Part shown: positions 1-36,281 of the stretch, in pieces
How the letters are laid out: the number at the start of each line of letters is the position of its first letter
Numbering within the stretch: position 1 is the first letter of the stretch
Source: Methanobacteriota archaeon
GTDB lineage: Archaea; Thermoplasmatota; Thermoplasmata; SG8-5; DAIRED01
DNA length: 36,281 nt
Direction of reading: 5' to 3'
NCBI GenBank assembly: GCA_043799545.1
Contig: JAZDNO010000010.1
Coordinates: forward strand, 1-36,281
Notes under the pieces: model-generated
The model's input: only the letters and a program-made list of their open reading frames with translations
Database searches by the model: none
What the model was told of the DNA's origin: nothing
Made by a program: the position numbers and the translations under genes

Positions 1-154
1 GCCCCTCTTTTCGATGGCATTATATCACTCCTTGCCGTGCAAACGCCGCAGGAAATGCGCGCGTCGAAGCGCAGGCATGAGCCGTGATAGCACGTGTGAG
101 GTATAATGCTTGCGCATCGGAAGGCTTTTCCACCCGCGAGGCATCGCATCGTTT

Positions 155-769
155 ATGGAAAAAGGCGAGCTGTTCCGCAAGTCGTTCCACCTCTGCGCGC
201 CAGTGTTCCTGTCGTACTATTTGGTTCCTGACGATTTCTGGGGAGTCGTCCCGGGCATGGGCTCCGCGCTGAGAGGGCGGGAAGTCGTCCTGCTCGCCGT
301 GCTCGCCATCGTCCTGGCTTCTGAGGCCGTCAGGCTAAGGATGGGATGGCGCGCCTTCGGGATGCGCCCGTACGAAACGGAAAAGATGGCCGCGCACGCC
401 TGGGCAGGGTTCGGCATCGCGATAGGGTTCCTGTTCTTCCCGCGGCCGTTCGTCGTCGCAATAGTTTTCGGGATGGCGTGGGTGGACCCGCTGATTAGCC
501 TGCTGCGTAAGAATCGCCCCTATCTTTATCCGATGCTTCCCCTCGCTGTTTACTGGCTCATCGTCGCTGTGGCGCTGTCCGTCCAGACTGACGCTTCGCC
601 GGTGGTCATCGCGAACCTGGCGCTGATAGCTGCCTGCGCGGCAATCCTTTGCGAGTCCCCAAAGCTCAAGCACCTGGACGACGACTTCCTGCTCCTCACT
701 GTTCCGCTGGCGGCGATGTGGCTGGCGAACGTTCTATTATCGGGCGCGATGGGCTTCCTCTTCGACTAG
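155..769 (+). CDS. CTP-dependent isoprenoid-alcohol/diacylglycerol kinase-like membrane protein (dolichol/phytol kinase superfamily)
   Basis: Hydrophobic multi-TM ORF with N-terminal ELFRKSFH and C-terminal LDDDFLL motifs typical of this family. ATG at 155 chosen over the TTG at 110. Confidence 0.6.
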   Translation: MEKGELFRKSFHLCAPVFLSYYLVPDDFWGVVPGMGSALRGREVVLLAVLAIVLASEAVRLRMGWRAFGMRPYETEKMAAHAWAGFGIAIGFLFFPRPFVVAIVFGMAWVDPLISLLRKNRPYLYPMLPLAVYWLIVAVALSVQTDASPVVIANLALIAACAAILCESPKLKHLDDDFLLLTVPLAAMWLANVLLSGAMGFLFD

Positions 770-770
770 C

Positions 771-2558
771 TCACTCGACTGTGACGCTCTTGGCAAGGTT
801 CCGGGGCTTGTCGATGGGGCATCCGCGCTCCCTGGCCACGTAGTATGATAATAGCTGAAGGGCAACCGAGACGGGGATTGCGGAGAACAGCGGCGGGACT
901 TTGGGGACGTATATGACGTTGTCGCAGTACTTCTCCAGGTCGCTGTCGCCCTCTATTCCGACGCAGACGACGGGGGCCTCGCGGGCGCTCACCTCGCCGA
1001 TGTTGCTCAGCACCTTCTCGTACGTGTGGTCCGGAACGGCCACGGCCACCACGGGGGTGTCCTTGGTCAGAAGGGCCAGGGGGCCGTGCTTCAACTCGCC
1101 CGCCGCGTAGCCTTCGGCGTGTATGTAGGATATCTCCTTCATCTTCAGCGCGCCCTCGAGGACGACTGGATAGTTCAGGTTGCGCCCGATGAAGAACATG
1201 TCCCTCGCCCCGGCTATCTCCTTGGCCACAGCCTCAATCTTCTCCGAATTGTTTAGCACCGACTGGACGACCTGCGGCATCGACCTGAGGGCGTCGCGCA
1301 TCTGAGCCTGCGTGTCCGAGTGCAGCACCCTTCGGAGAGCCCCGTACTTGATTGCCAGGAGGTACATGACTGCGAGCTGGGTGACGAACGTCTTCGTCGC
1401 CGCGACGCCGATTTCTATGCCCGCCCGTGTGTAATAGACCTCGTCGACCTCTCGAGTTATCGTGCTTCCGACGACGTTGGTGATTCCGATGGTGTAGCAT
1501 CCCCGGCGCTTCGCCTCTCTCGCGGCGGCGAGCGTATCGGCCGTTTCCCCGCTCTGCGTGACCAGTATCGTCAGCGGCATCTCCCTGCTGGGCGTGGAAT
1601 ACCTGTACTCGGAGGCGATTTCCGCAGTCGTCGGAATTTTCAGGACGGTCTCGAACACGTACTTGCCGACGTAGCAGGCGTGGTAAGAAGTCCCGCAGGC
1701 TACCAGCTTGACCGAATCGAACCTCACGCCCATGTCCTGCTCGGGCCTGTCCGAGAGCCTTCCGAGCAACGTCTGGTGAAGCGCCCTCGGCTGCTCGAAA
1801 ATCTCCTTGAGCATGAAATGCTGGTATCCTCCCAGCTCCGCGTCCTGCACCGTGTACTTGACCCGCTGGTAGTCCCGCTGGACGGCCTCGCCATCAATGG
1901 TGCGCAGCTGCACCCCCTGCGGCGTCAGCACGGCCATTTCCCCGTCCATCATGGGGATTATCCGGTCCGTCAGGTCCAGCACGGCCGGGATGTCCGATGC
2001 CAGGAATGTCTCCCCGGTACCGAGCCCAACTATCAGAGGGCTTTCGTGCCTAACAGCCACTATCTTTCCCTTCTCGCCTTCGTGAACAACGGCTATGGCG
2101 TAGGATCCCTTCAGGCGCTTGACCGCAACCGCCACTGCGCCTTCGAGATTTCCCTCGTAAGCGTCCTCAATCAGGTGGACGATGACCTCCGTATCCGTTT
2201 CGGACCTGAACTGGTGGCCCTTCCTCATCAGCTCTTCCTTCAAGGACATGAAGTTCTCGATTATCCCATTGTGGACGAGCGCGATGCGCTCCTTGCAGTC
2301 GACGAACGGATGCGCATTGTTCTTCAGGGGCTGGCCGTGGGTCGCCCAGCGCGTGTGTGCTATGCCGTGCGTCCCCCGTATCGCGGGCATTGACGACTCC
2401 ATCCGGGATATCTCGCCCTTGTCCTTGTACACCGTGAGGCGCTCGCCGATTATCGCCACGCCCGCGGAATCGTAACCCCTGTATTCCAGCCTCTTCAAGG
2501 CCTTCAGCAGAAGACCCTGCGCTTCCCTGTCTCCCGTGTAGCCCACGATTCCGCACAT
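771..2558 (-). CDS. glmS: Glutamine--fructose-6-phosphate transaminase (isomerizing)
   Basis: N-terminal MCGIVG (Ntn Cys1), HTRWATHG, HNGIIEN, SETDTEV, SQSGETAD-like VTQSGETADT, C-terminal DKPRNLAKSVTVE. Confidence 0.97.
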   Translation of the reverse strand: MCGIVGYTGDREAQGLLLKALKRLEYRGYDSAGVAIIGERLTVYKDKGEISRMESSMPAIRGTHGIAHTRWATHGQPLKNNAHPFVDCKERIALVHNGIIENFMSLKEELMRKGHQFRSETDTEVIVHLIEDAYEGNLEGAVAVAVKRLKGSYAIAVVHEGEKGKIVAVRHESPLIVGLGTGETFLASDIPAVLDLTDRIIPMMDGEMAVLTPQGVQLRTIDGEAVQRDYQRVKYTVQDAELGGYQHFMLKEIFEQPRALHQTLLGRLSDRPEQDMGVRFDSVKLVACGTSYHACYVGKYVFETVLKIPTTAEIASEYRYSTPSREMPLTILVTQSGETADTLAAAREAKRRGCYTIGITNVVGSTITREVDEVYYTRAGIEIGVAATKTFVTQLAVMYLLAIKYGALRRVLHSDTQAQMRDALRSMPQVVQSVLNNSEKIEAVAKEIAGARDMFFIGRNLNYPVVLEGALKMKEISYIHAEGYAAGELKHGPLALLTKDTPVVAVAVPDHTYEKVLSNIGEVSAREAPVVCVGIEGDSDLEKYCDNVIYVPKVPPLFSAIPVSVALQLLSYYVARERGCPIDKPRNLAKSVTVE

Positions 2559-2567
2559 TGTTATCCC

Positions 2568-3767
2568 TCACATGACCTGCGAACCGTTGGGAAGGTCCAC
2601 GCATATCGTCTTGCCCGGCGCAATCCTGCATCCGTATCCGACGATCACGCCGCCCCTGAAAGAGACGTTGCCTCCTATAACCGAGCCCTCTCCAATCATC
2701 GCGCCGATGGTTTCCAGCGATTTGAGCTCCCCGTCGGCGTTGACTTTGGCGGGCTCCCCGTCCGCGGTGCAATTCGGACCTATTCGGACCCCCTCCCCCA
2801 CGACCGAGTGGGAGAGCATCGTGCCAGCGCCGATGAAGCTGTTCTTCATTACCAGGCTCTGCTGGAGGACGACATGGGGCGAGAGCACGACGTTGTCGCC
2901 TATGCTCGTCTCCGGTGAAATGCACACGCCGGGCCCGAGCTCGCAGTTCTCGCCTATCGTAACTGGGCCGGTGATGTGCGCCCCCGAGCTCACGACCGTC
3001 CCTGCGCCTATGGACACCGTGCCCTTGATGTGGGCCCCGCGCTCGACCGTGCCGGCGGTGTGCTGCGGCACCTTTGCCAATGCCTCAGCGTTGGCGGAAG
3101 GCAGGTCCCACGGATAGACCACATCCCTCCATGAACCGGACGTGAATATCGCCTCGAACCTGTTCCTGGGTATCATGCGCTGGACTGCGCTCGTGAGCCT
3201 GTGATCCCCGTCCTTGGTCGCCTCGCCTATCGCGTCGAATATTCCTAGGTCGAAACGATATATACCCGTGCTGATTATGTTGCTGAAGCGCTCGCTCGGC
3301 TTCTCCGCAATCTGTGCTATGTTGTCCCCGCTGAGCAGGACGACCCCGTACTTTGACGGGTTCTGGCTCTCGGTCACGACTATCGCGCTGCCCTTGGCCT
3401 TGTTCACGATGTCTGTGAGCGTGGACGGCTCGATGACGTTGTCCCCCGCCAGGACCAGGAATTCGTCTTTGACGTAATCCCGGGCCTTTCCCAGGGCGAA
3501 GCCCGTGCCAATCTGGCCCAGCACCTTGCTCTGGACTATGTACTCTATCTTGGCTCCGAACGCCTTGCCGTCCCCGAAGTAGGACATGATGCGCTCCTTC
3601 TTGTAACCGACGACCATCGCCATCTCGCGCACCCCGTTCTTCACGAGCGCCTCGACGACGTACTGAATGATCGGCCTGTTGGCAATCGGTATCATGACCT
3701 TCGGTTCCGAGGTCGTAAAAGGTCTCAACCGCGTCCCCTCGCCTGCGGCCAGAATCACTGCCTTCAT
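2568..3767 (-). CDS. glmU: Archaeal bifunctional sugar-1-phosphate nucleotidyltransferase/acetyltransferase (GlmU-like)
   Basis: MKAVILAAGEGTRLRP nucleotidyltransferase motif, EKP motif, C-terminal hexapeptide (left-handed beta-helix) repeats. Lies 9 nt upstream of glmS on the same strand. Confidence 0.82.
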   Translation of the reverse strand: MKAVILAAGEGTRLRPFTTSEPKVMIPIANRPIIQYVVEALVKNGVREMAMVVGYKKERIMSYFGDGKAFGAKIEYIVQSKVLGQIGTGFALGKARDYVKDEFLVLAGDNVIEPSTLTDIVNKAKGSAIVVTESQNPSKYGVVLLSGDNIAQIAEKPSERFSNIISTGIYRFDLGIFDAIGEATKDGDHRLTSAVQRMIPRNRFEAIFTSGSWRDVVYPWDLPSANAEALAKVPQHTAGTVERGAHIKGTVSIGAGTVVSSGAHITGPVTIGENCELGPGVCISPETSIGDNVVLSPHVVLQQSLVMKNSFIGAGTMLSHSVVGEGVRIGPNCTADGEPAKVNADGELKSLETIGAMIGEGSVIGGNVSFRGGVIVGYGCRIAPGKTICVDLPNGSQVM

Positions 3768-3797
3768 CGTATCACGCCAAACCAATCCACGGCTCCA

Positions 3798-3843
3798 GTA
3801 TATAACATTTTCTATGGTTATCCCTAGAAAAAGTTAATATATA
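3798..3843. promoter_or_regulatory. Divergent promoter region (two TATA-like boxes) with a 7-bp inverted repeat
   Basis: AT-rich gap between glmU and mscS: GTTATATACT (minus strand, ~3797-3806) and TTAATATATA (plus strand, ~3834-3843). TTTTCTA-N10-TAGAAAA at 3808-3831. Confidence 0.5.
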
Positions 3844-3868
3844 GCATTCGGATGAGCATGATGGTAAC

Positions 3869-5149
3869 ATGGCGGCGACTGCGGACTACGGCATAATGAT
3901 ATTCTTCTCCACAATCATAGTCCTGGCTTTAATATATATTTTCATGCACATGGATAATCTTCTGTATTATTTCAAGCTCAAGAAGGACAGGCGCATCGAG
4001 GACGACACGCTCGATTTCACCTTCGGGGCGATAAAAGTTCTGTGGGCTTCGCTTGCGGCGATGTTCCTCGTCGAGCTGGCTACGTTCCTCAAATTGGACT
4101 ACGCAGACGACGTGGCGCAGGCCATATACGATTACGTCTTCGCCATATTCGTCTTCTGCCTGGTCATAGTCGTCGTGTGGTTCGTTGCGAGGCTGGGGTC
4201 GAGGCACATCGAGCAGTCCATGCAGAAGGCGGTCGTGGACCCGAACGCATACATCAAGCCAGGGCTGTTGGAGTTCTACGAGCTGTTCGTGAAGTACTTC
4301 ATCTACGCCATCGGCTTCGTGTTCGCGACCTTCACGGCGATGGTCGCCATACCGGACGAGACCCAGAGGCAGCGCGTCTTCGACTGGATGGGGTTCGCCC
4401 GGCTGAACGTCGACGAATTGGCGGCCTCCCTGAGCGCGTACGTGATACTGCTAATAGTGTTCTTCCTCGTGTGGAAGCTGGCATCGTTGATGTTGGACGA
4501 CTTCAAGAAGAAGTCCACGAAGTTCCCCCCGCGAGTGATCGACCTGGTGAAGGCCTTTGTCCGGTACGGACTGACCTGGCTGGCCATGGTGGTCACGCTG
4601 ACGATAATCCTTGACCTCTTCAACTTCCAGTACGTCGAGATGGTCATATACGTCATAATCGCCGCCACGTTCATCCTCCTGCTGGTCGTGGCGTTCTCTC
4701 CGACGACCCGCGAGGGCTTCTCGGGAGTTGTCCTCCTCATCAGCGATTCTGTCAACAAGGATGACTGGATTTCCATCGACGGCGTGGCGGAGGGGCGTGT
4801 GGTGTCGCAGAACCTGCTGACGACCAGGCTCGCCGCGGAGAACGGGGAGATAATGGACGTGCCGAATTCGAAGATAACGTCGTCGGTGGTCAGGAACTGG
4901 ACCAAGACGGGGCGCGTCGAGGTCTCGTTGTCCCTTCCCTCCGGTGTGCCTGGTGCGACCGCGATGCGAAGCGCGGCGTCGATAGATGGCGTCAGCAATG
5001 ACCCGATGCCGGAGGTAGTCTCCAGGATACTTGAAAACGGAACGACCGCGAAGACTCTTAGGTTCTACGTCACTGATTTTCAAAGGCGTCGAGCAATATC
5101 CGAGTTGCTGACTGCGGAGTTTCTCCTGCAGGACTCGGGGAAGGCTTGA
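3869..5149 (+). CDS. Mechanosensitive ion channel (MscS family) with extended N-terminal membrane region
   Basis: About 8 hydrophobic segments, then an MscS-type beta domain (DWISIDGVAEGRVVSQNLLTTRL...VPNSKITSSVVRNWT). Confidence 0.72.
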   Translation: MAATADYGIMIFFSTIIVLALIYIFMHMDNLLYYFKLKKDRRIEDDTLDFTFGAIKVLWASLAAMFLVELATFLKLDYADDVAQAIYDYVFAIFVFCLVIVVVWFVARLGSRHIEQSMQKAVVDPNAYIKPGLLEFYELFVKYFIYAIGFVFATFTAMVAIPDETQRQRVFDWMGFARLNVDELAASLSAYVILLIVFFLVWKLASLMLDDFKKKSTKFPPRVIDLVKAFVRYGLTWLAMVVTLTIILDLFNFQYVEMVIYVIIAATFILLLVVAFSPTTREGFSGVVLLISDSVNKDDWISIDGVAEGRVVSQNLLTTRLAAENGEIMDVPNSKITSSVVRNWTKTGRVEVSLSLPSGVPGATAMRSAASIDGVSNDPMPEVVSRILENGTTAKTLRFYVTDFQRRRAISELLTAEFLLQDSGKA

Positions 5150-7367
5150 CCTTCTGGACGATGACGAACGGTTTCTCGATTCGCTCCGCCAGGCGGTTCT
5201 GGAGGCTGCCGAACACGAACTGCATCATCCTCGACTCGTCTGCGGCTCCGATGATGACTATGTCGTGGTTGGCCGAGGCGGCTAGCACCGCACCTTCCAC
5301 GTTCTTGCTGTCGTCGAGCCTGCGCTCGTGGACCACGCTGTGGGTTTCGCAAATCTGGCAAAGCCTGTCGAGAATTTGGCCGAGCCTTTCCCGGTCGCAT
5401 TCCCTGTGGCAGGCGCCGTACAGCGTGATGGCTGCTTTATAGCGCTTGGCGAGCAGGATTGCCATCCCGGTCGCGTATGTTTCGTTCCCCTCGCCAGTGG
5501 CCACCACCAATACCCTGTCGACCTCCTCCGGCATCGCCTTGGATTTGTATATCACGACGTCGCACGGGGCGTTTTGGACGACCTTGTCTATGTTGGAACC
5601 CATGAGCATCTCGGGGCCATGCCGCCCGCGCCAGCCCATGAATATGACGCTCGCGCCCATCTCCCTCGCCTCCTCCACGATGGCCTCCGATGGCTTGTGC
5701 GAGACTACTATCTTCGTGTGCACGTTGGCCCTCATGTCGCTAGCGAGCTTTTTTGCTTTGGAAAGAGTTCTCTTCTCCGCACTCACCCTGGCGTACGAAA
5801 CTGATTCGAGAGATTCCGTTTCCGGCAATTCTATCACGTGGAGCAGGTGGAGTTCCCCGCCCTCGACGCGCGAGACGAGCGCCGCCAGCTCTACCAGGGA
5901 CGTGTCCTGCGGCCCGGCCACGGCCGCCATTACGCAGTATCTGGTGCCCTCGTGCTTCTCCGAGACCTCGACGTGCGGGAGGTCAATCTCCTTGTGGACA
6001 ATCTTCTCCTTGCTTGAATATAGCAGGTAGGCTAGGAGGCCTATTATAATCCAGAACATCGCCATATACCAAGCGATTGGCTCGTACGCCCAAAGCGAGT
6101 AAGCCATTATGCCTTTCGTTACAAGGCCGATGATGGGTATGATGGGAAAGAGAGGCATCACGTACCGGCGTCGGATTTCGGGATGCTTAATGCGGAGCGT
6201 CATCACGGCCACGTTGACGAAAATCATGAGCATGAGGAACATGATATCGGCTGAAGCCGTTATCTGTTCGATGGGCAAGAAGATGACCATCGATATCACA
6301 ATACCCCCGCTGATGAAGATTGCGATGTGCGGTGTATTTCGAATGCGGTGGAGACTACCAAATGACTTGGGCAGCGCGCCGTCGCGGCCCATTGCGTACG
6401 CGACTCTGGAGGAGGAGAATAGTGTGGAGTTGATCGCGGCTAGTGCTCCGATAATGATTCCTACTCCAATCAACTGGAGCCCAAATCCAGGCATTGAAAT
6501 GCGAGCCACTTCAGCGACTGCGTTCTCCTCGTACAATCCTGCTGTCTCCCATCCGACGACGCCGATGGTCACGACCGCAACGAGGATGAAAATCACCGCT
6601 GCAAGCGAGATGGTAATCCAATGTGCCCGAGGGATGTTTTTCTCCGCATCCTTGCACTCTTCTCCACACTGGGCGATTATCTCGTACCCTTCAAACACGA
6701 TGAATGTAAAACCCATCGCCACGACGACATTCCACATGCCGCCCTCGGGCATGAACGGCGTGAACGACTCGCCCACATTCGCCTTCCCGGTCATGAATAA
6801 CACGCCGGCTAATATGTAGATGACGACAATTGTAATCAATGTGACAGTGATATAGCTGCTGGATCGTCCAGTTGTCTTTGTACCCCTGAAATTAATGTAG
6901 ATGAAAACGAAACACGCCGCCACCGCCAAAAGCTTGACCAGTTCCTCGTGGCTGAGGCCCAAGAGTTCGATTCCAAACGCCTGCATGAGCCAAATCACTC
7001 CATAACCGAATCCCAGGACGTAGAAAGCCGTCACGATTGTATGTCCGAACCATGACAGCCATCCCGCAAGGAATCCGAAAGGCTGGGGCATGCCGTCCTT
7101 TACCCAAATATATCCCCCGCCTGTATCCGAGAATGCGCTCCCGAGCTCGGCGTACGCCATCGCAGTCAGGATGGTGACAAAGAAGTTGAAAAGAAAAGCG
7201 AGAATCAACGCGGGCCCCGCTATCCTGACGCCAAATCCTACAAGCAGAAATATCGTGGTGCCAATCGTCGGCCCGAGCCCTATCATCGTTATTTCGAGGA
7301 GACCCAGGTCTCGCCGGAGCTTGACTTCCGTGCCGCCAGTGCCGTTTTTCTGGGCCTCGTCCGACAT
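5070..7367 (-). CDS. APC-family amino acid permease fused to C-terminal universal stress protein (USP) domains
   Basis: LRRDLGLL start, GGGYIWV, GYEIIAQCGEE, SRVAYAMGRDG and RTPH-like RNTPHIAI motifs. C-terminal USP-like region (GSNIDKVVQNAPCDV). Start at 7367 or 7379; 7367 fits a minus-strand TATATA at ~7389-7394. Confidence 0.9.
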   Translation of the reverse strand: MSDEAQKNGTGGTEVKLRRDLGLLEITMIGLGPTIGTTIFLLVGFGVRIAGPALILAFLFNFFVTILTAMAYAELGSAFSDTGGGYIWVKDGMPQPFGFLAGWLSWFGHTIVTAFYVLGFGYGVIWLMQAFGIELLGLSHEELVKLLAVAACFVFIYINFRGTKTTGRSSSYITVTLITIVVIYILAGVLFMTGKANVGESFTPFMPEGGMWNVVVAMGFTFIVFEGYEIIAQCGEECKDAEKNIPRAHWITISLAAVIFILVAVVTIGVVGWETAGLYEENAVAEVARISMPGFGLQLIGVGIIIGALAAINSTLFSSSRVAYAMGRDGALPKSFGSLHRIRNTPHIAIFISGGIVISMVIFLPIEQITASADIMFLMLMIFVNVAVMTLRIKHPEIRRRYVMPLFPIIPIIGLVTKGIMAYSLWAYEPIAWYMAMFWIIIGLLAYLLYSSKEKIVHKEIDLPHVEVSEKHEGTRYCVMAAVAGPQDTSLVELAALVSRVEGGELHLLHVIELPETESLESVSYARVSAEKRTLSKAKKLASDMRANVHTKIVVSHKPSEAIVEEAREMGASVIFMGWRGRHGPEMLMGSNIDKVVQNAPCDVVIYKSKAMPEEVDRVLVVATGEGNETYATGMAILLAKRYKAAITLYGACHRECDRERLGQILDRLCQICETHSVVHERRLDDSKNVEGAVLAASANHDIVIIGAADESRMMQFVFGSLQNRLAERIEKPFVIVQKVKPSPSPAGETPQSATRILLDAFENQ

Positions 7368-7385
7368 TTGCGACGGCATCCCTGC

Positions 7386-7418
7386 CCGTATATATAGGAT
7401 TTGGGATAGGTATAAATG
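7386..7418. promoter_or_regulatory. Back-to-back TATA boxes for the APC permease (minus) and alaX (plus)
   Basis: TATATATAG at 7389-7397 and TATAAATG at 7411-7418, each ~22-25 nt from the downstream ATG, consistent with leaderless archaeal transcripts. Confidence 0.5.
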
Positions 7419-7440
7419 CGCACCAGTATTTTTCCCGCAC

Positions 7441-8157
7441 ATGACGGAAATTCTGTTCATGAGGGACGCCGACGCGAACTACGTTCGGGAGTTCGAGGCG
7501 ACGGTCGTTTCCAAAGGGGAGAACTTCGTGGTCCTGGACAGGACCGCTTTCTACGCTGTCGGGGGAGGGCAGGAGACCGACACGGGCTCCCTTTCGTGGG
7601 AGGGCGGCTCCGCCAGTGTGAAGGAGGTCACGAAGAAAGGTGAGGTCAGGCACCGCCTGGACGGTCCAGTTCCTGATGCTGGCACAATTGTCCACGGCGA
7701 AATTGACTGGGAGCGCAGGCACGCCCACATGAGGATGCACACCGCCCAGCACATAATTTCCAGCGTCGTGTTTGATATATATAAAGCCCGAACCGTCGGG
7801 AACCAGATACACGCGGACAGGTCGCGCGTGGACTTCGCTCCCGCGAATTTCACCCAGGATGACGTGCAAAAAATCGAGGCCAAATGCAACGAGATTGCGG
7901 CGAAGGGAATCGGGGTGAGGATTTACGAGGAGGACCGAACCGAGCTGGAGAAGCGCGTGGACCAGCAGCGCGCGAACCTGGATCTGCTGCCCCAATCGAT
8001 ACGGCGGTTGAGAATCGTGGACATCGATGGCTTCGACGTGTGCCCGTGCGCCGGGACGCATGTCCGGAACACTAATGAAATTGGCAGGTTCCACATCCTG
8101 GAGCGCGAGAAAAAAGGGAAGGGCAGGGAGCGACTTACGTATGAATTGCTGGCATGA
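7441..8157 (+). CDS. alaXM: Alanyl-tRNA editing protein AlaX (AlaXM type)
   Basis: TAFYAVGGGQ..DTG, HxxxH (RMHTAQH) and CxGTH (CPCAGTHV) zinc-binding editing motifs, C-terminal RERLTYEL. Real start is ATG 7441 within the track ORF 7090..8157. Confidence 0.93.
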   Translation: MTEILFMRDADANYVREFEATVVSKGENFVVLDRTAFYAVGGGQETDTGSLSWEGGSASVKEVTKKGEVRHRLDGPVPDAGTIVHGEIDWERRHAHMRMHTAQHIISSVVFDIYKARTVGNQIHADRSRVDFAPANFTQDDVQKIEAKCNEIAAKGIGVRIYEEDRTELEKRVDQQRANLDLLPQSIRRLRIVDIDGFDVCPCAGTHVRNTNEIGRFHILEREKKGKGRERLTYELLA

Positions 8158-8266
8158 AGCGGATAGGAAACCGGACGAGCCGAGCTGGCGAGGTCCGAGT
8201 TTCTTTGCTCCAAATGCTTTCTTTGCGAGGGCCGAACCGGAGAGGCGATTCTCAAAGAAAGCGTTT

Positions 8267-8314
8267 AAGGGAAAAGACCGGGAACGGCTAACTTACGAGC
8301 TATTGGACGAGTGA
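8267..8314 (+). pseudogene. Orphan second copy of the alaX 3' end (KGKDRERLTYELLDE*)
   Basis: 12/13 residues identical to AlaX C-terminus KGKGRERLTYELL (8113-8151). No upstream AlaX sequence. Its TGA overlaps the ATG of the PAP2 gene. Confidence 0.65.
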
Positions 8315-8994
8315 TGAGCGCCATCCCCGTTAGGCCCGGGAGGATTGGCCCCGAAGACCGCGTTATGGCAACCATCGCCACAACGGCAGCCTTCTGCTTT
8401 GCCGCTCTAACATGGCTTGTTGTAGTGGGTGAGACGCAGGGATTCGACCATGCGGCGCTTGAAACCGTTTACAACTCGAACACGCCGACGACACTTATGA
8501 TTTTCCGGGCGGTTTCATTCGCTGGCTCCATGTGGGCGATTGCTGTCGTCACATGTTTTGCGGCCCTCTATTTTACTCTGCGAAAGCGCATCCGCACATC
8601 GGCATTCATCCTTGCAAGCGTCTCTGGGGCGTGGCTCCTGAATGAGGTCCTCAAGCTCGCCGTTTCGAGAGCCAGGCCGGAGCTGGGCTCCGATGTCTTC
8701 GCGACGGGATACAGCTACCCTAGCGCCCATACGATGGTCGGGATAAGCCTCTACATAACACTCGCCATAGCGCTTTCACCCCTTGTGGAGTCGCCGACAC
8801 GCAAGGCCGCACTCTGGATGTCCGCGGTGGCGCTGGTAGCGCTCATCGCACTCAGCCGCCCGTTCCTCGGCGCGCACTGGCCGACGGACGTGATGGGCGG
8901 CGCGCTTCTGGGCGCGGCCTGGGTAATATCATTGAGAGAGATCCGGATGAGATACCTGCAACACGAAAAAATTGAAAGCGCCGAAAAGTATTGA
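8314..8994 (+). CDS. PAP2-family (type 2 phosphatidic acid/undecaprenyl-PP-like) phosphatase
   Basis: Three PAP2 motifs: KLAVSRARP, YPSAH, SRPFLGAHWPTD; multi-TM. Alternative GTG start at 8311. Confidence 0.86.
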   Translation: MSAIPVRPGRIGPEDRVMATIATTAAFCFAALTWLVVVGETQGFDHAALETVYNSNTPTTLMIFRAVSFAGSMWAIAVVTCFAALYFTLRKRIRTSAFILASVSGAWLLNEVLKLAVSRARPELGSDVFATGYSYPSAHTMVGISLYITLAIALSPLVESPTRKAALWMSAVALVALIALSRPFLGAHWPTDVMGGALLGAAWVISLREIRMRYLQHEKIESAEKY

Positions 8995-9004
8995 AAAAGA
9001 AAGG
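8993..9004 (-). terminator. Possible archaeal oligo-T terminator for pnp
   Basis: CCTTTCTTTTTC on the minus strand ~20 nt after the pnp stop. Confidence 0.3.
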
Positions 9005-9025
9005 TTTTGCGGTCAGGTGTCCGTT

Positions 9026-11302
9026 TCAACGCCTTTCGCGCCTGTCGCCGCCCCTGCGGTCCCCGCCGCGCCTGTCGCCGCCGCGGCCGCCGCCGCGCCT
9101 GTCCCCGCCCCTGCTCGGAGGCCTGCGCTCGCGCCTCGGCTGCTCGACGTAGCCCTCTGGCTTCGGGAGAAGCTCGCGCGCCGAGACGTCGACCTTGCCG
9201 CGGTCTATGGATATGACCTTCACGCGGACCTTGTCCCCGAGCTTGAGCCTGTCCTCGACGTTCTCGACCCTGGCCCAGTCGATCTCCGAAACATGCAGCA
9301 GGCCGTCCTGGTTCGGCGTCAGCGTGACGAAAGCCCCGAAGCTCATCATCTTTACGACGACTGCCTCCTCGAAGATTTCGCCGATTTCGACGGTGCGCAC
9401 AAGGTTCTTGATTATCGTCTCCGCGGCCTTGGCCTTCTCCGAATCCGTGGAGGTGATTACTACCAAGCCCTCGTCGTTGACGTCAATCTGGACTTCGTAT
9501 TCCTCCGTAATCTTGCGGATGACCTTGCCGCCGGGGCCTATGACGTCGCCTATCTTCTCCGGGTCTATGTGGAAGCTGATTATCCTCGGAGCCCACTTGG
9601 AGAGTTCGGTCCTCGGGCCTGGCAATGAGGCCTCCATCACGTCGAGCACCTCGTTGATGCCCTTGCGCATCTGGACCACTGTCGCCTCGACCATCTCCAT
9701 CGTCAGGCCGCGCGTCTTGGTGTCCATCTGTATGGCCGTGATGCCCTGCCTGGTGGACGTGAACTTGAAGTCCATTCCTCCAGCGCCGTCCTCGAGGTCC
9801 TGCAGGTCGGTGATGACCTTCCACCTCTTGCCATCGCACGCGAGGCCCATCGCCATTCCTGCGACGTGCTTCTTCAGCGGGACGCCGGCGTCCATCAACG
9901 CCAGGGACGAACCGCAGGTCGAGGCCATCGAGGACGAGCCGTTGGAGCCCATGACCTCGCTGACGACACGTATCGTGTACGGGAAGTCGTCGTTCGCCGG
10001 CAAGACCGGCAAAATCGCCTTCTCGGCCAATGCGCCGTGGCCAATCTCGCGCCTGCCAGCGCCCCTAAGCGGCTTGACGTCGCCGACCGAGCACGGCAGG
10101 AAGTTGTAGTGGTGATAGTATGTTTTCGTGTAGTCCGCCTCGCCAGTCTCGACAGTCAGTTTGTCGCCCGGAGAGCCCAGGGTCACGACCGACAGGACCT
10201 GGGTCTCGCCCCTTGTGAATAGTCCAGTCCCGTGCACCCTCGGAAGCACGCCCGTCTCGGCAGTGAGAGGCCTTATCTGGTCGAGCGCGCGCCCGTCAAC
10301 CCTCTGGTCCCTGTCCAGGATTGCTAGCGTCACCTGCTCCTCTATGAAGCCGTAGAAGAAGCTGGATATCAGTTTCTTCACGTGCGATTCTGCCTGCGCG
10401 GCGTCCCTCGTCTTCGTCACAAGCGTCGGGGCGAACTGCGCCACGAGCTTGTCCTCGAGGTCGTGCAGTATGGCCTTGCGTGCGCCCTTGGAGCCCTTTG
10501 GCGTGTTGAACAGGTACTTCTCGAGGTGCGGCATCGCCGCCGCCTTTATCTTCGCAATTGCCGCCAGGTCCTCGGGGGCGTGCTGGCCGCTGAGCTTGAG
10601 CTGGTCGAGCGGGGTTTTGTCAGCGCCGACTTCCTTGCGGACAGTGTCCATGAACGCGGCCACCTGGCCGAGGGCTTCCATCGCCGCCTTGAAGCAGGCC
10701 TTCGTGTCCTTGTCGTCGACCTCCTTCGCGGAGCAGTCGACCATCGTGATGCGGTTTCCGTCGCCCATGACGACGAGGTTCATGTCCGAGAATTCCATCT
10801 CGTCCAGAGTCGGGTTGACTATGAAGTCCCCGTTTATCATCGCTATCCTCGCGCCGGCTATCGGGCCGTCGAAAGGTATGCGCGAGAGGTGCACCGCCGC
10901 GCATGCGGCGACCATCGCCACAACATCCGGCTTGTTCACTCCGTCCAGCGCGAGCGGCATGCATATTATCTGCACATCGTTCTTTATGTTCTGCGGGAAG
11001 AGCGGCCTGAGGCCGCGGTCAATCATCCTGCTCGTCAGGACCGCATCGGTCGAAGGCCTGCCCTCGCGCTTCGAGAACCTCGGGCCCTTTATCTTTCCGG
11101 CCGCGAAGTAGCGCTCCTCCAAATCGACCATCAGGGGGAAGAAGTCCATCCCCTCCCGGCACGTCTGCGACATGCTTGCCGTAGCGAGAACGACCGTCTC
11201 TCCGATCTGCGCGACGACCGAGGCGTCTGCCTGGTTCGCGAACTTTCCTATCTCCAACGTGAGCTTTTTGTCGTGCCACGTCATTTCGAATTTCTGTGTC
11301 AT
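9026..11302 (-). CDS. pnp: Polyribonucleotide nucleotidyltransferase (bacterial-type PNPase: two RNase PH domains, KH, S1)
   Basis: FFPLMVDLEERYFAAGKIKG..KREGRPS, RMIDRGLRPLFP, RVDGR..DQIRP, GLFTRGETQ, RREIGHGALAE, SNGSSSMAS, EDGAGGMDFK, KH (IGDVIGPGGKVIRKI), S1 (FGAFV..DGLLHVSEI). ATG 11302 (MTQKFE). Confidence 0.97.
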   Translation of the reverse strand: MTQKFEMTWHDKKLTLEIGKFANQADASVVAQIGETVVLATASMSQTCREGMDFFPLMVDLEERYFAAGKIKGPRFSKREGRPSTDAVLTSRMIDRGLRPLFPQNIKNDVQIICMPLALDGVNKPDVVAMVAACAAVHLSRIPFDGPIAGARIAMINGDFIVNPTLDEMEFSDMNLVVMGDGNRITMVDCSAKEVDDKDTKACFKAAMEALGQVAAFMDTVRKEVGADKTPLDQLKLSGQHAPEDLAAIAKIKAAAMPHLEKYLFNTPKGSKGARKAILHDLEDKLVAQFAPTLVTKTRDAAQAESHVKKLISSFFYGFIEEQVTLAILDRDQRVDGRALDQIRPLTAETGVLPRVHGTGLFTRGETQVLSVVTLGSPGDKLTVETGEADYTKTYYHHYNFLPCSVGDVKPLRGAGRREIGHGALAEKAILPVLPANDDFPYTIRVVSEVMGSNGSSSMASTCGSSLALMDAGVPLKKHVAGMAMGLACDGKRWKVITDLQDLEDGAGGMDFKFTSTRQGITAIQMDTKTRGLTMEMVEATVVQMRKGINEVLDVMEASLPGPRTELSKWAPRIISFHIDPEKIGDVIGPGGKVIRKITEEYEVQIDVNDEGLVVITSTDSEKAKAAETIIKNLVRTVEIGEIFEEAVVVKMMSFGAFVTLTPNQDGLLHVSEIDWARVENVEDRLKLGDKVRVKVISIDRGKVDVSARELLPKPEGYVEQPRRERRPPSRGGDRRGGGRGGDRRGGDRRGGDRRERR
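9031..9112 (-). repeat. RGGD/RRGG low-complexity C-terminal tail of PNPase
   Basis: Encodes ...RGGDRRGGGRGGDRRGGDRRGGDRRERR; plus-strand near-repeats of CCTGTCGCCGCC. Confidence 0.8.
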
Positions 11303-11315
11303 TTCAACACCGTTT

Positions 11316-11472
11316 CCTTTGCGTATAAACAAGCTGCCTCGGCCTTGCGGGGCGAAATGGACCATTTGCGGTCCGATGAGCCTCAACTTGAATGCGGGCC
11401 CCCTCCCGGGGTCCCCGTTGGCGGTCTCGCCGCCATCGGCATTCCAGCCGTTAATAGCCTGCCTTTTGCGTA
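11316..11472 (-). ncRNA. Structured pnp 5' leader or upstream ncRNA (five hairpins)
   Basis: Hairpins at 11437-11450, 11419-11435, 11395-11417, 11359-11374 and 11336-11353, with purine-rich loops on the pnp sense strand. Bounded by a TACGCAAA(A)GG near-direct repeat. Confidence 0.45.
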
Positions 11473-11582
11473 GTAGGGTAGATTATGGTATATAATAAAG
11501 CTTTTGATTCCCGTATAACATCGTGTAAAAGGTTTTATGGATAGTCCCCTCTGCACCGTTGGCTCGATGCCTGGTGAGTCCT

Positions 11583-14183
11583 ATGAGCACAAAGGAGTCG
11601 TCCGCGAGCGCCACGGCGCTCAAGGGCGCGGCGAAGCTTGATGGTCCCCTCGGTGGCTATTCCCTGAATTCGGAGGGCAAGCCCGCATGTTCCGAGGCCT
11701 GTCCCGCAGGCATCGACGTCAAGGCGTACGTCAATCTCATCGCGGACAAACGCTACGAGGAAGCCGTCGCAGTCATCAGGCGCGCCAATCCGTTCCCCGG
11801 AGTCTGCGGCAGGGTCTGCACCCACCCGTGCGAGGGCGAGTGCCAGAGGGGAGAGTTCGACGACCCCGTTGCCATCAAGGCGCTCAAGCGCTTCGCATCC
11901 GACTACGAGAGGGCGAGGCGGTGCCCGGCCCCTGTGGTTAAGCTTGGCAAGAAAGGAAGGGTGGCGATAATCGGCGCCGGTCCAGCGGGTCTCACTGCCG
12001 CATACGATTTGGCTTTGTCCGGTCACCCCGTCGTTGTTTTCGACTCCGCAAAATATGCCGGCGGCATGCTCGGCTGGGGGATACCCAGCTTCAGGCTGCC
12101 CAGGGAGATCGTCCGCGGGGAGGTCATGCAGATTTCCGACCTCGGCGTGGACATCAGGCTTGGCGAGAAGGTAACCGATCCGTCCGCCTTGCTGAGGAAA
12201 GGCTTCTCGGCCGTCGTCGTCGCCGCCGGATGCATGGTCCCGGTCCCCATAGGCGTCGAGGGAGAGGATTCCGATGGCGTGCTGGACTGCATAGATTTCC
12301 TGAGGGGGGCGAGCGAGGGCGACGTGAAATCGCTGAAAGGGAAGACCGTCGTCGTCGGCGGCGGAAACGCCGCGCTCGACGCCGCCAGGATGGCGCTGCG
12401 TCTCGGCTCGGACGTGACGATAGCGTACAGGCGAACGGAAGCCGAGATGCCGGCGGACAGAGCAGAAATCCAGGAGGCCAAGGAGGAAGGCATCAAATTC
12501 GAGTTCCTGGCCATGCCGAAAAAGGTCGTTGCTTCGGAAGGCAAAGTGACGGGGCTGGTCGTCCAGCGCGCCAAGCTGGGGGAGCCGGATGCAAGCGGGA
12601 GGCGCGCCCCCGTTGGAATACCGGGCAGCGTTTTCAAAATCGACGCGGACTGGATAATAAGGGCTGTGGGTTCGAAGCCCGATTCCAAGCTCCTGGAATC
12701 CGGGGGACTGAAGCTCACACCCACAGGCACGATTGAGGCCGACGAGAATGGAAGAACCTCGGTGAAAGGGGTCTTCGCCGCGGGGGATGTGGTTTTGGGT
12801 CCGGCTACCGTCGTCGAGGCCATAGGCAGCGGCCATGCGGCCGCGGCTGGAGTCGTCGAACATCTGGGCGGGCCTAAAGCAGCTTCCCGCGATGAGTCGC
12901 AAGACCGCGTCTACGTCCTGGAGAAGATGCCAGAGGCCAAGGCTGGTCGGGCGAAACCCCCCAAGGTCCCGGCGCTGGCCCGCAAGTCGAGCTTCGAGGA
13001 AGTCGAGGGCGCGCTCGACGAGCTGAGCGCGGTCGCCGAGGCATCCAGATGCAGGCGCTGCGGGCTCTGCTCCGACTGCGACGTCTGCCTTTCCGGCTGC
13101 CACCACAGGCAGGCGGTCCTGCTCAGCGAGGGAAGCGGCCCCAAATGGGTCAAGGTCCCCCTGAATTTCTCCAGGCGGCTCGTCGAGGACCACGCCACGC
13201 GCGAGGGGTGGAGATTGTCGACCGATGGGAAGGTGGCCGAGGCGAGGCTGGAACCCGTCCAGGCGTTCGTCGATTCCGACCTTTGCATCGCGTGCGGGCT
13301 TTGCGAGGAAGCCTGTGTTTACCGTGCGGTGAGGGTGCGATTCAACAGAAACGACTCGCCGTCCGCCGCAGTGGACCAGGAGGGCTGCAGGGCGTGTGGC
13401 GCTTGCGCCGGAGTCTGCCCGACTGGAGCCGTCTCTATGGGATTCATGGACGATGATAAATTGTTCGTGCGTGCGCGCGAGGCTGCGTCGGAATCCAAGG
13501 GAGGAATAGTCACATTCGGCTGCATCTGGCAGGATTCGGGGCGCCTTGCTTCGAAGCCCGGCGTGGTTCCGGTGATTTGCACGAGGCGCGTCTCACCCGC
13601 GTTCGTGCTCGAAGCGCTCGCGTCGGGTGCTTCCGGGGTCGCGCTTGCTGGCTGCCCCGATGGGGAGTGCCACTACCTGCCCGGGCCGTGGATGGGCGCT
13701 GACATGCCGGACAAGGTCGGCAAGATTCTGGAATCTGTGGGAATCGACAAGCGCCGCGTCAAGTACATCGAATCCTCCGGAGACCATACGAAAGCCGTCA
13801 AACAATTCGCAGCCACTCTGAAGAAGTCCAAGCTCGGGCCGATGCCGGACGCCGCGCGGACGCTGCCTGAAATCCGTGCGCCGCTCGGAAGGGCGATTTC
13901 GCTGGCGCACGTCCTCATGGCTGCCCAGGATTCGAAACCATCCAAGGGCAGGAAGGTCGATTATTTGCTCGCAGCGGGCTGCTCGCCGATTTGCGATTCC
14001 GCTCTCATGGCGCACGGCATCGACGGTTCGGGCGAGTTCCTGGACTCCGTGTCCGTGTTGCTCAAGGCATGCGATATCGATTTCACGCGCAGCCCGAGAG
14101 TCCTCGGCCCGGGGTCGAAGCTGAAGAAATGGGGCTCGACGGACTTTACAAGGATTACGGAAAGGCAGCCATCGAGGCAGTGA
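11583..14183 (+). CDS. Multidomain Fe-S flavoprotein: GltD/SudA/DsrL-like NAD(P)H oxidoreductase + 2x[4Fe-4S] + MvhD-like domain + start of a CCG-like domain
   Basis: CSEACPAG..CGRVCTHPCEGEC (Fer4_20), GAGPAG, GGGNAALD..YRR, CRRCGLCSDCDVC, CIACGLCEEAC, CRACGACAGVCP, FGCIW..VICT..GCPDGECHY. GGTGA ribosome-binding site upstream of ATG 11583. Confidence 0.85.
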   Translation: MSTKESSASATALKGAAKLDGPLGGYSLNSEGKPACSEACPAGIDVKAYVNLIADKRYEEAVAVIRRANPFPGVCGRVCTHPCEGECQRGEFDDPVAIKALKRFASDYERARRCPAPVVKLGKKGRVAIIGAGPAGLTAAYDLALSGHPVVVFDSAKYAGGMLGWGIPSFRLPREIVRGEVMQISDLGVDIRLGEKVTDPSALLRKGFSAVVVAAGCMVPVPIGVEGEDSDGVLDCIDFLRGASEGDVKSLKGKTVVVGGGNAALDAARMALRLGSDVTIAYRRTEAEMPADRAEIQEAKEEGIKFEFLAMPKKVVASEGKVTGLVVQRAKLGEPDASGRRAPVGIPGSVFKIDADWIIRAVGSKPDSKLLESGGLKLTPTGTIEADENGRTSVKGVFAAGDVVLGPATVVEAIGSGHAAAAGVVEHLGGPKAASRDESQDRVYVLEKMPEAKAGRAKPPKVPALARKSSFEEVEGALDELSAVAEASRCRRCGLCSDCDVCLSGCHHRQAVLLSEGSGPKWVKVPLNFSRRLVEDHATREGWRLSTDGKVAEARLEPVQAFVDSDLCIACGLCEEACVYRAVRVRFNRNDSPSAAVDQEGCRACGACAGVCPTGAVSMGFMDDDKLFVRAREAASESKGGIVTFGCIWQDSGRLASKPGVVPVICTRRVSPAFVLEALASGASGVALAGCPDGECHYLPGPWMGADMPDKVGKILESVGIDKRRVKYIESSGDHTKAVKQFAATLKKSKLGPMPDAARTLPEIRAPLGRAISLAHVLMAAQDSKPSKGRKVDYLLAAGCSPICDSALMAHGIDGSGEFLDSVSVLLKACDIDFTRSPRVLGPGSKLKKWGSTDFTRITERQPSRQ

Positions 14184-14683
14184 AATCTTCCAAGGCCAAA
14201 TCGGTCATAGCCATATCGCACGAGGCCCTCTCAAAATTCGAGGGGCAATGGCAGAAGGATTTCGGGAAGCTGGGTTTCGATTTCGTGAGCCTGCCATCGA
14301 TTCTCATGAAGAACTTGCCAGAGGGCGCATTCCGGAGCACGCCCGGGAAGATTGCGTTCCACCCAGCCTGCGGAGGGGGCAATTTCTCAAAGGAATTGCT
14401 CGGCCTGCTGGCCGTTGTCCCCGGCGTCGAGACCGCCGTCATCGAAGCGGGTTGCGGCGAGACCGCCTGGATAGAGCCAAGCGCCGAGAACCGGGCCAAA
14501 GCGCACCGGCTCCTGGCGAAGGCCGAGGCTGCTGGCGCGGGAACCCTCGTCGTCGAATCGCACCAGTGCCTCGCGCACCTCCTCGCGTCGCAAATGGGAT
14601 GGAGGGAGAATGGCTTGGAAGTGACAGACATCTATTCTTTCCTGGCATCGAGGCTCGCGGGGGTGAAGGCAAATGAAGAATGA
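14129..14683 (+). CDS. C-terminal CCG (HdrD/GlpC-like) domain remainder, likely frameshifted continuation of 11583..14183
   Basis: GLDGLYKDYGKAAIEAVK..KSVIAISHEA, FHPAC, AGCG, GAGTLVVESHQCLAHL follow HdrD/GlpC spacing with Cys substitutions. Part of track ORF 13991..14683. Confidence 0.65.
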   Translation: MGLDGLYKDYGKAAIEAVKSSKAKSVIAISHEALSKFEGQWQKDFGKLGFDFVSLPSILMKNLPEGAFRSTPGKIAFHPACGGGNFSKELLGLLAVVPGVETAVIEAGCGETAWIEPSAENRAKAHRLLAKAEAAGAGTLVVESHQCLAHLLASQMGWRENGLEVTDIYSFLASRLAGVKANEE

Positions 14684-16787
14684 CGCGGCGAATCCCTCGA
14701 AAACGAAACCGGATTTGACACTCCGCATCTCGGAGCATCCGATACTGGCATATCCCTCGCTGCCCGACATCCCTTTCAAGTTCAACGGCAATCCGCTCAT
14801 GGCGATAAATGGGGAGATGATTTCGAGCGCACTCATAGCCAACGGCATCAGCGCCTTCAACAGGCACCACCGCGACGGCGCGCCGCAGGGCATCTTCTGC
14901 GCGAACGGCCAGTGCGCCCAGTGCCTAGTTCTGGCGAACGGAAGGCCCGTGAAGGCCTGCGTGACCCCTGTCAAAAAGGGCATGGACGTCCGCTTCCTGG
15001 ACGGCCTGCCGGATCTGCCGGCGGACGACGCCGAGCCTGGACCCGCCAACATTGAAACCGTTGGCGTGGATGTCCTCGTCATTGGCGGCGGCCCGGCGGG
15101 AATGATGGCGGCGGTCGAGCTTGGCCGCGCGGGGGTCGATGTCCTGGTGGTAGACGACAAGCAGGAGCTCGGCGGGAAACTAGGCCTCCAGACGCACAAC
15201 TTCTTCGGCTCGAAACGCGATTGTTACGCCGGGATGAGGGGCATGGACATCGGTACGATGCTGGCCGCGCAGGTCGGGACTCTGAAAAACGTCGAGGTCT
15301 GGCTCGATTCCCCGGCGGTTGGCGCATTCGAGGATGGGCTCGTTGGCGTGGTCAAGGGCGGAGTCTTCAGGCTCGTCAGGCCGAAACGCCTGCTCGTCAC
15401 GGCCGGGGCGCGGGAGAAGGTCCTGACGTTCCCTGGCTGCGACCTGCCTGGCGTCTACGGCGGCGGGGCGTTCCAGACCCTCGTCAACAGGGACATGGTG
15501 AAGGCCGCAAAGAGGCTATTTATTGTTGGCGGCGGAAACGTCGGCCTCATCGCAGCCTACCATGCCATACAGGCAGGAATAGAGGTCGTCGGCATTGTCG
15601 AAGCCCTGCCGCAGTGTGGAGGCTACAAGGTCCATCTCGACAAGATAAAACGCCTCGGAATCCCAGTCTGGACTTCGAGCACCGTGCTGAAGGCGGAGGG
15701 AGACTGCAAGCTCGCGCGCATCACGACGGCGAAGGTCGATTCGTCTTTCAAGCCAATCGCTGGAACGGAGAGGTCTTTCGATGTGGACACGCTCCTCATC
15801 GCAGTCGGCCTGACTCCCGTGAACGAGATTCTGGCCCAGGCCAGGACCTTCGGGTTCAAGACCTTCGCCGCCGGCGACGCGGACATCATCGCGGAGGCGT
15901 CGGCGGCGATGTTCAGCGGCCGCATCGCCGGACGGCAGATACTCAGGGACATCGGGCGCGACGCCGCGATACCGAAGGAGTGGCTCGACACGCTCGCGCT
16001 GCTCAGGGCGAAGCCAGGGCCGACGCACGAGTTGGCGGCCAAGCGCAGCGACGGCTCGGTGTATCCCGTCATCCGCTGCGTCCAGGAGATACCATGCAAC
16101 CCGTGCACGGCCGTGTGCCCCGTGAACTCCATCAAGACCTCCGACGGCACGATGAGCGCTTTGCCGTCATTCTCGAACATATGCCTCGGCTGCACGAGGT
16201 GCGTGGCGATTTGCCCGGGCCTTGCAATCACCCTAGTCGACAGAGGATACGACCCAGCCGGGGAGCGGGCGCTGGTTTACATACCGTGGGAACTGCCAGC
16301 TGGTTCGCTGAAACCTGGGGATTCCGTAACCACCGTCGGCTTGGAAGGGGAAAGCATCGGCAACGGCAAGGTCGTCGCGATGAAGGGTTCCGCGTGGCAG
16401 AACAGGCGCCACATCGCGGCGATAGACGTCCCTGCTCGGGACGCGGACATGGTCGCCGGCATACGGCTCTTCAACGATCCGGCACAGGTGCCAGGTAAAA
16501 TGCCGGAGCCTTCCGACGACGGAGCGACAATCATATGCCGCTGCGAGCGCGTGACGAAGGAGGAGATAGAATCGTACGTGCGCGAGACGGGCGTGCGCGA
16601 CTTCAACGCGCTCAAGGCCGCCCTGCGCGTGGGCATGGGCCCGTGCGGGGGAAAGACCTGCTCCGACCACGTGATGCGCCTGTTCAAGCAGGTGCTGGGC
16701 AGGGACGCGGTCATAGAGAAGCACGTCGAGCGCCCGTTCACGCAAGAGGTCCCCATGTCGGCATTCCTCGGGGGTGACGAGCAATGA
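14673..16787 (+). CDS. Fused alpha-type subunit of a dye-linked L-proline/sarcosine/opine dehydrogenase-type complex ([2Fe-2S] + FAD oxidoreductase + [4Fe-4S] + BFD-like [2Fe-2S])
   Basis: GIFCANGQCAQC..KAC, GGGPAG, GAREK..FPG.DLPGV, GGGNVG, CVQEIPCNPC..CP..CLGCTRCVAICPG, ICRCERVT..GMGPCGGKTC. Confidence 0.82.
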   Translation: MKNDAANPSKTKPDLTLRISEHPILAYPSLPDIPFKFNGNPLMAINGEMISSALIANGISAFNRHHRDGAPQGIFCANGQCAQCLVLANGRPVKACVTPVKKGMDVRFLDGLPDLPADDAEPGPANIETVGVDVLVIGGGPAGMMAAVELGRAGVDVLVVDDKQELGGKLGLQTHNFFGSKRDCYAGMRGMDIGTMLAAQVGTLKNVEVWLDSPAVGAFEDGLVGVVKGGVFRLVRPKRLLVTAGAREKVLTFPGCDLPGVYGGGAFQTLVNRDMVKAAKRLFIVGGGNVGLIAAYHAIQAGIEVVGIVEALPQCGGYKVHLDKIKRLGIPVWTSSTVLKAEGDCKLARITTAKVDSSFKPIAGTERSFDVDTLLIAVGLTPVNEILAQARTFGFKTFAAGDADIIAEASAAMFSGRIAGRQILRDIGRDAAIPKEWLDTLALLRAKPGPTHELAAKRSDGSVYPVIRCVQEIPCNPCTAVCPVNSIKTSDGTMSALPSFSNICLGCTRCVAICPGLAITLVDRGYDPAGERALVYIPWELPAGSLKPGDSVTTVGLEGESIGNGKVVAMKGSAWQNRRHIAAIDVPARDADMVAGIRLFNDPAQVPGKMPEPSDDGATIICRCERVTKEEIESYVRETGVRDFNALKAALRVGMGPCGGKTCSDHVMRLFKQVLGRDAVIEKHVERPFTQEVPMSAFLGGDEQ

Positions 16788-17968
16788 GCACTGCGGGCCA
16801 TAAGGATTACGACGCCATCGTCCTGGGAGCAGGCAGCGTCGGCGTTCCTATAACATATTTCCTGTCGAAGGAGGGGCTGCGCGTCCTGTGCCTCGACCCG
16901 CTGGCTTCGGCTGGCCAGGGGCAGAACAAGGCCGCGATTGGCGGCGTCAGGGCGACGCACTCAGACCCAGCGAAGATACTGATTTGCAAGGAGAGCCTGC
17001 GTATATTCGGCGCGTGGGAGGAAGAGACTGGCACGAGCATCGGCTGGAAGAAGGGCGGCTACTGCTTCCCGGTTTACCGCGAGCAGGAGGAGGAGCTGCT
17101 CCAGTCCCTGCTTCCGATACAAAAGCGATTCAAACTGAGCATAGACTGGCTCGACGCGAAGGGGATAGGAAAAACCGTGGCGGGCATCAATCCCGCGGGG
17201 CTGCGTGGCGGCACGTTCTCTCCCGAGGACGGCCAGATTTCGCCGCTGACGGCGATGGAGTCGTTCGCCAACGAAGCCCGGAAGCTGGGCGCGGATTTCC
17301 ATTACCGAGAGGGCGTGGAATCGCTGATACTGGAAGGAGATTCATCTAAAGCCATCAAGGGCGCCAAGACGGCTAAGGGCGAGTACCGCGCTCCCGTCGT
17401 CGTGAACGCTGCGGGCGCGGATGCCAGCGCGGTGTGCAGGATGGCTGGCGTCGCCATCCCGGTCGTTCCGGACAGCCACGAGGCGGGCATCACGTCGCCA
17501 TTGAAGCAGTTCCTCGGACCATTGGTCGTCGACATCAGGCCAGGCCCCGAAGGGAGGACTACCAACTTCTACTTCGGCCAGGTGGAGAGCGGCCAGGTAA
17601 TCTTCTGCTACACGCCGAAACCGCTGTTCCCGGGAACTGACAGGGCTTGCACGTCGGAGTTCATGCCGATAATCGCCAGGCGGATGGCCGGACTGATTCC
17701 GAGGTTGAAGGGCCTGACGATAAGGAGGCTCTGGCGCGGGCTTTATCCAATGACGCCTGACGGAGTGGCCGTGATGGGCAAAGCGCCTGGCGTCGATGGC
17801 TTCTACCTCGCAATCGGCATGTGCGGACAGGGGTTCATGATGGGGCCAGGCGTGGGCTCGAACATGGCGAATTTGATAACAAAGGGAAAGCCTATTCTCG
17901 ACCCCGATACTTTCGCCCTTCTGAGCCCGTCGAGGGACTTCACCAAGGGGAAAGAAAAGCTGAAGTAG
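16784..17968 (+). CDS. FAD-dependent oxidoreductase, DAO family (beta subunit of proline/sarcosine dehydrogenase-type complex)
   Basis: GAGSVG dinucleotide motif, VVVNAAG, RRLWRGLYPMTPDG, GMCGQGFMMGPGVG. ATGA overlap with the upstream gene. Confidence 0.85.
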   Translation: MSTAGHKDYDAIVLGAGSVGVPITYFLSKEGLRVLCLDPLASAGQGQNKAAIGGVRATHSDPAKILICKESLRIFGAWEEETGTSIGWKKGGYCFPVYREQEEELLQSLLPIQKRFKLSIDWLDAKGIGKTVAGINPAGLRGGTFSPEDGQISPLTAMESFANEARKLGADFHYREGVESLILEGDSSKAIKGAKTAKGEYRAPVVVNAAGADASAVCRMAGVAIPVVPDSHEAGITSPLKQFLGPLVVDIRPGPEGRTTNFYFGQVESGQVIFCYTPKPLFPGTDRACTSEFMPIIARRMAGLIPRLKGLTIRRLWRGLYPMTPDGVAVMGKAPGVDGFYLAIGMCGQGFMMGPGVGSNMANLITKGKPILDPDTFALLSPSRDFTKGKEKLK

Positions 17969-17969
17969 G

Positions 17970-19277
17970 CTACCTGGGCTTCGGATTCCCGCGCTGCGCC
18001 TTGCCGCGCTTGGCCTTCAGCTCGTCCCTTACCATCTTGATGGCGCACAAGTCGCCGCACATCGAGCAGACCTCGTCCTCGGCCGGCCGCCTGCGCGCCC
18101 TGACCGCCCTGGCGTTCTCCGGGTCCAGCGAGCAGGCGAATTGCCCCTCCCAGTCCAACGCTTTGCGCGCTTTCGCCATGGCGATGTCGCGCTCGAATCC
18201 GATTCCGCGAGTAACGTCCGCCGCATGCGCTGCGATAATGCTGGCAATCGTGCCGACCTTCACATCTTCGACCGTTGGCAGCGAGAGATGCTCCGCCGGT
18301 GTGACGTAGCACAGGAAGTCGGCCCCGGCCATGGCCGCGATTGCACCGCCTATCGCGCCTGTGATGTGGTCGTAGCCAGGGGCGATGTCCGTGACCAGCG
18401 GTCCGAGCACGTAGAACGGCGCTCCCTTGCATATCGACTTCTCAATCGCCACGTTGGCGGCTATCTGGTGCATCGGGACGTGGCCGGGTCCTTCGACCAT
18501 GGCCTGGACTCCCGCCGCGCGTGCGCGCTCCACGCATTCCCCCAGAGTCATGAGCTCGCGAAGCTGCGGCGCGTCGGTGGCGTCGGCCAGGCATCCAGGC
18601 CTGAAGCCGTCGCCGAGGCTCAGCGTGAACTCGTGCTTGCGGGCCAACTCTAGGAGGTAACCGTAGTTGGAATATAGGGGATTCTCCTCCCCATGATGAA
18701 GTATCCACGCGGTGAGGAAAGCCCCTCCGCGGCTCACTACGTCCGTGATTCTCCGCGAGCGGCTCAGAAGCTCCACGCTCTCCCTCGTCACCCCGCAGTG
18801 GACCGTCATGAAGTCAACGCCGTCGCGGGCGTGCTTCTCTATCGCGTTGAACAGCGTGTCCTCGGTCATGTCTACGACGGCGCTCCTCCTGGCGGTCTCC
18901 ATGCCAGCCTGGTATATCGGCACGGTGCCGATGGGGAGGCGCACATCCTTCATGATCCTGCGGCGGATACTGTCAATGTCCCCGCCGGTGCTAAGGTCCA
19001 TTATGGCGTCTGCGCCGAACTCGATGGCGACCCTCGCCTTTCGCATCTCCTCCTTGATGTCGACATGGTCGTTCGAGGTGCCGATGTTGACGTTCACCTT
19101 GACCCGGAGGCCTTCGCCGATGGCCCTCGGCTCGGGGGAATGGACCGGGTTGCTGGGCAGGACTACCCGCCCTTCCCTAATTTGCCTCGCCAGCCTCTCC
19201 GGAGACACCCCTTCGATTTTGGCTGCTTCGGAGACCAGCTTCGGAATCCGCCTTCGGCATTCCCCCATCAGCGTCAT
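17970..19277 (-). CDS. thiC: Phosphomethylpyrimidine synthase ThiC (ThiC/BzaB family)
   Basis: KVNVNIGTS, GADAIMDLSTGGD, GTVPIYQ, SRGG, EGPGHVP, YVTPAEHL, C-terminal CSMCGDLCA Fe-S motif. Start ATG 19277. BzaA/B paralogy cannot be excluded. Confidence 0.88.
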   Translation of the reverse strand: MTLMGECRRRIPKLVSEAAKIEGVSPERLARQIREGRVVLPSNPVHSPEPRAIGEGLRVKVNVNIGTSNDHVDIKEEMRKARVAIEFGADAIMDLSTGGDIDSIRRRIMKDVRLPIGTVPIYQAGMETARRSAVVDMTEDTLFNAIEKHARDGVDFMTVHCGVTRESVELLSRSRRITDVVSRGGAFLTAWILHHGEENPLYSNYGYLLELARKHEFTLSLGDGFRPGCLADATDAPQLRELMTLGECVERARAAGVQAMVEGPGHVPMHQIAANVAIEKSICKGAPFYVLGPLVTDIAPGYDHITGAIGGAIAAMAGADFLCYVTPAEHLSLPTVEDVKVGTIASIIAAHAADVTRGIGFERDIAMAKARKALDWEGQFACSLDPENARAVRARRRPAEDEVCSMCGDLCAIKMVRDELKAKRGKAQRGNPKPR

Positions 19278-19343
19278 GTTGGCGAACCAATGGCAGATGG
19301 GGTAGAAAATAGTATTGTCTTTTCCACCATCGCACTTGCATGT

Positions 19344-21302
19344 ATGATAACTATTACGCAAATATTATATACAAGGATACTTTACGTCGATTTCCTGGGG
19401 GAAAAAAGCACGAGTAAGTCTCAACTCCACAAGCATGGCATCACAAACGGTACTGGCGGGGGGTTCACCAACGGCGCTGGCAATGGGAAAACCAGCGGCC
19501 TCACAAACGGCGCTGGCCGCGGCAGGACGAACGGCATCGGGCGCACGAACGGGCTCGTGAACGGTTCGGGCAAGGGCAGGACAAACGGGTTGACAAACGG
19601 TTCTGGTCGCGGCAGGACGAACGGCGTAGGCCGCACGAACGGGCTCACCAACGGCTCGGGACGCGGCCGCACGAACGGCCTAACAAACGGCATGGGCCGG
19701 ACCAATGGCATTACTAACGGTCTCGGAAGAACAAATGGCATCACGAACGGTCTGGGCCGGACCAATGGGCTAACCAACGGCCTCGGCCGCACAAACGGAA
19801 TGACCAACGGCCTCAATTCATACAGGATGGACGACCGGAACGGTGCAGTCGCGCCCCGAAAGCTCTCGACGATTCTAATCATAGTTTTCATCATCATCAT
19901 GCCAGTGTCCATCGGCTTGCTGATTCAGTCGCAACCGGTCCCCGGACAGATCGTCACGGTGGACGGCAAGTTCAAGGACTGGAACAAGATGACGCGGTAC
20001 GTCGACACAACTATGTACGCAGACCCTGTGCTGGACATAACGGAATTTTCCGTCGCGGTCGAAGGCACGGACTTCTTCGCCTACGTTAAAACGCAGGGCA
20101 ACCTGCTATCCAGGGCGACGATGGACAGGTACTTCGCTTTCATAGACGCCGACGGCAGCCCATCGACGGGATATGCGGCGCTCGGCCTAGGGGCAGAATA
20201 CGTCGTCGAAGCCTACGGCCACAACGGAGGCTCGTGGGGAGTTTCAGCAACTAAGTTCTTCGGCGCAGACCAGTCGAACTGGAGCGCCTTTGGCACTATC
20301 GGCTCAGGCCACGCTGAATCCTCGGACAGCGAGATGGAAATGAAGGCGAGCCTCGACCTCGGGACGGGTCACGAGCTCGACGTTGGTGGCGCGCTCCGCG
20401 TCAGGTTCGCAACCATGACTGGCTCCGCGCTCGCGGACGTTTGCGCCCCCGTCGTAGACGGAAAGAACGGCGCGCTCGTCATAACCCAGACCCCGCAGGA
20501 CGCTGCAGGCATCGTTTCCACCGGCTCGCTCCTCTCCCTCCAGCTCAGGGCCGTGGGCAAAGACGTCGCTGTCAATTCGCTGGCCATCGCTGCGCAGGGA
20601 GTTCCATCGACGACCCAAGCTGGCTTCGCGGCAGGCGAGATTGCCGTGAACTCCGCCCTGACTGTTCAGGTCACGGGGGATGTCGCATCTTTGGCGGACG
20701 GCACGCTGGTCAAGGCCAGTGTTACGTCTGCTGCGGTATCCGGTGCGACCTTCAACGTGAACGGCAACAGCCTTGCCGCGTATGCAAAGTCCGCGCCGGC
20801 GGCAATCGCGATAGACGGCGCATTCGCAGACTGGACAGGTATCCAGAAGACGACGGACGCAGCCTCAGACGTACCGAACCCTAACATCGATATCACCGAA
20901 GCCGCGGCCGCATCACAGTCGAGCAGCTTCCTCGCCTATGTCAAATTCAACGGCGCGGGAACGGCGATGTCGGGCGCCGCAGTCCCCAGCACCAGAACGG
21001 TTCCTGCAGGAGGCGGGGGCGGTGGAGGTGGCGGCGGAACCACCACTATAACGCCTAGAGTCGCTGGCGAGGATGTCACGCGCTTCTACATCGACAGCGT
21101 GGCCGGCGGGAGCGCCATCGGCGGAATCTCTGCGGACTACATGATTGAGCTCAAGGGGCAAGAACGGCCAGATTACATCCAAGCGGGTCTACACATACCC
21201 CGCGAGGACGTTCGTCGCGGACGTTTCGGCAGCGAACGGGGCGGGCGCGATAGAAACCAGCGTCGCGTACAGTTTGATTGGCAACCCGACGGGAACGATT
21301 AG
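19344..21302 (+). CDS. Large cell-surface protein, N-terminal part (TNG repeats, TM helix, two DG-F-DW ectodomain modules, poly-Gly linker); apparently frameshifted at ~21155-21158
   Basis: TNG repeats, TM LSTILIIVFIIIMPVSIGLLI, VTVDGKFKDW and IAIDGAFADW modules. Sensible protein sequence continues in the next frame after ..YMIELKG. Start uncertain: ATG 19344 is the nearest in-frame ATG upstream of the repeats. Confidence 0.7.
   Translation: MITITQILYTRILYVDFLGEKSTSKSQLHKHGITNGTGGGFTNGAGNGKTSGLTNGAGRGRTNGIGRTNGLVNGSGKGRTNGLTNGSGRGRTNGVGRTNGLTNGSGRGRTNGLTNGMGRTNGITNGLGRTNGITNGLGRTNGLTNGLGRTNGMTNGLNSYRMDDRNGAVAPRKLSTILIIVFIIIMPVSIGLLIQSQPVPGQIVTVDGKFKDWNKMTRYVDTTMYADPVLDITEFSVAVEGTDFFAYVKTQGNLLSRATMDRYFAFIDADGSPSTGYAALGLGAEYVVEAYGHNGGSWGVSATKFFGADQSNWSAFGTIGSGHAESSDSEMEMKASLDLGTGHELDVGGALRVRFATMTGSALADVCAPVVDGKNGALVITQTPQDAAGIVSTGSLLSLQLRAVGKDVAVNSLAIAAQGVPSTTQAGFAAGEIAVNSALTVQVTGDVASLADGTLVKASVTSAAVSGATFNVNGNSLAAYAKSAPAAIAIDGAFADWTGIQKTTDAASDVPNPNIDITEAAAASQSSSFLAYVKFNGAGTAMSGAAVPSTRTVPAGGGGGGGGGGTTTITPRVAGEDVTRFYIDSVAGGSAIGGISADYMIELKGQERPDYIQAGLHIPREDVRRGRFGSERGGRDRNQRRVQFDWQPDGND
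19437..19811 (+). repeat. Tandem G(R/L/I)TNG peptide repeats (~20 TNG in 125 aa)
   Basis: GRTNGLTNG units read directly; synonymous codons vary between copies. Confidence 0.9.
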
Positions 21303-22572
21303 GATGTTCGTCGAGACGACGGACTGGGAGAGGCAGGTGGACAGCGCGGCGGCGGTGCAGACGATGAGGGCAATAGGAACTAGGAGCGGAACGGGTGGCT
21401 CCAGCCCAGATGATTTTGGCACTCCGGTTGTCTTCGAATCCGCTACTGCATCCTATATTTCAGCCGCGTTCGACTCTTCTAACAATAAGATCGTGATCGC
21501 TTATCAGGATGTTGGCAATTCAAATTATGGGACAACGGTCGTCGGTACAGTGTCTGGGACCAGCATTTCCTTTGGTGCACCGGTGGTCTTCGAATCTGCT
21601 TCTACGCAAGACATTTCAGCTACCTTCGACTCTTCTAACAATAAAGTCGTAATTGCTTATCAGGATGTTGGCAATTTAAATTACGGAACGACGGTCGTCG
21701 GCACAGTGTCGGGAACCAGCATTTCCTTTGGCACCCCAGTGGTCTTTTATTCTGATACCGCTAACGATATTTCAGCTACCTTCGACTCTTCTAACAACAG
21801 GGTTGTGATAGCTTATCAGGACAGTTCTGCGTACGGAACGGCAATCGTTGGTACAGTGTCGGGGACCAGCATTTCCTTTGGCACGCCGGCGGTCTTCGAA
21901 TCTGATGCCGTCACTTATGTTTCAGCTACGTTCGATTCTCTCAATAACAACGTCGTAATCGCTTATCAAGATTTAAATAATGGCGGGTACGGAACGGCGG
22001 TCGTCGGCACAGTGTCGGGGACCAGCATTTCCTTTGGCACTCCAGCGATCTTCTATTCTGATGCCGTCACTTATGTTTCAGCTACGTTCGACTCTTCAAA
22101 CAACAAGGTCGTAATCGCCTATGCTGATTTTTATTCCATGGAGTTCGGAACAGCGGTCGTCGGTACGGTATCTGGAGCCAGCATTTCCTTTGGCACGCCG
22201 ACATTATTTGAATCTACAACTGCACACGATATTTCAGCTACCTTTGATTCCTTAAACAACAAGGTCGTGATCGCCTATCAGGATGTGCTCACCTCCTATT
22301 ATGGAAAAGCGGTTGTTGGCACGGTATCTGGAACCGGCATATCTTTCGGCACGCCAGAGGTATTCGAGTCAGCTAGTACATCTTATATTTCAGCTGCCTT
22401 CGACTCCTTTAACAAAAAGGTCGTAATCAGTTATTCGGATGGGGGGAATTTAAATTACGGAACTGCTGATGTAATGTACACCCCCGAGTTCCCCACCATC
22501 GCAATCCCTATATTCCTCTGCGCCATACCGTTCATCGTCTTCCGCGCAAAGAGGAGGCCTCGCGTTGAGTAG
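21145..22572 (+). CDS. Cell-surface protein, C-terminal part: seven 50-52-aa repeats (probable beta-propeller) + PEF-CTERM
   Basis: KNGQITSKRVYTY continues the upstream ectodomain. Seven FGTPxVF..S..FDS.NNKVVIAY.D..YGT.VVGTVSGTSIS units. Ends PEFPTIAIPIFLCAIPFIVFRAKRR. Confidence 0.78.
   Translation: MSSRGKNGQITSKRVYTYPARTFVADVSAANGAGAIETSVAYSLIGNPTGTIRMFVETTDWERQVDSAAAVQTMRAIGTRSGTGGSSPDDFGTPVVFESATASYISAAFDSSNNKIVIAYQDVGNSNYGTTVVGTVSGTSISFGAPVVFESASTQDISATFDSSNNKVVIAYQDVGNLNYGTTVVGTVSGTSISFGTPVVFYSDTANDISATFDSSNNRVVIAYQDSSAYGTAIVGTVSGTSISFGTPAVFESDAVTYVSATFDSLNNNVVIAYQDLNNGGYGTAVVGTVSGTSISFGTPAIFYSDAVTYVSATFDSSNNKVVIAYADFYSMEFGTAVVGTVSGASISFGTPTLFESTTAHDISATFDSLNNKVVIAYQDVLTSYYGKAVVGTVSGTGISFGTPEVFESASTSYISAAFDSFNKKVVISYSDGGNLNYGTADVMYTPEFPTIAIPIFLCAIPFIVFRAKRRPRVE
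21415..22468 (+). repeat. Seven tandem ~150-156-bp repeats, lower GC than flanks
   Basis: Recurrent DNA blocks such as ACCAGCATTTCCTTTGG and TTCGACTCTTCTAACAA. Sampled lines are ~40-55% GC versus ~65% upstream. Confidence 0.9.
22483..22572 (+). other. PEF-CTERM protein-sorting signal (archaeosortase C substrate type)
   Basis: PEF tripeptide + hydrophobic helix + basic tail RAKRR at the extreme C-terminus. Confidence 0.75.
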
Positions 22573-23965
22573 AAAGAACAAGAAGAAGTTCAAGCAGCAA
22601 CAGGCTCAGCAGGACGTGCCCGGGGATGTTGCTGAACCCGCTCAGAGCGAGATGCCAGTCGATGATGTGTCCTCAGAGCAGAGCGTCAACGAGGCAGGCG
22701 CGCCCGAAGAGGTTGCCGCTGAAGAGGAAATGTCCGCCGACCAGGCACGCGAAGACGCCAACACCGAGCCAATCGATGACCGTGGAGAGGAATCCGAAGA
22801 AGAGGGTGACGAACCTGAGACTGGCGAGCCTACCGAAGACGATGAACCGGTAACGGAGGGGCCGAAAAACCTAACCGATGCGGAGCCTAAGGGATTTATC
22901 GGCACTTACTGGATGCTAATGTTTGGAGTGCTGTTGGCGACGATGGGCGTCGCCGGCGTCATAATGCTCAGGACCAACTTCATCCAGGTCTACATCATGG
23001 GTGTTAGCAACCCATCGCCCGGGATAGGCGCCAACGAAGCAATGGCCTACGCCGGTTCCATGATTCCTTTCGTCATCGGGCTTTTCACAATCAACTACTG
23101 GGGAAAACATACCGTCATACCAGAAGGCGATGCAACCGCCGTGGAAGCCGAGGCCGAGATAGAGGCAGAAGAGCCTATCGCAGAACCGGAGGACGTCCCG
23201 GAGATTCCGTCTGAATCGGAAATCACTGAAGAACCCCCATCGGAAACCGCGGAATTCGGACACGAGCACCTCCCGCCAGAGCACCTGACAACGGTTCAGA
23301 AAATTAAGCATCTCACGATGGCCTACTCCCAGGGCAAGATAAGCGAGGGGCTCTACAACCAGAACATGGCGCGATTCGAAGAGGAGCTCGAGGCGAAGCC
23401 TGCCAAGGCCGAGCTGCCGACATTCGAGAAGGATTTCGGCCACGAGCACTTGCCACCAGTACACTTGAGCCCGGAGGATAAAATCGACCATCTCTCCAAG
23501 GCATACGCCCAAGGCAGGATTTCCAAAGGCCTCTACGAACGGGACCTCGCCAAATTCGAAGAGGAGCTCAAGAGGGAGCAGCTTCACATGCCCCCTCACC
23601 ACCTCGACCCACAGGAGAAGATTGACCACCTTGAGGACGCATATAGGATGGGGCGCATCTCCAAAGGAACGTACGAAAAGAACCTCGGTGCGTTCAAGAA
23701 GGATATTGAAGCCGAGCAGGCCAAAAAAGCCGCGGAAGAGCCGCCCGAACTGGACATCCCCAGACCCAAGAAGGAAATCGATGCGGAGATTCCTGAATCC
23801 GCATCAAGCGAAGACGACAAGACGCTCATGCAGCTCGATTCGCTCTTGGAGGAGATTGAGAGCGGCAACGACACACCGGAAATGAGGGAGAAGCTCCGCA
23901 AGAAGAAGGAAGAATCCTTCGAGGAGCGCATCCTCCAAGAGATCGAGGACCTAGAGGACCTCTGA
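22565..23965 (+). CDS. Acidic membrane protein with two TM helices and three His-rich SHOCT-like repeats
   Basis: Long E/D/P-rich regions, two hydrophobic segments, three HxxPPxHL..KI.HL..AY..G.IS.G.Y repeats. TTG start overlaps the upstream stop; TGA overlaps the next ATG. Confidence 0.72.
   Translation: MSRKNKKKFKQQQAQQDVPGDVAEPAQSEMPVDDVSSEQSVNEAGAPEEVAAEEEMSADQAREDANTEPIDDRGEESEEEGDEPETGEPTEDDEPVTEGPKNLTDAEPKGFIGTYWMLMFGVLLATMGVAGVIMLRTNFIQVYIMGVSNPSPGIGANEAMAYAGSMIPFVIGLFTINYWGKHTVIPEGDATAVEAEAEIEAEEPIAEPEDVPEIPSESEITEEPPSETAEFGHEHLPPEHLTTVQKIKHLTMAYSQGKISEGLYNQNMARFEEELEAKPAKAELPTFEKDFGHEHLPPVHLSPEDKIDHLSKAYAQGRISKGLYERDLAKFEEELKREQLHMPPHHLDPQEKIDHLEDAYRMGRISKGTYEKNLGAFKKDIEAEQAKKAAEEPPELDIPRPKKEIDAEIPESASSEDDKTLMQLDSLLEEIESGNDTPEMREKLRKKKEESFEERILQEIEDLEDL
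23255..23710 (+). repeat. Three ~46-50-aa His-Pro/SHOCT-like repeats
   Basis: FGHEHLPPEHL..KIKHLTMAYSQGKISEGLY; FGHEHLPPVHL..KIDHLSKAYAQGRISKGLY; LHMPPHHL..KIDHLEDAYRMGRISKGTY. Confidence 0.85.
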
Positions 23966-24453
23966 TGCCCACGGAGCTGAGAGTCAGACGCCGCGCAAGG
24001 CTCAGGAACAAGGAAGTGGCCGCGCTCGCGTCGAGAATCTTCGAGACTTTCGGCGTCACAATCGATGAGGCTCTGGCCCTGGACGCGGGGGATTACGATA
24101 AAATCAAGGTTTACATTTCGGGCGGGCGAATCGTGGCGTTCGACCACGATGGCAGGGTTGTTCCCTCACTCAGGTTCATTCTAGGCAGCCCACCCAAAAG
24201 CAAGCACGTCACGGTCGACATGGGCGCCGTCAAGTTCCTGTGCAACGGCGCGGACATCATGGCTCCAGGCATCGTCGATGCGGACCGCTCAATCGCCCCT
24301 GGCGACCTCGTTTGGGTCAGGGAGGAGAAGCACAGCAAACCGCTCGCCATCGGCATCGCCCTTGTCGGCGGTCCAGGGATGGTGAGGGGAAAAGGGAAGG
24401 CCGTCCAGAGCCTGCATTATATCGGCGACAGCCTCTGGGAATTCGAAGATTAG
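23965..24453 (+). CDS. PUA-domain RNA-binding protein (archaeal MCT-1/Tma20-like, DUF1947+PUA)
   Basis: VTVDMGAVKFLCNGADIMAPGIVDAD..GDLVWV.EEKHSKPLAIG..GKAV..LHYIGDSLW. Confidence 0.88.
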   Translation: MPTELRVRRRARLRNKEVAALASRIFETFGVTIDEALALDAGDYDKIKVYISGGRIVAFDHDGRVVPSLRFILGSPPKSKHVTVDMGAVKFLCNGADIMAPGIVDADRSIAPGDLVWVREEKHSKPLAIGIALVGGPGMVRGKGKAVQSLHYIGDSLWEFED

Positions 24454-24513
24454 AGCCGCCGGCCAATCGGTTTTAGCGACAACGTTTTAAGCCACATAGG
24501 AGATTAGCATCCG

Positions 24514-25527
24514 ATGGACCCGCCAATGCGTCCGTGCCCTTCGTGCGGGGCGCCGATGGGCTACGTTCCCCAGTACGGCCAATGGTACTGCGCGAGATGC
24601 CAGAGATATGACTCATCTCATGCGTCCCATCAGCAGCCTCCGATTCAATATGGCTACCAACAACCTCCGCCCTACAATCCCTGGCAGAGCCAAGGTTACT
24701 ACCAACAGCCCGCTCCGCCGATGGGCCACGGCCCCTGGCCTCCCGGATACGCGCCCCCGACTGAAGAATCCACGAAGGCCTCGCTCGCGCAGATTGCCGG
24801 CCAACGCCCCGAATCGGAAAAGGCCGTCTCGCCCAGCATGGCATACGGGTTCCTATGGGCTCAGGCGATTTTCCTCGCGTGCCTGTACTTCTCAATGACC
24901 CTCGTACTCATCGAGGGGCTGGACATGGCCACGTGGAATAGCCTGGCGATACTCGGGGTGGTTTTCGCCCTGTGGCTGGTCCTCGGGATTGTCCAGGCGG
25001 TTCTCGTTTACAGGTTGACGGACGCCAGGGACGGCCATTTCAAGCGCGACCGAGCCCTGCGCGAAACGCTCATGCAGCATCTGGCCGTCCGGAATTCGGC
25101 TGGCGGCGGCATCGCGGGCATGGAGCTCGCGACCCTGGGATACCTTAACGCGTCGGCCAGACTTGAGGACAACGGGGATAGGGGTGCGCTGCTCTGGGGA
25201 GTCCTGGCATTCGTACCGGTCGTGAACATGATAACGACCCCCATCATCTTACACGGATTGACGAGGGATTTGGCGGCGCACGACCGGAGGCAGGCGTTCT
25301 TCTGCTACTACGCGGGGATTGCGATGGCGCGAACCGGCAAGGGCATTCAGGACCCCATGTGGCGGCAGCAGGCCGAGCGCTCCGCGGGGCTGTACCTCCT
25401 CCTGGCGTTCATCACGGGAAGCCTGTTCATGTTCTACTGGTACTATGTGACGATAAACGATGTGAACATCCACCTGGCAAGCCAGCGGCGATTCGAGGAT
25501 TCCCTGTCGGCCGCGCTCGCGGGGTGA
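24514..25527 (+). CDS. Membrane protein with N-terminal zinc ribbon and P/Q/Y-rich linker, C-terminal DUF4234-like domain
   Basis: CPSCG..WYCARCQRY, QPPPY-rich linker, several TMs, RSAGLYLLLAFITGSLFMFYWYY..N.H motif of DUF4234 type. TTTTAA box ~25 nt upstream. Confidence 0.62.
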   Translation: MDPPMRPCPSCGAPMGYVPQYGQWYCARCQRYDSSHASHQQPPIQYGYQQPPPYNPWQSQGYYQQPAPPMGHGPWPPGYAPPTEESTKASLAQIAGQRPESEKAVSPSMAYGFLWAQAIFLACLYFSMTLVLIEGLDMATWNSLAILGVVFALWLVLGIVQAVLVYRLTDARDGHFKRDRALRETLMQHLAVRNSAGGGIAGMELATLGYLNASARLEDNGDRGALLWGVLAFVPVVNMITTPIILHGLTRDLAAHDRRQAFFCYYAGIAMARTGKGIQDPMWRQQAERSAGLYLLLAFITGSLFMFYWYYVTINDVNIHLASQRRFEDSLSAALAG

Positions 25528-25531
25528 CTGA

Positions 25532-26038
25532 TTGCCGCCGAGGCGCTATCTGATGCTGGCATTCGCCGCCGGAGCCGCGTCTGCGGCTCTGGCGACAATC
25601 GGGGAGCTCGCCCTCGGGGTTGACATCACCGCGGAGACGGGAGCGGCGTCCGCGATGACCATCGTCCTCGTGACGCTGGTGGCTCCAGTGGTCGAGGAAT
25701 GCGTCAAGCCGCTCGGCGTCTTTCTGATACAGAAGGAGGAGCGCCCGCAGTTCCAGATGAAGGACTGGGCCATGCTCGGGCTGTTCGCGGGGCTGGGCTT
25801 CGCGCTGCTGGAGGATTTCCTCTACGCCACCGGAGTCCTCTCGTACGGCTGGGAGGCCGCGCTCGCCTTGCTCGGGATGAGGCTGCTGCTCCCGCTCCAC
25901 CTCGTCGCCTCGACCCTGACCGGAATAGGGATAGGCATGTACCAGAAGACCGGGCGCCCGCTGGACTTCGCCGTCATGCTCGTTCCGGCGATATGCCTCC
26001 ACGCGCTCTTCAACTTCGCGGCGGTGATTGTCGGATGA
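25532..26038 (+). CDS. PrsW-family intramembrane metalloprotease
   Basis: APVVEECVKP, GLGFALLED, LPLHLV and HALFN motifs match the PrsW EExxK / FxxxE / H / HxxxN pattern. Confidence 0.82.
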   Translation: MPPRRYLMLAFAAGAASAALATIGELALGVDITAETGAASAMTIVLVTLVAPVVEECVKPLGVFLIQKEERPQFQMKDWAMLGLFAGLGFALLEDFLYATGVLSYGWEAALALLGMRLLLPLHLVASTLTGIGIGMYQKTGRPLDFAVMLVPAICLHALFNFAAVIVG

Positions 26039-26379
26039 GCGGCCCCTGGTCCGAGGCGAAATTGGCCATCGCGAAGCTCGTCGCCCCGCTCTCGCTATGG
26101 ATGGCCGCGGGCTGGTCTGCGTACCCGTACGGAATGGAATACGTCACGAGGTTGTCTGGCGAACTCGACCAAATCGACCTTCCCGAGATTCGGGGCTTCA
26201 GCATCGCCGCATCTCTGACATGCATCGCCGTGGCTGCAATATCAGCCGGGTATTATCTCATGATGCGCGGCGAATTTAAGGACTCGCCTGTGCCTCCGCC
26301 CGTCCGCTGCCCGTACTGCGACACGGACAACCCTGCGGGTGCGACATCGTGCACGACATGCGGAAGACGGATGGCCTGA
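26035..26379 (+). CDS. Small membrane protein with C-terminal double-CxxC zinc ribbon
   Basis: ATG 26035 overlaps the PrsW stop (ATGA). Two hydrophobic segments; CPYCDTDNPAGATSCTTCG. Confidence 0.68.
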   Translation: MSGPWSEAKLAIAKLVAPLSLWMAAGWSAYPYGMEYVTRLSGELDQIDLPEIRGFSIAASLTCIAVAAISAGYYLMMRGEFKDSPVPPPVRCPYCDTDNPAGATSCTTCGRRMA

Positions 26380-26392
26380 GCCGACAAACCGA

Positions 26393-27310
26393 TTACGATA
26401 CCATGTACCTGCCGATTTTGGGTTCGAATATCAATCCCTTGTCAAGCAGCGAATCGAGCATCGCCTCGACCTTCGCCTGGTCGAAGCCGTCCTTCTTCGC
26501 GGCCTTGGCGATGTCCTCCAGCGCCGCGCCGCGCCTGTCCTTGCTGATTCCGCCGAGCAGCGCAAGCAGTTTGGACTCCTCGACCGTCGGCGACATCTCC
26601 GCCTCGAGGCTGTCCTCCGCCACCTCTTCCTCGGTCGGGACTTCCACGCGTTCCGCGGGCTCCTTTGCCTCCGGAAGCTCCTGGCTTTGCTGGCTCTCCG
26701 GGAGCAGGTACCTCAGGCTGTCGAGCAGCATCGCCCTGTAGCGCTCCAGGTCCACCTCACCGTAGTGAGCGGCCGCCGCCGCGATGCCCTGAGCCAGCTC
26801 GTCGTATCCGAGCGCGCTCATCTCCTCCGCGGTAACGGGGTCCATCTTTGCGGCCTCAGCGCAGGCGTCCAAGCGGCGCTTGAGGCTCTTGCACGCCTCG
26901 AAGACCCAGTAATCGCGCGTCTTGGCATCGACCTTCTTTACAGCCTCGGGCCTGACCGAAACGTACGTTACGCCTGGCTCGGGGCTGTATGTGCGGAACT
27001 TGCCCACTATCGCGGCGAAGACCGGCGGCTTCAGCTTCGCCAGCTCCCTGGCGGCTTCGAGCTGGAACTGCCCAGCGCTGACGTAGAACGTTCCGGTCGG
27101 GTCGGACATCCGCGCCTTCCACAGAGGCTCCTCGTCGCTGCCAGTGTTCTGTATGTCGGTTATGACACCCACGGCGACTATGCGGTTTATCCGGGCTCCG
27201 AGGGGCGTCACCAGGTACGACGGCGCCTTCTCGCCTTCGCCCTGCTGTTCGAGGTTCGAGTCGCTGAACTCCGCAGCGAAGACCCTCCAGGCTACTTCCC
27301 TGTGAGTCAT
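26393..27310 (-). CDS. RPA-associated/RPA2-type OB-fold protein with C-terminal winged-helix-like end
   Basis: REVAWRVFAAEF, PSYLVTPLGARINRIVAVGVIT, ARMSDPTG.FYVSAGQFQ, C-terminal LDSLLDKGLIFEPKIGRY. Coupled to rpa. Confidence 0.78.
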   Translation of the reverse strand: MTHREVAWRVFAAEFSDSNLEQQGEGEKAPSYLVTPLGARINRIVAVGVITDIQNTGSDEEPLWKARMSDPTGTFYVSAGQFQLEAARELAKLKPPVFAAIVGKFRTYSPEPGVTYVSVRPEAVKKVDAKTRDYWVFEACKSLKRRLDACAEAAKMDPVTAEEMSALGYDELAQGIAAAAAHYGEVDLERYRAMLLDSLRYLLPESQQSQELPEAKEPAERVEVPTEEEVAEDSLEAEMSPTVEESKLLALLGGISKDRRGAALEDIAKAAKKDGFDQAKVEAMLDSLLDKGLIFEPKIGRYMVS

Positions 27311-28638
27311 TCCGCGCCACCCCCTTCCTCGGCCGCGAGCATCTTGCGGGCGTCGTCAGCGACCTCGATGACCGGCATCGCAAGCTCCGTGCCGATGAGC
27401 ATGAGGCCAAACTCGTCGCTGGTCGCGTTGCCCCTGGCGACGACTGGCCTGGCCATGATCATGTCAGCGAGCTTCTTGCCTATGGCATCGTAGTTGACGA
27501 CTTTCATCTTCTTGACCTCGGAGAGGCATTCGTCCAGCGTTTGCCCTAGGATGCGCTCGGTTATCTCGCGCCCGAAGACCGCAGTGAGCGTGCTGGTCCC
27601 GTCGTCGAGAATCGCCTTTATCCTCAGGTCTGGGATTGCATCGACCTCGCCGTGAATCCTGCATGCGCCGTTCTGGGTGACGCGGTTGCACTGGGCGCAG
27701 CGGAATATGATGCCCGTTCCTCCGCGGACGTCCAAAATCATCCCCTTCAGGGTCACGTCGAATCCGCCACCGGCCTGCTCGACGTCCAGGACCGTCCTGA
27801 CCGCAGCCGCGGAAAAGTCCTTGATGCCCGGCAGCTCGGCCTCGCTCTTCGAGACCTGGGAGCGCTCGTCGAAGTTGAGCTGCGGGATTCCGCGCCACGA
27901 TTTCGTGTAGGCTCCAGTTATCTTCACGGGGTCTCCAGCCTTGAGCCCGAAGTCGTGCCATGCGGTGAACTGGACCTTGCCCGATTCGTCGCCCAGCACA
28001 CCCGAGATGAGGGTCTTCTTCGCGCCCTTGACCTCGACCTCGCGCTTGTCCAGAGATAGGACGCGTGCGATGACGGTCACGCCGCTGGTGCCATCCTTCA
28101 GCTCGGCAATCTTGAGCTCGGTGGACTCCCTGCGCCCGCCTCCGCGCGGAAGCGCGGTGTCGACCTCCTTCGTGACCTTTGCCCTGTTGCCCAGGTTGAC
28201 CTGCGGCTCCCCCTTCCACTCGGTGGTGTATGCGTTCTCGATTCGCAGGACATCGCCTTTGGCCAGCTTGAACGCCGACGAGTCCCATGCCGTGAACGGG
28301 CGGGTCGTCGTGTCGTCCGCCAGTATCCCCGAGTAAATCATCTTCTTCTCGCCCTTGGCCGTGATTTCCTTCTCGTTGAGGTGAATCACGCGCACGAGCA
28401 AGTTGACGCTCGGCTCGTTCGGCTGGAGCTCGCCCAGCTTGCGGCTCACGGCTTCGCCGGAGGAGAACGGCAGAGCGCCGCCCAGCTCCCTCGCGACCAT
28501 GCGCTTCGCCTGCGGGAGCGGCAGCTTGTACGTTTCGATGTACTCCTTCAAAAGCTCCCCGATCTTCTTCCTGTCCGCCTTCTCTCCTAGCGCCCTGGCG
28601 ATTTCGTCCACATGGGGCGCGGTTTCGTCTATTTTCAT
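27307..28638 (-). CDS. rpa: Replication protein A large subunit (multiple OB folds + zinc finger)
   Basis: Repeated OB folds (G.LADDT..RPFTAW; GVLGDESGKVQFTAW), CAQCNR..CRIH zinc finger, DLRIKAILDDGT. Confidence 0.88.
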   Translation of the reverse strand: MKIDETAPHVDEIARALGEKADRKKIGELLKEYIETYKLPLPQAKRMVARELGGALPFSSGEAVSRKLGELQPNEPSVNLLVRVIHLNEKEITAKGEKKMIYSGILADDTTTRPFTAWDSSAFKLAKGDVLRIENAYTTEWKGEPQVNLGNRAKVTKEVDTALPRGGGRRESTELKIAELKDGTSGVTVIARVLSLDKREVEVKGAKKTLISGVLGDESGKVQFTAWHDFGLKAGDPVKITGAYTKSWRGIPQLNFDERSQVSKSEAELPGIKDFSAAAVRTVLDVEQAGGGFDVTLKGMILDVRGGTGIIFRCAQCNRVTQNGACRIHGEVDAIPDLRIKAILDDGTSTLTAVFGREITERILGQTLDECLSEVKKMKVVNYDAIGKKLADMIMARPVVARGNATSDEFGLMLIGTELAMPVIEVADDARKMLAAEEGGGAE

Positions 28639-28743
28639 CCGTACACTTCCAGAGGCGCGCAATTCCTGTTGCCTCGGGGGATGATTGGCGTGGGAGTATT
28701 AATAGCCTGATAGGGGAGGGCCGAAAGTGGTTCCCCTTGAGCC

Positions 28744-28941
28744 TCAATACTCTTTGCTCTCCCTGTGCTTTGCAATCAACTTGATGTACATTTCGTATGC
28801 TTCCTTGCCTTCGCAGTGGTGGCGGATTGCCCTCCCCAAGGCGCGCTCGAACGACTCGTCCCTGAGGCGTATATTCTTAGCCTCCGCGAGAATGGCCTCG
28901 TCACTTGCGCGCGAGGGCGATGAAGTTTTTGAAGATTTCAT
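28744..28941 (-). CDS. Small hypothetical helical protein
   Basis: 65-aa ORF directly downstream of guaAA with charged amphipathic composition. Only in-frame ATG overlaps guaAA by 41 nt. Confidence 0.4.
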   Translation of the reverse strand: MKSSKTSSPSRASDEAILAEAKNIRLRDESFERALGRAIRHHCEGKEAYEMYIKLIAKHRESKEY

Positions 28942-29467
28942 AGCCGTGCTCCGTGTGCTCCACCTCGGGGTGGAATTGGACCCCGTAGAACGGTTTGCCC
29001 ATGTGTTTGAACGCTTGGACCTTGCACCCTGCCGAATGGGCGAGAATCTTCAGCTCTTTGGGCAAGGGGGTCTTGACCTCGTCGTTGTGCGACTCCCAGC
29101 CGAAGAACTTCGATGGCAATCCGGCAAAAATCTCGTCGTGCTCGTCAATCTCCAGCTCCATTTTGCCGTACTCCGGCACATCGGCCGGGCCGGCCGTCGC
29201 CCCGAAGTGCATCGCGATGAACTGGCAGCCCACGCAGATTCCCAGGACCGGAATGGCTGCAACGTCCAGATATTCGCCCGTGCTGCCGAGCTTGGAAGCC
29301 TCGCTCCCGATTCGCGGCGCCCCTCCGGAAAGGACGATGGCGTCCGCATCCAGCTTCTCGAAGGGCGTCGTGTTGGCGACAATGCGCGCGTCGGCGCCGA
29401 TGTCCCTGAGCACGCGCCACTCGCGATGGGTCCATTGACCGCCATTATCTACCACGGCAACCTTCAT
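28901..29467 (-). CDS. guaAA: GMP synthase subunit A (class I glutamine amidotransferase)
   Basis: VVDNGGQWTHR, PVLGICVGCQ (catalytic Cys), ESHNDEV, GVQFHPE. TTTTATAA box ~22 nt upstream on the minus strand. Confidence 0.93.
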   Translation of the reverse strand: MKVAVVDNGGQWTHREWRVLRDIGADARIVANTTPFEKLDADAIVLSGGAPRIGSEASKLGSTGEYLDVAAIPVLGICVGCQFIAMHFGATAGPADVPEYGKMELEIDEHDEIFAGLPSKFFGWESHNDEVKTPLPKELKILAHSAGCKVQAFKHMGKPFYGVQFHPEVEHTEHGYEIFKNFIALARK

Positions 29468-29563
29468 CGCGGGAGGATTGCTCACGGATTATAAAAGGTT
29501 GGCATTATCAGCGGTGGCAATTCAGTGAATAGGTTTTTATATCCTCGCGTCATTTGCCAATAG

Positions 29564-29731
29564 ATGAAAAACTGGGAAGACGGCGAGCTCGATGCCGTCG
29601 ACGACTGCAACTGCGTCAACTGCAGGCTCGGCAGATTAGAGAAGGCAATAGTAAGTCTCTCGGAGAACATTGCCGAGCTGGTGGAAAACTCACGTGCGGG
29701 CGTCCCACCGCGCGCGAAGGGCAAAGCCTGA
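29564..29731 (+). CDS. Small 55-aa protein with CxCxxC motif and coiled-coil-like segment (below the ORF-track cutoff)
   Basis: Hand translation MKNWEDGELDAVDDCNCVNCRLGRLEKAIVSLSENIAELVENSRAGVPPRAKGKA*. TTTTTATA box at ~29534-29541. Fills the guaAA-guaAB gap, ending 1 nt from the guaAB stop. Confidence 0.62.
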   Translation: MKNWEDGELDAVDDCNCVNCRLGRLEKAIVSLSENIAELVENSRAGVPPRAKGKA

Positions 29732-29732
29732 T

Positions 29733-30686
29733 TCATTCCCATTCTATGGTTCCCGGGGGCTTGTTGGTGATGTCGTAGACAACCCGGTTGACCTTGTCCT
29801 TCATCGTGTTCGTTATCCGAATAGATATCCTTTCCAGCACCTCGTGCGGGATTTTCGAATAAGCTGCGGTCATTCCGTCGAGGGACTGGACGGCCCGCAC
29901 GACTATCGTGCACCCGTAAGCCCTGACGTCCCCCTGGACGCCGACGGTCCTCACAGGCAGAAGGACGGCGAAGTATTGCCAGGGAAGCTCCATTTTGCCG
30001 GCCCTGGCCGCCCCCTCGAACTCTTCCTCGACTATGGCGCAGGCCTCGCGGACGATGCCCGCCGCCTCAGGCGTTGGCTCCCCCAGTATGCGCACTGCCA
30101 GGCCTGGGCCCGGAAACGGCTGCTTGTCGTATATTGCGATTCCCAGGGCCTTGCCGACCTTGCGCACCTCGTCCTTATACAAATCCCTCAGCGGCTCGAC
30201 GAGCGTGAGCTCCATGTCCTTCGGTAGCGCGCCGACGTTGTGGTGGGATTTTATCACGTCGCGCAGCCCGCCGCCGCTCTCTATCCAGTCCGGGGCTATC
30301 GTGCCCTGAACCAGGAACTTCGCGCCGGTCTTCTTGGCCTCGCGCTCGAAGACCCGTATGAACCTCTCGCCGATTATCATGCGTTTCGCCTCTGGCTCGA
30401 TTGTGCCCTTCAGCGCAGAGAAGAATTCCTCGCTGGCGTCGATGATTACATGCTTGACACCCATCTCCGTGAGCATCTTCCCGACGCCCGCCGCCTCCCC
30501 CTTGCGGAGGAATCCAGTGTCGACGTGCACACCAATGAGGTTGTCCCCGATGGCCCGCGATACGAGCACGGCCGCAACGGTGCTGTCGACGCCCCCGGAG
30601 CACGCGATGACCGCCTGCCCCTTAATCTCGTCCTTCAGAGTCTCGACTTCCTCCCTGATGAACTTCTCCGCGTCGAACACCGTCAA
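29733..30686 (-). CDS. guaAB: GMP synthase subunit B (ATP pyrophosphatase)
   Basis: SGGVDS PP-loop, [69 protein letters not shown] start overlaps the purE stop. Confidence 0.95.
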
Positions 30687-31153
30687 CCCTCCAGTGATTT
30701 GGCGTCCTCTTCAAGCTTAATGACCATGCCCGCGCGATGAGCTGCGAGTTTCCCAGAGAGCTTTTCGTCCCCGACCGCCAGTATCTCGACCGCGAGCAGG
30801 GCTGCGTTGCCGCCCATGTCCAGCCCCACGCCAGCCACCGGTATTCCGGGGGGCATCTGGACGATGGAGAGTATGGAATCCAGGTTGACCTTCCCGCTCA
30901 CGGGAACGCCTATCACTGGCTTGGTCGTGTGCGCCGCGATTACGCCGGGCAGGGCTGCTGAAAGGCCGGCTATGGCGATGAAGACTCCCGCGCCGCTCCT
31001 CTCTGCAATCTCAACAACCTTCTTCGGGGTGCGGTGGGCCGATGCCACATCCAATCGGTATGTGATTCCCATCTCCTTGAAGATGTCGATGGCCTTCTGC
31101 GCAACCGGCATGTCGCTCTTGCTGCCCATGACTATGTGAACCTGCGCTGACAT
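30683..31153 (-). CDS. purE: N5-carboxyaminoimidazole ribonucleotide mutase / AIR carboxylase PurE
   Basis: [49 protein letters not shown]. Confidence 0.96.
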
Positions 31154-31225
31154 GGCTCAGCCATAGCAAATCGGAATGATAAAAGTTTGCGAAAGGGATT
31201 TGGTCTGTTCTTCGCTCAGGACCGC

Positions 31226-31546
31226 TTATGCCTTCATTATCGCAGCGAGGAACATCCCGATCGCCGCCAGCGCGCCGACGGCGGCCGCGACTATCACGAG
31301 CACGGACTGGATTATTACCTCTTTCAGGGAGACAGTTATTATCGGCTCGTCGAGGATGAGCCACGAGCTGATGATTACCCAGATCAGGCCCAAAACCAAG
31401 CCGAGACCGAGAAGCCCGCCTCCGATTTTCCTGCTCTTTCCGCTCCCGAAGTAGGCCGTGAAAATGCCAGCCACCAGCAGGAAGACCGCGAACGTCAGCA
31501 TGAATATCGTCAGGAACTCGTTGAGACCAACTTCCATTTCATTCAC
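31226..31546 (-). CDS. Small hypothetical membrane protein (3 TM)
   Basis: Hydrophobic 106-aa ORF (GIFTAYFGSGKSRKIG) starting 1 nt after the Lrp stop. Confidence 0.72.
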   Translation of the reverse strand: MNEMEVGLNEFLTIFMLTFAVFLLVAGIFTAYFGSGKSRKIGGGLLGLGLVLGLIWVIISSWLILDEPIITVSLKEVIIQSVLVIVAAAVGALAAIGMFLAAIMKA

Positions 31547-31547
31547 C

Positions 31548-31781
31548 TCAGAACTTAATGCCTGTCAGAGTCTTCGTGTCGATGACGCCCGGTATGGTCC
31601 TCACCTTGTCCACCACGACCTGGCCCAGGACGTTGAAATCCTCGGCCTCGATCTTGGCGATCAGGTCATATTCTCCGAAGAGCGGGTGCAGCTCGACGAC
31701 TTCCTTCACTTTGAGGAGGCCATTGTACACCTCGTGCTCCTTGGCGGGCGCTGTACTTATCAATACGAAGCCTACAGCCAT
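31548..31781 (-). CDS. Stand-alone Lrp/AsnC ligand-binding (RAM) domain protein
   Basis: AVGFVLI, V.E.HPLFGEYDLIAKI, VRTIPGVIDTKT; no HTH. GGTGA RBS upstream of ATG 31781. Confidence 0.88.
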   Translation of the reverse strand: MAVGFVLISTAPAKEHEVYNGLLKVKEVVELHPLFGEYDLIAKIEAEDFNVLGQVVVDKVRTIPGVIDTKTLTGIKF

Positions 31782-31916
31782 TAGTTCACCGATTGCATAA
31801 AGGTGTCGTGGGGTATAAACCTTTCGATGGCAAGCCAGATTTGAAAAAACCGCCGGTTTGCACGCCGCCGAAACGCTTATATCGTGCTTCACGTTTGCAC
31901 CGAATCGAGGCGACAT

Positions 31917-32084
31917 ATGGCAAAGAAAAAGAAGGGCGAAGGCTTCCACTCCGCCGCGGGTCTCATACGATACTTCGACGACGAGGACGAGCGCTCGTTC
32001 AAGATCAACCCGTATTTCGTCCTGGCCATGTGCGTCGGGGCGACCGTCGTAGTCCTCGTGTCTTCATACCTCTGGCCGACCTGA
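31917..32084 (+). CDS. secG: Preprotein translocase subunit Sec61beta/SecG
   Basis: SAAGLIRYFDDE..KINPYFV followed by a single TM; CTTATAT box upstream. Confidence 0.9.
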   Translation: MAKKKKGEGFHSAAGLIRYFDDEDERSFKINPYFVLAMCVGATVVVLVSSYLWPT

Positions 32085-32109
32085 GCCGAATCTGTTGCTT
32101 TTTGAGTTC

Positions 32110-33567
32110 TCAACCGTCCTCAGAGCCCGCGTCTTTCCCCGGCCTGAGCGCCAGCGCGAGGCAGAGGCTCACGGCAGCGAAAACCGCTCCGACGACCCAC
32201 GCCCAGAAGTAGCCCGCCTCGACCGTCAGTTCGATTGCCTGCATCCCAGTCGGAGCTCCGGGAGGGAGCCACGCGGTCACATGACGCGACATCACGACCG
32301 CCCCGAGAACCGGCCCTATCGAGCCTCCGACGACCCTGAAGAGGGTGTTCATGCCAGAGGCTAGGCCGAACTCCTCCTTCGGCGCGCTCAAGGCGATTAT
32401 GTTAATCAGCGAGACCATCCCGAAACCTATGCCAATCCCGCAGACGAAGATCCCTAGCATTATTGCAGCTGCGCTTCCGTGGAACGCTATCAGCGAGGCG
32501 TACCCGCACATAAGGGCCAGCATCCCTATCGCGAGAGTCCTGTCAGAACCGATTCTCTTTGTGAGCTGGCCTGCGACTGGTGCGAAGACCAGCTGGGCGA
32601 TGGCGCTCGGGAACATGTAAATCCCGACAGTCAGTGCGTCCGGCAGCCCCAGCCCTCCCAGCGCGCGCGGGCTGATGAGGAAGAACGGCATCGTCTGGAA
32701 GAGCAGGAACATAGAAAGCCCGATGAACAACGCCGTGATATTGGCGCCGAAAATTCCCCGGTTCGCCATGAGCTTCAGATTGACCATGGGCTCCTCGACG
32801 CGCTTCTCCCAAAGGACGAAGCCGAGGCTTAGCGCAGCGGATGCCGCGAACATCGCCACGATGCCGATGCTGGTCCATCCCCAATCCTCACCCTGCGTGA
32901 GGGCCAGGAGCAGGAAGAGCACCCCGCCGCCCAGCATCGCGGCGCCCGCCACGTCTAATCTCGCCTTTCTGTTCGGGTCGTCCCCTTTTATGGTTTTTTG
33001 GAGGACGAAGAACATCACCGCGAACAGCGGGGCGACGATGTAGAATGAGGCACGCCACGAGAACTCGGAGACTATGTACCCGCCGCCCAGCAGCCCGACA
33101 GAGACGCCGACCGAGAACATCGCGCTGATTATTCCGATGGCCACTGGTATCTGCCTCTTCGGAAAAGTGTCCCTGACTATGCCGAATGCGAGGGGGAACA
33201 TGCCCATCCCCACGCCCTGGACCGCCCGGAAGGCGATGAGGGTCGGTATCGACCACGACAGGGCGCAGCCAGCCAGGCCAGTGATATAGACAACCATCCC
33301 CGCGAGCAGGACGCGCTTCTTCCCGTACATGTCCCCGAGCCGCCCAAGAAGCGGTGTGGAGACCGCGCCGACAAGCATGTACGCCGACAGCACCCAGGAA
33401 ATCCAGCGGGCGTCGGTGGGGTACTGCGTGGCAATCTTCGGCAGCGCCGGGACCAGCATGATCTCTATGAACATGACCATCATCGCGATGAAGGCCAGCT
33501 CCACGAGTATTATTCCGTTGCCCTTGAACGAGAGCTTTCCGCCTTCGCCGTCCTGAGTATCGCCCAT
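32110..33567 (-). CDS. MFS transporter, DHA2 (14-TM) drug/metabolite efflux type
   Basis: GRLGDMYGKKRV motif A, RAVQGVG motif B, EKRVEEPMVNLKLM, multiple TMs. Confidence 0.9.
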   Translation of the reverse strand: MGDTQDGEGGKLSFKGNGIILVELAFIAMMVMFIEIMLVPALPKIATQYPTDARWISWVLSAYMLVGAVSTPLLGRLGDMYGKKRVLLAGMVVYITGLAGCALSWSIPTLIAFRAVQGVGMGMFPLAFGIVRDTFPKRQIPVAIGIISAMFSVGVSVGLLGGGYIVSEFSWRASFYIVAPLFAVMFFVLQKTIKGDDPNRKARLDVAGAAMLGGGVLFLLLALTQGEDWGWTSIGIVAMFAASAALSLGFVLWEKRVEEPMVNLKLMANRGIFGANITALFIGLSMFLLFQTMPFFLISPRALGGLGLPDALTVGIYMFPSAIAQLVFAPVAGQLTKRIGSDRTLAIGMLALMCGYASLIAFHGSAAAIMLGIFVCGIGIGFGMVSLINIIALSAPKEEFGLASGMNTLFRVVGGSIGPVLGAVVMSRHVTAWLPPGAPTGMQAIELTVEAGYFWAWVVGAVFAAVSLCLALALRPGKDAGSEDG

Positions 33568-33665
33568 TGAATGTGCCCGGTCGACAGTTGACTCCGCCGG
33601 TTGTATTTATATATGGAGCCATAGTGACGGCAACTTTCATAGACCACCACTCGATGGGGCATGTC

Positions 33666-33890
33666 GTGAAGGTCGTAGTCATCGGCAACAACGTTTCGGG
33701 CAACACGACGGCGAGGGATGTGAGGGACCTCTCGCCAGATGCGGAAAAAATCATCTTCACTTCCGAGCCGTACCACTACTACCCGAGGCCGATGCTCGTT
33801 GAGTTCATCGCAGGCAGCGTTCCGGAGGAGAAGCTCTTCCTGAACAAGACCAGTTGTGAAATACTCATTCCGAGAGCTTCTTGTCGATGA
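33666..33890 (+). pseudogene. Truncated N-terminal fragment of an FAD-dependent pyridine nucleotide-disulfide oxidoreductase (NirB/rubredoxin reductase-like)
   Basis: KVVVIGNNVSGNTTA..EPYHYYPRPMLVEFIAG matches the first ~60 aa of this family, then degenerates into the antisense of the acylphosphatase 3' end. Confidence 0.75.
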
Positions 33891-34464
33891 GCGCACCGAC
33901 CTTCTCAGTCATGGCTACCAGTGCGTTGGTAGATTTTTGTAGCTCTGTGGTCAGGTCATTCATCTTTTTACTAATCTCGCCATACTTGTTATCGAGAGTA
34001 TCGAAGCGCGTGTTCACATCCGTGTGCATCGAGGATATCGCGCCTTCTACTTTGTTGAACCCGCTTTTCATCTCGTTTTTCAAATCCGAAAAACCGCTTT
34101 TCATCTCGCCTTTCAGTTCATCTCTTGTCGCGTCCAGATAGAGAATAGATACATCGAGCCTTTCGCCCAGTTCCTCGGTCGAATCTCCTCTTTTGATGTC
34201 AAAATACTGGAACTCACCAGTTGGTTTCGCTGTTTCAACAGTTTTAATATCGTGCACATCGATGAACTTGAACTTTACCTTGATCGCCTGCTTGAACTCC
34301 TCGGTTGTTGCTTCCTCGCCCTCGCACACAATCTTTACCGAGCCATCTCTCATGTTCTCGACATAACCCACTACGCCAAGCTTCCTGGCGGCCTTCAGCA
34401 CGAAGTCCCTGTAACCTACTTTCTGGACCTCGCCCATTGCCTGAAGCACCACGCGCTTTTTCAC
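33865..34464 (-). CDS. acyP: Acylphosphatase with C-terminal coiled-coil extension
   Basis: GEVQKVGYR and GYVENMRDGSV (catalytic Arg and Asn present). ~100-aa helical tail with EMKSGF duplicated; sampled line ~42% GC; TTTATATAT box upstream. Confidence 0.85.
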   Translation of the reverse strand: MKKRVVLQAMGEVQKVGYRDFVLKAARKLGVVGYVENMRDGSVKIVCEGEEATTEEFKQAIKVKFKFIDVHDIKTVETAKPTGEFQYFDIKRGDSTEELGERLDVSILYLDATRDELKGEMKSGFSDLKNEMKSGFNKVEGAISSMHTDVNTRFDTLDNKYGEISKKMNDLTTELQKSTNALVAMTEKVGALIDKKLSE

Positions 34465-34591
34465 TGTTGCACCGTGTACCTCATTCCCCTACGGATATAT
34501 AAACGTGCCGAAATCAACTTTGCCCTCGACCAGTACCCCGGAAATCACGCCGACATCGCGGTTATCCCGCTCGCTAGGCTGCCGAAGGATG

Positions 34592-36280
34592 TCAGGGAGA
34601 GGGGGCACTGGAGGAGTGGTTAATGGCGTGAGGGAGGCCGCCCCAGACCTCGCGCGAGGTGGTCGCGTACGCCTGGATTGGCGCGGTCCAGTAGTTCGCT
34701 ATCGCGCTCGCGGTGAATGCGAAGTCGTACCACGTCAGCAGGTACGCGCCCGTCTCGTAGTTCGTCGTCTCGTTGACCCATATCGTAAGCGTGCCGTCGG
34801 ATATCGTGATGTTGTATCCCTCGGGCGTCGAGCCTATGTTCGTCTTGGATATCTTCCCGGTCGATGCGGGGTACTTGTAGTAACCTGCATGGGTGTAGTT
34901 GTTCAGCGCGAACGTCCAGTCCGCCCAATTAGCGTCCACCTGCACCCAGGACGTATTAAATTCATCAACAGTTTTTGCGCCCGTCCTGTAAACGACCATC
35001 GGCTCCGCGCCATCCTCTATCATGTCCTTGTCGGTGTCTGGATCCTTCGGGTCCGTGCCCATAGCGATTTCCGTGCCGTCGAGGAGCGTGTCGTTGTCGT
35101 AATCGTCCCATGTCCAGTTGGTAAGATAAACGTACATCTCCTCGTAGTTCGTCAGCCCGTCGTTGTCGTAATCTCCGGCGCCCGCTATCGGGTCCAGCGG
35201 GTCCGCGCCAGCGTTCGCGAGCGCGAAGTCGTACTCGACCTTGTCCGGTATCCCGTCTATGTCCGAGTCCGGCAGGCCGGCGTTGAATATCACGATGGGA
35301 TTCCCGCCGTTGTGGGCTGCGGAATAGTTGAAGTTGTACCAGTACTCGACGAGATTCTGAAGACCGTCCTTGTCCGAATCCTGGCCCCGGTCATCGACCG
35401 TCGGGTCCATGCCCCAGTCCAGCTCCGTCTTGTCGTGCACGGTATCGCCGTCGGTGTCGTTCCTGTCCGGGCGGGTCTTGAGAGCGCCCCTGTCAGCCCA
35501 CGCGCCCCAGCTTCCGCCAGGTTGCGCGGTCGCACTTATGCGCACGTCCCCGGTCTCGCCGTCCAGCAGGATGTTCTTGTCCGCGCCGGAAATGTAATAC
35601 AAGCCGACCTCGATGTAATCCGGAATCCCGTCGGCGTCCTTGTCGCCTACGGCGCCGGTCGGGTCGGTCGCATACTGCGCCTCTCCGACGTACCGCTTGC
35701 CGTTGAATGTTAGTGTCGGCCCGTCCAGCAATCCGTCGTCGTCCGTATCCGCGACCTTCGGCTCCGTCGTCGTCTTGTCGTCCGCGTCCGGTAAGAACGC
35801 GCTCCCAGTGTACCAGACCGTGTACCCGTGGTAGGTCGCCTCGCCCATCTTCACCTTCGCGCCGGTGAGTCCGACCTCCTGCCCGTCCGTCAAGCCGTCG
35901 TTGTCGAAGTCCGCATCGTTCGCCAGCGTCCCGAACGCCATCTCCCCGGTGTAGTTCCCCACGCTGGGGCCGTCCCACAAACCGTCGTCGTCCGTGTCTG
36001 CGTCCCTGGCGTCCGTGCCCGCTGCCAATTCCGCTCCGTCTTTCAATCCGTCGCCGTCGCTGTCTGGATTGCTCGGGTCCGTCTCTGGCTTGCCGCCGAC
36101 CGCCCCGTCGTGGTTCGGGTCTTCCGCGCCGTCGCTCAACCCGTCCCCGTCGCTGTCCGTCACGGTCGGGTTGGTCGTCTTGCTAGGGTCCGCGTCGGGA
36201 ACGAATTTCGAGGAATCCGTACCGTAGACGTACATATTCACGTCCGAGTTCCAGTATCCCGATTGAACGTCCGCGCTCGT
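34592..36280 (-). CDS. Partial (5' end outside window) secreted/surface protein with thrombospondin type-3-like DxDxDG calcium-binding repeats
   Basis: Many DSDGDGLSDG / DTDDDGL / DYDNDGL motifs and repeated F.PDAD..TT.P. The frame stays open to the window edge. Confidence 0.82.
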   Translation of the reverse strand, partial: TSADVQSGYWNSDVNMYVYGTDSSKFVPDADPSKTTNPTVTDSDGDGLSDGAEDPNHDGAVGGKPETDPSNPDSDGDGLKDGAELAAGTDARDADTDDDGLWDGPSVGNYTGEMAFGTLANDADFDNDGLTDGQEVGLTGAKVKMGEATYHGYTVWYTGSAFLPDADDKTTTEPKVADTDDDGLLDGPTLTFNGKRYVGEAQYATDPTGAVGDKDADGIPDYIEVGLYYISGADKNILLDGETGDVRISATAQPGGSWGAWADRGALKTRPDRNDTDGDTVHDKTELDWGMDPTVDDRGQDSDKDGLQNLVEYWYNFNYSAAHNGGNPIVIFNAGLPDSDIDGIPDKVEYDFALANAGADPLDPIAGAGDYDNDGLTNYEEMYVYLTNWTWDDYDNDTLLDGTEIAMGTDPKDPDTDKDMIEDGAEPMVVYRTGAKTVDEFNTSWVQVDANWADWTFALNNYTHAGYYKYPASTGKISKTNIGSTPEGYNITISDGTLTIWVNETTNYETGAYLLTWYDFAFTASAIANYWTAPIQAYATTSREVWGGLPHAINHSSSAPSP

Positions 36281-36281
36281 T

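Follow-up and report, generated by a model that had tools for sequence, protein, structure and literature searches.

Does an archaeon possess a working polynucleotide phosphorylase (PNPase), and if so, where did the gene come from and what would it do beside the exosome? The question is raised by a gene, pnp, in the 36,281-nucleotide stretch of DNA analysed here (the window; contig JAZDNO010000010.1 of a metagenome-assembled genome, MAG, from the Thermoplasmatota). In the standard scheme PNPase is the enzyme of bacteria and the exosome that of archaea (PMC7144898), and reviews of 2024 and 2025 describe PNPase as absent in Archaea (PMC12430004, PMC12599292); we found no published description of an archaeal PNPase in Thermoplasmatota. 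The reading that we favour, with a probability of roughly 85%, is that the gene encodes a working PNPase that entered these archaea once, long ago, from a CPR/Patescibacteria-like source, has since descended mostly vertically, and stands beside a complete exosome. The features on which this reading draws, all on the reverse strand, are as follows.

9029..11302 (-): PNPase coding sequence (pnp), 758 aa, with its stop codon at 9026-9028
10874..11269 (-): first RNase PH core (PH1), PF01138, 91.8 bits
9878..10279 (-): second, catalytic RNase PH core (PH2), PF01138, 89.8 bits, containing RREIGHG and SNGSSSM
10034..10054 (-): RREIGHG RNA/phosphate-site motif, residues 417-423, translation checked
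9926..9946 (-): SNGSSSM phosphate-binding motif, residues 453-459, translation checked
9764..9808 (-): metal-site motif DLQDLEDGAGGMDFK with D505, D511 and K513, holding the clade signature EDGxGGMDFK
9410..9580 (-): KH domain, PF00013, E 1.5e-10
9194..9388 (-): S1 domain, PF00575, E 2.4e-13
9029..9175 (-): C-terminal tail of 49 residues, Arg/Gly-rich with GDRRGG repeats, following an LLPKPEGYV linker
11303..11504 (-): upstream region of pnp with promoter box, leader and a GGTG at 11308-11311
11489-11504 (-): BRE/TATA-like element AAAGCTTTATTATATA, kept in the same-genus genome

The open frame spans 9026..11386, and within it the gene starts at a conserved ATG (11302) preceded by the GGTG, a Shine-Dalgarno sequence. 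Pfam recognizes two RNase_PH domains (PF01138), RNase_PH_C (PF03725), KH_1 (PF00013) and S1 (PF00575) in the product, and the single chain thus has the RNase PH - RNase PH - KH - S1 order of a PNPase; the all-alpha linker PF03726 has no Pfam match in this protein. The NCBIfam models TIGR03591 and NF008805 score 809.4 and 808.3 bits, against a curated equivalog cut-off of 525 for the first and a cut-off of 471 for the second, and sequence comparison with the solved PNPases 8zaw and 5yjj extends over residues 4-709 (576 bits, E about 1e-172). The Rrp41 model (TIGR02065) reaches only 93 bits against its cut-off of 318.7 and the actinobacterial GPSI/PNPase model (TIGR02696) 557 bits against 1106.75, and we have rejected both identities.

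The PH2 active site is complete, with R417-G423, S453-M459, D505, D511 and K513 all in place; the last three we take to be the equivalents of E. coli D486, D492 and K494. SNGSSSM recurs in 119 of 120 close homologues, and in all 32 aligned archaeal homologues we find SNGSSSM, the ED and MDFK elements, and RR[E/D]IGHG (E in 30, D in 2). The gene therefore encodes a PNPase with all of its catalytic motifs intact, as the sequence-only reading had held when it described a full PH1-PH2-KH-S1 protein retaining RREIGHG, SNGSSSM and both metal-site aspartates. Bacterial Pnp (TIGR03591/NF008805; structures 8zaw, 5yjj, 4aim, 3cdi and 7ogk) has the same order of PH1, helical linker, PH2, KH and S1 and shares the phosphate- and metal-site residues, in keeping with the equivalog-level HMM score and the full-length match to solved structures. 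The metal site nonetheless differs in detail, since the EDHxGDMDFK of most PNPases reads EDGxGGMDFK in the window, two positions beside the metal-binding residues having changed (H to G and D to G) in the archaeal clade relative to nearly all other PNPases.

Elsewhere PNPase belongs to bacteria and organelles, and the source genome is a 31-contig MAG (94% complete, estimated contamination 0.85%), so that bacterial contamination, or a chimeric or mis-binned contig, has to be considered. The genes on the contig tell against it, however. Archaeal hallmark genes flank pnp on both sides, including a universal archaeal PUA protein (TIGR03684), an archaeal GlmU (TIGR03992), an RPA-type SSB, AlaXM and a split GMP synthase subunit, just as had been claimed from the sequence. 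The gene order at the locus, MscS - permease - AlaX - PAP2 - pnp - HdrA/MvhD-like - FeS/FAD - DAO - ThiC, is repeated identically in three other assemblies, namely a same-genus MAG and two JGI metagenome contigs (one of 113.8 kb), and PNPase homologues are encoded in archaeal genomes of 3.2-5.2 Mb that each consist of a single contig. The composition is that of the host as well: the GC content of pnp is 0.621, its GC3 of 0.847 lies at the 88th percentile of long ORFs, and its codon-usage distance is one that the host's own genes also reach, 12% of long ORFs lying further out, which bears out the proposal of ameliorated codon usage. Because archaeal hallmark genes share the contig and the order is kept in three other assemblies, the locus is real rather than an assembly artefact, and we regard contamination or a chimeric flank as having next to no chance of being correct.

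The upstream region suggests that pnp stands alone, under an archaeal-type promoter of its own. The GC-rich leader is ~160 nt long, a length that rests on an inferred transcript start, and both it and the promoter box are kept in the same-genus genome, where two hairpins are altered on both sides of their stems. The leader has no match in Rfam, none of 28 loci from other genera matches it in sequence, and its single-sequence fold is not better than that of shuffled sequences (z -0.74). This arrangement differs from that of bacterial Pnp not only in its archaeal host but in lacking an rpsO-pnp operon and in having an archaeal-type promoter and the leader; moreover, the 94%-complete source genome yielded no RNase III gene, so that autoregulation in the manner of E. 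coli is not expected. We have found no partner gene conserved beside pnp across archaeal families.

How far does the gene extend beyond this genome? A named-genome scan with over-specific protein patterns matched only a same-genus MAG and one actinobacterial PNPase. Among control genomes, PNPase matches came from 10/10 bacterial and 0/4 archaeal ones. PNPase is present in 18 of the 22 genomes of the order and 26 of 401 of the class, where three further families have it, and in 34 of the 401 genomes of the phylum sample. Among the other classes of Thermoplasmatota, nine families or more possess it. The remaining genomes of the class, some 370, gave no match, and one family of the order (f2) lacks it in both of its genomes (91-92% complete). 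In the PNPase tree, families f1, f4, f6 and f50 each form a clade with support 100, and together with the distribution this indicates that PNPase belongs to a large part of the Thermoplasmatota and is not a single-genome oddity.

Conservation of the leader and of the exact gene neighbourhood stops at the genus, as it would had the gene been acquired recently and been peculiar to this genome or genus. We consider this very improbable, since orthologues 60-67% identical to the window PNPase occur in other classes as well as in most of the order's genomes and fall in one clade, and the top bacterial match is only 52% identical. The sequence-only reading had taken widespread vertical inheritance in the order as a reason to abandon horizontal transfer; the inheritance proved to be as described, yet the transfer stands and is simply moved much further back in time.

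The evidence for that transfer is phylogenetic. In an unrooted IQ-TREE phylogeny (LG+C20) the archaeal PNPases form one clade with support 100 on a stem of 0.47, and a clade with support 99 unites them with four CPR sequences, among them P0122 (Uhrbacteria) and P0125 (Patescibacteria); a FastTree phylogeny of 169 rows gives the same picture. Most neighbours in the surrounding 34-row clade are metagenome proteins without names, and the five that are named are all from Uhrbacteria, Paceibacterota or Patescibacteria. The archaeal clade thus nests among Patescibacteria PNPases, as a horizontal origin would predict, and the motif variant that had been proposed to be CPR-like turns out to be just that: EDGxGGMDFK is present in 32 of 33 archaeal sequences and 4 of 5 CPR sister sequences and in none of 131 others. 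The nearest relatives, such as those of Candidatus Uhrbacteria (MBI4250177.1) and a Patescibacteria group bacterium (MBL7058610.1), are 47-52% identical and share this signature; some CPR PNPases have basic tails, and the PEGYVE linker of P0124 resembles that of the window protein. They differ from the archaeal PNPases in the long stem between them and in their bacterial contexts, rpsO-NYN-pnp (found in L051 and L053) or dnaA-dnaN. The rpsO-NYN-pnp context is absent from the window, and co-transfer of the CPR NYN partner was rejected, the sole NYN gene of the genome being unlinked to pnp and dissimilar (E 0.11).

These data suggest that all archaeal copies derive from one old transfer out of CPR/Patescibacteria, its direction and single number being what we infer from unrooted trees in which the long archaeal stem can mislead placement. 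The absence of a root leaves room for passage from Thermoplasmatota to a few CPR bacteria, or for acquisition by both from an unsampled third lineage, and two further observations fit such a course, namely that the derived motif is common to the archaea and four CPR sisters and missing from other CPR-like sequences, and that the tree does not resolve which sequences are sisters within the 19-row clade. Nevertheless, the four CPR sisters lie outside the archaeal clade and inside a wider CPR-like clade (support 91), they retain bacterial synteny, and the enzyme is matched in all ten bacterial control genomes and in none of the four archaeal ones, so that we judge either course to be improbable. 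Descent from the CPR-derived ancestor need not have been strictly vertical. The deep nodes of the archaeal PNPase tree lack resolution, the three families of the order that have PNPase are not monophyletic, and f71 and f67, from other classes, group with f3 at support 96; some transfer inside the phylum may therefore have occurred.

Selection has acted to preserve the protein. Against one 94%-identical relative the overall dN/dS of pnp is 0.06, which shows purifying selection, and among five segments KH-S1 (0.032) and PH2 (0.037, the second-strongest constraint) contrast with the PH1-PH2 linker (0.15), which has diverged more than any other structured part, and with the tail (0.21), the least constrained part of the gene. 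A post-S1 tail of 39-116 aa is present in every archaeal homologue examined, a further difference from bacterial Pnp. Of 33 such tails, 17 are Arg/Gly-rich (R+G over 40%); one, of 116 aa, has a second S1 domain instead.

The normal archaeal counterpart of PNPase is the exosome, a hexamer of Rrp41 and Rrp42 with Rrp4/Csl4 caps, which has the same RNase PH fold, chemistry and ring architecture; the window PNPase differs in being one fused polypeptide that includes KH and S1 domains, the parts of the exosome being encoded by separate genes. It had been suggested that PNPase might replace or supplement the exosome, and a search for rrp41, rrp42, rrp4 and csl4 recovers all four in the source genome. 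Rrp4, Rrp41 and Rrp42 form an operon on contig C27, where the gene order is SBDS-Rrp4-Rrp41-Rrp42-L37ae, and exosome genes are found on contigs C27 and C1; Rrp41 scores 354 bits against the cut-off of 318.7 (TIGR02065) and retains its catalytic aspartates (EED...ADL), and Csl4 scores 187 bits. PNPase therefore supplements rather than replaces the exosome in this genome, where the exosome is complete and apparently active. Throughout the order, Rrp41 matches are found in 22 of 22 genomes, above the cut-off in 21, and in other parts of the phylum several lineages with PNPase gave no true Rrp41. There is precedent for bacterial-type 3'-5' exoribonucleases in archaea in the RNase R of Halobacteria and Methanomicrobiales, a hydrolytic enzyme of the RNB family that occurs where the exosome is missing (PMC7144898); in contrast to those lineages the source genome retains its exosome and, at 94% completeness, has no detectable RNase R/RNB domain. 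A second beta-CASP protein was considered as an RNase J and rejected, as it looks aCPSF-like.

Throughout the order PNPase is accompanied by a complete and apparently active exosome, which could perform the 3'-5' decay, and PNPase could be retained for something other than bulk phosphorolysis, for example RNA tailing, service as a scaffold that binds RNA through its Arg-rich tail, or chemistry on nucleotides or in DNA repair. The tail added to all archaeal copies and the two altered residues by the metal site are compatible with such a role. Yet the catalytic and phosphate-binding residues are all retained, PH2 is among the most strongly constrained segments, and the lineages in which true Rrp41 was not found fit a PNPase that is able to take over the job of the exosome. 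We therefore view a role apart from decay as unlikely, although less so than the other alternatives weighed above.

Under the reading that we prefer, that of a working phosphorolytic enzyme, pnp would have entered the ancestor of a large Thermoplasmatota group once, from a CPR/Patescibacteria-like bacterium, and would then have passed down mostly by vertical descent while acquiring host composition, an archaeal-type promoter of its own and a basic tail rich in Arg. Members of the PNPase family are homotrimeric rings, and the window protein presumably assembles in the same way. RNA would be led, 3' end first, past KH and S1 into the active site of PH2 and be shortened there with inorganic phosphate, releasing NDPs, and the reverse reaction would add heteropolymeric tails; the intact motifs make such activity probable. 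In the source genome and its order this enzyme would work beside the Rrp41/Rrp42/Rrp4/Csl4 exosome, giving the cell two phosphorolytic 3'-5' RNA machines. Any division of labour between the two is conjectural. In a scenario that we hold as possible but less likely than not, the two machines, of different evolutionary origin, have split the work within the order, for example with bulk mRNA decay and tailing left to PNPase and rRNA and tRNA processing to the exosome; the redundancy would be the intermediate from which related Thermoplasmatota lineages later lost the exosome, and the CPR donor would reflect an ancient physical association between Patescibacteria and these archaea.

As judged from sequence, PNPase appears to belong to the core gene set of a large uncultured group of Thermoplasmatota, where it is conserved, selected and apparently active, and pnp would be a clean example of a housekeeping gene passed from CPR bacteria to archaea. 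The phylum offers a natural series of lineages with the exosome only, with both machines and with PNPase only, which makes it possible to ask whether PNPase and the exosome are interchangeable, what roles each takes when both are present, and how a core RNA-decay system comes to be replaced.

The pnp gene lies in an open frame on the minus strand (9026..11386), and the ATG at 11302, the start common to its homologues and to a same-genus genome, gives a gene at 9029..11302 with a 758-residue product. This product contains two RNase PH cores together with RNase_PH_C, KH and S1 domains (Pfam), and it surpasses the cut-offs of both NCBIfam PNPase equivalog models, TIGR03591 (809 bits against 525) and NF008805 (808 bits against 471), while falling far under those of the Rrp41 model (93 bits against 318.7) and the actinobacterial GPSI model (557 bits against 1107). 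Residues 4-709 align with the solved PNPases 8zaw and 5yjj at ∼576 bits. The sequence-only reading described an intact PNPase carrying RREIGHG, SNGSSSM and a metal-site motif, and each of these is confirmed at verified coordinates; D505, D511 and K513 align with the metal-site residues D486, D492 and K494 of E. coli PNPase.

Features of pnp and its upstream region (window coordinates)
9764-9808, minus strand: metal-site motif DLQDLEDGAGGMDFK
9926-9946, minus strand: SNGSSSM motif
10034-10054, minus strand: RREIGHG motif
11308-11311, minus strand: GGTG, 6 nt upstream of the pnp ATG
11489-11504, minus strand: BRE/TATA-like box AAAGCTTTATTATATA, ∼185 nt upstream of the start codon

Comparison with a 94%-identical relative gives an overall dN/dS of 0.06, and the catalytic motifs are conserved in 115-119 of 120 close homologues. 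The window's PNPase is real, intact and selected. PNPases form homotrimeric rings that degrade RNA from 3′ to 5′ in a phosphate-dependent manner and polymerise NDPs in the reverse reaction; as a member of this family the window's enzyme would likewise be a homotrimeric ring, acting in phosphate-dependent 3′-5′ RNA decay and possibly in reverse NDP polymerisation.

dN/dS by region of pnp, window against the 94%-identical relative
PH1: 0.059
Helical linker: 0.15
PH2 (catalytic core): 0.037
KH-S1: 0.032
C-terminal tail: 0.21

A bacterial-type gene in a metagenomic archaeal assembly (2.06 Mb in 31 contigs, rated 94% complete and 0.85% contaminated) raises the question of contamination or a chimeric contig. 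The window is contig C9 of this assembly in its entirety (36,281 bp). As the sequence-only reading stated, its neighbours are of archaeal type: the same contig encodes a universal archaeal PUA protein (TIGR03684) and an archaeal GlmU (TIGR03992), both above cut-off, as well as an RPA-type single-strand-binding protein, AlaXM and a stand-alone GMP synthase subunit. Three other assemblies repeat the succession MscS, permease/Usp, AlaX, PAP2, pnp, HdrA/MvhD-like, FeS/FAD, DAO, ThiC, namely a same-genus MAG (Thermoplasmatota archaeon isolate CTOTU11644) and two JGI metagenome contigs, one of 113.8 kb, whose PNPases are 94% identical; farther homologues come from archaeal genomes assembled as a single contig (3.2-5.2 Mb). 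The host-like composition noted earlier also holds, for GC (0.621), GC3 (0.847) and codon-usage distance, which falls inside the host range. Because the contig's genes, the repeated gene order, the single-contig homologues and the composition all point the same way, contamination and chimerism are excluded for practical purposes.

Two local peculiarities flank the gene. The adjoining HdrA/MvhD-like NAD(P)-binding Fe-S flavoprotein gene (11559-14683, plus strand) occupies two reading frames with a break near 14108-14147, while close relatives (locus L059) have a single 1033-aa frame, a sign of either a frameshift or an error in assembly. These relatives also carry a 113-aa HTH_3 gene between PAP2 and pnp (L059 10363-10704), at the position of which the window has only 31 bases (8994-9026); no match to it was found throughout the window's genome. 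Farther along, three consecutive large ORFs (869, 475 and 466 aa; 18693-23965, plus strand) are without an above-threshold match in Pfam or NCBIfam.

The sequence-only reading held that wide occurrence in the order would speak against its account, and PNPase is indeed widespread there, in 18 of 22 genomes. Since it is also present in other families of the class and in the phylum sample, pnp is not peculiar to the window's genome.

Genomes with PNPase (TIGR03591 at E<=1e-50; f labels are families, f1-f4 those of the order)
Order: 18/22; f1 1/1 (plus the window's own genome), f3 11/13 (the two without a match only 59% and 77% complete), f4 5/5, f2 0/2 (91-92% complete)
Class: 26/401; the order plus f6 (5/5), f14 and f19
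Phylum sample: 34/401; f50 (21/24), plus f48, f66, f67 and f69-f73

The remaining families of the class, about 370 genomes, gave no true PNPase match, one additional class match is a fragment at a contig end, and none of four archaeal control genomes gave a match. Public data contain more than 120 PNPase protein clusters at 55-94% identity, several already named 'polyribonucleotide nucleotidyltransferase [Thermoplasmata archaeon]' at NCBI and one from 'Candidatus Proteinoplasmatales archaeon SG8-5'. We note that one archaeal-clade PNPase is labelled '[Eubacterium] cellulosolvens' at NCBI (locus L062; GCA_975970955.1, contig CDLUMC010000227.1); its neighbours are archaeal-type (a thiolase with a DUF35-type partner, DUF973, and a KaiC-like ATPase with DUF7125 and DUF7090), and the contig looks like archaeal DNA within a bacterial assembly.

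Outside the archaeal cluster the best matches are Candidatus Uhrbacteria (52% identity), Patescibacteria group (47%) and Sumerlaeota (44%). In a FastTree phylogeny of 169 sequences all 33 archaeal-type PNPases form one clade (support 100) adjoining five sequences that include both named CPR (Patescibacteria) proteins. With IQ-TREE (LG+C20, 55 rows) the archaeal clade again has support 100, with a stem of 0.47, and joins four CPR sequences with support 99; together these fall inside a 34-row clade (support 91) in which every named sequence is from Uhrbacteria, Paceibacterota or Patescibacteria. The genomic settings of the sister genes are unmistakably bacterial, being rpsO-NYN-pnp in two cases and beside dnaA, dnaN, rnpA, rpmH and yidC in another. 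The CPR-like metal site suggested by the sequence-only reading is confirmed: EDGxGGMDFK occurs in 32 of 33 archaeal and four of five sister sequences but in none of the 131 others, which have EDxxG[D/E/H]MDFK, and it is an independent rare character that agrees with the tree. Horizontal transfer, as proposed from the sequence, is in keeping with the position of the archaeal clade next to CPR PNPases in both trees. Within that clade f1, f4, f6 and f50 each form one clade (support 100) and genera are recovered, a pattern in keeping with vertical descent; deep nodes are unresolved, and two sequences of other classes group with f3 (support 96), so that occasional transfer within the phylum is possible. 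We conclude that pnp is of CPR ancestry and a long-standing part of this order's gene set.

The archaeal version ends in a basic tail. All copies examined extend 39-116 residues beyond S1, and in 17 of 33 this tail is rich in Arg and Gly (R+G above 40%); that of the window has 49 residues with GDRRGG repeats, preceded by an LLPKPEGYV linker similar to the PEGYVE linker of the CPR sister P0124. In P0007 (825 aa), the only long archaeal PNPase inspected for its tail, a second S1 follows a basic linker, and because P0006, P0008-P0010 and P0012 (820-840 aa) share its extra OB-fold match (PF24685), these five may also have one. Archaeal pnp is a stand-alone gene, with no neighbour conserved across families and no S15 partner. 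The position of the BRE/TATA-like box, which is conserved in the same-genus genome, implies a putative GC-rich leader of ∼160 nt (region 11303-11504, minus strand). Two leader hairpins are altered on both stem sides relative to that genome (GGCGG/CCGCC to GATGG/CCATC); the leader has no Rfam matches, no sequence matches beyond the genus and no significant single-sequence fold (z −0.74). Autoregulation in the style of E. coli pnp is unlikely, because no RNase III gene was found in the window's genome.

The sequence-only reading suggested that PNPase replaces or supplements the exosome, and a search for the exosome genes located all four. SBDS-Rrp4-Rrp41-Rrp42-L37ae lie together on one contig (C27), with Rrp41 at 354 bits (cut-off 318.7), Rrp4 at 244 (200) and Rrp42 at 271, slightly below its cut-off of 280; Csl4 is on another (C1; 187 bits against 90). 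Since these genes are present and Rrp41 retains the EED...ADL catalytic aspartates of solved archaeal Rrp41, PNPase supplements the exosome here and does not replace it. The genome also encodes two beta-CASP proteins, which look like aCPSF1 and aCPSF2, and no RNB/RNase R domain was found in it. Rrp41 matches occur in all 22 order genomes (above cut-off in 21). Elsewhere in the phylum many PNPase-bearing genomes show only the cross-hit of PNPase itself to the Rrp41 model (E 1e-23 to 1e-29), including 93-97% complete ones in f50, f66, f67 and f70; genomes G417, G427, G442, G452 and G462, among those of this completeness, have no true Rrp41 match, and other PNPase-bearing lineages retain true Rrp41.

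No publication on a PNPase from archaea was found; two recent reviews hold that Archaea lack it (PMC12430004, PMC12599292), and in PMC7144898 PNPase is given as the bacterial machine and the exosome as the archaeal one. The window's PNPase is a new member of an already known enzyme family, in a domain where it was not expected, and not a new kind of system. PNPase and a complete exosome coexist in this Thermoplasmata order, a finding that corrects a textbook statement and offers a natural series in which to study redundancy and replacement among RNA-decay machines.

Follow-up and report, generated by a model that had tools for sequence, protein, structure and literature searches.

In the window, i.e. 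the whole stretch of 36,281 nucleotides of DNA that was analysed, ORF calls and translations give three reading units that all run along the + strand; they are flanked by genes for PNPase and ThiC, both on the − strand. All features described below lie on the + strand. Gene 1 starts at the ATG at 11583, and its first frame of ∼851 codons (11583–14134) was delimited using the ORF, its translation, Pfam and homologues with 78% identity; a continuation in the −1 frame (14135–14683) was recognized from alignments, from Cys/His conservation in 58 homologues and from the Pfam CCG matches of relatives. Gene 2 (14673–16787; ORF, Pfam and PDB relatives) encodes an alpha subunit of 704 aa, and gene 3 (16784–17968; Pfam DAO, E = 5.6e-53) encodes a beta subunit of 394 aa, a catalytic flavoprotein of the DAO family as had been read from the letters; the two genes overlap by 4 nt. 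An earlier, sequence-only reading described three overlapping genes in one orientation. The orientation holds, but genes 1 and 2 overlap, by 11 nt, only when a frameshift in gene 1 is read through, placing its end at 14683. The gene content confirms that HdrA, hydrogenase and HdrBC genes are absent from the operon, as stated in that reading, and so is any quinone-linked or membrane subunit. No proline gene adjoins the trio in the operon of the window.

Domains and frame of gene 1

The Pfam order in gene 1 (P0001) is Fer4_20 (aa 41–120), Pyr_redox_2 (134–425), two Fer4 (569–627) and FlpD/MvhD (669–755). The Fer4_20 domain (11679–11918; E = 2.7e-21) is of the GltD/NfnB/DPD type with two [4Fe-4S] sites, and its six Cys are present in 98–100% of 58 homologues. 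In the FAD/NAD(P)H domain (Pyr_redox_2, 11958–12833; E = 5.6e-39) the expected YRR motif was found at 12426–12434 and is invariant across the 58 homologues. This domain matches NfnI-L (5JCA_L) with a sequence E of 2e-77, and residues ∼35–500 match the large subunit of NfnSL/NfnAB (5JCA_L/4YLF_B; E = 1e-77 to 1e-84), with a model TM of 0.80 and an r.m.s.d. of 1.9 Å; the GltD-like NADP(H) parts of NfnABC and StnABC (9BOV_A, 9N5U_A and 8OH5_C) are also matched. The likeness to Nfn extends to the conserved YRR and Fer4_20 cysteines. However, the trio contains neither an NfnA/NfnS partner nor a NuoEF (Bfu) core, and gene 1 fuses this module to further domains (Cys6, ferredoxin, MvhD and CCG-like) and is tied to an amino-acid dehydrogenase.

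The Cys6 motif (CxxCxxCxxCxxCxxxC; 13050–13100), detected by homologue conservation between the flavoprotein and ferredoxin domains, has all six Cys 100% conserved in the 58 homologues and is probably an extra Fe–S site. The earlier feature list was incomplete in that it missed both this motif and the frameshift. The 2×[4Fe-4S] ferredoxin domain (13284–13418; Pfam Fer4/Fer4_7/Fer4_21) is of the HdrA C-terminal type, with eight Cys that are invariant in the 58 homologues, and is followed by the MvhD (FlpD) domain (13515–13823; Pfam FlpD, E = 4.3e-19; PDB MvhD 7BKB_F and 5ODC_D), whose four predicted Cys were located at 13515–13679. Together the two segments match the HdrA2 model (NF040770, E = 1e-34) at its C-terminus, as in the HdrA2–MvhD fusion; the NCBIfam HdrA2 model covers residues 554–738 of P0007. 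The [2Fe-2S] site is retained in this clade. Across the fused family the four MvhD Cys are retained in ∼55–60% of members and jointly absent from the remaining ∼40%, so MvhD is not a universal electron bridge. Besides this loss, gene 1 differs from Hdr systems in lacking the HdrA thioredoxin-reductase-like flavin domain, in its degenerate CCG motifs and in the absence of a hydrogenase/heterodisulfide context.

All of the domains listed for gene 1 in the sequence-only reading are present, but not in a single intact frame. As sequenced, the gene terminates at 14183. Protein alignment indicates that the frame is sound through ...KLKKWG, after which one base is absent between 14134 and 14135, directly 3′ of a run of four G (14131–14134) that is followed by C (site 14131–14135; expected TGG GGN CTC). 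In the DNA alignment with the intact orthologue L137 (the P0008 locus), AAATGGGG-CTCGAC stands against AAATGGGGACTGGAC. The nearest orthologues are single proteins of 1032–1033 aa with 78% identity, and the two nearest relatives, in which gene 1 is intact, share the PAP2–PNPase–trio synteny seen here. Either the assembly is wrong at this site or the gene was inactivated recently. It is rather unlikely that gene 1 is a pseudogene here and that the alpha–beta core functions alone, with free ferredoxin and NAD+; the loss of one base, followed after 49 nt by an in-frame stop, would fit this, as would the fact that in nature alpha–beta most often occurs without gene 1, but the deletion is the sole defect in ∼3.1 kb, both halves being otherwise open and close to the intact orthologues, and the gap falls at a homopolymer, a classic spot for sequencing or assembly error.

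The CCG-like tail begins at the end of the first frame, and its displaced remainder can be followed by its landmarks HPAC (14357–14380), GCGE (14447–14464), HQCLAH (14558–14581) and GW (14591–14614) to the stop at 14681–14683. The CCG-like domain proposed earlier stands through relatives (the L032 tail, E = 3.4e-10; the separate CCG genes of L045 and L064, E = 1e-18), whereas Pfam gives no CCG match to the tail of this copy, even at E 5. In HdrB, two noncubane clusters require two CCG motifs with ten Cys. Here, motif 1 reads LGPG without CxxC, motif 2 reads GCGE...CxxH, only four Cys and two His are conserved in >90% of the 58 homologues, and several orthologues (L039–L043) lack even the degenerate motif residues. 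Judged by these motifs, the tail has degenerated too far to carry out Hdr-type disulfide chemistry, and the disulfide acceptor suggested in the sequence-only reading loses its footing. It is very improbable that the tail functions as an Hdr-type active site with a thiol/disulfide couple as the high-potential partner: its derivation from HdrB/HdrD/GlpC-type CCG domains, the survival of a metal site with the conserved Cys and His, and the stronger CCG domain of some bacterial versions speak for such a role, but the motif losses oppose it and thiol-cofactor genes are not linked.

The alpha–beta core and its substrate

The alpha subunit consists, as had been described, of a [2Fe-2S] domain (Fer2_4, 14769–14993), a FngB/HcnB-type FAD and NAD(H) fold (Pyr_redox_2, 15069–15842) with an invariant Glu, a Cys8 dicluster insert (16077–16214) and a BFD [2Fe-2S] domain (Fer2_BFD, 16530–16688). 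Its PDB relatives are SoxA and PH1363 (1Y56_A), the latter matching the N-terminus and the FAD fold, and the [2Fe-2S] motif Cx4Cx2Cx11C of the L-ProDH alpha subunit (PMC4575208) is also found in it. Among solved structures, beta is closest, over nearly its full length, to P. horikoshii PDH1 beta (1Y56_B; E = 1.1e-48), whose E-value is 26 orders of magnitude better than those of the other solved relatives. The resemblance to Thermococcales L-proline dehydrogenases (P. horikoshii PDH1, alpha4beta4, 1Y56; T. profundus alpha–beta–gamma–delta PDH) noted beforehand is therefore borne out, and the pair is read from its homologies as a heteromeric L-proline dehydrogenase. We know of no natural acceptor of the Thermococcales enzymes. 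In comparison with them, the 704 aa alpha carries the Cys8 insert and BFD within its chain, the host is an anaerobic Thermoplasmatota MAG, and a ∼1030 aa NADP(H)/MvhD/CCG subunit is added, as in none of the characterized PDHs. The bacterial alpha–beta–gamma flavin opine dehydrogenase, D-hydroxyproline dehydrogenase and HcnABC follow the same subunit logic, with a DAO beta, a Pyr_redox_2 alpha containing a CxC...Cx4C cluster, a [2Fe-2S] gamma, and identical ADP-binding and cluster motifs (PMC4575208). However, in the trio gamma is fused into alpha, the dicluster insert is extra, the host lineages are anaerobic, and the electron partner is an NAD(P)H/MvhD module rather than a respiratory chain.

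The Pro/Gly/sarcosine-type substrate proposed from the sequence can be narrowed, by inference, to proline through the context of P5C dehydrogenase. Genes for this enzyme that pass the TIGR01236 cut-off flank alpha–beta in ten of 80 loci and are the commonest functional neighbour, mainly at loci without gene 1; both features occur only in the spirochaete operon L064, which unites P5CDH, NfnB–Fd–MvhD, CCG, alpha and DAO. The genome of the window itself encodes P5CDH (774 bits), and Pfam searches of this genome found no PutA-type Pro_dh that could feed it. That the core acts on another amine (sarcosine, D-proline, hydroxyproline, glycine or an opine) is unlikely in view of this context and of the lead of PDH1 beta, although the DAO superfamily changes substrates readily, proline is not a substrate of the OpnDH subfamily, a near relative of archaeal L-ProDH (PMC4575208), P0004 and P0003 both fall below every NCBIfam cut-off, and the trio has no adjoining proline gene.

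Linkage and distribution of the trio

In a sample of 301 Thermoplasmatota genomes, all 14 full-length copies of gene 1 lie directly upstream of alpha and DAO genes, and the order gene 1, alpha, DAO recurs in 13 of 13 fetched Thermoplasmatota loci, in which other neighbours are not conserved. The trio is a real unit, and the concern that the fusion might usually be unlinked from the dehydrogenase genes falls away. An equivalent set occurs in a Coatesbacteria MAG, with the CCG part encoded as a separate gene, and in a Bacillota MAG a polyferredoxin–MvhD–tail adaptor is fused to alpha in a single ORF of 1304 aa. The alpha–beta pair occurs at no fewer than 578 loci (at least; species-representative genomes), usually without gene 1, which is thus dispensable for the core reaction. 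Among 80 alpha–beta loci, ∼14–20 have an accessory module of the NfnB type and six more one of the NuoF type; these NAD(P)H modules, each with MvhD and tail, swap on closely related alphas. The gene 1 fusion is an optional accessory of the alpha–beta core. Neither a characterized enzyme with the architecture of the trio nor a description of the system in the literature was found, in agreement with the sequence-only reading, the observations of which are partly confirmed and the interpretation partly supported.

Electron transfer and direction of the reaction

The trio most likely encodes an undescribed iron–sulfur flavoenzyme, judged from sequence to be an archaeal-type proline dehydrogenase with a large NADPH-binding subunit that was most likely assembled from Nfn, MvhD and HdrB parts; its probable purpose is the oxidation of proline without oxygen or quinones. 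Homology and gene context suggest the substrate, the formation of a complex and bifurcation, and the direction of the reaction is likewise inferred. The proline/P5C couple lies at about −123 mV and alone is unable to reduce NAD(P)+, from which it follows that the core would work like FngABC. In P. furiosus, FngABC makes NADH by confurcating the electrons of G3P (−190 mV) with those of reduced ferredoxin, as described in a paper published in October 2026 that does not mention proline or MvhD (PMC13689815). Both systems have a DAO-family dehydrogenase flavin, a BFD [2Fe-2S], a FngB-type FAD/NAD(H) subunit and a [4Fe-4S] port, and both face a donor too positive for NAD+. Residues 133–389 of alpha are 31% identical (E = 3e-29) to the FngB-like subunit of a DAO+BFD/Pyr_redox_2/DUF1667 operon, the FngB motif Q-C-[IV]-H being Q-T-H-N in alpha. 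However, the FngC-type DUF1667 subunit is absent from the system (hhalign probability 0.2%), with the dicluster insert in its place, and BFD is part of alpha and not of the DAO subunit; because of these two differences, the Fng mechanism is transferred only by analogy. Furthermore, the trio has an additional N-terminal [2Fe-2S] domain and an amine substrate instead of G3P, and FngABC has no counterpart of gene 1.

We give about even chances to a soluble three-subunit enzyme in which a core of the Thermococcales PDH/opine-DH/HCN-synthase/Fng type is joined to an NADP(H) accessory and confurcates as FngABC does. Beta would convert proline to P5C, and alpha would combine the gamma-like [2Fe-2S], the FAD/NAD(H) fold, the 2×[4Fe-4S] insert and the BFD [2Fe-2S] in a single chain, its FAD being the putative meeting point at which the high-potential electrons of proline would join low-potential electrons to reduce NAD+ in a reversible confurcation. 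Gene 1, comprising the NfnB/GltD-type flavoprotein, Cys6, the HdrA2-like ferredoxin–MvhD segment and the degenerate HdrB-like tail with its one conserved 4-Cys/2-His site, most likely plugs NADP(H) into this core; its MvhD/CCG-derived adaptor would dock onto alpha and link the iron–sulfur port to the NADP(H) site, replacing or working beside free ferredoxin. NADPH is, however, estimated to drive the reaction only marginally relative to ferredoxin, which counts against this model. The NADP(H)/ferredoxin coupling with bifurcation or confurcation proposed earlier is plausible given the FngABC precedent, but the bifurcating unit is likely to be the widespread alpha–beta core and not the MvhD/CCG fusion.

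The same complex may instead operate without bifurcation, gene 1 acting as a GltD-like NADPH input, with the system run reductively (from NADPH via the Fe–S chain and the alpha/beta flavins to P5C or another imine) or with proline electrons passed to a high-potential acceptor. GltD and DPD use the identical FAD and 2×[4Fe-4S] module without bifurcation (2VDC_G, 6S6S and 1H7X), the GltD-like part of NfnABC/StnABC is a terminal NADP(H) site, and the reduction of P5C with NADPH is exergonic. This alternative is nevertheless improbable: three subunits with roughly ten cofactors would duplicate the single-subunit ProC, the NAD(H)-type fold of alpha with its invariant Glu would be superfluous in a linear chain, the operon has no quinone-linked or membrane subunit, and the P5C dehydrogenase and AOR neighbours indicate a catabolic direction. 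Under confurcation, P5C would be converted to glutamate by the P5C dehydrogenase of the genome. The host is read as an anaerobic, ferredoxin-based setting: its genome encodes NiFe hydrogenases and has four OFOR alpha genes, while a search for terminal oxidases found neither COX1 nor cytochrome bd. AOR genes, which could be a source of reduced ferredoxin, directly follow DAO and are co-oriented with it in four Desulfobacterales loci and lie near alpha–beta in two more.

Locus layout and the break in gene 1

Three reading units lie on the + strand between the divergent upstream PNPase gene (9026-11386, - strand) and the convergent downstream ThiC gene (17970-19361, - strand). Gene 1 begins with an ATG at 11583 and, as sequenced, stops at 14183; Pfam identifies Fer4_20, Pyr_redox_2, two Fer4 and FlpD/MvhD domains in this frame. 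An ORF in the -1 frame runs on to 14683 and carries the motifs HPAC, GCGE and HQCLAH, and it has no match in a Pfam search. The closest database proteins are 1032-1033 aa long with 78% identity, and in the protein alignment the first frame holds until ...KLKKWG and the second from LDGLYKDY.... In the DNA alignment, the window reads AAATGGGG-CTCGAC against AAATGGGGACTGGAC in an intact orthologue locus (L137); therefore, one base is absent between 14134 and 14135, directly after a run of four G residues. Intact orthologues read TGG GGA CTG at the position corresponding to 14131-14135, and the gap splits gene 1 into two frames. With the break read through, the end of gene 1 moves to 14683, giving an 11-nt overlap with gene 2 (14673-16787, ATG at 14673), and gene 2 overlaps gene 3 (16784-17968) by 4 nt. 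In both of the nearest relatives gene 1 is intact and the PAP2-PNPase-trio synteny is retained.

The break could be genuine or an error of the assembly, and the homopolymer site and the otherwise clean 3.1-kb frame favour the latter. A natural division into two genes was considered and rejected: the split forms found in bacteria part directly after MvhD (771 + 292 aa), not within the first CCG motif, and the downstream frame contains no in-register start. Programmed -1 frameshifting was also rejected, as a slippery heptamer is absent and the orthologues are in frame.

The neighbouring PNPase is of the bacterial type (RNase_PH twice, KH and S1), and the two nearest relatives show it in the same divergent position, with the L137 counterpart at 1032-3314. 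Approximately 4 kb upstream of the operon, a gene at 5070-7460 (- strand) encodes a 796-aa protein in which an amino-acid permease is fused to a universal stress protein (Usp) domain; nothing marks the permease as proline-specific.

Domains, cofactor sites and known relatives

Gene 2 encodes a 704-aa protein (the alpha subunit, P0003) comprising, according to Pfam, a Fer2_4 [2Fe-2S] domain, a Pyr_redox_2 flavin domain, a dicluster segment with eight cysteines and a BFD [2Fe-2S] domain, and all 16 of its cluster cysteines are invariant both in 13 and in 42 homologues. The Pyr_redox_2 domain (133-390) contains two invariant GxGxxG motifs, GGGPAG and GGGNVG. Gene 3 encodes a 394-aa flavoprotein of the DAO family (the beta subunit, P0004; PF01266, E = 5.6e-53 over 10-363). 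Among solved structures, beta is closest to the beta subunit of the Pyrococcus horikoshii L-proline dehydrogenase PDH1 (1Y56_B, E = 1.1e-48), the next relatives scoring 1e-22 or weaker, and alpha matches SoxA and PH1363. None of the three trio proteins reaches a cut-off in NCBIfam.

The heteromeric DAO-type amine dehydrogenases carry two [2Fe-2S] motifs, Cx4Cx2Cx11-12C in gamma or at the N-terminus of alpha and CxCx15-20Cx4C in alpha (PMC4575208). In P0003, C76-x4-C81-x2-C84-x11-C96 fits the first motif exactly, and C622-x-C624...C658-x4-C663 is of the second type with a spacer of 33 residues rather than 15-20; both are invariant. The DAO beta with an ADP-binding motif, the FAD fold of alpha and the [2Fe-2S] motifs that characterize this superfamily (L-ProDH, OpnDH, D-HypDH and HCN synthase) are thus all present in P0003 and P0004, and on these sequence features the trio is classed as a member of it.

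Gene 1 has the layout of an NfnB/L subunit, with Fer4_20, FAD and an NADPH site; however, the NfnA/S partner of NfnAB/NfnSL, with its FAD, [2Fe-2S] cluster and NADH site, is absent from the operon and from 13 related loci. An AlphaFold2 model built for the orthologue with 78% identity is compact and of high confidence (pLDDT 89.4, pTM 0.84). Its N-terminal half superposes on the large subunit of NfnI (5JCA_L; TM 0.80, r.m.s.d. 1.9 Å) and also on those parts of NfnABC and StnABC that are GltD-like and bind NADP(H). In sequence, the ferredoxin-MvhD segment matches the C-terminal part of the NCBIfam model for HdrA2. In 58 full-length homologues, the six Fer4_20 cysteines, the YRR motif, a CxxCxxCxxCxxCxxxC motif newly noted here and the eight cysteines of the ferredoxin domain are all invariant.

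The four-cysteine MvhD-like domain described in the sequence-only reading is confirmed: all four ligand positions for a [2Fe-2S] cluster are present in the window, as in approximately 55-60% of the family, and are lost together in the remainder of the 58 homologues. In this respect gene 1 resembles HdrABC-MvhD; however, the HdrA flavoprotein core is absent, only the C-terminal ferredoxin-MvhD part being like HdrA2, while the flavin domain is of the NfnB type. Furthermore, the two complete CCG motifs of HdrB/HdrD (CXnCCXnCXXC, ten cysteines) are lacking and Pfam reports no CCG match in this copy. Both CCG motifs of the tail are degenerate (LGPG; GCGE...CxxH), although four Cys and two His residues are at least 90% conserved in the 58 homologues. 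One metal site therefore probably survives in the tail, and its residues indicate that it is not an Hdr-type active site, so that a disulfide acceptor reached through the CCG-like domain, as had been suggested, is not borne out.

Linkage of gene 1 to the dehydrogenase pair

Among 301 Thermoplasmatota genomes, a near-full-length gene 1 occurs in 14 and alpha in 41. The order gene 1, alpha, DAO was found in all 13 of the 14 gene-1 loci that were fetched, with 55-64% (alpha) and 59-71% (DAO) identity and no conserved neighbours other than the trio; in every case, therefore, the fusion accompanies the dehydrogenase pair. Over the 301 genomes the linkage of full-length gene 1 to alpha-beta is 14/14, and the proposed co-occurrence of the fusion with PDH-like genes accordingly holds in relatives as direct adjacency. 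The alpha-beta pair itself often occurs without gene 1.

Scanning an alignment of alpha over species-representative genomes gave 578 loci or more, distributed over Thermoplasmata, Heimdall- and Bathyarchaeota and numerous phyla of bacteria; neighbourhoods were counted in the best 80 of these. The DAO gene follows alpha in 72 of the 80, and of the remaining eight loci, five reach a contig end just after alpha and one more has only about 1 kb downstream. An NfnB-type module lies upstream of alpha in 14 of the 80, as a fusion in Thermoplasmata and as separate genes in bacteria. In six others its place is taken by a NuoF-type (Complex1_51K) protein together with a Fer2_4-polyferredoxin-MvhD protein. 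A Coatesbacteria MAG, outside the phylum, has NfnB-Fd-MvhD (771 aa), CCG (292 aa), alpha and DAO. The MvhD proteins of the NfnB and NuoF kinds have a common ferredoxin-MvhD segment and a C-terminal G-W-R...V tail motif; the common element is therefore an adaptor derived from MvhD and CCG. In a tree of alpha the module label is clustered (12 changes versus 31 in shuffles), and the two kinds interleave in one bacterial subclade. If the alpha-beta core does bifurcate, the NfnB- or NuoF-type modules joined to it by one shared adaptor would show how such cores gain new nicotinamide ports.

In a Bacillota MAG (L101, JAKOVL010000216.1), the adaptor and alpha are fused in a single 1304-aa ORF, and this Rosetta-stone fusion is the best evidence at hand for a physical association. 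The ORF, at 4156-8070, encodes Fer2_4, polyferredoxin, MvhD and the tail, joined to a complete alpha, with a NuoF-like gene in front of it and a fragment of an aldehyde:ferredoxin oxidoreductase (AOR) gene upstream. A 1368-aa ORF at another locus (L082) was discarded as a second fusion since Pfam shows alpha domains only, leaving L101 as the sole one counted. Prediction of a complex between alpha 1-600 and gene-1 610-1005 of an intact orthologous trio (L047), with separate alignments and without controls, gave an ipSAE of 0.00, which weighs neither way on binding.

The NfnB-Fd-MvhD module is portable: in a Fidelibacterota genome (L044, CP070638.1, 3005-9574) it is attached to a 2-oxoacid:ferredoxin oxidoreductase (OFOR) instead, with a four-gene OFOR operon followed directly by a 793-aa NfnB-Fd-MvhD protein and a 389-aa HdrD-like protein with 2x[4Fe-4S] and CCG.

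Substrate and electron transfer

Strict anaerobes lacking quinones or O2 face a thermodynamic problem in oxidizing proline, whose couple lies about 200 mV too high to serve NAD+. With a potential of approximately -123 mV, proline/P5C is unable to reduce NAD(P)+, and to our knowledge no physiological acceptor has been assigned to the archaeal proline dehydrogenases long known as 'dye-linked'. The host has, from its gene content, an anaerobic, ferredoxin-based metabolism: its genome encodes four OFOR alpha genes and NiFe hydrogenases, and no haem-copper or bd oxidase was found in it.

L-Proline is, on comparative grounds, a fairly probable substrate and the likeliest one, because of the 1Y56_B match, the P5C dehydrogenase (P5CDH) neighbours, a P5CDH in the window's own genome and the failure to find a PutA-type Pro_dh in that genome (94% complete). 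The commonest functional neighbour of alpha-beta, in ten of the 80 best loci, is a 540-aa aldehyde dehydrogenase, the tested members of which all pass TIGR01236, the P5C/glutamate-semialdehyde dehydrogenase model (751-806 bits versus a cut-off of 613.6); the P5CDH of the window's genome is likewise TIGR01236-positive. A spirochaete operon has the order GntR, P5CDH, NfnB-Fd-MvhD, CCG, alpha, DAO. In four Desulfobacterales MAGs (L090, L104, L107 and L120), an AOR gene lies directly 3' of the DAO gene (approximately 9225-11500). This AOR could oxidize glutamate semialdehyde and return the reduced ferredoxin needed by a confurcating proline dehydrogenase.

G3P (-190 mV) poses the same problem, which P. 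furiosus solves with FngABC, an enzyme that confurcates G3P and reduced ferredoxin to NADH and was shown in 2026 to define a fifth bifurcating family; InterPro places FngB in a family named 'cyanogenesis / opine oxidation / G3P dehydrogenation' (PMC13689815). For comparison, Fng-like operons (DAO+BFD, Pyr_redox_2 and DUF1667) were fetched from Thermoplasmatota. Residues 133-389 of P0003 match the FngB-like subunit of one of them (L136) with 31% identity (E = 3e-29). The FngA-like protein has its counterparts in both subunits, its BFD domain matching that of alpha and its DAO domain matching beta. However, FngA carries DAO and BFD in one chain, whereas P0004 is DAO only and BFD is located at the C-terminus of alpha. 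In addition, an FngC (DUF1667 [4Fe-4S]) subunit is missing, a dicluster insert in alpha standing in its place; PF07892 (DUF1667) is absent from the window's genome in a whole-genome search. A DUF1667 domain within alpha was rejected, as Pfam gave no match and hhalign of alpha against the DUF1667 alignment a probability of 0.2%.

Fng-like operons occur in 32 of 201 Thermoplasmatota genomes, and the two inspected (L136, 3018-7988; L135, 2928-7344) have a LarA-like gene or one for a prolyl oligopeptidase (S9) as neighbour and no glycerol genes; they may therefore act on something other than G3P.

By analogy, the trio may work like FngABC. Given the homology of alpha and beta to Fng-like subunits, the core has the Fng cofactor logic, in which a donor flavin and [2Fe-2S] are combined with an NAD(H)-type FAD and with an Fe-S port of low potential; this would explain why it usually stands alone. 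In the NAD(H)-type FAD fold of alpha, the second Rossmann strand is followed by a Glu that is invariant. Gene 1 adds an NADP(H)-type flavin (YRR) that terminates a long Fe-S chain, like the GltD-like parts of NfnABC/StnABC, and would plug NADP(H) into the Fe-S port of the core. If alpha-beta does work like FngABC, amino-acid catabolism would join lactate, glycerol and acyl-CoA oxidation as confurcation-enabled; the fused alpha-beta pair, a module-by-module homologue of FngABC, occurs among uncultured archaea and bacteria, in species numbering in the hundreds.

A more elaborate possibility, which we consider improbable, is a ferredoxin-independent double-flavin machine (Pro + NADPH + 2 NAD+ <-> P5C + NADP+ + 2 NADH). 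The Fng-type bifurcating FAD of alpha would be hard-wired through the MvhD/CCG-derived adaptor to the Nfn-type NADP(H) flavin of gene 1, and the proline/P5C couple would drive, or be driven by, NADH-NADPH transhydrogenation. Such a reaction would constitute a new class, with an amino acid for the first time as the high-potential leg of flavin-based bifurcation.

Searches of open-access papers and preprints for NfnB-MvhD fusions, proline dehydrogenase with bifurcation or confurcation and FngABC follow-ups returned no account of the trio, and no description of NfnB/MvhD/CCG or NuoF modules in combination with a proline dehydrogenase. The frameshift in this copy, the direct homology of alpha-beta to the newly published Fng family, the adaptor-alpha fusion, the linkage of all 14 gene-1 copies and the family-wide cysteine census are what is added here.

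Elsewhere in the window's own genome, another locus (L138, G000:C10:76500-88500) contains at 284-5876 a NuoE-like gene, a 1049-aa NuoF-GltD/NfnB fusion (Complex1_51K, NADH_4Fe-4S, Fer4_20 and Pyr_redox_2), a NuoG-N-terminal-like gene and a NiFe hydrogenase large subunit. This set resembles a NiFe hydrogenase that carries a module of the Bfu/Nfn-ABC style. It is followed at 6094-10682 by a sulfhydrogenase-like set consisting of a Fer4_22/FAD/NAD subunit, small and large subunits and HycI.
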